Source: Thermoplasmatota archaeon
GTDB taxonomy: Archaea; Thermoplasmatota; Penumbrarchaeia; Penumbrarchaeales; Penumbrarchaeaceae
DNA length: 64,000 nucleotides
Direction of reading: 5' to 3'
NCBI GenBank assembly: GCA_029762535.1
Contig: JARVGK010000003.1
Coordinates: 32,001-96,000 of the forward strand
The notes under the pieces are model-generated. The model was not told the DNA's origin and did no database searches. It worked only from the letters and a program-made list of their open reading frames with translations. Shown here piece after piece: positions 1 to 64,000 of the stretch (the stretch's first letter is position 1; each line of letters opens with the position of its first letter). The position numbers were made by a program, and so were the translations under genes.

Positions 1-50
1 CCCAAGGGTTCGAATCCAAATGTACAATGCTCCCGAAAATAATTAGAAAG

Positions 51-124
51 CGGACCCATGGGGATTCGAACCCCACCCCCCGGCTCCGAAGGCCGGAAGA
101 CTATCCTGGCTATCCTATGGGCCC
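51..124 (-). tRNA. tRNA-Arg(TCG)
   Basis: Reverse complement folds as a cloverleaf: acceptor GGGCCCA/TGGGTCC, anticodon arm CCGGC-CTTCGGA-GCCGG, T-loop TTCGAAT; CCA not encoded. Confidence 0.93.
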
Positions 125-680
125 GATGATTGGGTTATGGCCCTGTAGGGTCATAACCCTATTTTAATCGATTCATAAGCGGATCCCCAGGATATGTGTT
201 ACTCCCGAAGGGATCGGGGGTGGGGAAAAAAGTCTCTGTGGTTGGATTCTTTCGGGGGAAGAATCCACCGGAAGACTATCCTGGCTATCCTATGGGCCCA
301 TATTGGTTTGTAGTCCGAATGTAATGAGGACTATAAACCTTTATATGGTGATCCTTAGGCTGGATAGGCGGATCAAGCCATATTCGGGGTGGGGGAAAAG
401 CCTCTGTACGGAGGCCGGATCGGGGATCCGGCCTGAAGACTATCCTGGCTATCCTATGGGTCCATGAACTATTGGATGGCCAAAGGCCGGCCAATAGTTC
501 TATTTTTCGGACCCATAGACGATGGGGGATAGGCGGATCTAGCCGAGTTCGGGGTGGGGGAAAGAGTCTGTGTACGGAGGCCGGATCGGGGATCCGGCCT
601 GAAGACTATCCTGGCTATCCTATGGGCCCGATGATTGGGTTATGGCCCGTAGGGATATAACCCAATTTCAATCAATTCAT
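125..680. repeat. tRNA-Arg-derived tandem array upstream of the tRNA (3 diverged units, periods 175/164/166 bp)
   Basis: gaagactatcctggctatcctatggg(c/t)cc (tRNA nt 1-29) recurs at 96, 271, 435 and 601; spacers are hairpin-rich. Confidence 0.9.
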
Positions 681-1003
681 CTACCGCTTATACGGTACCA
701 TGCGGGAAGCCCGATGTACCTGTAATGGTCCTCGATCTGCCTGGAATATATGGAGGCATAGAAGCGGTTGAAATCGGCGACATGAAGCAGTCCCTTCTTC
801 GTGGGAACGACCTTGTAGGACCTCTCGTCCCTATCGACCGATATGTAGCCCTCACCCTCCAGATGCGAGAGCACCCTCTCCGTCATGTTGTGGTTTGACC
901 TTATATGATGCATTATCTCCGATTTGGAAAGCCCGTCGATCCCTCCAGAAAGAAGCTGTTCGATCTTCGATCCGAGATCTTTCTGCTGGAGATCGATGCC
1001 CAT
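677..1003 (-). CDS. Winged helix-turn-helix protein, putative transcriptional regulator
   Basis: LSKSEIMHHIRSNHNMTERVLSHLEGEGYI...YKVVPTKKG wHTH pattern; ATG at 1003 preferred over the GTG at 1081. Confidence 0.65.
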   Translation of the reverse strand: MGIDLQQKDLGSKIEQLLSGGIDGLSKSEIMHHIRSNHNMTERVLSHLEGEGYISVDRDERSYKVVPTKKGLLHVADFNRFYASIYSRQIEDHYRYIGLPAWYRISGR

Positions 1004-1086
1004 CGCTGAGGCTAGAAGGTTCAACACGATGCAGGAATACAGGTTGATGTCCTTGTAGCTCTTTCCTTCCAAACCGCACACACCTC

Positions 1087-1932
1087 TCAGGGCAGCACTT
1101 TCGGGAGCTCTGGGACATACGGTATGAACTCGTATCTCCCGTTCGGAAGTTCCACGACGACCTGAACGTTCATCCGCTTCTCCTTCTTTGCCTTAAGGTA
1201 TATCCTACCCTCGACAAGTTTGTCATACAATTTCTCGTCGATCCCGTTGAACGACCCTCCCGCCTTGTAAAGCAGACATACCCTGCCCGGGTATATCTTC
1301 GATCTCGATGTGATATCCTCCAGGTCACTTATGATGGCCTTGAGGTCCTCTGAACTGGGGGATCTCCTGTACTCTCGTATGAAGATGGAGTATCCCGGAT
1401 ACCCGATCCTGAACAGCTTGGAGAAGAACGATGCCTTGTTGAGGATGAAAGCGCTGAAATGATGCCTCTTTCCCGACTTGCCCACGGCATACGAGTCCTT
1501 CCTGATGATCTCCGGCCTTCTGCTGATCATCCTCTTGAAGGTGAGATTGTTCTTCTTCAGATAGTTGAGGAACCGCTCCGTCATGTTCTTGCCTTTCGGT
1601 ATGGAATGTCCAGGGGGCCCCTCCCTCATGGCCTTGATGGCCGAATACCTGAAAGCGGCCGTCTTGAGAAAACGCCTCAAATGGGTGAGAAGCCGTGCGG
1701 TTATGATCCCGGTCACGAGAAGGGAGAGAAGTATCAGCACGAGGAACCAGTTGCCACTGGATAGCGTTGCAAGGAACAGCAGCAGGTAAAGTACAACTGA
1801 GAACCATACGAAATATAGCGCGAACTTTGATAGGAACAGTATCCTATCCGAGTTGTCGATTATCTCCTCGGCCAGGTTGAACGTCCCTGATATGGGGTCC
1901 TCGACCCCTCTGTATAGCTGCCATCGCTTCAT
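1087..1932 (-). CDS. Membrane protein (2 TM) with C-terminal restriction-endonuclease-like (Mrr/PD-(D/E)XK-like) domain, probably inactive
   Basis: Two hydrophobic helices at about aa 33-82; GKSGKRHHFSAFI resembles the archaeal GKSGxxHxFD motif. Confidence 0.5.
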   Translation of the reverse strand: MKRWQLYRGVEDPISGTFNLAEEIIDNSDRILFLSKFALYFVWFSVVLYLLLFLATLSSGNWFLVLILLSLLVTGIITARLLTHLRRFLKTAAFRYSAIKAMREGPPGHSIPKGKNMTERFLNYLKKNNLTFKRMISRRPEIIRKDSYAVGKSGKRHHFSAFILNKASFFSKLFRIGYPGYSIFIREYRRSPSSEDLKAIISDLEDITSRSKIYPGRVCLLYKAGGSFNGIDEKLYDKLVEGRIYLKAKKEKRMNVQVVVELPNGRYEFIPYVPELPKVLP

Positions 1933-2082
1933 TTCAAATCACCCAAGAGATCCTTTTCTGTGCTCTCTCGGCCCTCATCGTATTTAAACCCGTATGAAAC
2001 AAAGTTACGTAACTTTCTGTTAGAACAAGCTTTCGTTCCCTTATATATGATTTTTCGTGCCTCTTCCCTGTGGTGATAAGAC

Positions 2083-4236
2083 ATGACCAAAGGAAAAGCA
2101 TGGATAATCCTGCCCCTGATCCTCGCCGGCGCGATAATCGCCTCGGGCGTGGGGATGATAGGTCTCCTGCTCCAGCTGACGGAGAGGGATGGGGCAGGGC
2201 CGGATATTGAGCCAGAGCATGCGATCACCAGCAGCGAGCTGCTGCTGGCCAAGGAGATATCCTCGGAAACCTACCGGCGATCGCTGGACACCGCACTCTC
2301 CGCAGAGGGATATTCCCCCAAGGAGAAGGGGATCCCCATACGGCCTGAAAATGAAAAGGTCCCGCTTCCCCCAACAGCTGAGGGTGAGCCCGAACGTACG
2401 AGAGGGGAGGACGATCTTACAAGCATGGAAGGATACATTAACAGGGACGAGGGCCCGGGAGCGCCCGAGATCAACGTGGATTCCACCGCCTCCCTTCTCG
2501 GCGAGAAGGGATCCCTCATAGAGGGCTCCTACTCCACGCTGAAGGAGGGCTCGATCCCGGACGGTTTCTCCGTGATCGATATCGATGAGGACCACGACCT
2601 CCCCGTAACCGAGGAGGGGATCTCCATGGAAGAGGATATGCCCCCTGAGATCTCCAAGGATATGGAGGACCTTTCCGATGAGCTCTCCGATGTTCTTGGA
2701 GAGAACGCACCCGATGCGGCATCGGCGGGAATCGACCTCAACGACGTGGCTGAAACCACCTGGACCATGTCGAACTCGACATCCAGGGATTCGGACCTCG
2801 ACGGCAACCCCGAATACAAGTACGAGATCAAAGTGGCATACGGAAGGAAGAACAACACCGTTCTCAACTCCAGCCTCGAATATATCGCTGGCTACGAATA
2901 TGAATACCGTGACGCGGACTCCGACGGGACACCTAACTACGAGAGGCTCTTCATCGTCAAGTTCGCGAATTACACTGTGAACGGCAACAAGGTTGCCGAG
3001 GGCGTCTCCTTCACCGAGATCGTGAAGAACGATACCGACGGCGACTCGTTGATCGATCGTGAGGACATAAAGCATCTGTCATACGGGTATCACGCCACGT
3101 TGTTCGGCACGGTGAAGAGCTTCGCCAGGGCGGGCGAGATCTCCCGGATCGACGATGACGCTGACTCCGGGTTCGACAGGACCACAGGCAGCGCCGTCTT
3201 CTACATGAAGAACGAGAACGTAAGGACGAATGTCACCTTGAGGGAGTCCTTCATTGTTATCAAGGGATCGCGCTCCGAGGTATATGCCGAGTACTCGAGC
3301 CTCGCTTTCACGAGGCTCAACGGGACCTCGGGTAACGTCCTTCTCGAGGACGCGCGGATAATGACCTACAAAGAGAGCGGCTCGAATAGGAACCTCGTCC
3401 TCATCGCAGGAAGGAACAACACCGTCACCGGACGGGTCCAGTATGGTATCTTGAACCTCACGGCGTCATCTCAGGGAAATACGACGACGATAAGGGTAAC
3501 GGGATTCGCACTGGAGAACTCCACTCTCCTTCTCGGCGGGACCAGGTCCGACGCCGTGGCCGTGGATTACACTGTCGTGATCGAAGGGACCTCAAAGACC
3601 GAATCCGGCTTCCTCGCAGCCTCCAGAACGGATATGAGGCCCAAGACCACGGAGGAGTCGGTGATATTCCTGTCCATGGACAGGAGCTCATCCTCAAACG
3701 TCACCATCAGCGAGAACGTGACGGTATTCGCCAGGGTGAACGTGACAGGGACCGGACTGACCTCGACCTCGGCGCTGGCCATGAGGAACTACGCCGATGC
3801 CGACGCGGACGGCAATGCCGAATATCTGAAGGAGGCATGGGTCGTCGGCAGGTCCGAGGACCTGGACAACGACGGCATCGTTGATAAGGAAGGTTACATA
3901 GTCCACTGGGCCGAGACGATGGACCAGGATGACGACGGCAACCCCGAGCGCATCAACAACTTCACCATGATGGGCTGGAAACACGATACCGACGACGACG
4001 GGAACGTGGACATCGAGAGGGGATTGATGGTCAACGTGACATGGTACGACGAGAACTCCAACGGCACGTTCGAGCTCAAGGAGACAGGCATCCTTGGCTT
4101 CGAGAAGAAGGATGCCGATTCCGACGGTGTTTTCGACAGCGAGAAATACGCCGGCGCCTGGGAGAAGATCATCGACGTCCATGACGATGGCACCGAGATC
4201 AACAAGCAGTCCGGAACCTGGACGCACGAGGTATGA
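2083..4236 (+). CDS. Secreted or N-anchored beta-rich protein with many DxDxDG Ca-binding motifs
   Basis: N-terminal hydrophobic helix, acidic linker, about 11 DxDxDG-like turns, NxS/T sequons. Confidence 0.7.
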   Translation: MTKGKAWIILPLILAGAIIASGVGMIGLLLQLTERDGAGPDIEPEHAITSSELLLAKEISSETYRRSLDTALSAEGYSPKEKGIPIRPENEKVPLPPTAEGEPERTRGEDDLTSMEGYINRDEGPGAPEINVDSTASLLGEKGSLIEGSYSTLKEGSIPDGFSVIDIDEDHDLPVTEEGISMEEDMPPEISKDMEDLSDELSDVLGENAPDAASAGIDLNDVAETTWTMSNSTSRDSDLDGNPEYKYEIKVAYGRKNNTVLNSSLEYIAGYEYEYRDADSDGTPNYERLFIVKFANYTVNGNKVAEGVSFTEIVKNDTDGDSLIDREDIKHLSYGYHATLFGTVKSFARAGEISRIDDDADSGFDRTTGSAVFYMKNENVRTNVTLRESFIVIKGSRSEVYAEYSSLAFTRLNGTSGNVLLEDARIMTYKESGSNRNLVLIAGRNNTVTGRVQYGILNLTASSQGNTTTIRVTGFALENSTLLLGGTRSDAVAVDYTVVIEGTSKTESGFLAASRTDMRPKTTEESVIFLSMDRSSSSNVTISENVTVFARVNVTGTGLTSTSALAMRNYADADADGNAEYLKEAWVVGRSEDLDNDGIVDKEGYIVHWAETMDQDDDGNPERINNFTMMGWKHDTDDDGNVDIERGLMVNVTWYDENSNGTFELKETGILGFEKKDADSDGVFDSEKYAGAWEKIIDVHDDGTEINKQSGTWTHEV

Positions 4237-4250
4237 AGGAGGAATAGAGC

Positions 4251-4700
4251 ATGAGAATGTGGGCAATGATAGGACTTGCGGCTCTCATAATGGGGGCCGG
4301 ATTGATGGCCGGATGCATAGACGAGGTGGCCGATCCCACCCTCGAGTTCAACGTGATGGATGTGGCGCTGAACAATTCATCGCCAAACCCGTCATCGGTC
4401 GATGCAGGCAGCGGGTACCAGTTCCTCTACGTCAAGGTGAGGCTGGTGAACCTCAACGAGAAGGCTGATCTCACTGTTGTTCCCGGATCGTTCGCCGTGG
4501 ATGACAACTCGACCGTCGAGAAGAGGGGCGATCACATGGCCACCCTCGACATGAGGCGCATAGACAGCATAAGGGTGGACCCACAGGATGAGAAGATCTT
4601 CTGGGTCACGTTCAAGGTGCCTACGGATTCTAAGATGATATTCATCCGCTACAGGGGCACTTTGGACGAGCCCGTGGAAAGGACGCTGCCGGAATATTGA
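4251..4700 (+). CDS. Lipoprotein, DUF4352-like Ig fold
   Basis: Lipobox LMAGC; GYQFLYVKVRLVNLN and FWVTFKVP motifs; GGAGG RBS upstream. Confidence 0.65.
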   Translation: MRMWAMIGLAALIMGAGLMAGCIDEVADPTLEFNVMDVALNNSSPNPSSVDAGSGYQFLYVKVRLVNLNEKADLTVVPGSFAVDDNSTVEKRGDHMATLDMRRIDSIRVDPQDEKIFWVTFKVPTDSKMIFIRYRGTLDEPVERTLPEY

Positions 4701-4717
4701 GGCCTGAAGGAAAGGTT

Positions 4718-4753
4718 GGATCCCCCAATTCCAAGGGGGATCCTTTTATTTTT
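4718..4753 (+). terminator. Hairpin plus T-tract between convergent genes
   Basis: ggatccccc-aattccaa-gggggatcc followed by ttttattttt. Confidence 0.6.
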
Positions 4754-5042
4754 ATCCGACGACGACCCGGAACTTCTCCCTGACGGGGGGTGATACGAGG
4801 AATTCCCTCATCCTCTCTATGAGAAGGTCGTAGACCCCGACTTCCTCGTACCTTCTGGCGTCCTCCTCCGTCTCCCAGAACCCCATGTCGAAGCCCTTGC
4901 CCGTCTCATCGTCTATGAACAGCTCGCCTTTGACGAAACCGCTCTGCTTCTCGGCGTCCTGAAGGACATAGCACTTCCAGATCCTTATGGCATCATCTAA
5001 CCTGTCCTTGCTGAAATGATATGTGACCATTCCCACGTACAT
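4752..5042 (-). CDS. ABM (antibiotic biosynthesis monooxygenase)-like dimeric alpha/beta barrel protein
   Basis: 96 aa; QSGFVKG...WETEEDARRY pattern. Confidence 0.7.
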   Translation of the reverse strand: MYVGMVTYHFSKDRLDDAIRIWKCYVLQDAEKQSGFVKGELFIDDETGKGFDMGFWETEEDARRYEEVGVYDLLIERMREFLVSPPVREKFRVVVG

Positions 5043-5188
5043 AGGTAACCTCCAGATGGTTGAGAAAGAGCATCTGTCTGAAAACTATTTATTGATTTTC
5101 ATCGTTTCGTTCTTTGAAGCCACGACGATCCCTGGTCGTTCCCTTTGGTCGGTCCCGATTAAATTAATATCATCCAACCCCGCTTGGG

Positions 5189-6691
5189 ATGACAAGCATG
5201 AAAGACAATGGACCGAAGAAAAGGAGGGCATTCCCCAGGCGAATCCCCTCCCTGGATATCCCGTTGAGGATCCCGGAGCTCGAATGGACCAGCTTCCCGG
5301 AGCCGAAGCGCTATTTCACCTTCTTCTACTCGAAGAAGTACATCATTCTGGTCCTTATTCTGACACTTGCGACCTATCTTATCACCCAGGGGCAGAGCGA
5401 ACCCATAAGGAGGGTCGCCGCGATATTCGTCCTGGTCGCCGGGTGCTGGCTCTTCGAGATATTCCCGATATACATCACAGGGCTCATGGTCCCGGTCCTT
5501 CTGACGTTTGCCGGGATCTTCAAGCCGGCTCAGGCGTTCGAGCCCTTCGCCCATCCGGTGATATTCCTGCTAATCGGCGGCCTCACCCTGGGCCAGGCCG
5601 TGGTGAAGCACGGGATCGACAGAAGGATCGCTTTTTCCATACTGAGGTATTCCATGGGCAAGCTGGAAGGCGTCGTGATAGTCTCGATGCTGACCACGGC
5701 CTTCATCAGCATGTGGATATCCAACACCGTGGCGATAGCCATACTGCTCCCTGTGGTCCTCACCATACTAGCCTCCGTGCCCGATGATATGCTGCCTTTC
5801 AAGAGGAGGGTTCTCTTCGGAATGGCCGTGAGCGCCACCCTTGGAGGCATGGCCATGCTCACGGGCAGCACGCCGAACATGATCGTGGCAGCCCTTCTCG
5901 AGAGCAGGACCCCTTTCGGCTTCCTGCAGTGGGCATATTACGGGATCCCGGTCGTGGTCCTCTCCCTTGTCTCATCATATTTCATTCTCAAACGCCTCTT
6001 CAGAACGCCGGATGCGAAACTGGACCTGGGCAGGGTCATGGGCCAGAACCGGTCCGAGGGACCCATGGGCTTTTCGCAGAAGATGGTGATAGCGATATTC
6101 GGGTTCACGATCCTGCTGTGGTTCTTCGGGAGCCAGGCTGAGATATTCCTGGGACTGCCCTCGTCGATCTCGAGCGCCGCCATCGTTTCGATCCTGTCGG
6201 TCCTCGTGATGTTCGGATCGGGCCTTCTGGATATGAAGGACCTCAAGTCGATACACTGGGAGATCATGTTCCTGGTGGGTGGAGGGATCCTCCTGGGCGA
6301 GGCCATGGTGGAATCCGGGCTCGCGGGTGAGATAGGTGGCGCGGTGGCATCGACCAGTTCGTTCCTCCCGGTAGTCATGATGATCCTCCTGTTCACCCTG
6401 CTGACCATCGCCCTGACGAATTTCATTTCGAACAGCGCGACCGCGGCCATCCTGGGTCCGATCGCGATCGCCGCCTCGGATTCGATGGGGATGAACCCCA
6501 TACCTTTTGTCATGGGGATCGGACTCGGGGCGTCCGTAGCGTTCATCACCCCGGTCGGGACGCCTTCGACGGCCATGGTGTACTCCACTGGATTGATCCC
6601 CAAGGACATGCTCATCAAGTACGGCCTCATGATAGGGATCATAGTCGCCCTTGTGATATCTATCATAACGTTCATATTCCCGATACCCTGA
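5189..6691 (+). CDS. DASS/SLC13 family Na+:sulfate/dicarboxylate symporter
   Basis: SMWISNT, GSTPN, TNFISNSAT and PVGTPSTA motifs; many TM helices. Confidence 0.92.
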   Translation: MTSMKDNGPKKRRAFPRRIPSLDIPLRIPELEWTSFPEPKRYFTFFYSKKYIILVLILTLATYLITQGQSEPIRRVAAIFVLVAGCWLFEIFPIYITGLMVPVLLTFAGIFKPAQAFEPFAHPVIFLLIGGLTLGQAVVKHGIDRRIAFSILRYSMGKLEGVVIVSMLTTAFISMWISNTVAIAILLPVVLTILASVPDDMLPFKRRVLFGMAVSATLGGMAMLTGSTPNMIVAALLESRTPFGFLQWAYYGIPVVVLSLVSSYFILKRLFRTPDAKLDLGRVMGQNRSEGPMGFSQKMVIAIFGFTILLWFFGSQAEIFLGLPSSISSAAIVSILSVLVMFGSGLLDMKDLKSIHWEIMFLVGGGILLGEAMVESGLAGEIGGAVASTSSFLPVVMMILLFTLLTIALTNFISNSATAAILGPIAIAASDSMGMNPIPFVMGIGLGASVAFITPVGTPSTAMVYSTGLIPKDMLIKYGLMIGIIVALVISIITFIFPIP

Positions 6692-6736
6692 GGTTCCCGG
6701 GAAGGTTTTTCATTGCCAGAGAGGTTACCCTCATCG

Positions 6737-7399
6737 ATGGAAACGATGAAAGGCGCTCGGTCGAGCGATATCGGCCCGGACCTGTTCCGGAAGCTGATCC
6801 AGGAATACTTCAGGACATGCGTCGATCTGGGGTGCGGGGACGGAAAATACTGCTACGAGATGGCGCGAACCGATCCCGATACGTTCTACATCGGGATCGA
6901 CGCCGACCGCAACGGTCTCGTCGAGTATTCAAGGAGGATAGTGAAAAAACCCTCGAGAGGGGGACTGAAGAACGTCCTCTATCTCATCTCGAACGTGGAG
7001 TCACTCCCCGAAGAACTCAATGGGATCGCGGATGAGGTCACGGTCATCCTGCCGTGGGGATCCCTTCTTCAGGGTATGGTGGGGTCCGATCCGCTGTATC
7101 TTTCTAACATCAGGAGGATCTCAAAGGACGGGTCACTCCTGAAGATCTATCTGAACTACGACGTCAAGTACGAGCCCGTCGAGATGGAGAGGAAAGGGCT
7201 GCCGGAGCTCACCGAGGGTTACGTTGAGGATCACATGGTCCCGGCATACGCTTCTGCGGGGATCCGGATCGCCGGATACCGCTTCATGGAGAACGAGGAG
7301 GCCAGATCGATCCCTTCGACCTGGACGAGGAAATTGGGTTTCGGCAGGGCCAGATCGACCCTTTTGATCGAGGGCGTCATCGAGGGGGGATCCCCCTGA
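6737..7399 (+). CDS. 16S rRNA (adenine(1408)-N1)-methyltransferase, NpmA/KamB family
   Basis: DLGCGDG, FYIGID, KKPSRGGLKNV, ESLPEEL, LPWGSLL, GLPEL and STWTRKLGFGR match NpmA/KamB along the whole length; ATG 6737 aligns with the NpmA N-terminus. Confidence 0.88.
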   Translation: METMKGARSSDIGPDLFRKLIQEYFRTCVDLGCGDGKYCYEMARTDPDTFYIGIDADRNGLVEYSRRIVKKPSRGGLKNVLYLISNVESLPEELNGIADEVTVILPWGSLLQGMVGSDPLYLSNIRRISKDGSLLKIYLNYDVKYEPVEMERKGLPELTEGYVEDHMVPAYASAGIRIAGYRFMENEEARSIPSTWTRKLGFGRARSTLLIEGVIEGGSP

Positions 7400-7806
7400 A
7401 GGCCTCCTTCACCTGTCGTGGGCATCCCAACATCAGAGCCGAACACAGCCGGACCATCGAGTTCACGAAGGATAAGGAGCTGACCGAGAGAGGGGATTGT
7501 ATCATCGGCGTCTCCTGCGACTTCGATCCGGAGGAATTGAAAAAGCTCTCCGGGAAGGTCTGGATAACGGTTCAGGTCGATGAGATGACGGACGGGTTCC
7601 GGGCCTACATCAATCCGAAATTCGATCAAGACAGGGAGATCGTGTTCCGAAAGAGCCGGGTGAGGACCCAAAGAACGCTTGGAACGGACCTGAACAAAGG
7701 GGCCTCAAAGCTCGAAAGGTCCATAGTCGAGAGGATGAGGGATCCGAATGCCGTGATGCATGTCGTGCTCGAGAGCAAGGGGGGGGCATCCTATGGGAAA
7801 GGATGA
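7396..7806 (+). CDS. DUF371 family protein, apparent CTG start
   Basis: In-frame upstream extension of ORF 7537 reads FTCRGHPNIRAEHSRTIEFTKDKELTERGDCIIGV, the DUF371 signature; also IVFRKS and RTLG. Confidence 0.85.
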   Translation: MKASFTCRGHPNIRAEHSRTIEFTKDKELTERGDCIIGVSCDFDPEELKKLSGKVWITVQVDEMTDGFRAYINPKFDQDREIVFRKSRVRTQRTLGTDLNKGASKLERSIVERMRDPNAVMHVVLESKGGASYGKG

Positions 7807-8536
7807 GGTCCGGGGATCCTACGATTCCTCATCCGAGTATTGGCTGAAGAAGAGCCGGGTCTCGGAGAGGTATCTGTCCCTCATCGAGGGATCCCTCGGA
7901 GAGGATATGACGGTCCTTGACCTCGGATGCGGAGGGGGCAGGATGTCGTTCCTGCTTGCAGGGAAGGCGAGGAGGATCGTGGGATGCGATCTTTCCCCCG
8001 CCCTTGTGGAAGGCGCAAGGGAGAAGGCAAAGGACCAACCCGGGATGGTATTCGTCCAGGGGGATCTCGAATCGCCCTCGGCATGGGATGATTGTTTGAA
8101 GGCCAACGACGGGGAGGAATTCGATATGATCATCTCTAACGTAGCTCTCCGAAAGGACGCTTTGAGGCTGGATCGCGTCCTTGACAATGCCGGGAGCGTT
8201 CTCGCTCCAAAGGGAAGGATCATCCTTAGGATCGAATCCTCGGGGGATCTCCCGGAGATCGGATGCCCCCTCCCATGCTATCACCTCAGGGAGGTGCGAT
8301 CCTCCTTTGAGGAAAGAGGATACAGGATAGAGCTTCTGGAGGAAGAGCGCTTCTCCCAGAGGTTCTCCTCCTTTTCGGCGTTTCGGGATTTCCTTGAGAG
8401 GACATCCCTCATGTCGCATCTGGTCGAGACCCATTCCATGGACAAGGCCCTTGACAGGGCCCGATCCCTTGAGGGCAGGGACGGGATAAGAGTGACCAGG
8501 AGCTACTGGATCGTCAAGGTCGATCCCACCTTGTAG
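7793..8536 (+). CDS. Class I SAM-dependent methyltransferase
   Basis: VLDLGCGGG, GCDLS, FDMIISN, LAPKGRI. Confidence 0.85.
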   Translation: MGKDEVRGSYDSSSEYWLKKSRVSERYLSLIEGSLGEDMTVLDLGCGGGRMSFLLAGKARRIVGCDLSPALVEGAREKAKDQPGMVFVQGDLESPSAWDDCLKANDGEEFDMIISNVALRKDALRLDRVLDNAGSVLAPKGRIILRIESSGDLPEIGCPLPCYHLREVRSSFEERGYRIELLEEERFSQRFSSFSAFRDFLERTSLMSHLVETHSMDKALDRARSLEGRDGIRVTRSYWIVKVDPTL

Positions 8537-8583
8537 TAAGAAAACTATTTCTTGGAGTAGTATAATACATATTCGGTGGTGTA

Positions 8584-9759
8584 TTGGTATGCTTGAAGTG
8601 GGAATCCCCCATCATCGCTTCATTGATGTTCGTCTTCTACTTGATGGTTGGGTTCACCTCATGTTCCTTTTTCATAGAACCCAGTGCCTCGGCTCCTCTT
8701 GAAGGGATGCCACCGAAAATACTCATTGAGGCGATAAACGAGACCGTAACGACATCGGATTGGTCCTACGAGATCCGGGCTGCCGACAACGAGACCCCGG
8801 AGGAGTTCCTGACCTTCTCGATCACGAGCATCGAGTGGGAATATTCCAGATATTTCTCCATGCAGGGGAACTGGATCGTCGCGACCGGGCTTAAACCCGG
8901 GTACGATTCTGTTCGTATAACGATCGAGGTCATGGACACCGACGGGCTAACGGACAGCGCCATGTACGACATCTACATCGATATAGATGACCCCGCGCCG
9001 ATGATATTGAGCAGCATACAGACCCTCACAGTCACTGGCATGAACGCGTATTTTTTTGTCGGCACCGGTCCCCAGTGCGACGTTCGCTATCACGATCCTC
9101 ACGGGGACCAAATCTATATCGATGAGGTGGTGAGCCCGGACATGACCCTAAATGTGCGGCGGGATTCGGACCGGGAGGGCGTGGACTACAGGGTCGAGGT
9201 GAGGAGGGGATGGATCTATGATGATTACCCCTCTCACCCCTTCATTGGTGGAGCGGATTTGGTCTTCGACATCAAAGACGAACAGAACAGCGTTCGTGTG
9301 ACGATCACGGTCCATTTTCTACCCCTGTCCGATATGTTCAGGATCGTGCCCCTTGTAAACCTCGACGATCTCACGGACAGGGATCCGGTCATACTCGGAA
9401 TAGGCATGGTCGGGGTCGAAGGATTGCTTTTCCACAACCTTTCCTCCGTATACTGGGATTCTAACAGGACATCCATAGATGACGAGTACTCCCCGATAAT
9501 GAAGGATGTCCTGAGCGCAGGCCATCATAATATCTCGGTCGAGTTCGATCTTACGGACGACGATACCAGTTCGGAATACGAAGTGTACATTCACATATAC
9601 GTGCATCCGACGGAGGATCGTGTCGAGAGGACGGACGATGTCGGGGGCGAGATCTGCCTCTTCGCCCTCCTTTCCATGATGATCCTACCCCTGCTCATCG
9701 TCTCTCCTGCGGTGATAGGGTCGATCGTGCTCAAGGTCGTTCGGCGAAGGGGGCGTTAA
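8584..9759 (+). CDS. Surface protein with Ig/cadherin-like domains and C-terminal TM anchor
   Basis: Signal-like N-terminus, ITIEVMDTDGLTDS strands, C-terminal hydrophobic helix followed by RRRGR. Confidence 0.6.
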   Translation: MVCLKWESPIIASLMFVFYLMVGFTSCSFFIEPSASAPLEGMPPKILIEAINETVTTSDWSYEIRAADNETPEEFLTFSITSIEWEYSRYFSMQGNWIVATGLKPGYDSVRITIEVMDTDGLTDSAMYDIYIDIDDPAPMILSSIQTLTVTGMNAYFFVGTGPQCDVRYHDPHGDQIYIDEVVSPDMTLNVRRDSDREGVDYRVEVRRGWIYDDYPSHPFIGGADLVFDIKDEQNSVRVTITVHFLPLSDMFRIVPLVNLDDLTDRDPVILGIGMVGVEGLLFHNLSSVYWDSNRTSIDDEYSPIMKDVLSAGHHNISVEFDLTDDDTSSEYEVYIHIYVHPTEDRVERTDDVGGEICLFALLSMMILPLLIVSPAVIGSIVLKVVRRRGR

Positions 9760-9761
9760 AG

Positions 9762-12455
9762 ATGAGATCGCTCTTATTCCTCATAACGCCCCTGCTCATC
9801 GTCCCGATCGTTCTTTTCGTTGATATATCCTGGGCGGATCCGGTCCAGGGGACCGAGTGGGACGCGCCGTTCCCCGACGATCTCAGGTTCTCCGATCCTG
9901 GCCCCATCGATTACGAAAGAATGATCGATGTTCTCTATCTGGATGACGGCACATATTTCTGGTTACACATCGTGACGGAGCAGGTCCCCGGTTACGACCT
10001 GAACAGTGTGATCCTCCTGTTAGAGATGTACTCCGAGGCCGACGAGCTCCTATCGAGCGATCCGATAACGCTTTTCGAGACATCTTTCGATCCATACGAT
10101 CGGATAGTGTATCCGGCGGAGTACGGAGACGACGGGATCGCATTCCTCCTCGAACTGAAACAGAACTATTATGGCAACAGCGGGGCCGATGAATTCTATA
10201 TGGTGGTCCTCGATAACGCGACATCCTCCGGGCCTCTGTCGGCGGAGTCGAAATACCTGGACATAGAGGACTTCGATCATTTCAGGTTCAGGTTCGAGGA
10301 GGAGTCCCTCCCGTATATGGCATACCTTGTCCTCTATGGAGAGGATATGGTCTTCGTCCAGCCCTATTCCTCGGAGGAGGGGTTCTTGGACCCTATCGAG
10401 TTCGAGGAAGGGGTTCGTCAGGCCTCGGACATACTCGACCACGGTGAGGGTATCATATTCATACATCAGGAGGCCCGTGGGACGATCACTTTAAGATCAT
10501 ACTATCCCAACGGGACCAAATTTGGGTCCGTGGATGTGCCGGCATATCCGGAGGGGATCGGTCTGGACAACACCTTCGACTCGTGGATGCACGAAGGGAA
10601 TATCCACCTTATGGTCTGGCGGGACGAATTGCGTGGGTCCTACAAGCACCTGGACCATCTGGTGATCTCCATCGACGGGGAGATAATAGATAAGGATCTG
10701 GACATCCTCCCATGGGAGAGCCCGTTCCTTTTGACCAACCATCTCTTCGGCCTCGAGGGGGACATCTTCCTGCTCGGGACCAACTCGTACTCGCTCTACA
10801 GGTTCGAGAAGGACATGACCCCCATCGTCAGATATCCTATCGGATCCCACCCGGACGATCCCGGCCTCTGGGAGATATTCCTGTTGGATCATTTCAAGGG
10901 AGAGGTCCATCTTCTCATCCGGGGCGAGGATCATTTCGGGATCTCCTCCTACAGGGAGGGCGAATTGCCCATGTTCGGCTCCTTCAGTATCGAAGAGGAT
11001 ACGGTCATGGACAACGAGACCTATCCCCAGGATTGCAGACTGATCGTTGGGAACGGCAGCACCCTGGTCCTCGAGGGGATCGATCTGATGATCGAGTACT
11101 ACGACTTCCCTCTGATCGTAACGGATGGCGGATCACTGGAGATGAAAGGATGCACGAACCGGACGGGCGAGAATTGGAACGTCGATAACGATGGCCGACT
11201 GACCATGGTCGATTGCACCATGAGGATCGATATCACCGGCACGGGTTCGATATTACTTGAAGGGAACGGGAACGTCTTCCCCACCCGATACTATCTGGAC
11301 TGGGAATGTTCCTCGCTGACGTTGACCGGAATTGTCGCCTCCGGATCGGATATTCCCACCCATCAGATCTTCTACAGTATCCAGAGGAACGACTATACCG
11401 TCCCCATGTTGAACATCATCGATTGCGAACTCAGGGATCTCGCATCGAACACGCGCAAAGGATTGGAAATGAGGGCCGACTCGATCCTCGTCAGGGACTG
11501 CACCTTCGAGAACGTCAGCTGCTTCTTCAACGACGGCGACCTGAAGATCGAAGGGTCTACGTTCCAGGATTGCGATCTCTCCGGAGTGGATCCCGCGGAT
11601 ACGGTCCATGTTATCGATTCGACCTTCAGGGATTGCAGGAACGTCTATTGGCTGTTCGGCACGATGCATTCCGAGATCGAAGGGTCGTCCTTCATGAACT
11701 GCTCCCGGATCATCGAGACCTCGTCCTATGCCGATAATCGGATAGAGGTCTCGAAGTGCCGGTTCGTCGAATGCGAGAACGTCACCGAATACGAGGGATC
11801 GGACCTCATAACGATCGAGGATTCCCTGTTCCTGAACTGCCGGAGGACGATCGGCATCGATGCCGATCTGGATGAACACATAGGGCTCAGGATAGCGAAC
11901 TGCACCTTCGACGGTAAACAACGCCAGGTCTATTTCAAGGGCGATCCGCTGGACGATGTCGACCCGTTCGACGATCCCGAGGAACCGTTCGGTTACAACA
12001 CCCCGAGGATGGTTGACCTGGCCTACAATACCTGGAACGCCTCCCATCCGGAGCAGGTGGCCTCCGTCGTTTCCTTCGGTATCAAGTTCCTTCCGTTCAA
12101 TGACCTCGAGGGGAACCTGATATCGACCGAAGATGACGACATGGACCGGATGGACGACGATTGGGAGGAAAAGAACGGCCTTGACCCGGAGCATTATTTC
12201 GACAGGTTCCTCGATCCCGACAACGACGGCTACGACAATCTCGAGGAGTTCAGGGCGGGCTCGGACCCCATGGATGGCGGGGATCATCCCTACGAGATGA
12301 CTCCCGAACTGAAGTTATGGATACTTATATGCGCGTGCAGCGTCCTGGTGGCCGCCGCCCTTTTCATCGCGTTCCCACTGCAGGCATTCGTCAGGGGGAT
12401 CCGGCCTCCCCCTAAAAACCATAAGGATGAGAAGATAAAGGAGGGGGCGCATTGA
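9762..12455 (+). CDS. Surface protein: right-handed beta-helix, DxDxDG Ca-binding module, C-terminal TM
   Basis: Signal peptide; repeated (I/V)xDCTFxN units; DDDWEEKNGLDP...DPDNDGYDNLEEF; TM plus basic tail. Confidence 0.7.
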   Translation: MRSLLFLITPLLIVPIVLFVDISWADPVQGTEWDAPFPDDLRFSDPGPIDYERMIDVLYLDDGTYFWLHIVTEQVPGYDLNSVILLLEMYSEADELLSSDPITLFETSFDPYDRIVYPAEYGDDGIAFLLELKQNYYGNSGADEFYMVVLDNATSSGPLSAESKYLDIEDFDHFRFRFEEESLPYMAYLVLYGEDMVFVQPYSSEEGFLDPIEFEEGVRQASDILDHGEGIIFIHQEARGTITLRSYYPNGTKFGSVDVPAYPEGIGLDNTFDSWMHEGNIHLMVWRDELRGSYKHLDHLVISIDGEIIDKDLDILPWESPFLLTNHLFGLEGDIFLLGTNSYSLYRFEKDMTPIVRYPIGSHPDDPGLWEIFLLDHFKGEVHLLIRGEDHFGISSYREGELPMFGSFSIEEDTVMDNETYPQDCRLIVGNGSTLVLEGIDLMIEYYDFPLIVTDGGSLEMKGCTNRTGENWNVDNDGRLTMVDCTMRIDITGTGSILLEGNGNVFPTRYYLDWECSSLTLTGIVASGSDIPTHQIFYSIQRNDYTVPMLNIIDCELRDLASNTRKGLEMRADSILVRDCTFENVSCFFNDGDLKIEGSTFQDCDLSGVDPADTVHVIDSTFRDCRNVYWLFGTMHSEIEGSSFMNCSRIIETSSYADNRIEVSKCRFVECENVTEYEGSDLITIEDSLFLNCRRTIGIDADLDEHIGLRIANCTFDGKQRQVYFKGDPLDDVDPFDDPEEPFGYNTPRMVDLAYNTWNASHPEQVASVVSFGIKFLPFNDLEGNLISTEDDDMDRMDDDWEEKNGLDPEHYFDRFLDPDNDGYDNLEEFRAGSDPMDGGDHPYEMTPELKLWILICACSVLVAAALFIAFPLQAFVRGIRPPPKNHKDEKIKEGAH

Positions 12456-13396
12456 AGTTCGAGATCTCGATCAAGGGCGTCGACCTGCCCTCCTCCCTCT
12501 CGGCGGGTCTGAAGATACCGGAATTCCGGGTCGGGTCCGGAGGGACCGACTTCGTGAACATACTCAATAATGGGAACCGGGGTGAGTTCAAGGGATATTT
12601 ACTTGGGGATAGGAAGCCCGGAAGCGGTGACATTTGGTCATCTCCCGATCGAAACACAGTCAAGACCTCCCTGATCGGTCCGGAACGAGGTTATCTACCC
12701 CATCAGACCGTGAAGGGATATCTGGACCACATTATCGAGATATCCGGGATCGATCCTTCGGTCGCTCGCAGGCGGGATATACTCGATGAGCTGGAATTGG
12801 GCGCCATCATGGACTGCGAGGTCTCCGGGCTGGGCTCCGGACAGAGGATTTTAGTGGACCTTGCAAGAGGGGCGGTCCTCGATCCCGATCTGTTCATCAT
12901 CGATCTGATGGAAATGGAAGAGGCGGCGGGGAACCAGGAGAAGGTGGTATCTTTCATCAGGTGGTTCCTGAAAGGTAGCGAGAAGGGCGCGGTCATCTTC
13001 GTTAAGGAACCTCCAGAAGAGGTCCACGAGGGAGAGCGCTTCTATTCGGTCATGGACAACACCCTCTCCGAAAGGGACCTAACCCAGATGCCGGTAGGGA
13101 ACTTGTATCCGTTCAGGGTGAGGTTCGTCCTGGATGACATGGTCCAGGCCGCCCAGATCATAAGAGGGTTCCCCCATGTCAGGGTGGAGCCCTCGTTCAG
13201 GCCTATAATGGCAAAGGAAGAGGGCACGGACGATACCGGACTTTCCGAGGAACCGTTCTCAATACATTACGGCAGGGAGATGTTCTTCGGACTGAAGCGT
13301 TACGACATCCTGCCCCAGATCAACAAGGAGCTCATCTCCGCCGGGATCAAGGTGTACGAGGTATCATTGATGAAGAAGGGAGGTGAGCGCCAGTGA
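12452..13396 (+). CDS. Degenerate ABC-ATPase-like protein
   Basis: KPGSGDI, LGSGQRILVDLARGAVLDPDLFIID; no intact Walker A. Confidence 0.55.
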   Translation: MKFEISIKGVDLPSSLSAGLKIPEFRVGSGGTDFVNILNNGNRGEFKGYLLGDRKPGSGDIWSSPDRNTVKTSLIGPERGYLPHQTVKGYLDHIIEISGIDPSVARRRDILDELELGAIMDCEVSGLGSGQRILVDLARGAVLDPDLFIIDLMEMEEAAGNQEKVVSFIRWFLKGSEKGAVIFVKEPPEEVHEGERFYSVMDNTLSERDLTQMPVGNLYPFRVRFVLDDMVQAAQIIRGFPHVRVEPSFRPIMAKEEGTDDTGLSEEPFSIHYGREMFFGLKRYDILPQINKELISAGIKVYEVSLMKKGGERQ

Positions 13397-14322
13397 AAAG
13401 CGTCACATGTGCGATGCTCAAGGAGAACGTGAAGTGCTCCTCCATCGGGATCGCGAGGATATTCTCCGTGAAGGCGCTTGTGATGCTCGTGATAGTACTG
13501 TCGACGGTCCTGCCCATAATCGTGATTTCGGAGGACGATCAGGATCCCGGGGGTGATAACCTTTACAAATACCGACATCCGAGTGATGCCACTACGAACA
13601 GGCGGGGGGAGGTCGTGGATTGGGAGGGGGTCGACGAGATACCAGAGAATGAGGGATCGGACGATGCCGCTTCAGGGACAGCCCTGGCGACGATCGTCCT
13701 CGCTATTTCGATTTTGAATATCGCCATCTGTCATGTCTATTTATTCTCCAAGAACATAGGTAAGGGGAGGCTCACTATCCTTCAACAACTGGGTGTTCCC
13801 GATGGTCAGGTCTTCAGAGGTAATGTCCTCAGCGTAGCCGTCCTGTTCTCGGTACTATCCGTATTGGACATGGTCTTCTTATCGATTATCTATGCCATGG
13901 TCTCCTCCCTTTTTCTTGAGGTGATCGTCGTTGGTACCATCTCTTCGACGGTCGTACTGTCCTTGTATATAGTCGGCATTACACACCCGACCTCCGTCAA
14001 ACTGTTCAAGAGGAGGTTCATGGTCCCGCTTCTCAACATATCGATCATTATCTTTTTGGGCATCCTGCTATCGAGGACCATCCTGGACCCCGTGTTCGAG
14101 ATGGTAGGCCTTGATATCGAAATAATCAAAGCGATCCTCACCGGGTTCAGCCCGGTCCACTTCATAGGAGCCGTCGCCGGTTGGATGATTGGAGGGGAGG
14201 CGATCCGGGTCACTGACCTCCTGTGGACCGTTCCAGTGGCGATATTGATCTGCATGGGGATCGTGCTTACAGGCAGGATCAAGGCAGGGGAGCTGAGGTC
14301 CCCTTTCATGTCCCTACATTGA
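13393..14322 (+). CDS. Multi-pass membrane protein, ABC-2 permease-like
   Basis: About 6 TM helices; FSPVHF motif before the last helix; follows the ABC-like gene. Confidence 0.5.
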   Translation: MKSVTCAMLKENVKCSSIGIARIFSVKALVMLVIVLSTVLPIIVISEDDQDPGGDNLYKYRHPSDATTNRRGEVVDWEGVDEIPENEGSDDAASGTALATIVLAISILNIAICHVYLFSKNIGKGRLTILQQLGVPDGQVFRGNVLSVAVLFSVLSVLDMVFLSIIYAMVSSLFLEVIVVGTISSTVVLSLYIVGITHPTSVKLFKRRFMVPLLNISIIIFLGILLSRTILDPVFEMVGLDIEIIKAILTGFSPVHFIGAVAGWMIGGEAIRVTDLLWTVPVAILICMGIVLTGRIKAGELRSPFMSLH

Positions 14323-14376
14323 GGTTCGACCGATCTTTAACATATCTATAGGGTGCTCTGGTACAATCATCGATCG

Positions 14377-15672
14377 CTATGGGTCCACTCTCTCGATGAT
14401 AGCCGCGAAGAAACCTGAACGATCATCTCCTGGCATCGGATGGAAATATGTTCCTCTGAACAGATCCTTTGGAAGATATGGAACCATGCCATCCGCTTGG
14501 ACCGGGTGGAACCCTTCGTTCTCCTTGAGGAAACGTTCCACTATCGATCCGTTCTCCGACTTGTCCATTGAACACGTCGAATACACGAGCCTCCCGCCGG
14601 GCTTCACGAGGTCGGAATAGGTCTTCAGTATATCGTACTGGACCATCGGGAAACGTTCCATGTCCTCCTGTTTCAGGTGGATCTTTATGTCGGGGTTGCG
14701 CCTCATCGTCCCCAGTCCTGAGCATGGGGCATCGACGAGGACGAGATCCGCCCATTCCCTGTACGGATCGAGCGATGAAGGATCCTTGACGTGGAGCCTC
14801 TGATAGTTCCAGATCTGAGCCCTTCTTCCCCTCTGTCTAAGGCGCTGGAGGCTCCTCTCGTTGGTGTCCATTGATATTAGCATCCCCCTGTTCTTCATCA
14901 AGGCGCTCAGGGCGAGGGTCTTGCCACCGTTCCCGGCGCAGGCGTCCACGACCTTCAGGCCTTCGATCCCTGCAAGGGCGATCCTGCAGGCGATCTGGGA
15001 GGAGATGTCCTGCACTTCGATCAGACCCTGCCTGTACTCCTCGAGATCGTCGATCCTGGTCCCGTCCGGGAGAAGGAACGCATCGGGATCCAGGTCCGTC
15101 ATCATCGGGGAGTTCACGACCTTCGATATGGACCGCATGACCTTATCCCTCGTTGAGAGCAGGGTATTGGTCCTGATGCCGATATATCTCGGATGTAAGA
15201 GGGAATCGGCCAGAGCATCGTATGCCTTCTCCTTACCGAGGGAATTGATAAGGGTGCTTGATATGAATTCCGGGACCGATGACGATGCAATATTATCAGA
15301 TACATCTTCCCTTCTATCTATCGATGTGATCGCCGGTAATATTTTCGATCTCTCGACCGTTGCCTTGATGGCCTTGCGCCTCTCCCAGAAAAGGTCATGG
15401 TCCTTGGGCATCTCCTTGAGGAACACCATCGATGCCGCCATGGCAAGCTCATTTGGATCGGCGCTGCCTATCTCTTTAGTGAAAATATGGTGCCATCTAA
15501 GGTAAGAATAGCACGATATGGCCACCCTTGACCTGCTGCGATCGTCCAGATTAGAGTATTTAAGGATCCGGTGCAGCGATCTGTTGGATTTCTCCCCGCT
15601 CAATACCGATGTGATGAAATCCTTCAGGTGAGGATGGAGCTTGAATGACCTTTTTCCGGAACGGGGTATCAT
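14377..15672 (-). CDS. RsmB/NOP2/Fmu family RNA m5C methyltransferase
   Basis: VQDISSQ, DACAGNGGKT, DAPCSGLG and YSTCS motifs. Confidence 0.92.
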   Translation of the reverse strand: MIPRSGKRSFKLHPHLKDFITSVLSGEKSNRSLHRILKYSNLDDRSRSRVAISCYSYLRWHHIFTKEIGSADPNELAMAASMVFLKEMPKDHDLFWERRKAIKATVERSKILPAITSIDRREDVSDNIASSSVPEFISSTLINSLGKEKAYDALADSLLHPRYIGIRTNTLLSTRDKVMRSISKVVNSPMMTDLDPDAFLLPDGTRIDDLEEYRQGLIEVQDISSQIACRIALAGIEGLKVVDACAGNGGKTLALSALMKNRGMLISMDTNERSLQRLRQRGRRAQIWNYQRLHVKDPSSLDPYREWADLVLVDAPCSGLGTMRRNPDIKIHLKQEDMERFPMVQYDILKTYSDLVKPGGRLVYSTCSMDKSENGSIVERFLKENEGFHPVQADGMVPYLPKDLFRGTYFHPMPGDDRSGFFAAIIERVDP

Positions 15673-15848
15673 GTTAGCGATCCCCCTAACCCCCGAGGTG
15701 ATAGATGAAACTTTTCACCCCCCGAAGGGGGATCTCCTCCACCTACGGATGCTTACAACCTAAAGATCCCCTCCGCGATCCGGGATCCTACTCCTGGAAG
15801 GGGGGGATCCCTCCAAAAAATCAATGAGGTTATGATCTTGTGGTCGAT

Positions 15849-15883
15849 AAAAAAAAAGGGGGGAGATCGAACGATCTCCCCCC
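15849..15883 (-). terminator. Intrinsic terminator of the DUF4397 gene
   Basis: 12-bp stem ggggggagatcg-aa-cgatctcccccc with a T9 run on the minus strand. Confidence 0.7.
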
Positions 15884-15907
15884 AAGGGTTTTTCTGATTA
15901 TATACGA

Positions 15908-16657
15908 TCATCTGTCCTTCACGAGAAGTGCTCCGAGGGAGGGTTCGCCCGTCCCTGGCGAGACCAATCCCGTGGCGAAGACCGTGTACGAGGTCCTCTT
16001 CATCAGGCTCACATCGTCCACGCTCAGAACAACTGTCTCGGTCCCGGCGAGCCTGACCTCGAGATCGTAGGTCCCCGCCTTGACCGACAGATACCTCTCC
16101 ACATCGCCGAAGCTGACATCGGGGAACAGTACTGGGCCGTCCTTGACAGCGATATCCACCGCGGGAGCATCCGGAGATGCGTGGACGAACCTCACCCAGG
16201 ACCTGAATATGGGCCGGACCGGTCTGAGGTCCTCTATGACCAAAGGTTCGATCTCGGAGAGTTTACCCACGGCTACGATGGTGTAGTCCCTGACGGGTTT
16301 GAGAACGACATCCGCATTTATGACGATGGGTGACGTCTGTCCGGTTGGGACCACCTGTATGTTGTATGACGAACCTCCCTTGTTGAAGGGGACGGTCAGA
16401 TATGGTGTGTACTCGCCGAATGCCAGGTTTGACACCGCAAGGTTTCCGTTGACCCATATGTCCACCGCAGGGGCGTCAGGTGAGAGATGCACGGCTCTGA
16501 CCCTGGCCGAAGCCCAGGATGATCCCCCGAAGCCTCTGCCCCCTCCGTTGTTTTCCTTGTCCATTCCTCTTCCTTCCACCTGGCCTACCATTATCATGGA
16601 GCCCAGGAGGACCATGAGGGTGATCCCCATGGCGGCCGTTATTGTTCCTTTCCTCAT
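15908..16657 (-). CDS. Secreted DUF4397 (AlgF-like) domain protein
   Basis: Two VR(A/F)VH(L/A)SPDAPAVDI repeats; signal peptide. Confidence 0.85.
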   Translation of the reverse strand: MRKGTITAAMGITLMVLLGSMIMVGQVEGRGMDKENNGGGRGFGGSSWASARVRAVHLSPDAPAVDIWVNGNLAVSNLAFGEYTPYLTVPFNKGGSSYNIQVVPTGQTSPIVINADVVLKPVRDYTIVAVGKLSEIEPLVIEDLRPVRPIFRSWVRFVHASPDAPAVDIAVKDGPVLFPDVSFGDVERYLSVKAGTYDLEVRLAGTETVVLSVDDVSLMKRTSYTVFATGLVSPGTGEPSLGALLVKDR

Positions 16658-16991
16658 TTTTTTACCTCCAATGGCTTGGTGAAAGATGAGAAAGTATTCT
16701 TACATATTATAAACATAACTTGACATATTAGGTTTTTCATGTCCAGATACGGGACGAATGAAGGGATCCCTTCTTCTGGATAGGTCGATGTTCATATCGA
16801 GTACGGAATAGGGGATCGTTGACGGATGTTCTTGGACTGTTAATAGCAGGGGTGAGAGAAAGGATCCCGAACGGGGATCCCGCGATCATGGTCCTTGACA
16901 AGCTCTCAAGGTCCAATTTCAGGATGTCGATCCCCTTTTATCTCCGCACCAAGGAGGAGATCTTAAAAGTAAAGGATGATTAGACAATACT

Positions 16992-17369
16992 GTCACTGGT
17001 GGGAACCTTCGTAACGTCAACATGCCGACAACTACAACAGTTCCAAAGGGGGGAAAATGCCATCGGGAATTTTTTCGAAGTTGAACCCTGGGTTCAAAGA
17101 CGCCAGTGGCGACAATGAGTAAAAAAATAAACGGGAAGCAACAAATCGCTCGATCATCAGGCTTCCCGGTCCTGGAAAAACCAAGCCGGGGAATTGGTCA
17201 CTGGTAGTTTTTCCCGACTTTTTCATCCTACAACGATCACAATATGCCAAAGGATGAAAAAGAGCCACTGGTGGGAACCCGCAGAAACCTCGAAGAGGGT
17301 TCGAGGGCAGGGGAAATGTCATCAGACATTTTCCCGATGTTGAACCCAAGGTTCAATCACACCAGTGGC
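16992..17369. repeat. Two palindromic tRNA-Thr 3'-end elements (16992-17110 and 17262-17369) separated by stacked hairpins
   Basis: cactggtgggaa-[two hairpins]-ttgaacc..ggttcaa..ccagtggc-gacaa(t/a)gagtaaa occurs twice. Confidence 0.85.
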
Positions 17370-17389
17370 GACAAAGAGTAAAGAATAAA

Positions 17390-17464
17390 TGGAGCCACTG
17401 GTGGGAATTGAACCCACGACCTACTCCTTACCAAGGAGTCGCTATACCGCTAAGCCACAGTGGC
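17390..17464 (-). tRNA. tRNA-Thr(GGT)
   Basis: GCCACTG/CAGTGGC acceptor, ACTCC-TTGGTAA-GGAGT anticodon arm, TTCAATT T-loop, encoded CCA. Confidence 0.95.
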
Positions 17465-17520
17465 GATGTTTTGGAGGGTGGTTAAAAACGGACCTTTACT
17501 TAAACATTGCTGAGTTATCC

Positions 17521-17720
17521 GAGCCACTGGTGGGAACCTTTGGAACGTCAACATGCCGACAACTACAACAGTTCCAAAGGCGGGGAAAATGCCCTCAGGC
17601 ATTTTTCCAACGTTGAACCCACGACCTACTCCTTACCAAGGCCCTGGGAAAACCTTGGGTTTTCCCGGTCATGACCCCTTTCGGGCTCATGAAGTCGCTA
17701 TATCGCTAAGCCACAGTGGC
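17521..17720 (-). pseudogene. Full-length tRNA-Thr(GGT) copy interrupted by 76-nt and 51-nt double-hairpin insertions
   Basis: Removing 17537-17612 and 17642-17692 restores the tRNA except for a D-loop G>A and the lost CCA; 31 bp of upstream flank is also duplicated. Confidence 0.85.
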
Positions 17721-17778
17721 GATGTTTTGGAGGGTGGTTAAAAACGGACCTATACTAAAACAATATTGAATAAGAGAA

Positions 17779-17849
17779 GTCACTGGTGGGAACCTTTGGA
17801 ACTTCAACATGCCGACAACTACAACAGTTCCAAAGGCGGGGAAAAAGCC
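17779..17849. repeat. Truncated tRNA-Thr 3'-end element with the same hairpin insert
   Basis: cactggtgggaacctttggaac...gttccaaaggcggggaaaa is near-identical to 17525-17589. Confidence 0.85.
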
Positions 17850-17920
17850 TGTTGCTCTTTCTAAGATTTATCATCATCAATAGTGACAATATAATTATCG
17901 TATCAGATCATCCCGCCTTC

Positions 17921-18562
17921 ATGGATCTGGCGATATTGGTGGATTTTGACAATACCGTCACATCCCAAGACGCCTCCTATGCGATCCTCGACCGCTTCGC
18001 CGAAGGCGACTGGAGGCGGATCGAGGAGGAGGCTTTCCGCGGCAAATATACCATCCTCGAAGCCCTCGAGATCCAATCCCGAATGGTCCGGGGGGATCCC
18101 AAAGCCATCGACGAACATGTACTCTCCATTGTATCCCTCCGCGAGGGTTTCCTGGAATTCGCCAATTGGTGCAGGGAGAACTCCATTCATCTCGAGATCT
18201 GCTCCGACGGCTTCGGGCATACGATCCCCTTGATACTGAAGAGGGAGGGTTGTGAGCACATACCCTACACATCCAACCATACCTGGTTCGAGGGGGATCG
18301 AATGCGAATAGCCTTCGATCATAAAAGGGAGGGATGCCCCGTCAACGCAAACTGCAAATGCTCGCATCTCGAGCGTCTGGGGTCACTATACGGTGATGTG
18401 ATCTACGTAGGGGACGGCGCGACGGACGCGTGCGTGGCGGGCAAGGCCTCTCATCTGCTAGCAAGGGATTGGCTGGCGGCATACTGCAATGAAAAAGGCA
18501 TTCAATACACCGAATGGAAAGAATGGACCGACGTCATAGAATACGCATCAACCCTGCTTTGA
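17921..18562 (+). CDS. MtnX-like HAD-IB phosphatase
   Basis: DFDNTVT, CSDGFG, CPVNANCK, YVGDGATD. Confidence 0.85.
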   Translation: MDLAILVDFDNTVTSQDASYAILDRFAEGDWRRIEEEAFRGKYTILEALEIQSRMVRGDPKAIDEHVLSIVSLREGFLEFANWCRENSIHLEICSDGFGHTIPLILKREGCEHIPYTSNHTWFEGDRMRIAFDHKREGCPVNANCKCSHLERLGSLYGDVIYVGDGATDACVAGKASHLLARDWLAAYCNEKGIQYTEWKEWTDVIEYASTLL

Positions 18563-19654
18563 CCAATGCGTGCCGAGGGGTTCTCTCTTCCTCGTGTCGA
18601 AGGCCTTCTCCTCCTCACCTAGCGGAATGTCAATTCTCCTTCGCAGCACATCGGAGAGATGGGCGGCCTGCATGACCTCGACGCTCTCCCTCCCCTGAAC
18701 GCTGGTCACCGCTATGTCCTCATCTCGCGAGAGTACACCGATGACGTTGTTCAGGACCTTATCGTGGTTCGACATCGATCCTTGATACCCACCCTTGTAC
18801 GTGTTCGCGGGCGCGCCGAGAGGTATCTCAGGCTTTTCGACCCCCTCGACGCTCCAGTCCGAGATCTCGTTGAGGTACTTGCCACCGATCTTGATGCACC
18901 CCTTCTCGCCCAGCACCATCAGGGATCCCTCCATGTTCCTGCCGTAGGCGGCGGTGGTGTAGCTTAGGACCCCGGCGCATCCATTTTTGAAATCTATCCT
19001 GACATGGCCAAGGTCCTCTACCTCAATATAAGGATGGGCAACGTTGTCCATCCAGGCGTTCACTGATAGGGCCTCCCCTCCGATCCACAGTATCAGATCG
19101 ATGAAATGGCTGCACTGGGTGAACAATGCCCCTCCGTCAAGGTCGAGGGTACCCCGCCATTCGCCCTCTCTGAAATAGTTCATGTTCCGATTCCAGAGAA
19201 CCGTCGAGGATATCATATAGATCCTGCCCAGCTTCCCGCTAACGACCATGTCCCGCAGGATCGACACCGGTGGATTGTATCTGTTCTGCTTCACCAAGAA
19301 GTACTTCTTTCCCGTCTCCTTCTCGGTCCGTATTATAGAGTCGGCCTCCTTCAAGGTGAGGGCCATGGGCTTCTCGGAGAGCACATGCTTTCCGGCCCTC
19401 ATGGATGCTATTGCCTGTGAGGCATGCAGTCCAGAAGGCGTGCATAGGTTCACCACATCGATATCATCCCTGGACAGAACGTCATCGAAAGAATATACGC
19501 TCTCGCATCCCGCGATCGTGGCCCCTTCATCCGCCCGTTCGGGAACGATGTCGCACACCCCTGTTATCCTCGCGCCTTCCAGGCCTTTGAGGAAGGATAC
19601 GTGCCTCGAGCCAATATTGCCGTAGCCAACTACCGCGAACCTTACATCTTCCAT
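18548..19654 (-). CDS. Gfo/Idh/MocA oxidoreductase (WlbA/WbpB-like nucleotide-sugar dehydrogenase)
   Basis: GYGNIG, EKPMAL, QNRYNPP, WRGT..DGGA...SHFIDL. Confidence 0.85.
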   Translation of the reverse strand: MEDVRFAVVGYGNIGSRHVSFLKGLEGARITGVCDIVPERADEGATIAGCESVYSFDDVLSRDDIDVVNLCTPSGLHASQAIASMRAGKHVLSEKPMALTLKEADSIIRTEKETGKKYFLVKQNRYNPPVSILRDMVVSGKLGRIYMISSTVLWNRNMNYFREGEWRGTLDLDGGALFTQCSHFIDLILWIGGEALSVNAWMDNVAHPYIEVEDLGHVRIDFKNGCAGVLSYTTAAYGRNMEGSLMVLGEKGCIKIGGKYLNEISDWSVEGVEKPEIPLGAPANTYKGGYQGSMSNHDKVLNNVIGVLSRDEDIAVTSVQGRESVEVMQAAHLSDVLRRRIDIPLGEEEKAFDTRKREPLGTHWSKQG

Positions 19655-19690
19655 TCTAACGCGCTCCTATCGATCGTTCCCGGGTGGGGG

Positions 19691-21082
19691 TCATGACTTG
19701 TAGTAGGTCTTGATGTACTTATCATCTATTCTCTTGAGCTCGTCCTTGGGGATGATCCTCAAGAGCTTCCAGGCTATACCGAGCGTGTCTTCGATGGTTC
19801 GGTCCTCGTCGTTCCTCTGAGTGATAAAATGTTTCTCGAACTCCTCAGAGAAGCGCAGATATGCCCTATCCCTGTCGGTGAGAGCCTCCTCCCCGACCAC
19901 GGCGACGAGGTCCCTGAGGTTCACTCCCTCGGCGTAGGCGGCATAGAGCTGATTGGACACCTGGTCGTGATCGCCCCTGGTCCTGCCTTCTCCGATCCCC
20001 TGCTTCATCAGCCTGGAAAGGCATGGTAGTACATCGACGGGAGGGGATATGGACTTGCGGTGCAGGTCCCTGGATAGAACGATCTGTCCCTCAGTTATGT
20101 AACCCGTCAGGTCAGGTATCGGATGCGTTATGTCGTCATCTGGCATCGTCAATATGGGTATCTGGGTTATGGAACCCTTCCTGTTCTGTATCCTGCCCGC
20201 CCTTTCGTATATCTGGGACAGGTCGGTGTACATATATCCCGGGTAACCCCTTCTGCCCGGGACCTCCTCCCTCGCCGCCGCGATCTCCCTCAGAGCCTCG
20301 CAGTAGTTGGTCATGTCGGTGAGTATGACGAGTATATGCATGTCCTTGGAATATGCCAGGTATTCCGCCGTGGTGAGGGCCATCCTGGGGATGATGATCC
20401 TCTCGATCGCGGGATCGTCCGCTAGGTTAAGGAACAGGACGGACCTCTCCAGAGCCCCGCTCAGCTCGAAGGAACGTTTGAAGTAGTTCGCCTCCTCGGC
20501 AGTTATCCCCATTGCGCAGAATATAACGGCGAACTCGCCCGATCCTCCGGGGACCTTGGCCTGTCTAGCGATCTGTGCGGCGAGGTCATTGTGAGGAAGG
20601 CCCGATGCGGAAAAGATGGGGAGCTTCTGCCCTCTGACGAGCGTGTTCATTCCGTCTATGGTGGATATTCCGGTCTGGATGAACTCCCGAGGGTATTCCC
20701 TGGCAGTTGGATTGATGGGCTCCCCGTTGATGTCCTTTCGTAGCTCGGGAATGATCTCCGGGCCGTCATCGATGGGTCTGCCGATACCGTCGAAGACCCG
20801 GCCCAGCATGTCCTGGGACAGTGGGATCTTCATCGTCTCCCCGGTGAACCTCACCGAGGTCGTCTTGGTGTCTATACCCTTGGTTCCCTCGAAGACCTGT
20901 ATTATCGCCTTGTCGGTATGGGCCTCGAGGACCTGTCCGAGCCTCATCTTCCCATCCGGGGCCCTGACCTGTACCACCTCGCCGTAGGATGCGCCTTTTA
21001 CCCCTTCGACGACCATCAGCGGACCCGATACCTCCTGGACGGTCGAATACTCAACATCCTTGCCCTCGACCAGGGTTGACAT
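19691..21082 (-). CDS. atpB: A/V-type ATP synthase subunit B
   Basis: [44 protein letters not shown]. Confidence 0.97.
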
Positions 21083-21108
21083 GGGTCCGGGTAGCTGAAC
21101 TCCCGATA

Positions 21109-22986
21109 TTAATCTTTAGGTCGTCCTGGGATCATTAGCATAATGAGGAACATCAATACGAGGATCGATACGATAAGCCAGGATGCGAGCGCGGAAGTGT
21201 CGATCGGACTGGTTTTTGAGAATTCGACGTTCACAAGGTTGTTGGCCCTGAACGAGGCATCTGAATACTCGTCCTGTGAGGAGAGTTCCGCCTCGATGAT
21301 GTGCAAGCCTTCGGGGATCTCGCCAAGAGGCACCCTGATCTCCGATCCCCGGTCTTCCGTTATCATCACGGTCTCACGGCGTAGCAGGACCCCGTCCAGG
21401 GAAAGCTTCACGATGGCGTGGGCCTCGCCTTCACCCACCATCGCAACTTTTATGATCGCAGATCCTTCCTCGACGGTCAATGCCTCGATGTAGGGGTCCG
21501 CGAGAGGGATCTCCACGTCGACCATCAATCCCATTTCCGGCCGGATCGGGATCACCTTGTTCGAAATGCCCCAATAGGCTGTCATGGAGTAATCGACATC
21601 GACAATTGTCCCGTACTCCTTTACATATCCCCAAATGAGGTCGATGCGTCCCGGGCTCCTGTGATACGATCCGATATGGGATTCCAGAACAAGCTTTGCC
21701 CCCATGATCGGGAATCCCCCCGGGCCGACAGTTCCGATATCTACATAGCTCCACCAGGAGGTCCTGCCGGGGCTGTCCACCCCCGGGATGAACATGTTCA
21801 AAGGATAGTCGGTCTCGTCCCAGGTCTGTTCCTGTATGGCCCAGACCGAGTAGTTCTCGAACCTGCAGTTCTCGATATCGTTGACGCCGCCCCCTTCCAA
21901 TAGAAGCCCTATGTCGTTATCCTTGAAATTGCAGTCCCTCAGATCGAGGGGTGCTGAGGACCGGACCCCTATGTCCGCTCCATCGATGGTGAAGCGGCCA
22001 AGGAAAATACGCTGGGTGTTCGCACAGAGCACTCCTATCCCCGAGCTGTGTACCGCAGAATCGCTGAGAGGGACCACGTCGTTAACGGAATGGCACTCAT
22101 ATAGCGAGATCCCGGTATGCACCCCGTGGATGCTCACATCCTCGACATGTTGGATCCTTGCCTCATCGAACTTGAGCCCGAACAATGCGTTTTCCAGTTC
22201 TATTGTGACGTTCGAGATATTCACGCCCGACCCGCCGGAATATATCCCGGTGGTGTAGCTGCCGGATATGGACACGTCCATGGCGGTGAGATCGCACCCT
22301 CCCGTGGCGGATATCGATGCCACCTCGCTGTAGAACGCCATGTCGGAGATGAACGTGGAGTCGGATATCGAGAGGCTGCCCTGTCCATGCATCGTGATGC
22401 TGTACGAATCCACGATGCACTCGTCGAGGGTGTGGTTCCCCCTGAGGAAGATGGCCCCGGGGATGGTGGACGCTTTGATCATTGAATCGCAATCCCGCAA
22501 GGCCAGCATTCCACAGTCGACGAACGATGCGTCCTGGATCGAAACAACTCCGCGGTTGACGTAGAACCCGATCAATCCGATGTTGTCCCTGATATCCAAT
22601 AATCCATTTAGGGTGCTGTTGATCACGGTCACATCGCCCCATGCCTCGATGAAGATGGTCGTTCCCTGATGATCATCGGAAGGGGATATCGTTGAGTTGA
22701 TGATGGATAGGCTCTCCCCATCCGCTATGACGATCCCCGCGCCGTCAATGACGAGCGTGCAATCAACAATGGACAGCGACCCGTTCACGAGGATCGCTCC
22801 CGAGAGCATCTCCTCTCCCGTCAACATCAGGTCGCCCTCGATGACGTTGGGGTCCCAAACGCTTTCGGGCAGTTCGTTAACTACTGGCTGCGAGCACCCG
22901 GCATCGCCCAGAACCGGATAAGAGAACATGGTGAACATCAAAAAAATAGCCGTTATCAAGAGGATCTTACCATTCATGCGTACCAC
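21109..22986 (-). CDS. Surface protein: right-handed beta-helix, CARDB-like Ig domain, C-terminal TM
   Basis: Signal peptide, beta-helix repeats, ANNLVNV motif, terminal hydrophobic helix. Confidence 0.65.
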
Positions 22987-25572
22987 TCACATCGAACACC
23001 AGGAGCATCTTCCCTTGCCATCGCAGACGTTGCAGGTACCGCTGCCTTTGCAGGATGTGCATGTGTCCCCGAAGTATTTTCCAGTCCCGTTGCAGGTGGA
23101 GCATTTTCCGGTGCCCTTGCACCATGAGCACTCGCCCGTCCCGGAGCAGGATATGCAGTTGGGATCGCCGGCCTTCTTGACCGGTGCCTCCTCGACCTTG
23201 TCCTCGGAGGGTCTTTCCTTTTCCTTGGTATCTTTCTTCTTTTCCTCTTCTGGGGTCTGCTTGAGCTTCATAAGGATCTTCTTCTTGTAGAAGCTGGCTT
23301 CCTTGTTCTTCTGGTCGATATTGAGGACCGCATCGAAGAAACCAAGGGATTCCATCATTCTGCCGGCCTTGTATGAGGACCTGGCCTTTTCTAACAGTTC
23401 GTCGATCTCTCTCTTGGTAGTTCCATCTTTATTCTCGGCGGGCATTTTTTTCCCGGATATTTCTGATTCATATTCATCCACCATATAGGGATCGTTGAAG
23501 GAGTTCGCTTTGGCCTTCAGGTCATCGTCCTTCTTCTTGTAGGCGTCCCTTAGAAGGCCAGCCTTGAGCTTTATGAGCCTTTTAACGAGTTCCTTGAATA
23601 TCTCGTACTCCGAATTCAGATAATCAGTGTCCGTCGTGAGGTAGCTCCTGATCTTAGAGGTGTCAATCCCCTTGGAGTCTATCTCATCAAGCTTTCTGCA
23701 GATGACGCCGCGCCTCTGCTCCTCCTTGGCGTTCTTCTCCTTTAGGTTCTGGAACACCTCCATGACCTCTGAAGTCATGTCGGGTTTGTCCAGATTCTCG
23801 GCGATGAACGTCTCATCCGTCTTGAACCAACCCCTGATCTCGGTCTGGAACTCCTTCTTGAAGGTCTCGAGCGTTGCGATCGAGCGGGTGTATTTAAGCA
23901 TGATATCCTGAAGGTTCTCCACGGTCTTGGCCTGTCTCATCTGAGATAGAATGCCTTCGATCTCGTACCCCTGTCCCCTCCAAACCTTGAGCAGATCGTT
24001 GAGCTCCTTTCTCTTCTCCCTCATCCCCTCATATTCCTGGATCTGTCCTTCGATCTCGGAATACTCCCTGATCACGGATTCGTACAGTTCGGGGTTCTTG
24101 AGCTTCAATAATACCTTGTGGACGCTGTCGGATATCTCCTTTACGTTCTGGGACTTGAGTTTCGCTTCGATATCCAGGAGTTGCTTGATCCTGTCATCGT
24201 ATAGTTCGATCAGCTTTTCCGTAGAGTCCAGGTCCTTTTTATCGAACATGTCCTCCAATTGATTGATCGTGAATCCCATACCCTTCCACTGCTTTATTGT
24301 GGATTCGATGTTCTGCGTCCTGATCCTGTGGGCCTTGATCCTCTCCTTAAGCTCCTTTATCTGATGGTCTATGACCTCCATGTTGGTGGGATCGTTCATG
24401 GACTCGAATATCTGTGCGAGATCGTCCTCGAAATCGGTGGCATCCATAGAGAACAGCCTCTCCTTCAGGGACTTGAGCTTCGCGAGGTTCCTGACGAAAA
24501 TGTCATATTCCTCCTCAAGCAGGTTCATATCCTCGTTCAGGAGTTGCTCCACCATCTCCACCTTGTATCCTTCGACCCTGTAACGCCTGAGGCTCTCCTT
24601 AATCTCGGCACGCCTCTTGGATTCCTCCACTAGGCGCTTCTCCCTATCTTTTATGGCGCCGATCTCCTTTTCGAGAGAGAGCATCCTCTCGACGATGGTA
24701 TCCAGCATCCAGGGGTCATCGATCATCGACTCCAGGTCCCTTAATTGGGAGGAGATCGAGGAGCTCACCGGAGAGGATTTGATATCGAGGAATTTCTGCT
24801 TTTCCTTCAAAAGATAATCAACGTTACCCTCGTAGATGTTGAACTGCTTCTCCAGATAGTCGAGGTCATCGTCGTTGTCTATCATCTCCTCGAGCGAATG
24901 GGTAATGAGACCTTTCCTCTTGTATCTCTGCAGCCTGTTCCTTAGGGCTCTGTATCGGCCATCAACGGATTTGAGTATGCCTCTGAGCTGGCCGATCCTT
25001 CTATCGAGGTCATCAAGCTTACCCAACTTGAAGACCTCCTTCTCGATGTTATCGATCTTTTTCCTGTATCCGCCTCCCACCTCGGAATGGTTGGCTCTAA
25101 GGTCCGCTATCGTGTCCCTTATTCTCTCTGCCTTCTCTATCTGCTCTCCCAGGGATACGAATCGCCTTTCCACCTCCTCGAAGGGATGGGAGAACAGGCC
25201 ATCATCCTTTTCCAGTTTGTATCCTTTCTCCCTCCATTCGGACACAATGGCCTTCCACTCCGATATCTTCTGGTCCATCTGATTCGCGTCCCTTATGAGC
25301 GCGAAGACACCCTTGCCCTTTTTCGAGGCGTTGCCCTTATCCTTGTTCAGTGTATCTTTCAGTCGGTTCAGATCGCCTATGAACTCCTGGATGAGGCTGT
25401 AGGCCTTCTGATGTTCACCGGTCTTGAAGAACTCCCTTGCCGAGTCGAGCTTTCCTCTTACGGGAGAGATGTCCAGGCCCTGACGCTCAAGCTGGGTCGC
25501 AAAGGCATCCCCTTTCTGGATGACCTGCTCCAGCTTCTGTATCTTGTCCTGTGCGGACGGGGATTCAATCAA
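22987..25572 (-). CDS. Large helical-repeat protein with TPR-like helix pair and C-terminal DnaJ-type CxxCxGxG Zn finger
   Basis: Repeated (W/Y)xxxG(Y/F) units; six CxxC motifs at the C-terminus. Confidence 0.65.
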   Translation of the reverse strand: MIESPSAQDKIQKLEQVIQKGDAFATQLERQGLDISPVRGKLDSAREFFKTGEHQKAYSLIQEFIGDLNRLKDTLNKDKGNASKKGKGVFALIRDANQMDQKISEWKAIVSEWREKGYKLEKDDGLFSHPFEEVERRFVSLGEQIEKAERIRDTIADLRANHSEVGGGYRKKIDNIEKEVFKLGKLDDLDRRIGQLRGILKSVDGRYRALRNRLQRYKRKGLITHSLEEMIDNDDDLDYLEKQFNIYEGNVDYLLKEKQKFLDIKSSPVSSSISSQLRDLESMIDDPWMLDTIVERMLSLEKEIGAIKDREKRLVEESKRRAEIKESLRRYRVEGYKVEMVEQLLNEDMNLLEEEYDIFVRNLAKLKSLKERLFSMDATDFEDDLAQIFESMNDPTNMEVIDHQIKELKERIKAHRIRTQNIESTIKQWKGMGFTINQLEDMFDKKDLDSTEKLIELYDDRIKQLLDIEAKLKSQNVKEISDSVHKVLLKLKNPELYESVIREYSEIEGQIQEYEGMREKRKELNDLLKVWRGQGYEIEGILSQMRQAKTVENLQDIMLKYTRSIATLETFKKEFQTEIRGWFKTDETFIAENLDKPDMTSEVMEVFQNLKEKNAKEEQRRGVICRKLDEIDSKGIDTSKIRSYLTTDTDYLNSEYEIFKELVKRLIKLKAGLLRDAYKKKDDDLKAKANSFNDPYMVDEYESEISGKKMPAENKDGTTKREIDELLEKARSSYKAGRMMESLGFFDAVLNIDQKNKEASFYKKKILMKLKQTPEEEKKKDTKEKERPSEDKVEEAPVKKAGDPNCISCSGTGECSWCKGTGKCSTCNGTGKYFGDTCTSCKGSGTCNVCDGKGRCSWCSM

Positions 25573-25813
25573 CTTCCCTTTCCCTCCCGGGTGTCCTGAA
25601 ACGGGGTGAGATAGGCTATCTGGACTTAATATTTTGCCTAATCTTTCCCTATATCGTATACTATGGACCCGAAGGTTAATTTCGAACGATTATTTATTTG
25701 AATGGGTATCATTCCTCCTTTGGCCTAATGAGATCGGGATAGAAAAAAGAAACGTTAAGTAATGGGATTGTTTAAGCCATTCCATCATAGGAAAACGGAA
25801 CGATCGGGTCAGG

Positions 25814-26137
25814 GTGTCTCAAATGAAAGCTTCTTCGATGGACAGGCTGCTCCAGGCCGAGCGCTTGGCCCAGCAGCGGGTCGATGGTGCCCGGACCGAG
25901 GCCTCGCAAATGGTCAATAGGGCCCGGGATGATATGAAGGAACATTCGGAGAAGTTGATCAAAGACGAAATTAGGTCGAAAAAAGCCGAGCTGGCAGCGG
26001 TCAAGGAGCGGGCCGAGAAAGAGTCCGAAAGACTGAGAAAGGAAGGAGCGATCTACGCCGAGGAGATAACGAAAAAGGGACGTAAGCTGGTCCCGGATGC
26101 GGTTGAAGCGGTAGTCGGCGAGTACCTTGATGGATGA
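25814..26137 (+). CDS. atpH: A-type ATP synthase subunit H (peripheral stalk)
   Basis: Charged coiled coil (LLQAERLAQQRVDGARTEA); first gene of the operon. Confidence 0.75.
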   Translation: MSQMKASSMDRLLQAERLAQQRVDGARTEASQMVNRARDDMKEHSEKLIKDEIRSKKAELAAVKERAEKESERLRKEGAIYAEEITKKGRKLVPDAVEAVVGEYLDG

Positions 26138-26152
26138 GGGAGATGAGTTGTA

Positions 26153-28195
26153 TTGTACCCGGAAAGGATGGACAGGGTGGACTTGTACCTTATGAAAAAG
26201 GATGTGGAAGGGACCCTTAAAGCCCTCCATGCGTCCATGATGATCGAGGCGGTCTCCTCGAAGGTCGCCCCCAAGGCAGGTGGGAACGATCGGGCATTGT
26301 CCGAAATGAAGGCAAGGGCGGATCGTCTCATGGACTTCATCGACGAACATCGCACTAGGCCAAAGGGCATGATATCCTCCATGCTGCCCGAGGAAGGAAT
26401 GATCCTCGATATCCCGGAGAACGAGGTACGGGGATATGTTTCAAAGCGCCTCAAGATCATCGAATCATCGATCCTGCCCGTGAAGCTCGATCTGGAAAGT
26501 ATCGTGAACGATCTCGAATTCCTTTCGGATTCGATTTCCAGACTGACCCAGATATCAGGGTTGGACGTGGATATGGGATATCTGTCCGAATTCAGTTTCC
26601 TGAAGTTCCGTGTGGGTTACACTCGCAGATTCACGGAGCTCAGGGAGACAGTGGAGGCCGCCGGAGGGTCCGTTGAAGGCTCCTTGCTCGATCGCAGGGA
26701 GGGCCTGCACGCCGTGAGCGTGATCTACACGAAAAGCACCGCTCAGGTTGTGGAGGAAGCTCTCAGGGGGAGGCTCTTCACCGACATAGTCATCGATAGG
26801 GTGAGGCTCTCGAGGGTTTTGGAGAGGGGTGGCCTCTCGTCCAAAGTACTGAAAATGAGGGTTCGGGACCTGCTCCCCGAGCTCGAGAGAGCGCGTGTGG
26901 GCCTTCTGGCCAAGAGGGATTCCACAAGGGCGATGGCCTCAGCGCTCTCTTCAGATCACTATCAGGAGATGCTCTCCCTGGAGGAGGCGCTCGATGTGGA
27001 GCGTGATATGGAACTGGGCAGGGGTTACTTCGGTCATAGTAGGTATACCGCATCGATCTCAGGATGGGTGCCAAGAAGGAGGCGCAATGAGCTCATATCC
27101 ATATTCAAGGCGACCTTGGGAAGGGAATTCCAAGCCGATTTCAGGGAACCAACGGAGGATGAGATCGGTTCCGAAACGGTCCCTGTCAAGTTGCGCAACG
27201 GATGGTTGGGCGAATTGTTCGAGCCCTTGACAACGACCTTCGCCATGCCGCGCTACAACGAGATCGATCCGAGCCTCTTCATTTCAATACCATTCATACT
27301 ATTCTTTGGAATGATGATGGGCGATGCGGGATACGGCGCCCTAATATTGCTTCCTTCGATTTACCTGTATATCAAGGGAAAGCGGAGCCCCATGCTCAAG
27401 ACCACGTCCATCCTCGGGATGTTAATGGGGGTGTCGTCCATTCTTGCCGGCATATGGATGGGCGCTTTCTTCGGAGATCTCGTACCGAGGCTTTTCTACG
27501 GCGACCCCCTGAAGCCCATATACTCATTGACGATAGCCGGTTATACCCTCCCCTATGACAGCTTGAGAGACCCAATGCACCTGTTCGGAATATCGATGGC
27601 CCTCGGTCTTCTCCATATAAACCTGGGTTTCCTACTGCTCGGATACGACAGGTTGAGAAAAAAAGACATTTGGGGTTTCATCAAAGGATCGGTATCTTGG
27701 GTATTCATCCAGTCAGGTGCCGGTATCCTTCTTGGCGGAACCATGCTTCAGGCTTTCGAGGCGGGGACCGGCGTTCTCGCCGCTGGAGGCGCATTGTTCC
27801 TGATCGGGGCAGTCCTTCTGGCATTCGAAGCCAAGGTGATGACCTTTTTCTCGATCGAAGGGATAATCGGCGATGTCGTCTCATACGCCAGGATACTGGC
27901 CCTGGGCCTATCGACGTTCGGTTTGGCCATGGCGTTCAACATAATCGGAGAGATGCTAGGTGGGATGACCCCCTTGCTCTTTCCAGTGGCGGCACTGCTG
28001 CTCGCCGTGCTGCACGTGGTTAACCTGCCTATACAGATGCTCGGGGGTTTCGTGCACTCGCTCAGACTGCAGTATGTCGAATTCTTCGGCAAGTTCTACG
28101 AGGGAGGGGGCCGCAAGTTCGAGCCCTTCGGCAGGGAGAGGCAGCATACAAGATATGTCCGCATCCAAAACGCGGAGGGGGTCGGTGAACGATGA
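26153..28195 (+). CDS. atpI: A-type ATP synthase subunit I (a)
   Basis: PRYNEIDP, FFGMMMGDAGYG, SYARILALGL, HSLRLQYVEFFGKFY. Confidence 0.95.
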   Translation: MYPERMDRVDLYLMKKDVEGTLKALHASMMIEAVSSKVAPKAGGNDRALSEMKARADRLMDFIDEHRTRPKGMISSMLPEEGMILDIPENEVRGYVSKRLKIIESSILPVKLDLESIVNDLEFLSDSISRLTQISGLDVDMGYLSEFSFLKFRVGYTRRFTELRETVEAAGGSVEGSLLDRREGLHAVSVIYTKSTAQVVEEALRGRLFTDIVIDRVRLSRVLERGGLSSKVLKMRVRDLLPELERARVGLLAKRDSTRAMASALSSDHYQEMLSLEEALDVERDMELGRGYFGHSRYTASISGWVPRRRRNELISIFKATLGREFQADFREPTEDEIGSETVPVKLRNGWLGELFEPLTTTFAMPRYNEIDPSLFISIPFILFFGMMMGDAGYGALILLPSIYLYIKGKRSPMLKTTSILGMLMGVSSILAGIWMGAFFGDLVPRLFYGDPLKPIYSLTIAGYTLPYDSLRDPMHLFGISMALGLLHINLGFLLLGYDRLRKKDIWGFIKGSVSWVFIQSGAGILLGGTMLQAFEAGTGVLAAGGALFLIGAVLLAFEAKVMTFFSIEGIIGDVVSYARILALGLSTFGLAMAFNIIGEMLGGMTPLLFPVAALLLAVLHVVNLPIQMLGGFVHSLRLQYVEFFGKFYEGGGRKFEPFGRERQHTRYVRIQNAEGVGER

Positions 28196-28235
28196 ATATG
28201 AGATCAATTTCACACCATATGGTATCTAAAAACGA

Positions 28236-28982
28236 ATGGAGGATAAAGAAATGAGATGGATGTCCGTATTGATCGTGTCGATCATCGTAGCAGGAGCCCT
28301 GCTCATGGCAGGTATCGCGAACGCCGAGAGGGTCCCCGTACTCGACGAGGATAATGACGGGATGGATGACAACTGGGAGTTAGCGAATGGCCTGGACCCA
28401 ACCGTTGACGATTCCCTTGAGGACAAGGACGGAGACGGTGTCACCAACATCAAAGAGTACCTGGACTATTCGGATCCCGACGATCCAGAGGACTCCCCTA
28501 CGGTCATTTCCAACAGGAGGCTGGTCTTCATAGGCGTTGCCGTTGCGGCGGGAGTATCGGCCATCATGTCCTCGTTGGGGATAGGGATAGCAGGGGCTGC
28601 GGCCGCTGGAGTGGTCGGGGAGCGCCCCGACAAGTTCGGAAAGCTGATAATATATCAGGCGATGCCGATGACCCAGGGCATATATGGCCTTCTCATAGCC
28701 ATACTCGTACTGAACTTCACGGGACTCACCGATCTGAATATCGAGGTCCTGAAGAACCCGTTCATCGGGTGGGCGGCTCTGGGAATCGGCATTGTCATCG
28801 CCCTTTCATCATTTTCAGCGATACCGCAGGGGATGACATCCGCATCGGCCGCGGCCGCGTTCGGCAGGAACAACGCGATATTCGGCAAGGGTATGATATT
28901 CATAGTGATGTCGGAGACCCTGGCCATCTTCGGACTGCTCGTCGCCCTCTTCCTCATTCTGGCATCGGGAATGCTGGGCTGA
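28236..28982 (+). CDS. atpK: A-type ATP synthase subunit K (c), 4-TM Na+ type, with N-terminal signal peptide and DxDxDG module
   Basis: PMTQGIYG, SAIPQG and MSETLAIFG motifs; position in the operon. Confidence 0.92.
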   Translation: MEDKEMRWMSVLIVSIIVAGALLMAGIANAERVPVLDEDNDGMDDNWELANGLDPTVDDSLEDKDGDGVTNIKEYLDYSDPDDPEDSPTVISNRRLVFIGVAVAAGVSAIMSSLGIGIAGAAAAGVVGERPDKFGKLIIYQAMPMTQGIYGLLIAILVLNFTGLTDLNIEVLKNPFIGWAALGIGIVIALSSFSAIPQGMTSASAAAAFGRNNAIFGKGMIFIVMSETLAIFGLLVALFLILASGMLG

Positions 28983-29005
28983 ACCGCTTCTGGAGATGTG
29001 AGGAT

Positions 29006-29617
29006 ATGGGCGTAGAGGATGTCGTTCGGAGGATCGAGGCCGAGGCGGAGGAGGAGCAAAAGGCCATCATCGACGAAGCTATGGCCAGATCAGTCGGGAT
29101 AAAGGAAGAGGAGCTGTCCAGGATCGAGAACGAGCTCAAAGAGATAAGGAGATCCTTCGAGAGGGAGAAGGCCAGCCTGGTCAATGTCTATCTGAGCGAG
29201 GGTAGAAGAAAGGCCAGGCAGGCCGTGCTCGCCGCGAAGGAGAACGTGATATGGGAGGCGGTCTCAGGCATCAGAAAAAGGTTCAGCGACCTTGATGGCT
29301 CCGAACTTGAGGCCCTCCTTCGCAAGTTCTCCGAAAGGTCAAGAAAGGGACTTGGACCGGGCATTTCCATCTATGCTGTCAGGAGGAAGGACTCGGAGAT
29401 GCTGGAGAAATGCGGGGCGGAGGTGGCAGGGATCATAGAGGGCGACGACCCGCTTCCCGATGGAATATCCCGCTTGAGATCGCGATCCCTCATGGGGGGT
29501 TTCATAGCGATCTCCAAGGATGGTAGGAGAGCCCTTGACATGACCTTCGGTGGAACGCTAGAACGGGATAAGGAGAGAGTGCGGTCAAAAATATCGGAGA
29601 TTCTCTTCAGGGAATGA
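29006..29617 (+). CDS. atpE: A-type ATP synthase subunit E
   Basis: MGVEDVVRRIEAEA; MGGFIAISKDG...DMTF; ATG 29006 follows a GTGAGG RBS. Confidence 0.88.
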   Translation: MGVEDVVRRIEAEAEEEQKAIIDEAMARSVGIKEEELSRIENELKEIRRSFEREKASLVNVYLSEGRRKARQAVLAAKENVIWEAVSGIRKRFSDLDGSELEALLRKFSERSRKGLGPGISIYAVRRKDSEMLEKCGAEVAGIIEGDDPLPDGISRLRSRSLMGGFIAISKDGRRALDMTFGGTLERDKERVRSKISEILFRE

Positions 29618-29626
29618 GGATGTGAC

Positions 29627-30727
29627 ATGTCGCCTATTGGATTGTCCGGTCTGGTATATCCAGCCATAGCTGCTGGGGGGGCTTTGGCGGTCTCCGGAGC
29701 CGCTTTCGGGGTCAAGTACATGATAAGGCTCGGTCAGTTCTCCTACCAGAACGCCCGTTTATCGACCATTGGAAATCCTTATATCACCAGGGAGCAGTTG
29801 ATGCAATTGGTGGAGTTCGGAGATGCCGACGCTCTGTCTCGATCCCTTCAAGGGTCGTTCTCATTTAACTCCCCACCTCGTTCTTTCAGAGATGCTGATC
29901 ACCGCTTGATGGATTCATTCGCGAAGGTGATCGATGAACTCGTTAAGGATTCGCCGTCCCCGACCCATCCGAGTATAGCCCTACTTCTACTTCGATACGA
30001 GTCCATGGAGCTCAAACGCCTTCTCAGGTCCGTGGGCAGTAGCGATGGACCAATTCATCCCATCGGTTCTTTAAGGCCGGATCTTGAGATGCAGGTCCTT
30101 CGATCAGGCGGTTTGTCCCAGGCCGTAGAATGCTTGGAGCATCACCCTCTAGGCAAGGATATATCATCATTGACAAGGTCGGGAGACGTCGACCTGAGCT
30201 CATTGGACATGGCCCTTGACAGGGCGGTCATAGGGTACATGAGACGCGTTGAAGGTGTGCCAAAAATTGCAAAGAAGGGCACAATCGATCTAGGAGACAC
30301 TCTTGCTGACGCCTACAACATCAACATGATGCTGCGTTTGAAGGGGGGATCGACCGACAGGGAAAAGGCAATGACATTTGTTGTTCCCGGGGGGACGATA
30401 AGGCCGGACCGCATCGAGGGAATGGCCGAGGCGACCACGGTCCATGAGGCCGTTCAGGTCCTATCCGGGACGACCGCAGAGGAACATCTAAAGAGGTCCG
30501 AGGTCTCAGGGACCATCAATATGGACGTGGCCATGGACCGGATGGTCCTCGATGGCGCTGTGAGGATCGGACAGAGGTATTTCAGCGGAATAGGACCGAC
30601 GATAAGGCATGTGATCTCCCTGGAGATGGAGATGAGGAACCTCAGGACGTTGTTTCTCGCTTCGTTCTACGGCTGGGAAAGAGAGAGGACGATCAGCAAC
30701 CTTGTACTCCAGGAGGAGAGCGTATGA
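29627..30727 (+). CDS. atpC: A-type ATP synthase subunit C (d)
   Basis: FSYQNARL and EMEMRNLR motifs; position in the operon. Confidence 0.88.
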   Translation: MSPIGLSGLVYPAIAAGGALAVSGAAFGVKYMIRLGQFSYQNARLSTIGNPYITREQLMQLVEFGDADALSRSLQGSFSFNSPPRSFRDADHRLMDSFAKVIDELVKDSPSPTHPSIALLLLRYESMELKRLLRSVGSSDGPIHPIGSLRPDLEMQVLRSGGLSQAVECLEHHPLGKDISSLTRSGDVDLSSLDMALDRAVIGYMRRVEGVPKIAKKGTIDLGDTLADAYNINMMLRLKGGSTDREKAMTFVVPGGTIRPDRIEGMAEATTVHEAVQVLSGTTAEEHLKRSEVSGTINMDVAMDRMVLDGAVRIGQRYFSGIGPTIRHVISLEMEMRNLRTLFLASFYGWERERTISNLVLQEESV

Positions 30728-31056
30728 TGGAAGAGAACCTCCACGCCGCTCTCGATGATGACATGGCCCTGGGCTTCTCGTTGGCGGGGGTCAAGGACAT
30801 TTTCATTGTCACGGACGGGGAGGGCGATGGCGGATTGAAGGAATGGTTCCTGTCCAGGCTGAAGGATGAGGGTGGTCTGATCATCCTCTCCATGGAAGCG
30901 GCTGAAGGACTCAGGGACGAGCTTTTCACTAAAAGGGCCAGGGGGGCGCTTTTACCTGTTGTAGTGATTCTACCCGGAAGCGGAGAGGACAGTATCGCCA
31001 AGGACCTTGTCCGGAGGGCCATTGGAATGATGCCACACGGGGAGGGAACATCATGA
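30724..31056 (+). CDS. atpF: A-type ATP synthase subunit F
   Basis: DDDMALGFSLAGV; LVRRAIG. Confidence 0.9.
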   Translation: MMEENLHAALDDDMALGFSLAGVKDIFIVTDGEGDGGLKEWFLSRLKDEGGLIILSMEAAEGLRDELFTKRARGALLPVVVILPGSGEDSIAKDLVRRAIGMMPHGEGTS

Positions 31057-31093
31057 AGGTATTGAACGGCTCGAACATTGAGGAGGCCGGATA

Positions 31094-32878
31094 ATGAACG
31101 ATGATATGCATGGACAGGGATACATAGAGATGATCGCAGGACCGGTGGTCAAGGCCAGGGGCATGCGCGGTTCGAGGATGTACGATGTGGTGGCCGTTGG
31201 GAACGAGAAGCTCATTGGCGAGATCATCGGCCTGGAGGATGATATGGCCGTCATCCAGGTATACGAGGAGACAACAGGCATCGCCCCGGGCGAGCCGGTC
31301 TTGGCCACTGGAGTGCCCCTTTCGGTAGAGCTAGGACCTGGTATCATGTCGATGATCTACGACGGGATACAGCGTCCGCTGGAGAAGATCATGGATCGGA
31401 CAGGGGATTTCATAGCCCGGGGGGTTTCCGTAACCGCTCTGGACCATTCCCGCAAATGGCATTTCGTTCCGGTATGCTCCCAGGGGGATAGGCTGTTCGG
31501 GGGGGACGAGATGGGAAACGTCAAGGAGACCCCCACCGTCCTTCACCGGATACTTGTACCTTCGGGAGCGGACGGCACGGTGGATTGGGTCGCTCCAGAA
31601 GGGGATTACGATATAGATGAGGCCATTTGCCGTCTCAAAACATCTTCGGGCCAAAGGGAGCTGAACATGCATCAGAAATGGCCTGTCAGGATGGCGAGGC
31701 CCTACAGGAGCAAGCTCGATCCGGCTAGGCCGTTGATCACTGGTCAGAGAGTACTTGACACATTCTTTCCGCTCACCAAGGGCGGAACCGCGGCAATACC
31801 CGGAGGATTCGGCACTGGAAAGACGGTCACCCAGCATCAACTGGCGAAATGGTCCGATGCGGACATTATAGTTTACATCGGTTGCGGAGAAAGGGGAAAC
31901 GAGATGACGGATGTATTGAGGGAGTTCCCCCATCTCGAGGATCCTCGGACCAAGGAGCCTCTGATGTCGAGGACCGTGCTTATAGCTAACACCTCGAACA
32001 TGCCGGTGGCCGCAAGGGAGGCATCTGTATACACAGGTATCACGATAGCGGAATACTTCAGGGACATGGGATACGATGTAGCTCTTATGGCGGACTCGAC
32101 CTCTCGATGGGCCGAAGCTCTGAGGGAGATCTCGGGGCGGCTCGAGGAGATGCCGGGAGAAGAGGGTTATCCGGCATATCTAGCGAGTAGGCTGGCGAAT
32201 TTCTACGAGAGAGCGGGGCTCGTTCAGACCATCGGATCCAAGCCAGAGGAAGGCTCGATCTCGGTCATAGGAGCGGTATCTCCGCCTGGAGGTGATTTCT
32301 CCGAGCCCGTGACCCAGAACACGTTGAGAATAGTCAAGGTGTTCTGGGCTCTGGACGCGCTTCTGGCCGACAAGAGGCATTTCCCATCCATCAACTGGTT
32401 GAAATCCTATTCCCTATACCTTGAGAAGGTGGAGACATGGTGGAAGGAGAATGTCGACTCCAATTGGCTTTCTATGCGCAACGAATCGATGGCCCTTTTG
32501 CAGAAGGAGGCCGAGCTGCAGGAGATAATTCAGCTCGTCGGTCCCGACGCCCTGCCTCCCTCCCAGCAGGCGGTCCTGGAGGTTACCAGGATGCTGAGGG
32601 AGGATTTCCTACAGCAGAACGCATTCCATGATGTGGATTCTTACTGCTCAGAGACAAAGCAGGTCTCGATGCTGGGGGCCATCCTTCTTTTTCACAGGCT
32701 CTCCTCGCAGGCCGTTGATAGAGGGGCGACGATCGATATGGTCCGATCGTGCAGGTCCAGAGTTGCCATTTCCCGTCTTCCCAAGGTGGATGAGGCATCT
32801 TTCCCGAAGGAGATCGAAACCCTGAAAAAGGATATGATACAGGAGTTCAAGGCCATGGGGGCTCATTCCCGGCAATGA
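31094..32878 (+). CDS. atpA: A-type ATP synthase subunit A
   Basis: GGFGTGKT P-loop, [17 protein letters not shown]; no intein. Confidence 0.97.
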
Positions 32879-32949
32879 GACCAGGAGAGAAACGTATTTC
32901 TATCTGTTCCATAGTTCCAATCGTGTCCGGCATCCGGAGGTAGGTCATT

Positions 32950-33312
32950 TTGCCCAAGGTGATGATAGTCGATGACGAACCCACCATCCAGCAGCTTCTG
33001 AGGATAATCATGGAGGACATGGGATACGAGGTCGTTGCCCAGTCGATGAACGGGGAGGCGGCCCTCAAGGCATATGACGGGATGGACCCAAAGCCGGATG
33101 TCCTGATCATAGATCACCGAATGCCGGTCATGACAGGATTGGACCTGGCGAAACGCGTTCTCGAGAAGGAGCCTGGTCAGAAGATCCTATTCCTCACAGC
33201 AGATGAGACCATCAAGGAACGCGTGAAGGAGATCGGCGTGACCTCCTTCCTCGAGAAGCCAGCTGAAATAGATGTCATAAGGACATCGGTCAGATCCCTC
33301 ATAGGCGAGTGA
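32950..33312 (+). CDS. Stand-alone response regulator receiver (CheY-like)
   Basis: IVDDE, IIDHRMP, FLTA, EKP. Confidence 0.92.
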   Translation: MPKVMIVDDEPTIQQLLRIIMEDMGYEVVAQSMNGEAALKAYDGMDPKPDVLIIDHRMPVMTGLDLAKRVLEKEPGQKILFLTADETIKERVKEIGVTSFLEKPAEIDVIRTSVRSLIGE

Positions 33313-33314
33313 CC

Positions 33315-33668
33315 TCATTTCACTCTTATCTTCTGCACCTTCTTTCGAGGCCTGGCATCGTCCTTCTTCTCCATTCCCAGAGCTACGCTCTGTGGTATGG
33401 CGACGACGCGGGTAGAAGGGCCTTCGATGTCGGCCGAGAGCAAGCCCTTGAGAACATCCTGGATCCTCTGGGCGCAGGCCTTGGACATTATGAGCTGTGC
33501 ATTTGATATGTAGAACTCGCCCGCCGATGACTCGACCACCTCGTTGTAGACGTGCAATCTCACATCGTCCTCTGTAACGGACGCGATCCCACCTATGATG
33601 TAATGGCTCCTGTGGTCCGAAGTCCTGACGACGCGTATCTCATCCTTGGAACCTTTCTCATCCTTCAC
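33315..33668 (-). CDS. Small conserved-looking protein, possibly DUF3467-like
   Basis: Beta-beta-beta-helix pattern (HYIIGGIASVTEDDVRLHVYNE); coupled to the upstream regulator. Confidence 0.35.
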   Translation of the reverse strand: MKDEKGSKDEIRVVRTSDHRSHYIIGGIASVTEDDVRLHVYNEVVESSAGEFYISNAQLIMSKACAQRIQDVLKGLLSADIEGPSTRVVAIPQSVALGMEKKDDARPRKKVQKIRVK

Positions 33669-34085
33669 CTAGCCCAACCTCCCGTGAACGAAACATCTGG
33701 GTAGATTCCCCCAGGAAACGATGACGATCTTGTTCGGAAGCTCTCTCGCCGGTTCTGGACCGCCCTCCCTCGACAACTCCTCTCCTATCGCTATAAGATG
33801 AAGACAACGAGGTGTAGGGATGTAGAAAGAATAGTCCCTTCTCCCCTCTTTACGGCAGACCACGTTCTCCACGAGACCCCTATCCCGCATCAGCCCAAGA
33901 TGATACGCACATAGCGAAGGAAGGGATCCGATATTCGATGAGAGCTCGCTGATGGAAGATCCGTTCTCACCGCTCTCAATGATGTATGAGATAATTTTCC
34001 GTCGTATGGGGTGTTCGATCCAATCGATATCTCTAAGGACATCCTTGCCCGACCTTAAATTTCTTGACATCATATTGGGCCCCAT
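33669..34085 (-). CDS. ArsR-type wHTH regulator
   Basis: HPIRRKII...ISELS...YHLGLMRDRGLV. Confidence 0.8.
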   Translation of the reverse strand: MGPNMMSRNLRSGKDVLRDIDWIEHPIRRKIISYIIESGENGSSISELSSNIGSLPSLCAYHLGLMRDRGLVENVVCRKEGRRDYSFYIPTPRCLHLIAIGEELSREGGPEPARELPNKIVIVSWGNLPRCFVHGRLG

Positions 34086-34277
34086 TTTAAATTCAAATAA
34101 TGTTGTATATATTCAAAGCTATTTGAATATTGCTGTGAAAAAACATGGTCACCTCGACATTTTCGGCATTTTCGATATCAGCGAAGGGGTTTTTCCTCGT
34201 AAACTATATAAAGGATGTTCATGAGATATCTGGGAATAATCGAACAGTATCTGATTTGACGGAAAGGTGAATGACCT

Positions 34278-37200
34278 ATGAACATCAAGATCGTATCCGC
34301 AGCCATGGTTTTGTTAATGATCGCAACCTCCGGGATCGTCCTCTTCGGAGCGCAGGAGGCAGAAGGGGTTCCCCCGACGAGGGCCATACCAAGGACCTTC
34401 ACCGGGTTCATAGATAACTATACCTTGGCCAACAGAGGAGATTTCGTTGCGAACATAACGGCAGAGACAGTGGACCCCTCGGTCCAGCCGCCTCTACAGA
34501 TAGGTCCGTTCTTTGGCATGTTCAATGAGACGCATCCCGCGCTCGAATTCAGGATCTCGGTGGATATCCAGTCCGTTCCTGCCGGGTCCCCTTGGACGAT
34601 CAGGATAAACGACAGGTATGGCTGGAACGAGACCGGTGGAGGCTCGATATCGGTCACCCCCTATCCGGAATTCTACTGGCAGAACGGCAGCGCGAAGACC
34701 GTATACGTTCTGGAGAACGGTTCCTCGGACCAGCCAGCTTACCTGCCGGGGGTTTTCGGCAACCTGTCCTTCACGATCTTGAACGGTTCTTCCGGAGAAC
34801 CTCTAGAGGGAGTCGCTTTCGATTTCGACAAACACAAGGGGCACTCGACCTCGACCTCCGGCAACTATACGGACCTCTCAGGCAACGTCACGTTCCGGAA
34901 CATGCAGCTCGGCATCGACCAGGACAACAATGTGAAGGTGACCTTCATCAAGGAGCATTTCAACACGGTCGATCAGACCGGATATTCCTTCTTCGAGTTG
35001 AGGGAGGGCGTTGACACCCATCACTTCTTCACCTTGATCGAGGATCCGCTGGTCAGGTCCGTCGCTCCAGCCGACGGAACGATGAACGTGAGGACGGAGA
35101 AGGACATCGTGAACATCTTCGTGAGGTTCACCGATCTCATCAACGTATCGACGATAAACCAGAACACGATATGGCTCGAGAACGGTTCTGGGGCCAAGGT
35201 TCCAGTGAGCTACACGTTCAACAACGACACATTGCCCTCCACATGGGCATATCTACAACCCATCGAGGACCTGGAATACGATACCGACCACAAGCTCGTG
35301 GTCGATACGGGAGTCAAGACCACGGTCGGAACGAGCTCCCTTTGGCGCAGGTACGAATCGAGTTTCCGGACCTGGAAGGCCCCTGGCATACTCAGGGGAA
35401 CGGTCTTGGTCGAGGGAACGTCCAACCCCGCTCCGGAAGGAACGAGGATCTGGCTTGATGGGGTTCTTCCGAGGGATCTCGTGGACGGGGAGTTCGTTTT
35501 CGATCCAGTCTCCGAGGGCGTCCATACGTTGAAGACCGTTGGACCTACCGTTGGGGGAATAGACGAATACCTCTATACAGGTATGGAGACTGACCCGATA
35601 ACGGTGGTCAGGGGCGACGATATTGACGTCCAGGACCTGACCGTCACGAAAAGGCCCACCGTCAGCGTCATTATCACGGTGACCGACAGGTCCGGCATAC
35701 CCTTGGAGGGGGCGACGGTCACCCACGTGATCACCGATGCTCAGAGCATCTCCGATCCCAATGGAAGGGCCGTTCTCTCCGACATCAGGGCATCCTATAC
35801 TCAGCAGTTCTGGGTGAGGGCCGAGAACTATCAGGACAGCATTGTACCTCTGGATGTTGGTGATTCGGATCCGGCCCAGTTCACTGTGGCCCTTTCCGAG
35901 AGCCCGCTTCCATTGACGATAACCGCAAGGAACGGAGTGGAAGTGACACTCGACGAGGGGGCCGTTGTCGCTGTAAATTCCTATTTCGTTCTTACTTTCG
36001 AGGATCTCATGAACCCCGATACGATGACGACCGCGAACATAAAGGTCTTTGACAGCACGAACGATCCCCTCTCCCTCAGGATAGTTAACGACACGAACAA
36101 TATGAAGAGATGGTACATAACTCCAGTATCGAACATGATGTGGGGATCCGATTACAGGCTTTGGATAAGCAGCCTCGTCGCGGACTCCTTGGGGGACAAT
36201 CCTCTTTGGCGCGATGTGGAGATCGCCTTCAAGACACATCCATTGAACCCCGCCAGCGTCTCAGGAAGGGTCGCGATAAACGACAAGGGGTTGGAGGGAT
36301 TCGACGTTGTACTGAAGAATGGCGAGGATACCTTGGGTAGTGCGGTGACCGGCCCCAATGGCGCATTCTTCCTCTACATACCCATGAGCGTCGAGACCCT
36401 AACTGGCGTCGATGCGCTTGTGAACGGTTCGGAATACGGTCTGCTCGAGGGCAGGAGGACCGGTCTGACCTTGAACGCGGACGAGGCGCTGGACGATGTG
36501 GTCATAAACATGGTCAGAAGGCCTAATTGGTTCCGTGTAACATATCAGGTGGACGACACGGGCAGGATGCTGAGGAACGGGAACATCACAATCTCCTTCG
36601 ACAGGGAATTGGACCATACATCCGAGGGTTTCCAGAACAATTTCACGCTCGGCAGCATGCGGATATCCGTCACGCCTTCCGCTGACGGTACCGGTGTAGT
36701 GATCATCCCCGAAGAGCCTCTGGAGTATGACACGGAGTATGCACTGACGATCTCGGTCTTCAGCGATGTGGATTATCACAAGGAGCTTAGGTTCGCGGAT
36801 GGGAAACCCGCTTTGATAAGGGGCGATACCGTGACCCTGAGGACCGAACTGCGTCCTTTGACAGTGACCCTCCAGTCACCATCCGGCGACCTGCTGAACG
36901 CCGTTGCCAAGGACGAGCGGTTCGTTGTGAGGTTCTCCACTGCGGTCGTAAGTGAGGTCGTGGAGGAGGAGATATCGATGGTCAGGTTCGTCGACGATCG
37001 GCCCGTGGGCAACATCGCTTTCGAGTGGAGGGACGACTTCCGAGCTCTGGATATAACCCACGAGAACTTCATGCCCGAGACAAGGTACGTCATAAGGCTC
37101 GGTTCCGGATCATACGGTCAGAACGGCGCCAAATTGATGGAGGACTTCGAGGTATTCTTCAGGTCCGATTCCTGGACCGATCCTGCCCTCAGACCTCTCC

Positions 37201-37862
37201 CGAGCCTGCCTGAAGGATCGATGTTCGCATCTCCTATAGTGGTTTCCTTGAGCAATTCCAAAGGATATCCCATCAACGTTTGGATAGGATACAGGATCAA
37301 GGATACGACACTCGCCCCGACCGAGCTTGTGAACGAGACCCTCGCGGCCCTTGAATCGAACCGTCAGGTCACTCTCGATCTTTCCGAGGTGCCCGTTGGC
37401 GTTTACGAGATCAGGGTCATCGTAAGGGACGCCACGGAGGGTTCCGTCCTCAATGAATACCCATTGTACCTCACTATAGAGGAGAGGACCCCGGACACGA
37501 CCAGATCATGGATCATCATAGTCGTGGTGGTCCTTCTCCTGATCGTCATAATAGGCGTTGGGGCCTTCCTCTATCTTCAGTCCCGAAAGGGAAAGGAGGA
37601 AATGGCCGTCCGCGAGGAGTTCGAATGTCCAGAGTGCCACAACACCGTTGGCGCGGATGATACGGTGTGCCCCAACTGCGGTGCCGAGTTCGAGGAGGAG
37701 GCCTACAAGTGCCCGAAGTGCGGCAACATGCTGGACCCCGAGGACGATGAGTGCTCCGAATGTGGTTACGATTTCGCCGATGAGGACAAGATGGAGATCG
37801 ACGAGGACGATTATGAGATCGATGAGGGCGAGGTCGAAGAGCTCATCGACATGGAGGAGTGA
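34278..37862 (+). CDS. Large surface protein: Big_5/SbsA Ig-like and carboxypeptidase-regulatory-like domains, TM, cytoplasmic double Zn ribbon, acidic tail
   Basis: PADG/LEYDTxY repeats, TM, CPEC..CPNC..CPKC..CSEC. Confidence 0.8.
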   Translation: MNIKIVSAAMVLLMIATSGIVLFGAQEAEGVPPTRAIPRTFTGFIDNYTLANRGDFVANITAETVDPSVQPPLQIGPFFGMFNETHPALEFRISVDIQSVPAGSPWTIRINDRYGWNETGGGSISVTPYPEFYWQNGSAKTVYVLENGSSDQPAYLPGVFGNLSFTILNGSSGEPLEGVAFDFDKHKGHSTSTSGNYTDLSGNVTFRNMQLGIDQDNNVKVTFIKEHFNTVDQTGYSFFELREGVDTHHFFTLIEDPLVRSVAPADGTMNVRTEKDIVNIFVRFTDLINVSTINQNTIWLENGSGAKVPVSYTFNNDTLPSTWAYLQPIEDLEYDTDHKLVVDTGVKTTVGTSSLWRRYESSFRTWKAPGILRGTVLVEGTSNPAPEGTRIWLDGVLPRDLVDGEFVFDPVSEGVHTLKTVGPTVGGIDEYLYTGMETDPITVVRGDDIDVQDLTVTKRPTVSVIITVTDRSGIPLEGATVTHVITDAQSISDPNGRAVLSDIRASYTQQFWVRAENYQDSIVPLDVGDSDPAQFTVALSESPLPLTITARNGVEVTLDEGAVVAVNSYFVLTFEDLMNPDTMTTANIKVFDSTNDPLSLRIVNDTNNMKRWYITPVSNMMWGSDYRLWISSLVADSLGDNPLWRDVEIAFKTHPLNPASVSGRVAINDKGLEGFDVVLKNGEDTLGSAVTGPNGAFFLYIPMSVETLTGVDALVNGSEYGLLEGRRTGLTLNADEALDDVVINMVRRPNWFRVTYQVDDTGRMLRNGNITISFDRELDHTSEGFQNNFTLGSMRISVTPSADGTGVVIIPEEPLEYDTEYALTISVFSDVDYHKELRFADGKPALIRGDTVTLRTELRPLTVTLQSPSGDLLNAVAKDERFVVRFSTAVVSEVVEEEISMVRFVDDRPVGNIAFEWRDDFRALDITHENFMPETRYVIRLGSGSYGQNGAKLMEDFEVFFRSDSWTDPALRPLPSLPEGSMFASPIVVSLSNSKGYPINVWIGYRIKDTTLAPTELVNETLAALESNRQVTLDLSEVPVGVYEIRVIVRDATEGSVLNEYPLYLTIEERTPDTTRSWIIIVVVVLLLIVIIGVGAFLYLQSRKGKEEMAVREEFECPECHNTVGADDTVCPNCGAEFEEEAYKCPKCGNMLDPEDDECSECGYDFADEDKMEIDEDDYEIDEGEVEELIDMEE

Positions 37863-37932
37863 TCCCGCCCTAATCGAGCCAAGGACCCGAATGTGAAGTA
37901 TATCGGATACACGTATTAAGAGGTGGTTCAGG

Positions 37933-40900
37933 ATGCAGTCGAAGAACATCGTTACGATGTTACTGGTGATCTTGTTGATAGCCATGGCACAGCCCGCGAC
38001 CGGTGATCGGTCGGAGGGCGATCCAACGCGCGGAACGCTGGACGCCTATGTCGCCGGGACGGTCCTCAATGCAACGGGGGGCCATCCCGTCAGCGTCTCC
38101 TCAAGGGAGCTGAGCAGCAACATGTTCATATACTTCAACGGAACGACCGATAACCTGGGAAGGTTCAATATCACCGTGGACTCGGACCCGGTGGACCTCT
38201 TGCCCTACACCGTGTCGATCGCTGAGGTCTATTTTCAGGTCCCATCATTGGGGACGTACAACTTCGACACCACGATCGGATCGGGCCAGACGCAGCATGT
38301 GCCAGAGGGTATGCTTGAGCTTGTGGATGCCGCCCTGGGGGACCTGAAGATCACCATACTCAACGGTTCCTCGATGCGGCCGCTGCCGCACCCCCTTCTC
38401 AACATAAGGGCGGATTCGGTCCCGGATCCTCCATTCCCGACCGCTAAGATGGGTGACGCACAGGGTACGGCCGTTTACCTGGGGATCAGGGCGGTCACGA
38501 CGAAGGTGATTGCAAGCAAATCGAACTTCCTCACCTTGGAGGATTCCACTTCCGACGATATCGTTGAAGTGCTTCCCGGGGTTCAGACCGATGTGACCTT
38601 CGTGCTCGATGAGAGGCCATGGCCTTTCACAACGGACCCTGCGGACGGTTCCGAGGACGTTAACCATACCCAGCGCATGACCGTTTACTACGGACAGGAG
38701 ATGGACCCTCTGACCATCGCCGACGCTTCCAACTTCATGGTCTACCCTGCCGAAGGAGGGGATGCCCTCGAGCTGCAGGTGGAATCCGCGGGAGGCAACA
38801 CCCAGACCAGGATCACAACGATCGCTCCCATGGAATACAACACCTCATGCATTCTACGGATAGACAACACCGTGAGGACCAAGCTGGGTGCGAAGCCTCT
38901 CTGGAGGGCGATGGAGGTCAGTTTCACAACGGAGCTCGCGCCGGCCGTGGTCAGCGGGAGGTTAGTGGACTCATCGAGCGGATCCCCTGTCCCTGGGGTA
39001 TCACTTCGGTTGAAGGATATGCGGGCCAGATCGAATGGGTCCGGCCATTTCATCTTCCCTCTGGTCGTTCCTGAAGTTTACACCCTTGAGGTGGAACCAA
39101 GCTACCTGTTCCTCGGGACAAGCATCACTTCACTAGATATAGTGAAAGGGGAGATCAGGGACCTCGGGGATGTGGAGATCGATCCAAGGCCGAACGGGTC
39201 CCTCGAGGTCCAGGTCCTATCAGGCCCCTTCCCGCTGCCGGGAGCCTGGGTCCATATCGAAGGGTCCGATCTCAACCTGACGACCTCTGACGACGGCATA
39301 GCCTACTTCGAGAGGACCAGAACGGGACTTGTGACCTTGATGGTCGGGGCGGAGCATCATGCGATGGTCGTCGAACAGGCCACCGTGTCGGAAGGGCTAC
39401 GCTCACATCTATCAGTGGCCCTGGTCGAGGATCAAATGCTCGTAAGCGTCGTACCGACCTTGCCCCTCGGCGGTGGCATCGTTGAACCGGGGACGAAGTT
39501 CGTCCTGATAATGCCTGAACCTATAGATTTCTCCACCCTTTCCGTTTCCCTGTGGGAGACCGACAATGAACTGAACAGGGTTCTTCAGATGCCCACACTC
39601 CCGGTCAGCGCAGGGGAGGCTATCAATACATACATGGTGTCCCCCACCTCCGCCCTCCCGATGGAGAGGAGCTATGTCCTCCTGATCGATATGGGTCTTG
39701 CGTCCTCCGGTTCGGGGGATCCTCTTCTGTGGAGGGACCTATCATATTATTTCAGCACGCCTGATTACCCTCTATCCTACGTTTCCGGTAAAATACTGCT
39801 CGACGACAGCCCCTTTGCAGGGCTCGAGGTGAACTTCGGAACCTTCGTTTCTCAGACCGGGGACGACGGGGAATTCAACATCACGGTCGACCTCTCCGGT
39901 CCCACGCTGGATGGGATACTATCCTTCAACGGCTCCGCATGGGGATACGAGAGCCTGAGCCAGTCCATCAGTATTACCCCTGGGGTCGTCGTTGATGCCG
40001 GGACGATCCATCTGGCGATGCTGCCCGGAAGATGCACGATCGATCCGGAGGATGGGTCTAATAATGTAGAACCGGACATTGCCGTATCCTTCACCTTCTC
40101 CGAACCTGTCATCGTACCGGAGGAGGGACTCTCTGCAAGGCTCTTTCTGTCCAGGAATGGATCTACTACCCCCATTCCGGGGTCATATGAGGCTTCGAAC
40201 GGGAACAGGACCATAACGTTCTCCCCAACGTTCCAATTGGAAGAAAGTATGGTTTACGTCGCGACCGTACGGAACGCGCTCATGCTTGGGACGGGATACC
40301 CGGCCTGTCCTGTGGGACACACCTCCCGTTTCACTGTCAGGATGCCGATGGTGCGCATCTCGCTCCTGTCCCCGGATACGTCCATCCTCGAAGAATTGCC
40401 CCTCGACGAACCCATTGTCCTGTCCTTCTCGATGCCGGTGAACCGGACAATGGTAGAGTCATCGTTGGTGATCGATCCGGACCCGCTACTGTTACGATAC
40501 CTATGGAGGACATCCACGGAACTGGAGATCGTCCTCTTCATGACCCCTCTGTCGGAATACACCCTTACCCTGCCCAGATCTGACTTGGGTATGGATGGTC
40601 AGATGGGCATGGAGGAACTTTCGATACAGTTCACGGCGGGAAGATCCTATGCTCGCAGCCACGAGGAGAGGTCCTTCTCGATACTCCCGGACACCATACC
40701 GGAGGTCAAGCCGGGTCAGGAGATTCGCTTGAACGGCCTGATCGACGGCTCTAAGGGATATGATGTCGTCGTGAAGCTGACCGGGAACGGAATGGAACAG
40801 GAACACGTCGCACAGGTGGGAGAGGACGGGTCCTGGGACATAGCCTTCAAGGCTCCGAATGCGTCAGGCACCTACACGATCTCTCTGACCATAGGGGTGC

Positions 40901-41133
40901 CAGGGGCACCATCATGTATAGAACCCAGGTCCTATACTATAGAGGTCGGATCAGAGAAGGAGGTGGATGAGCCCTACGACATCCAGGGTTTGATGGTACC
41001 GGTCCTGGTCGGTTTATTCATACTGATCATCGTTCTTGTGGCGATCGCCGTGTTCTTTGTTCAAAGGAAGAGAGCCAGAGAGACCCTCGAGAACATAGAT
41101 TACGACTCCGTCGATATCGACATGGAGGAATGA
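37933..41133 (+). CDS. Paralogous Ig-like (Big_5) surface protein with C-terminal TM
   Basis: PADGSEDV, PLWRxxxxxFxT repeats, terminal TM, ends DIDMEE. Confidence 0.8.
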   Translation: MQSKNIVTMLLVILLIAMAQPATGDRSEGDPTRGTLDAYVAGTVLNATGGHPVSVSSRELSSNMFIYFNGTTDNLGRFNITVDSDPVDLLPYTVSIAEVYFQVPSLGTYNFDTTIGSGQTQHVPEGMLELVDAALGDLKITILNGSSMRPLPHPLLNIRADSVPDPPFPTAKMGDAQGTAVYLGIRAVTTKVIASKSNFLTLEDSTSDDIVEVLPGVQTDVTFVLDERPWPFTTDPADGSEDVNHTQRMTVYYGQEMDPLTIADASNFMVYPAEGGDALELQVESAGGNTQTRITTIAPMEYNTSCILRIDNTVRTKLGAKPLWRAMEVSFTTELAPAVVSGRLVDSSSGSPVPGVSLRLKDMRARSNGSGHFIFPLVVPEVYTLEVEPSYLFLGTSITSLDIVKGEIRDLGDVEIDPRPNGSLEVQVLSGPFPLPGAWVHIEGSDLNLTTSDDGIAYFERTRTGLVTLMVGAEHHAMVVEQATVSEGLRSHLSVALVEDQMLVSVVPTLPLGGGIVEPGTKFVLIMPEPIDFSTLSVSLWETDNELNRVLQMPTLPVSAGEAINTYMVSPTSALPMERSYVLLIDMGLASSGSGDPLLWRDLSYYFSTPDYPLSYVSGKILLDDSPFAGLEVNFGTFVSQTGDDGEFNITVDLSGPTLDGILSFNGSAWGYESLSQSISITPGVVVDAGTIHLAMLPGRCTIDPEDGSNNVEPDIAVSFTFSEPVIVPEEGLSARLFLSRNGSTTPIPGSYEASNGNRTITFSPTFQLEESMVYVATVRNALMLGTGYPACPVGHTSRFTVRMPMVRISLLSPDTSILEELPLDEPIVLSFSMPVNRTMVESSLVIDPDPLLLRYLWRTSTELEIVLFMTPLSEYTLTLPRSDLGMDGQMGMEELSIQFTAGRSYARSHEERSFSILPDTIPEVKPGQEIRLNGLIDGSKGYDVVVKLTGNGMEQEHVAQVGEDGSWDIAFKAPNASGTYTISLTIGVPGAPSCIEPRSYTIEVGSEKEVDEPYDIQGLMVPVLVGLFILIIVLVAIAVFFVQRKRARETLENIDYDSVDIDMEE

Positions 41134-41214
41134 GCCTCCGACCAAAGTTTATAATCCGATTACGGCATAACCCGAATATTCGAAACAGCGGTCTTTGGGC
41201 CAGCCGGTGGACTG

Positions 41215-41847
41215 ATGAAAGGTTATGACAGATATGTCGTCATCTCAGGAACGGTATTCCTTTTCATGATAGTCATCACTTCGTTGATGTTCGGGGCGAA
41301 CGTCGGGGGCGATGGAGGCGATAGACCCGTTGAAAAGGGCTATCTCGAACCATTGGAGCTGAAGAAGGAGACCATCAGTAACGTAGGCCAGCTTGACGAG
41401 GGCATCGAGGACCTCATCACGATAGCCCAGACCGGCAAGGCCATAAGGAACGTTTCGGCCGTCCTCACATGGGTGGACGAATCGGACAGGCCCGGGATGC
41501 CAAGGCTTCGCCGCTACGAGAACCAGCCGGACACCTTCGAGTTGAGAACACAGCCTCCAGTGGGCAACGGAAGCAGCCAGACAGCTCAGAACCCCGTCAA
41601 CTCGGAGGGCAGGATAGAGCTCTCCCATTCGCATACTCTGGACGAGCTCTACACGATGATCGATGAGGCGAGATCGTCGCAGAACTCGACCCTACCCGAC
41701 TGGGAACTGGCCGTCAAGCTCGTGAGTGCCGGAAATTGGGTTCCGGTACTCCCTCCCAAGTTCATAGGTTACATCGACGATTCGAACTCCTACATACTCG
41801 AGGTCACGATCGAGTATTATGATATTTCTGGTCTTATGGAGGGATGA
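41215..41847 (+). CDS. N-terminally anchored secreted beta-rich protein
   Basis: Hydrophobic N-terminus; AVLTWVDE...DTFEL. Confidence 0.55.
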   Translation: MKGYDRYVVISGTVFLFMIVITSLMFGANVGGDGGDRPVEKGYLEPLELKKETISNVGQLDEGIEDLITIAQTGKAIRNVSAVLTWVDESDRPGMPRLRRYENQPDTFELRTQPPVGNGSSQTAQNPVNSEGRIELSHSHTLDELYTMIDEARSSQNSTLPDWELAVKLVSAGNWVPVLPPKFIGYIDDSNSYILEVTIEYYDISGLMEG

Positions 41848-41862
41848 GGGGGTTATTTTCCG

Positions 41863-43884
41863 ATGGCTGACCATTACGAACCTTATATTTCACCGGACGT
41901 GGATATCAGCGAGTTCTCCATCAAGGCGATCGTCGTCGGTATCATCATCACCATCGTGATGGGCGCGGCCAACGCCTACCTGGGACTATTCGTGGGAATG
42001 ACCGTATCGGCGACCATCCCCTCTCTGGTCTTCGCACTGGCCATCCTCAAGGTGTTCAAAGGGAATATCCTCGAGATAAACATGTCCAAGAACATTGGTG
42101 TGGCCGGTGAAGCTCTTGCGGCAGGCATCATATTCACCTTTCCCGCATTGATAGTGATCCATTCCATAACCGGTGGCAGTGCCGGCTGGGAGGATATGCT
42201 CCAGATCAGGAACCTCCTGATCATGCTCGTCATATCCACCGTGGGCGGACTGTTCGGGATACTGTTCACCATACCCTTGAGGAAGGTCTTCATACAGGAC
42301 CTCGACCTGCCCTATCCCGAGGGCGTCGCCGCGGCCGAGGTGCTCAAGGTCATGGAGAAGGGCGGCAGGGGCATTTACCAGATCGGAATAGCTGCGGGTA
42401 TTGGAGGTGCCATGAAGTTCGCCGCGGAATCCGGCCTCTCGCTCTGGAAGGAGAGGCTCGAAGCGGTGGTCGGGGGCGAGAGGATACGATTGTTCGGCGG
42501 TTTCAACATCTCGCCCGCCCTGCTAGGCGTTGGATACATCATCGGTTTCAGGATATCGCTCATAGTCTTCGCCGGAGGCATAGTAGGTTGGGTCTTTGCC
42601 ATACCTTTGATCGGTCTTTTCAAGGGCTGGCCGACCGTCGATTTCCAGGGAAATCCGGTCGATGCGATAGGATCGATCTATGCGGTATGGTTCAACGAGA
42701 CCAAATGGATCGGCATAGGAGCGGTCCTGACGGGCGGGATCTACACGCTGTTCTCCCTCAGAAAGACCATAGTCCAATCCGTCAAGGGCATGTTCGCCAA
42801 GAAGAGGGCCTCCTCGGAACCAGCCCCGCTGCGGACGGAGAGGGATTTCCACGTCAACCTCGTATACATCATCATCCTTGCGGTCATCGTTGCGATCATC
42901 TATTTCTTCGTCACGGGAGAGATATTCACCGCGATATTGCTGGCACTGGTGATGATAGCCGCTACGTTCTTCTTCACGGCCGTTGCGGGGTATCTGGCAG
43001 GCATAGTGGGCTCCTCCAATAATCCCATCTCGTCCGTGACGATATCCACGCTCGTCGTCACGGCCCTCCTTTTACTTCTTCTCGGGGGCATAGGAGTGTC
43101 GAACATGGGCATGGACCTGGGAATGACCGCGACTATACTCGTCGCCGCCATAGTCTGCTGCTCCGCGGCCATTGCGGGAGATTCTATGCAGGAGCTCAAG
43201 ACCGCCCAGATCCTCGGGGCCACCCCGGTCAGGATACAGTGGGGGCGATTCATCGGCGTGATCGTTGGCGCATTGACCATCCCGGTCATCGTCGCACTGC
43301 TCGCACAGGCGTACGGGATCGGCTCCCCCGCCCTGCCCTCACCGCAGGCGGTCATTATGGGCTCTACCGTCCACGCGATATTCAACTTGAAGTTCAACGT
43401 TTTGATGTTCGGAATAGGTGTGGCCATCGCCGCGGGGTTGATATTCTTCAAGCTGCCCGTTATGGCCGTTGCCATCGGGATATACCTCCCATTCACCCTT
43501 ACTACCCCGATCTTCTTCGGCGGTATACTCGCCTGGATCACGAACAGGTTCGTGGCCGTGAAGGAGCGGCTTTTCAGCAACCTCTCCGGAACCGAGCTGG
43601 AGGCCAGGACCAAGGCCTCACAGGAGGTTACCTACAACCGAGGTCTCCTCTTCGCCGCGGGGCTCGTCGCGGGCGAAGCGATCATGGGGGTGGTCGTGGC
43701 CGGCATCATAATATTCCTGGGGCCGGGTGCTATCACCATATTCAACGATCCCAGCTGGATCCCCGGATTGCTGGCGCTCATCTATCTGCTCTTCCTGATA
43801 ATATACATGGTCCTGAGGGACGACATCAAGGACATGAGCAGGCGCGAGATCGGGTCGGTCTTCGGAAGGTTCTTCGGCAAGTGA
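41863..43884 (+). CDS. OPT family oligopeptide transporter
   Basis: AANAYLGLFVG, LPYPEGVAAAEVL, GSSNNPIS, MQELKT, LPSPQA. Confidence 0.95.
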   Translation: MADHYEPYISPDVDISEFSIKAIVVGIIITIVMGAANAYLGLFVGMTVSATIPSLVFALAILKVFKGNILEINMSKNIGVAGEALAAGIIFTFPALIVIHSITGGSAGWEDMLQIRNLLIMLVISTVGGLFGILFTIPLRKVFIQDLDLPYPEGVAAAEVLKVMEKGGRGIYQIGIAAGIGGAMKFAAESGLSLWKERLEAVVGGERIRLFGGFNISPALLGVGYIIGFRISLIVFAGGIVGWVFAIPLIGLFKGWPTVDFQGNPVDAIGSIYAVWFNETKWIGIGAVLTGGIYTLFSLRKTIVQSVKGMFAKKRASSEPAPLRTERDFHVNLVYIIILAVIVAIIYFFVTGEIFTAILLALVMIAATFFFTAVAGYLAGIVGSSNNPISSVTISTLVVTALLLLLLGGIGVSNMGMDLGMTATILVAAIVCCSAAIAGDSMQELKTAQILGATPVRIQWGRFIGVIVGALTIPVIVALLAQAYGIGSPALPSPQAVIMGSTVHAIFNLKFNVLMFGIGVAIAAGLIFFKLPVMAVAIGIYLPFTLTTPIFFGGILAWITNRFVAVKERLFSNLSGTELEARTKASQEVTYNRGLLFAAGLVAGEAIMGVVVAGIIIFLGPGAITIFNDPSWIPGLLALIYLLFLIIYMVLRDDIKDMSRREIGSVFGRFFGK

Positions 43885-43890
43885 TGTGCC

Positions 43891-44403
43891 ATGGACGATA
43901 GTGGACCGGACGAGGATCCGAAAAAGGGCAAAGGCCGGCCGTCGAAATGGTGGAGGGAAGGCGACCGCAAGCTCGTTCAGCACAGGATCGAAGAAGTGAC
44001 CTCCTCGATGGGTTTTAAAAAGGTGGACCTGGACGATTCCGACAGGGAGGCCCTTGTTCAGGAGGCCAGAAAAAGGGATCCCCGACTGAGGAACATGCTC
44101 GATGTCGTATTCGAGAGGGCGGATCGAGTCAGCAGGGAAGGTGAATACCTAACCATTCCCATTTACAGGTCCAAGATGGGAGAGAGCATCGCCAGGGCGC
44201 TCAGGATCCGGACCAGGAGGCGTATAAGGCTCGACGGATACGGCTGGGCAGTTTGGGAACTCCTTGACGGCCGCAGGACGCTGGAGCGGGTCGGGGAGGA
44301 ATTGAAGAAGCGCTTCGGGGACGAGATCGAGCCCATCTATCCCCGGCTCGCGAGGTTCATGACATATCTCGTCAACCTCGGATTGGCAAGGGAGAGGGCG
44401 TGA
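43891..44403 (+). CDS. PqqD-family (RRE-like) protein
   Basis: IRLDGYGWAVWELLDGRRTL...FGDEIEPIYPRL. Confidence 0.8.
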   Translation: MDDSGPDEDPKKGKGRPSKWWREGDRKLVQHRIEEVTSSMGFKKVDLDDSDREALVQEARKRDPRLRNMLDVVFERADRVSREGEYLTIPIYRSKMGESIARALRIRTRRRIRLDGYGWAVWELLDGRRTLERVGEELKKRFGDEIEPIYPRLARFMTYLVNLGLARERA

Positions 44404-47400
44404 TCATTTTCTCTTTACTCTCTTCCTGGTCCTGACAGTGGCCCTTTCCGATCCATCGTCATCTGGGGGTGTTTCTGCGGACATGTCCTCTTCAGAGGTC
44501 TCGACCTCGGGGCCTACCTCATCGTCCTCAAGGACCTCATCCTCGAGATCTTCCTCATCTTCATATCCCTCCTCCTCTGCTCCCTCCTCTTCGTCCTCGG
44601 GCTCCCCTTCGTCCTCCAGGTATTCCTCATCTTCCAGGTCCTCATCGGCTTCCTCATCCGCGTCCCCGTAAGCCTCCTCATCGAGATAGTCATAGCTGTA
44701 AGGATCGAACTCCTCCTCATCGGTTCCGAGATCGTCGTCCCTGGGCTGTTTGATGTATATGTATACGCCGATGGCGATGATGATGATCGCGAAGATTGCA
44801 AGGGCCGCGTACATCACCTCCCTCGGTATCCCATCGGATCCTACGATGGTCCTCTCGGTCCGGAAGGTCCATGTATTGTTGGTGTAGCCCTGAGGGAAAC
44901 CGGCCCCTTCTATGGACCTGGCCTCGGTCCCGATCCTCACGGTGTATGATACGCGGTTGCCGAGCCCGTCGTGCAGGATCTCGAGGCTCTGATTGTTATT
45001 GGTCCATACGTATCTCGCACCTTTGAGGGGGGGGTCGATCGTAGTGTATGATTCGATGGTAAGGGTGTCCATGGGCTGGTTGAACATGATCCTTATGGAG
45101 GTATCGAGGTCCCTGACCGTACCTACCGGGGTCCTCCAGAGCACCAGGAGCTCCCTGGGCGGCGGAGTGAAATCCAGATAGTCCAGCCTGATCTCGAACC
45201 TGCCCCAGTATGGTTCCTGGGAACTTACCTCGAACGTATTGGTCATCTTCTGCAGATATCCCGCTCTCTTCCCGGGGATCGCCGAGACGGATTCCGGAGG
45301 GGTGACCTTGAACCTGCCAATGAAGGGGAGCGTCCTGATGCTGAACGTCGCCTCTCCCAGGTTGTTCGTGGTCCTGTTCTCGAGGACGACATCATCCATC
45401 GAAAGCAGTTCTATCAATGCGTTGAAGACCGCCCCGCTCCTCGGACCCTCTCCGAATGCGACGAAAACATCTATCGAACCGGTCTCCGGTCTGAGATAAT
45501 ATGTCAGAAAGAGTTCAGTGAAAAGATCGGGGTTCGGACCTGATGCGGATATGAACGTGCTGGTGTTCGAGAGATAGCCTGAGCGAACGCCGATCTCTCC
45601 TCTCAACGCGGCCTCCGGAGCTCCTTCCAACCTGTATTCCCCTCCCATCTCAAGGGAGGAGAATCCAACAACTCCGTCCTCCTGGGCTTGGGCGCTCTCG
45701 ATCAGAGTGCCGTTGAAGGACAGGAGACGTACTATGGAGCCCTGCGCCCCCTGGCCTGAGAGCGGCCCTCCCTCGTAAAGGACCGTCACTTCAAGTGAAT
45801 AGAGCATGCGTTCGGTCGTTCCCTGGAATACGGGAGTGTAAGGGGAATAGTTGTATGATGTATCGAAGGCCAGCATCCTGAAGCCATAAAGCGTCCCGGG
45901 GACAAGACCTCCTAGGGTGTACGACGTTTCTCCGGGACCGAGCGTCACAAGCGTTTCGAACTGCGTCATGGAGGGGGTAGAATTCATCTCGATGATGAAA
46001 CCTTCAAGATCGGTCTCGGAGCCGGGGTCCCAGGATATGGTGAGATGATCGACGCCCTTGTCGGAGATGATCGCGGAGGTTGGCGTGGCGGGCGGGGTCA
46101 GGTCCGACGTGATGTTGGTCGCTGGCTGGGAAGGAGCCCCTTCCCAAACTCCGTCAAAGGCTGACACTCTGAATATTCCCCGCGTGGAAGGGCCTATCTC
46201 AGGGGATATCCAGGATGTTGATGGATGGTCGACCTCCCCCGAGAGTATCCATTCTCCCGAGGAGAATGAGTATATCCTGTAGGCGATCGTGTCGTCGTCG
46301 TTGGGGTCCCATTTTAGCTTTATGCTCTCGAGCGTATCCAATGAGTCCGCCGTCAGGTTCAGGACGGATTGTGGAAGGTCTATGTCAGGTACAACAAGTT
46401 CGACCGACATCGGAGCCGATGTGTCGATATCGTAGACATGATCCCATATCATCGCCGTTCCCGGAACGTGAACGGTCGCGTTGGTCCTAACGTTCATAGG
46501 CGCGTTGGATCCGGGATAGATCATTTTCAAGGCCACGAATGGTGCTATTCCGCCATCCGGTCCCGTGACCGGGTCGCTCCCCCCGAAGTAAGGGGTCGAG
46601 TGGAGGCCGCCTGTCCTTTCGTTCACTACGTGGAGCTCCACTCCTTCCATGGGCTGCACGTCCTTGTACAGGACGCGAACTCCGATCGTGTTGCTTATCA
46701 TTACGTTCGACATGGGGTCGACATCGAACGAGGACACGGTAGTGTCCAGGACCTCGACCTCAGCTCCTTCGTATGCGGATAGGGCCGTCCCGCTGGCGAC
46801 TATATCCGATCCCACAACGGCATGGTCCCCCTCCCTGAATATCACGCTCCTTTGTGCGTCCACCTTGCTGTTGTTCATGAGCAGTCGGGCGCTATTCGAT
46901 TCCAGGCCGATGCCGGCGCTCTTGACGATGACGTGGTCCAGGACGATATCGTTTCCGGAGAGGTCGAGGGCGGCCATGGTGGTATTGGACCAGATGATGA
47001 CGTCCTTCATCATCATGCTGGTCGTATCGTGCCCCGTTACTATCGAATGGCCTGTGCCCGGATCGGAATGGATCATGGTGGTCAGGATGCGTAGATTGGT
47101 AGTATGCGGAGGCACTGGGCCTGCCCTTATCCCTGTCGATCCCTCTCCGATGAGGTCGATGGAACAGCCATCGATCACCCCTCTCCTTACGTCCCCGAGA
47201 ACGTCTATCCCCGTACCGGGGCCGTTCAGATATATCTGGGAGTATACCACCTCGTTATTACTTCCGCCCAGATGGAGTAGCCAACCGTCGTTGAACGATG
47301 TGAGGGTGGAGTCGATAAGGACGTTGTCCGTTCCCGAGAGGATCGATCCGCTCGAAGCTTCGCCCCAGACTATGAAGGTCGAATCTCGGATCTCCGTCTG

Positions 47401-48735
47401 GTCCGCTCCAACCCGGACCCCGAAGGAGTTGTCCGCCCTTATGGAATAGCTGTTCGAAGAAAGGAGCGCCCCCCTGCCCGGACCGAGAACGATGCCGTTG
47501 GTCATCATACCGCTGGTCATGATGATGTCATTGATCAGGGTGAGGTTCCTGTGGTCGGAGAAGGCCGCTATGATCGATCCATTCCCCCCTTGGTAGAAGT
47601 TCGATCCCGATATGGACATATCAACGCATCCCAGTAGGAACGACCCGTTCACAAGGCCCCCGGAGAGGGATATGCCCGTTTGATTATCCCCCTTCGAGGA
47701 ATAGGACAGGTCCATGATCGAGCATCCTATGAGATGGGTGCCATTGAGGAAGGACGAACCGTTCCCGAGCATGTTCACAGATGTATTGCTCAGCATGACA
47801 TCCCTCACGTTGAACACCTCGATACCTCTGGCTCCCGAGTCCAGGAAAAGGGCCGTCCCGTTCATTGTGACGTTATCACACGATGAAAGTTCGATGCCGT
47901 GTGTGTTCTTACCGGTCATGGTGAGGAAGCAGCCCTCTATCTCTATCCCGGAACCGGAGAGGTGCATCGCCGTTCCGACCATCTCGATGATCATGGCATT
48001 GAGCTCGAGGTCTGTACCCTGGAAGTGGATCCCAGATGCTCTCCCGGTCGATGTGATGCTGGAGTTATGGAAGTGGATGGAATCTCCCGAGATGATGAAC
48101 CCCTTTGAACCGGACCCGAGTCCTATGTCCATGTCCCTGAAGGTGATGTTCGAGACATTGATGGCATGGCATATCGTGGATCCCGATCCGTCACTTGCCA
48201 TTTTCCCCAATATGATGTTCGATGAATTGGCTATGTTCACGCAGATGTCCGGCGATCCCGAGAAGGATGCTCCGTCGATCTCGATGGACTTCGACGACTC
48301 TATGTTCAGAGCGATGCCGGTCGTTGACCTGAAGCCGATCCCCGTCAGATCGATGTCGTTCGAGGAGATGTTGAGAGACCGACCGACGAAGGTCATGCCG
48401 GCCAATGTTACGAAGGGAGCGGTCACACTGCTGTTCTTGCCATACGGGCCTGAGATAAGTACCGATGCCGTATCATTACCCCTGAGCGTTACGGAACGGG
48501 TCCCGACACTGATCGATTCGTTGTAATTGCCGGATGCGATGACTATTACATCGCCCTCGACGGCATCGCCCAGGGCTGCCCCTATGGTGGAATAGGTGGA
48601 TCCCGTCCCGACGTAAAGTACGAGTCCGGATGCCCCGCGTGGGGTTATCAGCAGGATCCCCGATGTGAATAACAATAATACCATGGCCGTTGCGATGAGC
48701 TTACCTTTGCGTTCCCCGGCGTGTACTTCGATCAT
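44404..48735 (-). CDS. Large surface protein: beta-helix, FN3 domains, Big_5, TM, acidic cytoplasmic tail
   Basis: YSTIGAAL..GDVIVIASGNY beta-helix start; LTISWDP..LVPGTLYGFR FN3; IMFNQPMD. Confidence 0.8.
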   Translation of the reverse strand: MIEVHAGERKGKLIATAMVLLLFTSGILLITPRGASGLVLYVGTGSTYSTIGAALGDAVEGDVIVIASGNYNESISVGTRSVTLRGNDTASVLISGPYGKNSSVTAPFVTLAGMTFVGRSLNISSNDIDLTGIGFRSTTGIALNIESSKSIEIDGASFSGSPDICVNIANSSNIILGKMASDGSGSTICHAINVSNITFRDMDIGLGSGSKGFIISGDSIHFHNSSITSTGRASGIHFQGTDLELNAMIIEMVGTAMHLSGSGIEIEGCFLTMTGKNTHGIELSSCDNVTMNGTALFLDSGARGIEVFNVRDVMLSNTSVNMLGNGSSFLNGTHLIGCSIMDLSYSSKGDNQTGISLSGGLVNGSFLLGCVDMSISGSNFYQGGNGSIIAAFSDHRNLTLINDIIMTSGMMTNGIVLGPGRGALLSSNSYSIRADNSFGVRVGADQTEIRDSTFIVWGEASSGSILSGTDNVLIDSTLTSFNDGWLLHLGGSNNEVVYSQIYLNGPGTGIDVLGDVRRGVIDGCSIDLIGEGSTGIRAGPVPPHTTNLRILTTMIHSDPGTGHSIVTGHDTTSMMMKDVIIWSNTTMAALDLSGNDIVLDHVIVKSAGIGLESNSARLLMNNSKVDAQRSVIFREGDHAVVGSDIVASGTALSAYEGAEVEVLDTTVSSFDVDPMSNVMISNTIGVRVLYKDVQPMEGVELHVVNERTGGLHSTPYFGGSDPVTGPDGGIAPFVALKMIYPGSNAPMNVRTNATVHVPGTAMIWDHVYDIDTSAPMSVELVVPDIDLPQSVLNLTADSLDTLESIKLKWDPNDDDTIAYRIYSFSSGEWILSGEVDHPSTSWISPEIGPSTRGIFRVSAFDGVWEGAPSQPATNITSDLTPPATPTSAIISDKGVDHLTISWDPGSETDLEGFIIEMNSTPSMTQFETLVTLGPGETSYTLGGLVPGTLYGFRMLAFDTSYNYSPYTPVFQGTTERMLYSLEVTVLYEGGPLSGQGAQGSIVRLLSFNGTLIESAQAQEDGVVGFSSLEMGGEYRLEGAPEAALRGEIGVRSGYLSNTSTFISASGPNPDLFTELFLTYYLRPETGSIDVFVAFGEGPRSGAVFNALIELLSMDDVVLENRTTNNLGEATFSIRTLPFIGRFKVTPPESVSAIPGKRAGYLQKMTNTFEVSSQEPYWGRFEIRLDYLDFTPPPRELLVLWRTPVGTVRDLDTSIRIMFNQPMDTLTIESYTTIDPPLKGARYVWTNNNQSLEILHDGLGNRVSYTVRIGTEARSIEGAGFPQGYTNNTWTFRTERTIVGSDGIPREVMYAALAIFAIIIIAIGVYIYIKQPRDDDLGTDEEEFDPYSYDYLDEEAYGDADEEADEDLEDEEYLEDEGEPEDEEEGAEEEGYEDEEDLEDEVLEDDEVGPEVETSEEDMSAETPPDDDGSERATVRTRKRVKRK

Positions 48736-48843
48736 ATCCTTCGCCCTCCCCGGCGCTATCGCCTATCCATATGCAACAACGCCATCAATTAATTTTCCTG
48801 ACATATGTAAAAGATTTAAAAGGGGGACGCTTTCATCCTGCTC

Positions 48844-50076
48844 ATGCATCCGACGGATGAGTTGAGGGGCGCAGCATCGACCCTCCTCGAAGGTAGAACG
48901 ATCGTCCTTGGCGTAACTGGGTCCATCGCTGCGGTCGAGTGCGTCAAACTCGCCAGGATGCTAATCCGTCACGGCGCTGCAGTTCATGCTGTCATGACGG
49001 CGGAGGCCAGGAAGATAGTGGGGGAGTACGCCCTCGGCTTCGCAACGGCGAACCAAGTCATCACCGAGCTGACCGGAGACCTCGAGCATGTGGCTATGTG
49101 CGGGGACGTTGAAGGGCGGGCGGACCTTCTCCTGATCGCCCCCTGCACCGCCAACACCCTCGGGAAGATCGTCAACGCTATCGACGATACCCCCGTCACG
49201 ACGTTCGCCACCACGGCGATAGGGACAGGGATCCCGTTGATCGTCGTTCCCGCCATGCACAATACCATGTACGCCCACGAGGGTGTGGCCTCCAACATCA
49301 AGAAGGCCAGGTCCATGGGCATAGAGGTTGTGGACCCGGTGCTCTCCGAGAAGAAGGCCAAAATGGCCCCGGTGGACACCATAGTCGAGATCGCGATAAG
49401 AAAGCTCTCCGGAGGGGGCCTTCAAGGTCGAAAGGTTTTGATCGTCGCCGGGGCCAACCGGGAGGAGGTGGACGATATGAGGCTCCTTACCAACAGGGCG
49501 ACTGGAAGGACCGGGATCCATCTGGCCATGGAGGCTTTCAGAAGAGGGGCGGACGTGACCCTCCTTGCCGGAGTATCGGTCCACGGGATCCCGCCTCACT
49601 TCAGGACGGTTCGCTTCGGAGGGGTCATGGACCTCTGGGAGAAAGTGGAGGAGGAATTGTCTTCCTGCGACCAGTTCGATATCGCCCTCTTCCCGGCGGG
49701 GATCTCAGACTACATACCTTCCAGGTTAGATGGGAAGGTCCCCTCGGGACGGGAGGAGATGACTCTCGAGCTCAAACCCGCCATAAGGATCATGGATCGC
49801 TTCGTGAAGAGGGGCGGTAGCCGCCTTATCGTGGGTTTCAAGGCCGAGAGCGTATCGGGTGAGGAGCTCCTGAGAAGGGCCTACAGGAGGCTTAAGGAGG
49901 TCGGGATGGACCTGATCGTGGCGAACGACCTTTCTCAGGTGAAGGAGGATTCCAATCACGTTATGATAATATCGAACGACAGGGAGGTCCTCGACATCGA
50001 GGGATCGAAGGCTGACATCGCTTCCGTGCTCATGGCGAGATGCCAGGAGATGCTCGTCGGGATAAAGGAGAGTTGA
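48844..50076 (+). CDS. coaBC: Bifunctional phosphopantothenoylcysteine decarboxylase/ligase
   Basis: GVTGSIAA, APCTANT, PAMH, TNRATGRTG, VGFKAE, IVANDL. Confidence 0.95.
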   Translation: MHPTDELRGAASTLLEGRTIVLGVTGSIAAVECVKLARMLIRHGAAVHAVMTAEARKIVGEYALGFATANQVITELTGDLEHVAMCGDVEGRADLLLIAPCTANTLGKIVNAIDDTPVTTFATTAIGTGIPLIVVPAMHNTMYAHEGVASNIKKARSMGIEVVDPVLSEKKAKMAPVDTIVEIAIRKLSGGGLQGRKVLIVAGANREEVDDMRLLTNRATGRTGIHLAMEAFRRGADVTLLAGVSVHGIPPHFRTVRFGGVMDLWEKVEEELSSCDQFDIALFPAGISDYIPSRLDGKVPSGREEMTLELKPAIRIMDRFVKRGGSRLIVGFKAESVSGEELLRRAYRRLKEVGMDLIVANDLSQVKEDSNHVMIISNDREVLDIEGSKADIASVLMARCQEMLVGIKES

Positions 50077-50079
50077 ACC

Positions 50080-51273
50080 ATGGTACTGCGAGGTGGAGCT
50101 TTCTGCCCCGGGCATATCACCGGGCTTTTTTCCATACACGACGATACCGAGATGTACCTCCACAAAGGCTCCAGGGGGTCCGGGGTCTCCGTTACCCTCG
50201 GGGCCTCCGTTTCCACTGCACTGTATCCCCCTGAAGATGGGAACGGGACGGAGAACCTTTCACTGGAGCTTCATGTAAGGGGAGTTGACAAGTTCCCCGT
50301 GAACGATCCGATATACCGCCAGGTCCTGAAGGAGATGCTTCCCAATTCAGGTATCGGATGGAGGGCGGCTGTAAGGTCGAACCTGCAGCTGCCCGTAGGT
50401 CAGGGGTTCGGAATGTCGGGAGCCGGCGCCCTAGCCACCGCAATTTCCGTCTGGGAGGCCCTCCATTCGACCATTCCGCGCTGGGACCGAAAATTGAGGT
50501 TCAAGGGACAGCAGGAGATGTTCTTCTCGATGAAAACGTCGGAGTTCAGCGTCAGGCCGATAAGGAGGAGGATGCGCTCACACCTGCAGCTTCTGTCAAT
50601 GAAGGAGGAACCCTCGCTGCCTGTCCAGCCTTTCGGCAAACCCTCAGGAATGGTGGAGGAGGGAGGGGTCAGGCCCCCCATGAGGTGGCTCAAGGACAGC
50701 GAGGCCGAAAAAGGGTCCGGTGGGATCACGTACGCCGATTGCGTGAACGCGGCGCACAGGGTCGATGTCATGATCGGCGGAGGTCTGGGCGATGTGATCT
50801 CACAGGCCAGGGGCGGCGTGGAGATCAGGATGTCTCCCGGCGTCCCGCCCTACGGGGAGATCCACACCATCCCCGTGGAGCTGGACAACACCCCGAAAGT
50901 GATCGCCGCCACGGTGGGGCCCCCGATAGAAACTTCGAGGGTGATAGGGAATCCCGCAAGAAGAGAAAGGATACACGGGGCGGGCGAGGCGGCGTTGAGG
51001 AGGCTGACAGAAGCGCCATCGATGACCATGATGATGTCAGAGAGCAGGCAGTTCTCCATCGAGGCCGGGATCCAGAGCATGATGGTGAGGTCCGCCCTCT
51101 CCGAAGTCGATGCGATGGTGAAGGCCTCGCAGATAATGATCGGCAACAGCGTGTTCACCATGGTACCGAGCAAGGATAAGGACCTCGTCAAAAGTATCAC
51201 GGAGATCTGGGGAAGGAGAGGAAGCGTATTCTCCATGGACGTGGACCTGATCGGTGCGAGGCCCTTGACCTGA
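50080..51273 (+). CDS. pok: Pantoate kinase (GHMP family) with about 80-aa insertion
   Basis: FCPGHITGLF, LPVGQGFGMSGAGAL, GLGDV..Q..GG.EIR..PG; adjacent to coaBC. Confidence 0.88.
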   Translation: MVLRGGAFCPGHITGLFSIHDDTEMYLHKGSRGSGVSVTLGASVSTALYPPEDGNGTENLSLELHVRGVDKFPVNDPIYRQVLKEMLPNSGIGWRAAVRSNLQLPVGQGFGMSGAGALATAISVWEALHSTIPRWDRKLRFKGQQEMFFSMKTSEFSVRPIRRRMRSHLQLLSMKEEPSLPVQPFGKPSGMVEEGGVRPPMRWLKDSEAEKGSGGITYADCVNAAHRVDVMIGGGLGDVISQARGGVEIRMSPGVPPYGEIHTIPVELDNTPKVIAATVGPPIETSRVIGNPARRERIHGAGEAALRRLTEAPSMTMMMSESRQFSIEAGIQSMMVRSALSEVDAMVKASQIMIGNSVFTMVPSKDKDLVKSITEIWGRRGSVFSMDVDLIGARPLT

Positions 51274-51575
51274 CCAGCAGGGGTTCCTAAAGTTCCCAAG
51301 AGATGATACCGCCTTGTACACGAAGAAGAATATTGAGGCCGATATCTTCATTTGAATCCGATCAGGGCCGATCGGATCCTATCACTGAAGCGAACTTCGT
51401 ACGATCGGAGCCATCCATTCGATCCCTATTGACCCGACACGGGAGGGATCACATTGTTCTTGTTTCGCTTCTACCCAAACGTGATATAGTTAAAAAGCCT
51501 AACCGGGAAAGAAAAACCCTTATAGGCCATCCCTTTTGAGCGCACTGGGGTGATCGAAAAAAACAATGAAGGCGA

Positions 51576-52646
51576 GTGTTGATCATGTTGGAGGACCAGC
51601 TTTCCACATCCAGGTTCGAGAGCGTTGGGGTCAATGTCCCCTCCAGGTCACTCACGACCACCGACCTTATGAGGTCCATGAAGCACAGGATCGGGCTAGA
51701 CCTCGAGAGGCTTACGGGCATCCATGCTAGGAGGGTCTGCGCCCCAGGAGAGTCATCATACACATTGGCCCTGAATTCCGCCAGGGACTGCCTCAGCCAT
51801 TCGAGATACAAGCCGGATGACCTGGAGGTTATAATAAACTGCTCCATATCCCGTTCAAAGGACCGGAACATGATAGTCTATGAACCATCCATGGCCCATT
51901 ACATCCGTCAGGCGATCGGGGCCAAGAACGCAATGGTGTTCGATATCAACAATGCATGCGCTGGAATGCTAACGGGCGTTCAGATACTAAACGGTTATAT
52001 CAGGAACGGAATATTCAAGAACGGCATGGTCGTCAGCGGAGAGCATATAACGCCGATCAGCGACAGCGCGACAAGGACGGTCAGGTCGATAGCGAGCAGA
52101 CAGCTCGCCTCCCTTACCGTTGGAGACGCGGGAGCCGCGGTAATACTCGAAAAAACGGGGGATCGGGGCAACGGGATGTCGGTCACCCAGTTCACCACCC
52201 TCTCGAAGTTCAGCAGGCTCTGCATAGGAAAGCCGCTCACCAACGATATCGGCGGAATGATGGTGGCAAAAGCAAGGAAGATCCACAGGGTGGCCCTGGA
52301 CCACGCCCCTCAACTGATCAAGGGGGCCCTCATCAAGGCGGGACTGACCATAGACAGGATAGATCATCTCATCCCGCACCAGACCTCGAAAAGCTCAATA
52401 AAGAAAGGCATAAAGGAGATGGCCGACCATTTCAAAGCGACTCCCAAGAACGTCGTCATCAATCTGATGGAGTATGGGAATACGGCCTCGACGACAGTGT
52501 TCCTTGCCCTTCATGACATGCTCAAGGGCGGCATCGTGAAGAAAGGCGAGAAGATCATGCTATTGTGCTTCGCATCGGGCCTGGTCGTTGGGGTTATCAT
52601 CTTTACAATGGACGATCTGGTGGATCGATATGGGATCTCGAATTAG
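51576..52646 (+). CDS. oleA: OleA-like acyl-CoA condensing enzyme (KAS III/thiolase fold)
   Basis: GIHARR, SISR, EPS, NAC, LASLTVG, HQ and GN motifs; next to oleBCD-like genes. Confidence 0.7.
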   Translation: MLIMLEDQLSTSRFESVGVNVPSRSLTTTDLMRSMKHRIGLDLERLTGIHARRVCAPGESSYTLALNSARDCLSHSRYKPDDLEVIINCSISRSKDRNMIVYEPSMAHYIRQAIGAKNAMVFDINNACAGMLTGVQILNGYIRNGIFKNGMVVSGEHITPISDSATRTVRSIASRQLASLTVGDAGAAVILEKTGDRGNGMSVTQFTTLSKFSRLCIGKPLTNDIGGMMVAKARKIHRVALDHAPQLIKGALIKAGLTIDRIDHLIPHQTSKSSIKKGIKEMADHFKATPKNVVINLMEYGNTASTTVFLALHDMLKGGIVKKGEKIMLLCFASGLVVGVIIFTMDDLVDRYGISN

Positions 52647-53526
52647 GTCAGCCGCATTCGTTGGGAAGAGCCTCAACCCTTTCTCCAGAGGCGCCATATC
52701 ACTGGGTGTCAAGGCTGCGAGGAAATGCATCCATAACTCGGGTATAGACCCGTCAGACATAGGACTGCTCATCTTCTGCGGAATATACCGGGACGAGAAC
52801 ATCGGGGAGCCGGCCATCGCCTCGCTCATACAGTCCAATCTTGATATCAACCTCCTGAGCGAGGGTGAGAAGGGGACGTTCGCGTTCGACATACTGAACA
52901 GCGGTTGTGGGATGGTGACCGCGCTCCATGTGGCCGACAGCCACCTCCGATCGGGTGGAGGTGAATATGCGATGATAGTGGCCTCCGATCACATACCCAT
53001 CCCGAGCCATACCGAGGGTTACCCTTTCCAACCCGGGGGAGGCGCACTTCTGCTCGAACGCTCCGACGAGGACAGGGGCCTTACCGATTTCAGGTTCGAT
53101 ACATATCCGACCGACAAGGAGGCCTTCCACTCGTTCATCGAATACAGGGACGGAAAGGAGAAGGGTAAAAAGAAGGGGCAGTTCCTCAGGTTCGAGGAGG
53201 ACCCACATTTCCTGGAAAAGGGCGTATCGGGTGCGCTTATGACGGTTAATAAACTCCTTGAGAGGAATTCACTGAGCATCGATGACGTACGGTCGATCCT
53301 GCCATCCCAGAGCCCGACAGGCTTCCCCATTGCCCTTGGAAAAGGGTTGGGCCAAGAGAAGAGGACCATTGACCTTACAAGCATCCATGGGAACCTCCAC
53401 ACGGCGGGATTGGCGGCCTGTCTCGAGAGCGCCATGGAGAGCGATAAGCTTCCTGCGAACTCGAACCTCCTTCTCGTAAATGTTGGATCGGGAATATCGG
53501 TGGGCGCGGCCCTTCTCCGAACATGA
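52630..53526 (+). CDS. Second KAS III/OleA-like protein with degenerate catalytic residues
   Basis: GEPAIA retained; NAC becomes NSGC and HQ becomes SQ; GNLHTAG. Confidence 0.75.
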   Translation: MGSRIRSAAFVGKSLNPFSRGAISLGVKAARKCIHNSGIDPSDIGLLIFCGIYRDENIGEPAIASLIQSNLDINLLSEGEKGTFAFDILNSGCGMVTALHVADSHLRSGGGEYAMIVASDHIPIPSHTEGYPFQPGGGALLLERSDEDRGLTDFRFDTYPTDKEAFHSFIEYRDGKEKGKKKGQFLRFEEDPHFLEKGVSGALMTVNKLLERNSLSIDDVRSILPSQSPTGFPIALGKGLGQEKRTIDLTSIHGNLHTAGLAACLESAMESDKLPANSNLLLVNVGSGISVGAALLRT

Positions 53527-53557
53527 ACCATAGACCGGCCGGGACCTGTTATATCCG

Positions 53558-54553
53558 TCAGATCGGATGCCCCTTCAGATATTCTCCATACCTCTTCATA
53601 CCCTCCGCCGTGGAAATCCTAGGTCCGTAGCCAAGGTCCCTTTTGGCCGAGGAGATATCGAACCAGTGTGAACTGGTCATCTCCTCCACAAGGAACCTGG
53701 TGACAATGGGCTCTCCTCTCCTTCGAAGGAGGAAGTGGGTCAATTCCATGATCCCCGCTAAAGCCATGGCCGTCCATTTGGGAATGGACCCCCTGATAGG
53801 AGGGGCCCCTGCAAGGGCCAGGAAGTCATCGATGGCATCCCAGGCATTCACTGGCTCACCGTTGGTGATGAAATATGCTCTGCCCCTGCATCGTGGGTTC
53901 TCCTTGAGCGCTTTGAGGGCCAGGATATGGGCCTCGGCGGCGTTTTCAATATAAACCATGTCCACAACGTTCTTTCCGCCCCCTAACCTCTTCAACCTTC
54001 CGGCCCTTGCCCCCTGGACGAGCCGAGGGAGCAATCGGTCGTCCCCCGGACCCCAGATGAGATGCGGACGCAGTGCAATGGTCCGAATATCATCGCCGTT
54101 CGCTGAGAGGACCATACGCTCGGACGCCGCCTTGGTCCGGTTGTAATGCGACCCATGCACTGCGGGATACGGTGCGCTCTCATCGGCGCCCTCCATGTCC
54201 TTCCCATCAAAGACAACGGAAGGGGAGCTTGTGAAGACGAGGTAACCCACTCCGTTACTCCTGCATGCTTCGATCACGTTCCGGGTCCCCTCAACGTTCG
54301 TCCTGTGGAATTCGTGATAAGGCCCCCAGAAACCCACCCTGGCAGCAGTATGTATGACCGCATCCATGCCCCCGACGGCATCCACCACCGTTCGCTGGTC
54401 CCCTATGTCCCCTGATATCGTCATGATGCCGCTCTTCCCAAGTTCAGGATAGCTGCCTCTGGAGAAGCTCGTGACATCATGGCCCTGATCCCGGAGCATG
54501 TGACATATGGCTCCTCCCAGGAACCCGCCTCCGCCGGTGACGAGGACCCTCAT
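53558..54553 (-). CDS. oleD: OleD-like 2-alkyl-3-oxoalkanoate reductase (extended SDR)
   Basis: TGGGGFLG, TSSPSVVF, YNRTK, RPHLIWGPGD, WFDIS.A.RDLGY. Confidence 0.85.
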   Translation of the reverse strand: MRVLVTGGGGFLGGAICHMLRDQGHDVTSFSRGSYPELGKSGIMTISGDIGDQRTVVDAVGGMDAVIHTAARVGFWGPYHEFHRTNVEGTRNVIEACRSNGVGYLVFTSSPSVVFDGKDMEGADESAPYPAVHGSHYNRTKAASERMVLSANGDDIRTIALRPHLIWGPGDDRLLPRLVQGARAGRLKRLGGGKNVVDMVYIENAAEAHILALKALKENPRCRGRAYFITNGEPVNAWDAIDDFLALAGAPPIRGSIPKWTAMALAGIMELTHFLLRRRGEPIVTRFLVEEMTSSHWFDISSAKRDLGYGPRISTAEGMKRYGEYLKGHPI

Positions 54554-56175
54554 CAGAATTGCCTCCCGGCCCATTCCGCAAGCTCTTCCCTGAGTATCTT
54601 GGCATTGTGGCGAACGTCCATCGGGAATCCGTCATGGATCAGGATATCTCTAATATCCTCGGTCAGAATATTGGCCTTTCCCAAAGCCAGGAGCTCCTTT
54701 TTGATCCTGTCCGGATCGCCGATATTTTGGTCCTTCTTAAGCTCGACAACGATCACAGGCCTCTGGTTTCCTATTTGACCCACACCGACTAGTGCCGACC
54801 TGAAGACCAAGGGGTGTTTGTTGAAGATCGCCTCACATCTGACGGGATATAGCGTTCCTTTCTTTGTCACGACCCTGTGCGCCTTCCTCCCGCAGAACCA
54901 GAGCATTCCGTCCTCCAGATAGCCCGTGTCCCCCATTCTGTGCCATATGGTCTTGCCATCCAGTATCTTGGCGTTTTTGGTATGCTCAGGCTTCCTGAAG
55001 TATTCCTTGGTCACCGAGGGCCCCCTCACGCATATCTCACCGACTTCCCCATCCGGTAGGACCTCAGCGGACCCCCAATCCGCGACAGGTCCGTCCGTGA
55101 TCCGAATGATCCGAACCTCGTTGCCAGGTAGCGGCCTACCCACGCATGTTCCTGCTCCGGTCTCGGTCCTGCGGAGGGAGTGCTCCAGTATCACATCGCT
55201 GGAGATATCAGTTACTGGCAGTGCCTCGGTCGCCCCGTAAGGAGTATGGATAAGAGCATTTTTTGGCAGTATTCGGTGAAGATCGACCATGAGGTCGGGA
55301 CGTATTGGAGCTCCCGCGGTCACGATCCTTCTCACCGATCCCAGGGTCAACTTCCTCTCTATCCCGTAACGGGCCAGGTTCGTCAAGAGCGCCGGGGAAC
55401 CATAGACATTGGTGCATTTCTGGTCCTCAATGGCCCTGACTATGTTCTTAGGATCGGCCTTTCCGGGCTTGGTAGCATCCATGTAAGGGATGACCGAGGT
55501 CAGCCCCAGGTTGGCGTCGAATAGGGCGAAGAGCGGGAACGTCGCCAGGTCAACATCTCTCTTTTCGTATCCGAAATGGTCCTTTAGGAATCCGATCTGA
55601 TGGTCGAACATGGAATGTTCGTAGACCACTCCCTTCGGGGGGCCTGTGGAACCGCTGGTGAAGAAAATACCGACGGTATCCTCAGGCCTTCTCTTGACCG
55701 AAGGGAAAGGAGCGGGATCGGAGGATCGAACCTCTTTAAGCCTCTTACCGCCCCATGCACCTGTGGTTATCTTCAGTTCGACGGTCCTGAAAGCGGACGG
55801 TGAGAGTATCCTGAGTACATGGGCAAGGGGCGTCCCGATGAACGCCTTGGCCTCGACCTCCCCGAGGGAGGAGACGAGCCTCTTCTTGCCCATACCAGGG
55901 TCTATCATAACAAGGACAGCCCCCATTTTTAAAAGGGCGGAAGTGAGGGAAAAGAACTCTATCGAGGGTTTGACCATCAGGATGGCCTTGTCGTCCTTCT
56001 TGAGCCCCGCATCGATCAACCCCCTGGCGTATCTGTTCGATTCCTCCTCTAGCCTGCGGTAGGTCATGCTCCTATATCGAGGAGACGGATCGACCTGGAC
56101 CACCACAGCCGCCTTATCAGGTTGTGTCCTTGCTAACTCCGTCAACCTCTCCGAGAGGTTCGTCGTCGAATCCAT
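54553..56175 (-). CDS. oleC: OleC-like beta-lactone synthetase (AMP-binding)
   Basis: IDPGMG, FTSGSTGPPKG, DLATFPLFAL, TPYGATEALP, WHRMGD, GRKAHRV, DVRHNAKI. Confidence 0.88.
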   Translation of the reverse strand: MDSTTNLSERLTELARTQPDKAAVVVQVDPSPRYRSMTYRRLEEESNRYARGLIDAGLKKDDKAILMVKPSIEFFSLTSALLKMGAVLVMIDPGMGKKRLVSSLGEVEAKAFIGTPLAHVLRILSPSAFRTVELKITTGAWGGKRLKEVRSSDPAPFPSVKRRPEDTVGIFFTSGSTGPPKGVVYEHSMFDHQIGFLKDHFGYEKRDVDLATFPLFALFDANLGLTSVIPYMDATKPGKADPKNIVRAIEDQKCTNVYGSPALLTNLARYGIERKLTLGSVRRIVTAGAPIRPDLMVDLHRILPKNALIHTPYGATEALPVTDISSDVILEHSLRRTETGAGTCVGRPLPGNEVRIIRITDGPVADWGSAEVLPDGEVGEICVRGPSVTKEYFRKPEHTKNAKILDGKTIWHRMGDTGYLEDGMLWFCGRKAHRVVTKKGTLYPVRCEAIFNKHPLVFRSALVGVGQIGNQRPVIVVELKKDQNIGDPDRIKKELLALGKANILTEDIRDILIHDGFPMDVRHNAKILREELAEWAGRQF

Positions 56176-56179
56176 CAGC

Positions 56180-57082
56180 CTACCCCCTGCGCAGGGCTTT
56201 CCCCACCTCTTTCAGGATGCGGTCCCTGGCATCCTCTATGACATAATGTCCAGCATCCTGATATGTCACGAATCGGGCCTTCGGGAATCGAGCCCTCCAG
56301 ACGTCTAATATATCCATATCGAATATGAAATCCTTTTCACCCCAAATAACGAGCATCGGCTTCCCCTTTAGCTTTGACAGGTTCTCGTCGATCCACTTGA
56401 GCGTGCCGTAGCTTGGGTCCTTTGGTACGAGGGGTATGTCCTGAACGAACCTGAGCGTGGATAGGCGGTTCCTCCACGAGTTGTACGGGGCGACGTAACC
56501 CTTCCTTACATGGGGGTCCATCCTCTTTTCAACGCCGATATGGGACGCTATTCTGGAAAAAGCGTTGAGACCCCTGATGAGAAGGGTCGGTGAGATCAGG
56601 CCGTACTTCACGTAATAGAGAGACAGGGGCAATCTCTTGCCCTCCGGCATCCTGAAGGCCGCGGTGTTCATGAACACGAACCTCGAGAACCGCTCCGGAT
56701 GTCCGACCGCGACCCCTGCTCCGATCACACCCCCCCAATCATGGGCTATCAGAGTGATATCCTCATCGATGCCCAGGTGATCGAGGAGCGCTTCCACATC
56801 CTGGATCCTGGATGCGATCCTGTATTGGTATTTGTCCTCTCCTGGTCGGTCCGACAGCCCCATTCCCATATGATCGGGCACGATGCATCGGTGGTCCGCC
56901 CTGAGGTCCTTGACCAGCTCCCGGAAATAAAAAGACCAGGTCGGGTTGCCGTGAAGAAAAAGAACGGGAGGTCCCCTGCCCTCGTCGAGATAATGATGCC
57001 TCAGACCGTTCCTCTCGAACCAGTGATGTTCGAACGGGTAAATGTCCCTGAAAGGGGTAATATCGAAAGGTGTTCCATGCAT
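56180..57082 (-). CDS. oleB: OleB-like beta-lactone decarboxylase (haloalkane dehalogenase fold)
   Basis: HGNPTWSF, HDWGG, FVQDIP, WGEKDFIF, AGHYVIED; precedes oleC. Confidence 0.85.
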   Translation of the reverse strand: MHGTPFDITPFRDIYPFEHHWFERNGLRHHYLDEGRGPPVLFLHGNPTWSFYFRELVKDLRADHRCIVPDHMGMGLSDRPGEDKYQYRIASRIQDVEALLDHLGIDEDITLIAHDWGGVIGAGVAVGHPERFSRFVFMNTAAFRMPEGKRLPLSLYYVKYGLISPTLLIRGLNAFSRIASHIGVEKRMDPHVRKGYVAPYNSWRNRLSTLRFVQDIPLVPKDPSYGTLKWIDENLSKLKGKPMLVIWGEKDFIFDMDILDVWRARFPKARFVTYQDAGHYVIEDARDRILKEVGKALRRG

Positions 57083-57248
57083 TGTATCCGGGGACCAAGG
57101 TCCATATCCTAAATTAAGATTGCTTCGGGGATGATCCGCTTAGATCGATCTATTATCATCCATCATCATTCATGAACCCCGGGATGTTTAATTATGGTCG
57201 AGTGGGGTTCGAATCCCGTGCGTCGCTAGAGCTACAACAAATTAGATA

Positions 57249-57335
57249 TGGTGCAGGGGAAGGGATTCGAACCCTCGAACCACTAAGGACCAGACCCTGA
57301 ATCTGGCGCCGTTGGCCAGGCTTGGCTACCCCTGC
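57249..57335 (-). tRNA. tRNA-Leu(CAG)
   Basis: GCAGGGG/CCCCTGC acceptor, CCAGA-TTCAGGG-TCTGG anticodon arm, long variable arm, encoded CCA. Confidence 0.95.
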
Positions 57336-57657
57336 ATGTTTTTGCGTTTGTGCCTGGGTAGCGTATGGCCAACGGCGCCCCGAGACGCAGTCTCGGTGAT
57401 GGCGCCTCGGATGGGTGGCATGTGCCACCCGTCCCCTTCCGCGAACGCTTTGGTGGTGAGACCAAAGGGTTCTTGGGCAGGCTTGGCTACCCCTGCATGT
57501 TTTTGCGTTTGTGCCTGGGTAGCGTATGGCCAACGGCGCCCCGAGACGCAGTCTCGGTGATGGCGCCTCGGATGGGTGGCATGTGCCACCCGTCCCCTTC
57601 CGCGAACGCTTTGGTGGTGAGACCAAAGGGTTCTTGGCCAGGCTTGGCTACCCCTGC
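57336..57657. repeat. Two near-identical 161-bp tRNA-Leu-derived tandem units
   Basis: 57336-57496 and 57497-57657 differ at one position by eye; each ends in tRNA nt 1-24 (ttgg(c/g)caggcttggctacccctgc). Confidence 0.92.
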
Positions 57658-57732
57658 GATATCTGGGCATCGTTGATACGATGTCGCCTTTAACGACCGT
57701 TCGATAATAAAGATATCGATGAGAAGGTCTCA

Positions 57733-59997
57733 TCAGGTGATGACGAGATCCTGGGACGATGAAACGAACAGTGTATCTCGAACTTTGTCGAACCTCGTGA
57801 AAATCTCAGGACCCATGTTCTCGATCTGCTCCTGAGTGAATCCAACTATGGTGAGATCCGCTTTTTTCGAGATCCTGTTGATCTTATCCCTCATCTCCTC
57901 ATCGCTCTCATATACCTTGGACTTTACCGATCTCATCGAGATCGGCAGCCTCCCCTCGGATACCAAAGCCTTCACCCTCTTGGCAAGGGCTGCGCGATCC
58001 CCTTTGGGAAATAGAGTGAATATCGAGATCTTCGTCCCTTTCCATTCATCATGCTCCATAATAATATAGGACAGAAGTATCATGAGATTGACGTTCCTGA
58101 AATCCTCCTTGGTTATCCATAGATGTATATTCTGTCTATGTCCGAAGTTATGCTCCGTGGATCTCAACACGAGCTTGTTGTAGTTCACTATGGATGCCAT
58201 CCTCAATCCCGTTATGATGTCGGTGAGGTCATCTTGTCTATTCTTGTGGAACTCGAACATTATGGTGTTATTGTCCATCCCTGAGATACCGGAGATCTGC
58301 ACGGTCTGGGCAACTGCCGTAAGCGTAGAAGGAGAAACCAAGGTGGTTACCGAATAGTTCGCCTTTGAGCTTCTCATCTCCTCTATTAGTATTCTCTCGT
58401 CCTTTTTCGAGGATTTGACGGTCTCCGGGTCCAATTTTCCCCTCGTCATATGTACCAGGGTCCCGAAACCGTAATGATGCGAGATCCACCTAAGCATGTC
58501 CTTGGGTCCCTTCCGCTCGATGGCATTGGTGGAAATGGCGATTATCGAGGGCCTCCAGTTGAACTTGTCGGGTTTTGACATGGTCCTCTGGAGGGTGATC
58601 TTCATCAACCTGCTGAGCTGGAACATCACACCCTGGAATATTATGGCGAACGACCGCGACCTTTTATGCCTCATACCTAATAGATAATAGATCCCTCCCA
58701 TTATCAGAAGGGTAAGGAACGCGTAACCCGCGCTCAACTGGAACATGATACCGAATGAGAATACGGCTCCAACAAGGGAGATATACCACTTGGTCTTGAA
58801 TGTTGGACGATAGGAGGGATTACCCGCAAAATGTTCGAGGAATGAAATGAGACAGACCGAGCCGTATGCGATCAGGAAGAACATGGTGATGATCTGGGCC
58901 ACCATGTTGAGGTTGCCCATGAAGATGAACACGATCGCGATGATCGCAGATAAAAGTGTTCCGTTGATAGGTTCGTTCTCCTTTCCCTTGCCATATCTTA
59001 TGAAATCCCCTATTCTCTTGGAGTAGAACACCTTGTCCTTGCCCAGGGCCTGGAGCGTCCTTGGTCCGATCAGAGCGAACCCAACTGCTGATGATATCGT
59101 GGCACCGAAAAGGCCTGCGAGTATAACGTATCCCAGATGCAGGTTCCCGATCCCGTTGGCCATATCGAACATTATCAATGTGTTCGATGCGAGGACATCA
59201 ACCGGGGCGCTCAGATAGAGCTTGACCATCATTGCCAGATAGACGAAGAACCCGATCACTATGGCGAAAATGATACCCTTTGGGATCGATTTCCCCGGGT
59301 CCTTGAGGTCTCCCGAAAGACCTACTCCTGCCGTCATGCCTGTGAACGCCGGGAATGCAATTGCGAAGACGGGTAGGAACCCCAAAGAGTTCTGTGATGT
59401 AGCGGTTATCCCGGACGGGGCGCCGGGTAGGGGTGGGCTTATCATAAAGATGATTATTGAAGCGACCATCAGTGTGAATACCACCCAAAGGAGTTTGATA
59501 CCGATCTTGGCTCCCTTGGTGAGAATGATGCTGAATAGTATGAGTGCCAAGGGAATGCTGATGAGCCGGGGATCGTAAGTTATTGAGATCGGCAGAGGAT
59601 CGAGCAGATATCTCTGGATCGGTTCTTTCAACGCCTCGAACCCTTCGGCAAAACCGATGATGTAGAAAGCCACGGATATGGACTGGGCCGCATACAGCAT
59701 GACGCCGATCGTAGCGCCAATCCTCGGTCCAAAGGATCGGCTGATGATGTAATACTCGCCACCGCCGCCAACCCTTAGGTTCGTGGCGATCTCGGATATG
59801 GCTACCCCGGTGGGAAATGTTACCATGTGCCCTAATAGAACTATCGCGATGGCCCCTATGAATCCGACGTTGCCGACCGTGAAACCAAAACGCAGGAACA
59901 TGACGGCGCCTAGTATGGCGCAGATCGAGGTGAGGAAGACGGGGGCGGTACCGAAACCGTATCCGCCCTTGATAATGTTCCTTATCCTTCTGACCAT
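57733..59997 (-). CDS. Cation-chloride cotransporter (SLC12/CCC-like, APC superfamily)
   Basis: ILGAVMFLR, GGGEYYIISRSFG, FPAFTG..AG..LSGDLKDP, NWRPSI; soluble C-terminal domain. Confidence 0.9.
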   Translation of the reverse strand: MVRRIRNIIKGGYGFGTAPVFLTSICAILGAVMFLRFGFTVGNVGFIGAIAIVLLGHMVTFPTGVAISEIATNLRVGGGGEYYIISRSFGPRIGATIGVMLYAAQSISVAFYIIGFAEGFEALKEPIQRYLLDPLPISITYDPRLISIPLALILFSIILTKGAKIGIKLLWVVFTLMVASIIIFMISPPLPGAPSGITATSQNSLGFLPVFAIAFPAFTGMTAGVGLSGDLKDPGKSIPKGIIFAIVIGFFVYLAMMVKLYLSAPVDVLASNTLIMFDMANGIGNLHLGYVILAGLFGATISSAVGFALIGPRTLQALGKDKVFYSKRIGDFIRYGKGKENEPINGTLLSAIIAIVFIFMGNLNMVAQIITMFFLIAYGSVCLISFLEHFAGNPSYRPTFKTKWYISLVGAVFSFGIMFQLSAGYAFLTLLIMGGIYYLLGMRHKRSRSFAIIFQGVMFQLSRLMKITLQRTMSKPDKFNWRPSIIAISTNAIERKGPKDMLRWISHHYGFGTLVHMTRGKLDPETVKSSKKDERILIEEMRSSKANYSVTTLVSPSTLTAVAQTVQISGISGMDNNTIMFEFHKNRQDDLTDIITGLRMASIVNYNKLVLRSTEHNFGHRQNIHLWITKEDFRNVNLMILLSYIIMEHDEWKGTKISIFTLFPKGDRAALAKRVKALVSEGRLPISMRSVKSKVYESDEEMRDKINRISKKADLTIVGFTQEQIENMGPEIFTRFDKVRDTLFVSSSQDLVIT

Positions 59998-60123
59998 TTC
60001 CCTACCCCCTTGGATGACACTGGTCCGTCATCTGTGCCTCTGGTGCGTCCCAGTGTCAATTCTGGCATTGATATTTATACGTTATGTCATCCTTCCATAA
60101 CTCTCGATCATTCGTTATGGATC

Positions 60124-62421
60124 TCAAGGATAGGAGCCGTAGCACTGCTGCATGATATGATACGACGCTTTGAGCCTGGGCACATATTCGGGTATGTCCC
60201 AGTTATCCCAACCATAGAACATGAAGTCCACTCTCCTGAACACGCCTGAGAGGGGGCGGGGGATCGAATCGGATATCGGGGGGTGATTCGTCCCGTGACT
60301 AAAATTTCCGAATGCATCAGGCTTGTAGGTGATGACGGCGAGGTGAATGCCATCTATCCTCTGGCTCGCCTTCAATCCATCCCTCCACATATCCCCCATC
60401 ACCTCCTTTCTTGAAGGGTCCCTGAAGTTTAAAAGCAGCCAGGGGATCCTCATCTCTAAGGAGTCATCCCCCCATGAGATATCGGCAAGGGAGTTGTAAT
60501 TGGGCATGGCCGGGTCCGCCACCCCCCATCTCAGCTTGCCGGTCTCGTGAGTGGAGAAGTTCGCGCTGATGTTGAACCTCTCGATAATATAACCGCGTTC
60601 ATGCGTGAGTTCTATGGTGTGGAATATGCCATTGTCCTTGCGGTTTGCATATTCCACGATCGGGATGACGCCTTCGTCCACCGCGTAATCGTAATGGTTG
60701 ACGTCGTAGTACGAATCGACGATGACCCTGGACTCCTCTCCGTTCAGTTGGATGAGGAAGTCTATACCCCTCTCGGATACGATCCCCGATCCGAAGGGCA
60801 TGACATGTACGCCCTGGTCCTGAACCGTGTCGAGGAGGACCATCGTCCTCATCCTCGACCAATCGGGAGGGCCCTGAAGGTCCATGTATTCCAGCCTGAG
60901 GTAGAGATAAGCGGCGTCATGGTGTACTTGAACGGCCTGGAGATCCCTGCCGTCGTCGTACCCGTCATCGAATATATTGTAGCGGGATCCGGCCGTCCTT
61001 CCGAGGGGGTCCACCCTTTCCCAATCGCCGGAGGATCCGTCGATGACGATACGATGCTCGGAGACGGGATCGAAGGCGAGCATGCCGTAGCATTGTTCGC
61101 ACGTCTGTACATCGTTCCAGTAAGGCCTTCTTCCCGGGTTCATGTAGTCCATGGTGTTCCATGCCCGCTTGAACCATTCGTCCTGCCACGAGAACAGAAG
61201 CCCTCCTGCGTAACCCTCATCAATAATATCGTTGAACAGTGAGGAAGTATAGGCTCCCTGTTCTTTTTCCGTTAAACCCCCATGGTGCATCCCATTGTTA
61301 TTGAAGTGAGCGATCCCACGAGAGGAACTTATACCATATTCCGCGACCAGTATCGGAATGGAAAGCGTCTTTTTCAGGTCATTCAGGTATGATGCATAGG
61401 GGGAGGCCCTTCCATATTTTGATATGTAATTTGCATAAGAGGGATCCAGATTAAGGAAATCTGGATAGTTGGGATATACATGGTATGAGGCGAAGAAACC
61501 GGGATAGAAATGGGACTTAACACGAAAATGCCTATCATCGATAGTCTCCCAATCATCATACAGCCTGGGTTCATATTTATGCTCCAGAGGATCGGTGGTT
61601 GGCCAGTTGATAAAGCTTTGAGCCCTCTGACAGTCGTAGTTGTCATATTCATAACCTGCGCAGAAATCCATCATCCTGGCCAGCCAGATCTCCATCGGGC
61701 TTGCCTCCACGGTTCTGAAGAACCTTCCATCGAGCTGGTGGATCCCCCGGTTGTTGGAATTGGTCCCGTTGACGATGTAGGGATCGTATTCGATCCCGAG
61801 GATGTATCCAAGGACATATTCTGAAACATCATGCCTGTATATGCCGTCGGCGATCCCCACGGTCGGTTCGACCTTCCTGTTGCCGTGGATTATGTCAACG
61901 GCCATGGCGATGTTGTCTATGAATACCGTGCTTACCTCATCATCGAAGGCATCGCAGCGCTCATGGATCGCGATCTCGTCCAAGGTCACGCCCTGGAAGA
62001 GGAATATCGGATCGGGGCGCACTCTGTTGTACTCGAGCAAGGCCCTGTAGAAATCCGGAGGGTGATGCGTGTATATCCTGACGGCGTTCGCGTTCATCTC
62101 CCCAATGAGTCGGAACCAATCCCTGTATTCGGAATAGGTTATCGCGGCCTCCCCGGGGAAATATCCCGGCTTGGCGGCCCCCATGTTCACTCCTTTGATG
62201 ATGATGTCCGTCCATATACCATCCTTCATGATCTGGAAACGCTCCTCTCCCACCCGGGACGTGATCCATGCCCCTTTTCCCCCGACATCGAAATATGCCC
62301 CCTCCATGTGATAGCGGGGGATCTCCCTGTCCCTGATCAAAAGAGGCCTCACGGCGAGGGCCGAGAGCAGCAGCATCCCGGCAATGAATACCGCATACTT
62401 TAGAGGACCTTTCCACTCCAT
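60124..62421 (-). CDS. Membrane-anchored putative glycoside hydrolase (clan GH-A-like barrel plus beta-sandwich)
   Basis: IKGVNMG, NANAVRIYT, HVYPNYP, ILVAEYG, FSWQDEWFK. Confidence 0.6.
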   Translation of the reverse strand: MEWKGPLKYAVFIAGMLLLSALAVRPLLIRDREIPRYHMEGAYFDVGGKGAWITSRVGEERFQIMKDGIWTDIIIKGVNMGAAKPGYFPGEAAITYSEYRDWFRLIGEMNANAVRIYTHHPPDFYRALLEYNRVRPDPIFLFQGVTLDEIAIHERCDAFDDEVSTVFIDNIAMAVDIIHGNRKVEPTVGIADGIYRHDVSEYVLGYILGIEYDPYIVNGTNSNNRGIHQLDGRFFRTVEASPMEIWLARMMDFCAGYEYDNYDCQRAQSFINWPTTDPLEHKYEPRLYDDWETIDDRHFRVKSHFYPGFFASYHVYPNYPDFLNLDPSYANYISKYGRASPYASYLNDLKKTLSIPILVAEYGISSSRGIAHFNNNGMHHGGLTEKEQGAYTSSLFNDIIDEGYAGGLLFSWQDEWFKRAWNTMDYMNPGRRPYWNDVQTCEQCYGMLAFDPVSEHRIVIDGSSGDWERVDPLGRTAGSRYNIFDDGYDDGRDLQAVQVHHDAAYLYLRLEYMDLQGPPDWSRMRTMVLLDTVQDQGVHVMPFGSGIVSERGIDFLIQLNGEESRVIVDSYYDVNHYDYAVDEGVIPIVEYANRKDNGIFHTIELTHERGYIIERFNISANFSTHETGKLRWGVADPAMPNYNSLADISWGDDSLEMRIPWLLLNFRDPSRKEVMGDMWRDGLKASQRIDGIHLAVITYKPDAFGNFSHGTNHPPISDSIPRPLSGVFRRVDFMFYGWDNWDIPEYVPRLKASYHIMQQCYGSYP

Positions 62422-62551
62422 TGAGCCTTATGAGCCGCATATCATAACTTAAACGTTGTCCAGTCATTCTCCTCGGCCCCCCAACATGGCCGACCGGATC
62501 CAAATCGTTGATTATTTATGCCGCGTGCCCGATACGTGGCGGAGGTTCAAA

Positions 62552-63118
62552 ATGACGACCAGGAAGACCCATATAGTGTTCGATCTGGAGGCCACTTGCT
62601 GGAGGGAAAGGGGGGATCCCGATCGAATGGAGATAATAGAGATCGGAGCGACAAGGCTCGATACGGTCTCATTCGACGTCACGGAGGTGTTCTCCACCTT
62701 TGTGAGGCCTTTGAGGGAACCTCAACTTAGCGATTTCTGCAAGGAGTTAACCAGCATCAGGCAGTCCGATGTTGACGGCGCCCGCCTATTCCCTGAGGCC
62801 ATGACCTCCTTCCTAGGGTGGATCGGGTCCGTTGATGCCGTTCTCTGCTCATGGGGGGCATATGACCTCAAGCAGATGAGAACGGACCACAGCAGGCACG
62901 GTATGCCCGAGCCCGATATCCTGAACGATCATATCAACCTAAAACAGCTTTATGCTGACCTGTTCAAAAGGAAACGATGCGGGATGAAGAAGGCCCTGGA
63001 GCAGCTGGGGATCCCGCTCGAGGGGACACATCACCGCGGCGTGGACGATGCCAGGAACATCGCGAAGATCGCCAAAGTGATACTGCCGATGTACTACGAT
63101 CGAAATTCCGATCGATGA
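62552..63118 (+). CDS. DEDDh 3'-5' exonuclease (ERI1/KapD-like)
   Basis: DLEATCW, EIIEIGA, SWGAYD, HHRGVDDA; ATG 62552 follows GGAGG. Confidence 0.9.
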   Translation: MTTRKTHIVFDLEATCWRERGDPDRMEIIEIGATRLDTVSFDVTEVFSTFVRPLREPQLSDFCKELTSIRQSDVDGARLFPEAMTSFLGWIGSVDAVLCSWGAYDLKQMRTDHSRHGMPEPDILNDHINLKQLYADLFKRKRCGMKKALEQLGIPLEGTHHRGVDDARNIAKIAKVILPMYYDRNSDR

Positions 63119-63124
63119 GGGAAT

Positions 63125-63196
63125 GGCAGGGGCGGCCGAGGGTTTTCATGGGGTGAGTGTGGTTCGGGAGGCCAAAAAGAAGCGGCCGCTCCTGCC
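63125..63196. repeat. About 72-bp stem-loop element, copy 1
   Basis: ggcaggggcggccg...cggccgctcctgcc; loop is similar to copy 2. Confidence 0.65.
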
Positions 63197-63264
63197 CGGC
63201 TTCCTTATCCTTGAGAATAATACGTCACTGAAGGGTATATAAGATTTGTAGTACAACGTTCGTA

Positions 63265-63912
63265 TTGAGATCCTTTCATGCGTTCGGGATAAATACGCTG
63301 ACGGCATCACCCGATGTTATGGATCAGGTCCACAAGCAGTCATATGGATTCTCCTGCGGCCCTGCCGCACTCCTCTCAGTTCTTCACTGGATGGACCCGT
63401 CCATTCCGCTCGAGCATGACGTGGAGTTGGACCTCTGGAGGGATGCCAACCTCGGAGAGTCCCGGGCCACCTCCGCACACGGATTGGCCCTCGCCGCGCT
63501 CAGGTTGGGCTTCAAGGCCCGGATCATCGCGAGCGGCGAGGGAATAGGTTTCGATGGGAGGTTGATGGAGCATTTCCCATCGATCCGCCCGGAATTGCTC
63601 CATGCCCTGTTCGATCACACCAGAAGGAGGTCCTTATCCTTGGGACTCATAGAGGAGATCGCACCCGTAACGCTTGATATCATCGGATCGCATATAGGGT
63701 CCGGTCATCTTCCGATAGTTCTGATCTCGACCTCTCTGATGGGGGAGGATCCGGGGATCCCGCACTGGGTGGTCGTTGTCGATGTGGATGATGGGATAAG
63801 TATCGCGAATCCGGAGACCGGAGGGATCGAGAATCATTCCATTCAAGAATTCTCGAATTCATTCGGTTATGACGGATACTCCGCTTGCGTTCTGGTATGG
63901 AAGGAAGAATGA
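63265..63912 (+). CDS. Peptidase C39-like (DUF3335) protein
   Basis: QSYGFSCGPAAL, ELDLWRDA, GLALAA, PHWVVV. Confidence 0.8.
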   Translation: MRSFHAFGINTLTASPDVMDQVHKQSYGFSCGPAALLSVLHWMDPSIPLEHDVELDLWRDANLGESRATSAHGLALAALRLGFKARIIASGEGIGFDGRLMEHFPSIRPELLHALFDHTRRRSLSLGLIEEIAPVTLDIIGSHIGSGHLPIVLISTSLMGEDPGIPHWVVVVDVDDGISIANPETGGIENHSIQEFSNSFGYDGYSACVLVWKEE

Positions 63913-63914
63913 TC

Positions 63915-63985
63915 GGCAGGAGGGGCGGACAAGAAGGGTTTGATGATGTGTGGTTGGAGGCTTACAATATTCGCCTCCTCCTGCC
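63915..63985. repeat. About 72-bp stem-loop element, copy 2
   Basis: ggcaggaggggcg...cgcctcctcctgcc. Confidence 0.65.
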
Positions 63986-64000
63986 CAAGTGTAGTCTCTG

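Follow-up and report, generated by a model that had tools for sequence, protein, structure and literature searches.

A probable long-chain olefin gene set with an LstAB-type condensing pair in a Thermoplasmatota archaeon

Five genes, kasA, kasB, oleB, oleC and oleD, lie together (table 1) in a 64-kb window, i.e. the whole stretch of DNA that was analysed, which is part of a 137-kb contig in a genome assigned to Ca. Penumbrarchaeia (EX4484-6, Thermoplasmatota; 2.96 Mb, 93% complete, 1% contamination). All five reading frames are open, intact and present in single copy in the genome and, judged from their predicted products, would provide an archaeon with the complete gene set for condensation, reduction, lactonisation and decarboxylation that an initial annotation of the locus had proposed.

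Table 1. Features of the locus and its immediate neighbours (positions within the window).
Feature	Position	Strand	Assignment and remarks
coaBC and pantoate-kinase-like gene	48844..51273	+	upstream neighbours only, outside the system
kasA	51576..52646	+	LstA/NltA-type catalytic KAS III subunit (predicted); 356 aa from GTG
kasB	52630..53526	+	LstB/NltB-type subunit (predicted); 298 aa
oleD	53558..54553	-	predicted 2-alkyl-3-oxoacid reductase; 331 aa; GGGGFLG, S109, Y137xxxK
oleC	54553..56175	-	predicted beta-lactone synthetase; 540 aa
oleB	56180..57082	-	predicted HLD-III-like beta-lactone decarboxylase; 300 aa
tRNA-Leu(CAG)	57249..57335	-	neighbour only

The oleB and oleC genes are 4 nt apart, oleC and oleD overlap by one base within TGATG, and this block converges on the kas pair, which has a 17-nt overlap of its own, across 31 nt; the tight coupling of oleB-oleC-oleD and its convergence on two KAS III-like genes, as first described, are therefore borne out by both coordinates and junctions. 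An alternative ATG start at 51585 would give a KasA of 353 aa. In a family scan, the oleB product is a haloalkane-dehalogenase-like hydrolase and the kasA and kasB products are KAS III-like. Among the neighbours, coaBC is assigned by a profile search (TIGR00521, 313 bits, cut-off 220), and the top matches of the pantoate-kinase-like gene (pok), NF040725 and NF041122, are under their cut-offs. A promoter/terminator scan of the locus, made with a bacterial consensus on an archaeal host, gave hits at chance level.

The taxonomy of the contig, which had called for confirmation, is archaeal: archaeal markers are found on it, including an A-type ATPase operon inside the window, and the same-family relatives are Thermoplasmatota MAGs, one of which (GCA_016928095.1, G005) is listed as Ca. 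Penumbrarchaeia, class EX4484-6 (PMC12220078). The Penumbrarchaeia are described as heterotrophs of anoxic habitats in an account that does not mention olefins (PMC12220078). The five genes have a GC3 of 0.67-0.72, within the 0.66-0.77 spanned by their neighbours, and an independent ENA assembly (L155) has an identical layout, with 89% nucleotide identity over 9.3 kb. Because that assembly repeats the whole layout, the locus is not the bacterial chimera that had been considered as a refutation. More generally, bacterial contamination, a chimera or a recent non-functional island at tRNA-Leu is an extremely improbable explanation that is already largely refuted: the nearest non-archaeal homologues are bacterial proteins (52-57% identical) and at the border of the cluster lies a tRNA with a local duplication, but the repeated layout, the archaeal markers, the host-like GC3 and an archaeal clade that spans several genera (support of 100/100 for OleC in the careful tree) all stand against it. 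The genome also encodes G1P dehydrogenase and GGGP synthase, which suggests that the host has probably retained the synthesis of isoprenoid ether lipids.

For the comparisons that follow, the Ole, Lst and Nlt reference sequences were taken from syntenic clusters (L160-L163, L168) that serve as stand-ins for characterised proteins. OleB carries the invariant pentad N46, D115, W116, D251 and H279 (Asn, Asp, Trp, Asp and His in HLD-III; PMC10503415) and, together with the coupling of its gene to oleC and its place in the OleB clade, this marks it as a predicted beta-lactone decarboxylase. OleC is, likewise, a predicted beta-lactone synthetase on the basis of its clade and of its score on PRK09274 (656 bits, cut-off 478). 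It also matches NF045786 with an E value of 1e-169; its 565 and 523 bits on NF045786 and NF045785 are under the cut-offs of 900 and 850, as are the 679 and 617 bits of a textbook OleC from a pfa-oleABCD cluster and, therefore, these cut-offs appear to be lineage-specific. OleD has NF042422 as its top match (E 2e-119; 399 bits, cut-off 580; control OleD 436), the equivalog cut-offs for both OleC and OleD being narrow, Xanthomonas/Shewanella-based and missed also by canonical controls. OleB, OleC and OleD are 53%, 56% and 52% identical, respectively, to their counterparts in a pfa-oleABCD cluster, and OleC and OleD are 35-39% identical to lipstatin-like proteins.

In their trees, OleB, OleC and OleD are nested among canonical Ole proteins, apart from the Lst/Nlt-like ones, so that the clade membership on which the initial reading had been made to depend holds for these three proteins, but not for KasA, which falls outside OleA and is LstA/NltA-like. 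Indeed, KasA groups with A genes from clusters resembling those for lipstatin and nocardiolactone, a very long branch setting canonical OleA apart, and is 38-39% identical to the A proteins of lipstatin-like clusters (39% over the full length in one of them), whereas its identity to canonical OleA is 26-31% across some 155 aa. On the OleA model PRK09258 (NF006720, cut-off 285) KasA scores 144.5 bits and KasB 62.6, as compared with 469 for a canonical OleA (L163). The published OleA pattern EPxx[AS]x(14,18)DxxNACL (PMC7158056) is matched by both canonical controls and by none of 89 A-type proteins, most of which have Ala after the Cys; KasA itself reads NACA. No canonical OleA was found in 37 genomes of the class. 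The model, the pattern and the tree rule out two OleA paralogues: of the two OleA/KAS III-like genes originally annotated, the KAS III assignment stands, and the OleA label of both gives way to one LstA-like and one LstB-like subunit.

The alignment places the KasA residues at E103, C128, H268 and N302, and the Cys-His-Asn triad is present in 48 of 49 A-type rows. In KasB, Gly occupies the Cys column and Ser the His column, Asn is kept, and a conserved Glu60-Pro aligns with the Glu-Pro of OleA; across 83 B-type homologues, Glu is found at the E60 column in every one, and Cys or His at the catalytic columns in none. The same division is described for LstAB of Streptomyces toxytricini (LstA C128/H271/N305 and LstB E60; PMC12141560) and for NltAB of Nocardia brasiliensis, where the NltB Glu is E57 (10.1101/856955). 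By sequence, KasA-KasB is an LstAB/NltAB-type pair. A KasA-KasB heterodimer with KasB Glu60 at the interface is also predicted by modelling: the complex scores 0.95 (best control 0.00) by a benchmark whose mark is attained by 58 of 80 solved pairs and 2 of 110 mismatched pairs, although, as KAS III homodimers have already been solved, this score may echo those known structures and shows likeness, not binding. At least 95% of contacts are shared between runs, the partner pLDDT is 91, and KasB residues 56-66 are within the predicted interface. KasA has a Glu103 of its own, as do the A genes of lipstatin-like clusters, which makes an A homodimer compatible with the sequence as well.

The genes, their catalytic residues, their clades, the conservation of the operon and the co-occurrence of its members are direct observations; the chemistry proposed from them, with its steps, substrate source, product and role, is drawn entirely from homology. 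In a KasA-KasB heterodimer, KasA Cys128 would be acylated by a first acyl thioester, and KasB Glu60, reaching across the interface, would act as the base for joining on a second acyl chain by non-decarboxylative Claisen condensation, to yield a 2-alkyl-3-oxoacid. OleD would reduce this product with NAD(P)H, OleC would adenylate the resulting hydroxy acid and close the beta-lactone, and decarboxylation by OleB would leave a cis internal olefin, which would probably be a neutral membrane lipid. The acyl chains could come from a PfaA-like megasynthase and adjacent carboxylase encoded on contig C17, or from fatty-acid uptake followed by acyl-CoA ligases. Overall, the cluster probably encodes an inherited pathway to long-chain internal olefins.

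All AB heterodimers characterised so far end in beta-lactones, not olefins (PMC12141560; 10.1101/856955), and it may be argued that a dialkyl beta-lactone (a nocardiolactone-like hydrolase inhibitor or signal) is also the end product here, with the OleB homologue hydrolysing or detoxifying it. Such a product is probably made by G032, a genome (91% complete) that belongs to a different family of the class and in which the genes run A-B-C-D without oleB; several bacterial AB-C-D loci likewise have no oleB. For the present cluster this outcome seems rather unlikely: oleB and oleC are tightly coupled both in the family and in bacteria (and are fused in L106), OleB has the full pentad and groups with the OleB of pfa-oleABCD clusters, and the archaeal genes were not seen to be flanked by an NRPS, a formyltransferase or an exporter.

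The search of archaeal genomes for oleBCD, which had been suggested at the outset, found orthologues across the family, in G032, on the archaeal contig L158 and in L159. In particular, of the 23 other family genomes, 9 have oleC and 12 have kasA, and G032 has both; kasA accompanies oleC in all 11 oleC genomes, and no oleC was found outside the family and G032 among 401 sampled Thermoplasmatota. Among archaeal loci, kasAB and the oleBCD(-like) genes are joined in three layouts, namely the convergent one of this genome and L159, a co-directional A-B-oleB-C-D on L158 (where the neighbouring genes have about 60% identity to genes of this genome), and the oleB-less run of G032; in most relatives, kasAB adjoins an aminotransferase gene and is apart from oleBCD. 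A single co-directional run kasA-kasB-oleB-oleC-oleD is found at six loci in bacterial genomes that are either Syntrophales-like or unclassified deltaproteobacterial (L062, L067, L068, L070, L075 and L082) and on contig L165, and is the common form in Syntrophales-like bacteria. Since kin genomes are not independent, the conclusion that the five genes belong together as one system rests on this repeated linkage and not on counts.

The separation of the two blocks in most relatives and the presence of kasAB without oleC in three genomes could also be taken to mean that branched (mycolate-like) 2-alkyl-3-hydroxy acids or ketones are made for a bacterial-type ester or ether lipid, OleC and OleB acting as ligase and hydrolase; the genome does contain two PlsC-family acyltransferases along with the megasynthase. 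This appears quite unlikely, as OleC scores 565-656 bits on beta-lactone synthetase models versus 212 on fatty-acyl-CoA ligase models, the three oleC-less genomes are 62-86% complete, and linkage among the five genes recurs in three layouts. A catabolic cassette for lactones, esters or branched lipids of sediment organic matter would suit a heterotrophic class (PMC12220078) with beta-oxidation genes in the genome; however, the condensing triad of KasA is complete and the Glu is present in KasB, each of the five proteins belongs to a biosynthetic clade, and no transporter or regulator is conserved beside the genes, which makes this reading very unlikely indeed.

The neighbours on either side are, by the same comparisons, incidental. 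The coaBC-pok flank is found only here and in a near-identical strain: it is absent beside the ole/kas genes of other relatives, including one with an OleC 79% identical, and proS or a large hypothetical ORF lies upstream of oleB in same-family relatives. For lack of conservation, a functional link to coaBC-pok is rejected, and the connection with CoA biosynthesis that the initial annotation had drawn falls with it. Nor does the suggested acquisition at the tRNA border hold: five genera of the family have orthologues, 55-80% identical, at other loci, the trees of the individual genes are largely congruent and, with the host-like GC3, recent transfer at tRNA-Leu is rejected.

Per-gene phylogenies point instead to an older origin. 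In addition to OleC, the family sequences form one clade in quick trees of OleB (support 99), KasA (97) and OleD (94), with a similar internal split across the OleB, OleC, OleD and KasA trees, which broadly agree. KasB is less resolved: its tree splits the archaeal rows, although a single archaeal clade is not rejected (p-AU 0.139). For archaeal OleC as a whole, G032 and L164 among them, one common origin is neither established nor rejected (p-AU 0.08). The family is sister to a Syntrophales-like group for OleB (97), KasA (94, with G032) and OleC (93/89), a position that is no proof of the donor because the bacterial rows were picked by similarity to the query. The simplest reading of these trees is an old gain from bacteria, followed by vertical descent with rearrangement and loss.

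Each enzyme type is already known, and the cluster resembles several systems without coinciding with any of them. With the OleABCD pathways of Xanthomonas campestris, Shewanella oneidensis and Micrococcus luteus it shares OleB, OleC and OleD homologues with their catalytic residues and the oleB-oleC-oleD order and, as in Shewanella, a Pfa-type synthase is encoded in the same genome; unlike them, it has a two-gene LstAB-type pair in place of the homodimeric OleA, and its host is archaeal. With LstAB (lipstatin) and NltABCD (nocardiolactone) it shares adjacent A (Cys-His-Asn) and B (triad lost, essential Glu) genes accompanied by C and D homologues, but here an OleB decarboxylase homologue is present, NRPS, ACP and formyltransferase are absent, and C and D group with Ole (Lst and Nlt being represented by syntenic stand-ins). 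The uncharacterised operon of Syntrophales-like bacteria contains the same five genes, in the order found also on archaeal L158, whereas the kas pair is inverted relative to oleBCD in this genome and the blocks are unlinked in most archaeal relatives.

No archaeal ole cluster emerged from a 2020 survey (PMC7158056) and the oleC surveys consulted list bacteria only (PMC10176705, PMC13170169), but the premise that the pathway is described only from bacteria does not hold, as OleABCD is reported in Hodarchaeales in a one-sentence, annotation-level mention (bioRxiv 10.1101/2024.07.04.601786). Both are head-to-head hydrocarbon genes in archaea; the Hodarchaeales belong to a different phylum (Asgard) and their condensing enzyme is annotated as OleA, and a first occurrence in archaea can therefore not be claimed. 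In the mainly open-access literature covered, no LstAB-type pair coupled to OleB, no five-gene operon in Syntrophales and no Ole genes in Thermoplasmatota were found. As no AB-type protein considered here is caught by the published OleA pattern, AB-type olefin clusters in Syntrophales-like bacteria and archaea would have been invisible to the 2020 survey.

The substrates had been suggested to be scavenged or isoprenoid-derived acyl-CoAs only, and the genome adds a further candidate source. Contig C17 encodes a 3308-aa PfaA-like megasynthase (TIGR02813, 997 bits versus a cut-off of 1010) with a FabK-like domain, KS, AT, a second KS, four ACPs, KR, DH and PPTase, directly followed by a 2142-aa single-chain acetyl-CoA carboxylase. 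At the N terminus, the FabK-like domain (E 1e-11) carries Arg in place of the His of FabK, ACP1 alone keeps Ser, the other three ACPs having Thr, no FabA domain is among the Pfam matches of the protein, and no separate PfaD/FabK was found in the genome. The synthase is present in 22 of 23 family genomes, 11 of 11 oleC genomes and 136 of 401 genomes of the phylum, a distribution that makes it native but with roles beyond Ole (about 125 Thermoplasmatota genomes have it without oleC); just two of five tested bacterial AB-oleBCD genomes contain it. In Shewanella, the Pfa synthase feeds OleA directly (PMC6463001). Physical linkage of pfa and ole was not found in any AB-type locus examined, the PfaA-like gene being about 18 kb from the ole genes in G004 and G010, and, in three ole-bearing genera, none of 11 genomes yielded the single-chain carboxylase. 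A scavenging route, on the other hand, could draw on the long-chain acyl-CoA ligase homologues and on the beta-oxidation genes.

On these gene contents, self-made chains from the PfaA-like synthase and carboxylase are given slightly less than an even chance of being the substrate, scavenged fatty acids activated by acyl-CoA ligases are a serious possibility that also falls short of even, and isoprenoid or other acyl sources are doubtful, no supporting gene for isoprenoid acyl-CoA substrates being found nearby. The full sequence of events, in which an ACP-dependent megasynthase and a eukaryote-type acetyl-CoA carboxylase would supply straight acyl chains de novo to an LstAB-type pair and OleBCD to place long-chain, possibly polyunsaturated, olefins in an isoprenoid ether membrane, is put forward only tentatively.

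The host belongs to a family of uncultured sediment archaea thought to build their lipids from isoprenoids only, and a candidate fatty-acid factory together with an Ole set is unexpected in it, making this genome a testable case of fatty-acyl chemistry beside isoprenoid lipids. Long-chain non-isoprenoid alkenes of anoxic sediments are now attributed to bacteria or algae; an archaeal source, if true, would alter the reading of such biomarkers and of the proposed cryptic hydrocarbon cycle. All five are small genes that lend themselves to direct expression, and AB heterodimers are able to join two different chains.

Kas-ole genes are not confined to the family of the source genome: in a genome of a second family of the class (G032), kasA and kasB are followed by oleC and oleD next to gyrBA, a search of the same genome returned no oleB, and this archaeal locus is predicted to be a beta-lactone cluster of the nocardiolactone-like kind. 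The OleC and OleD of G032 have diverged and may have arisen separately. The OleC homologue on a contig labelled Thermoplasmata archaeon falls outside the family clade, its gene context being cut off. Among family relatives, a frameshift possibly underlies the short kasB of G010, and the split oleC of G004 is only apparent, the interruption being an assembly gap.

In bacteria, kasA-kasB-oleB-oleC(-oleD) operons, of which the literature searched gives no description, occur in Syntrophales-like contigs (L062-L070, L075, L082, L165, L258-L270), several of which lack an adjacent oleD; A+B fusions (L101, L121, L126) and an OleB-OleC fusion (L106) were also found.

Beside tRNA-Leu, the first 24 nt of the tRNA gene open every repeat copy, and an inverted 14-nt piece of it lies inside the copies. 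As the independently assembled, near-identical strain (L155) carries a different duplication, on the opposite side of the tRNA, the repeat is possibly an assembly artefact.

Elsewhere in the source genome, a PfaA-like megasynthase precedes a single-chain acetyl-CoA carboxylase. Genes of the PfaA-like type are present in 136 of the 401 Thermoplasmatota genomes sampled, and the carboxylase in 15 of the 37 genomes of the class. The literature searched mentions polyketide synthases in Thermoplasmatota only in passing. The genome with PlsC-family acyltransferases also encodes G1P dehydrogenase and GGGP synthase.

Features and their coordinates
Feature	Location	Remarks
kasA-kasB-oleC-oleD	L021:6970-11797 (G032:C25)	second family of class; adjoins gyrBA
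OleC homologue	L164:2046-3605 (GCA_038874775.1)	55%; 3.6-kb contig
Early-ending kasB	L040:5288-5983 (G010)	231 aa
Gap of Ns within oleC	L022:9985-10017 (G004)	
Tandem repeat	window 57312-57657	two 161-nt copies (99% identical), third of 24 nt
PfaA-like single-chain megasynthase	L202:819-10745 (G000, contig C17)	3308 aa; own PPTase
Eukaryote-type single-chain acetyl-CoA carboxylase	L202:10833-17261 (G000, contig C17)	2142 aa; next after megasynthase
Two PlsC-family acyltransferases	L194:1426-2112; L195:1342-1932	
Pantoate-kinase-like protein	window 50080-51273	397 aa
Several large ORFs	window 21109-25572, 34278-41133, 44404-48735	625-1443 aa

The pantoate-kinase-like protein is about 100 aa longer than the family models (286-298 positions) and scores far under their cut-offs. 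One large ORF, with no NCBIfam match at E 1e-25, sits between A-type ATPase genes; the product of the 1443-aa ORF resembles a surface protein, having an acidic tail as well as beta-helix, fn3 and Ig-like domains.
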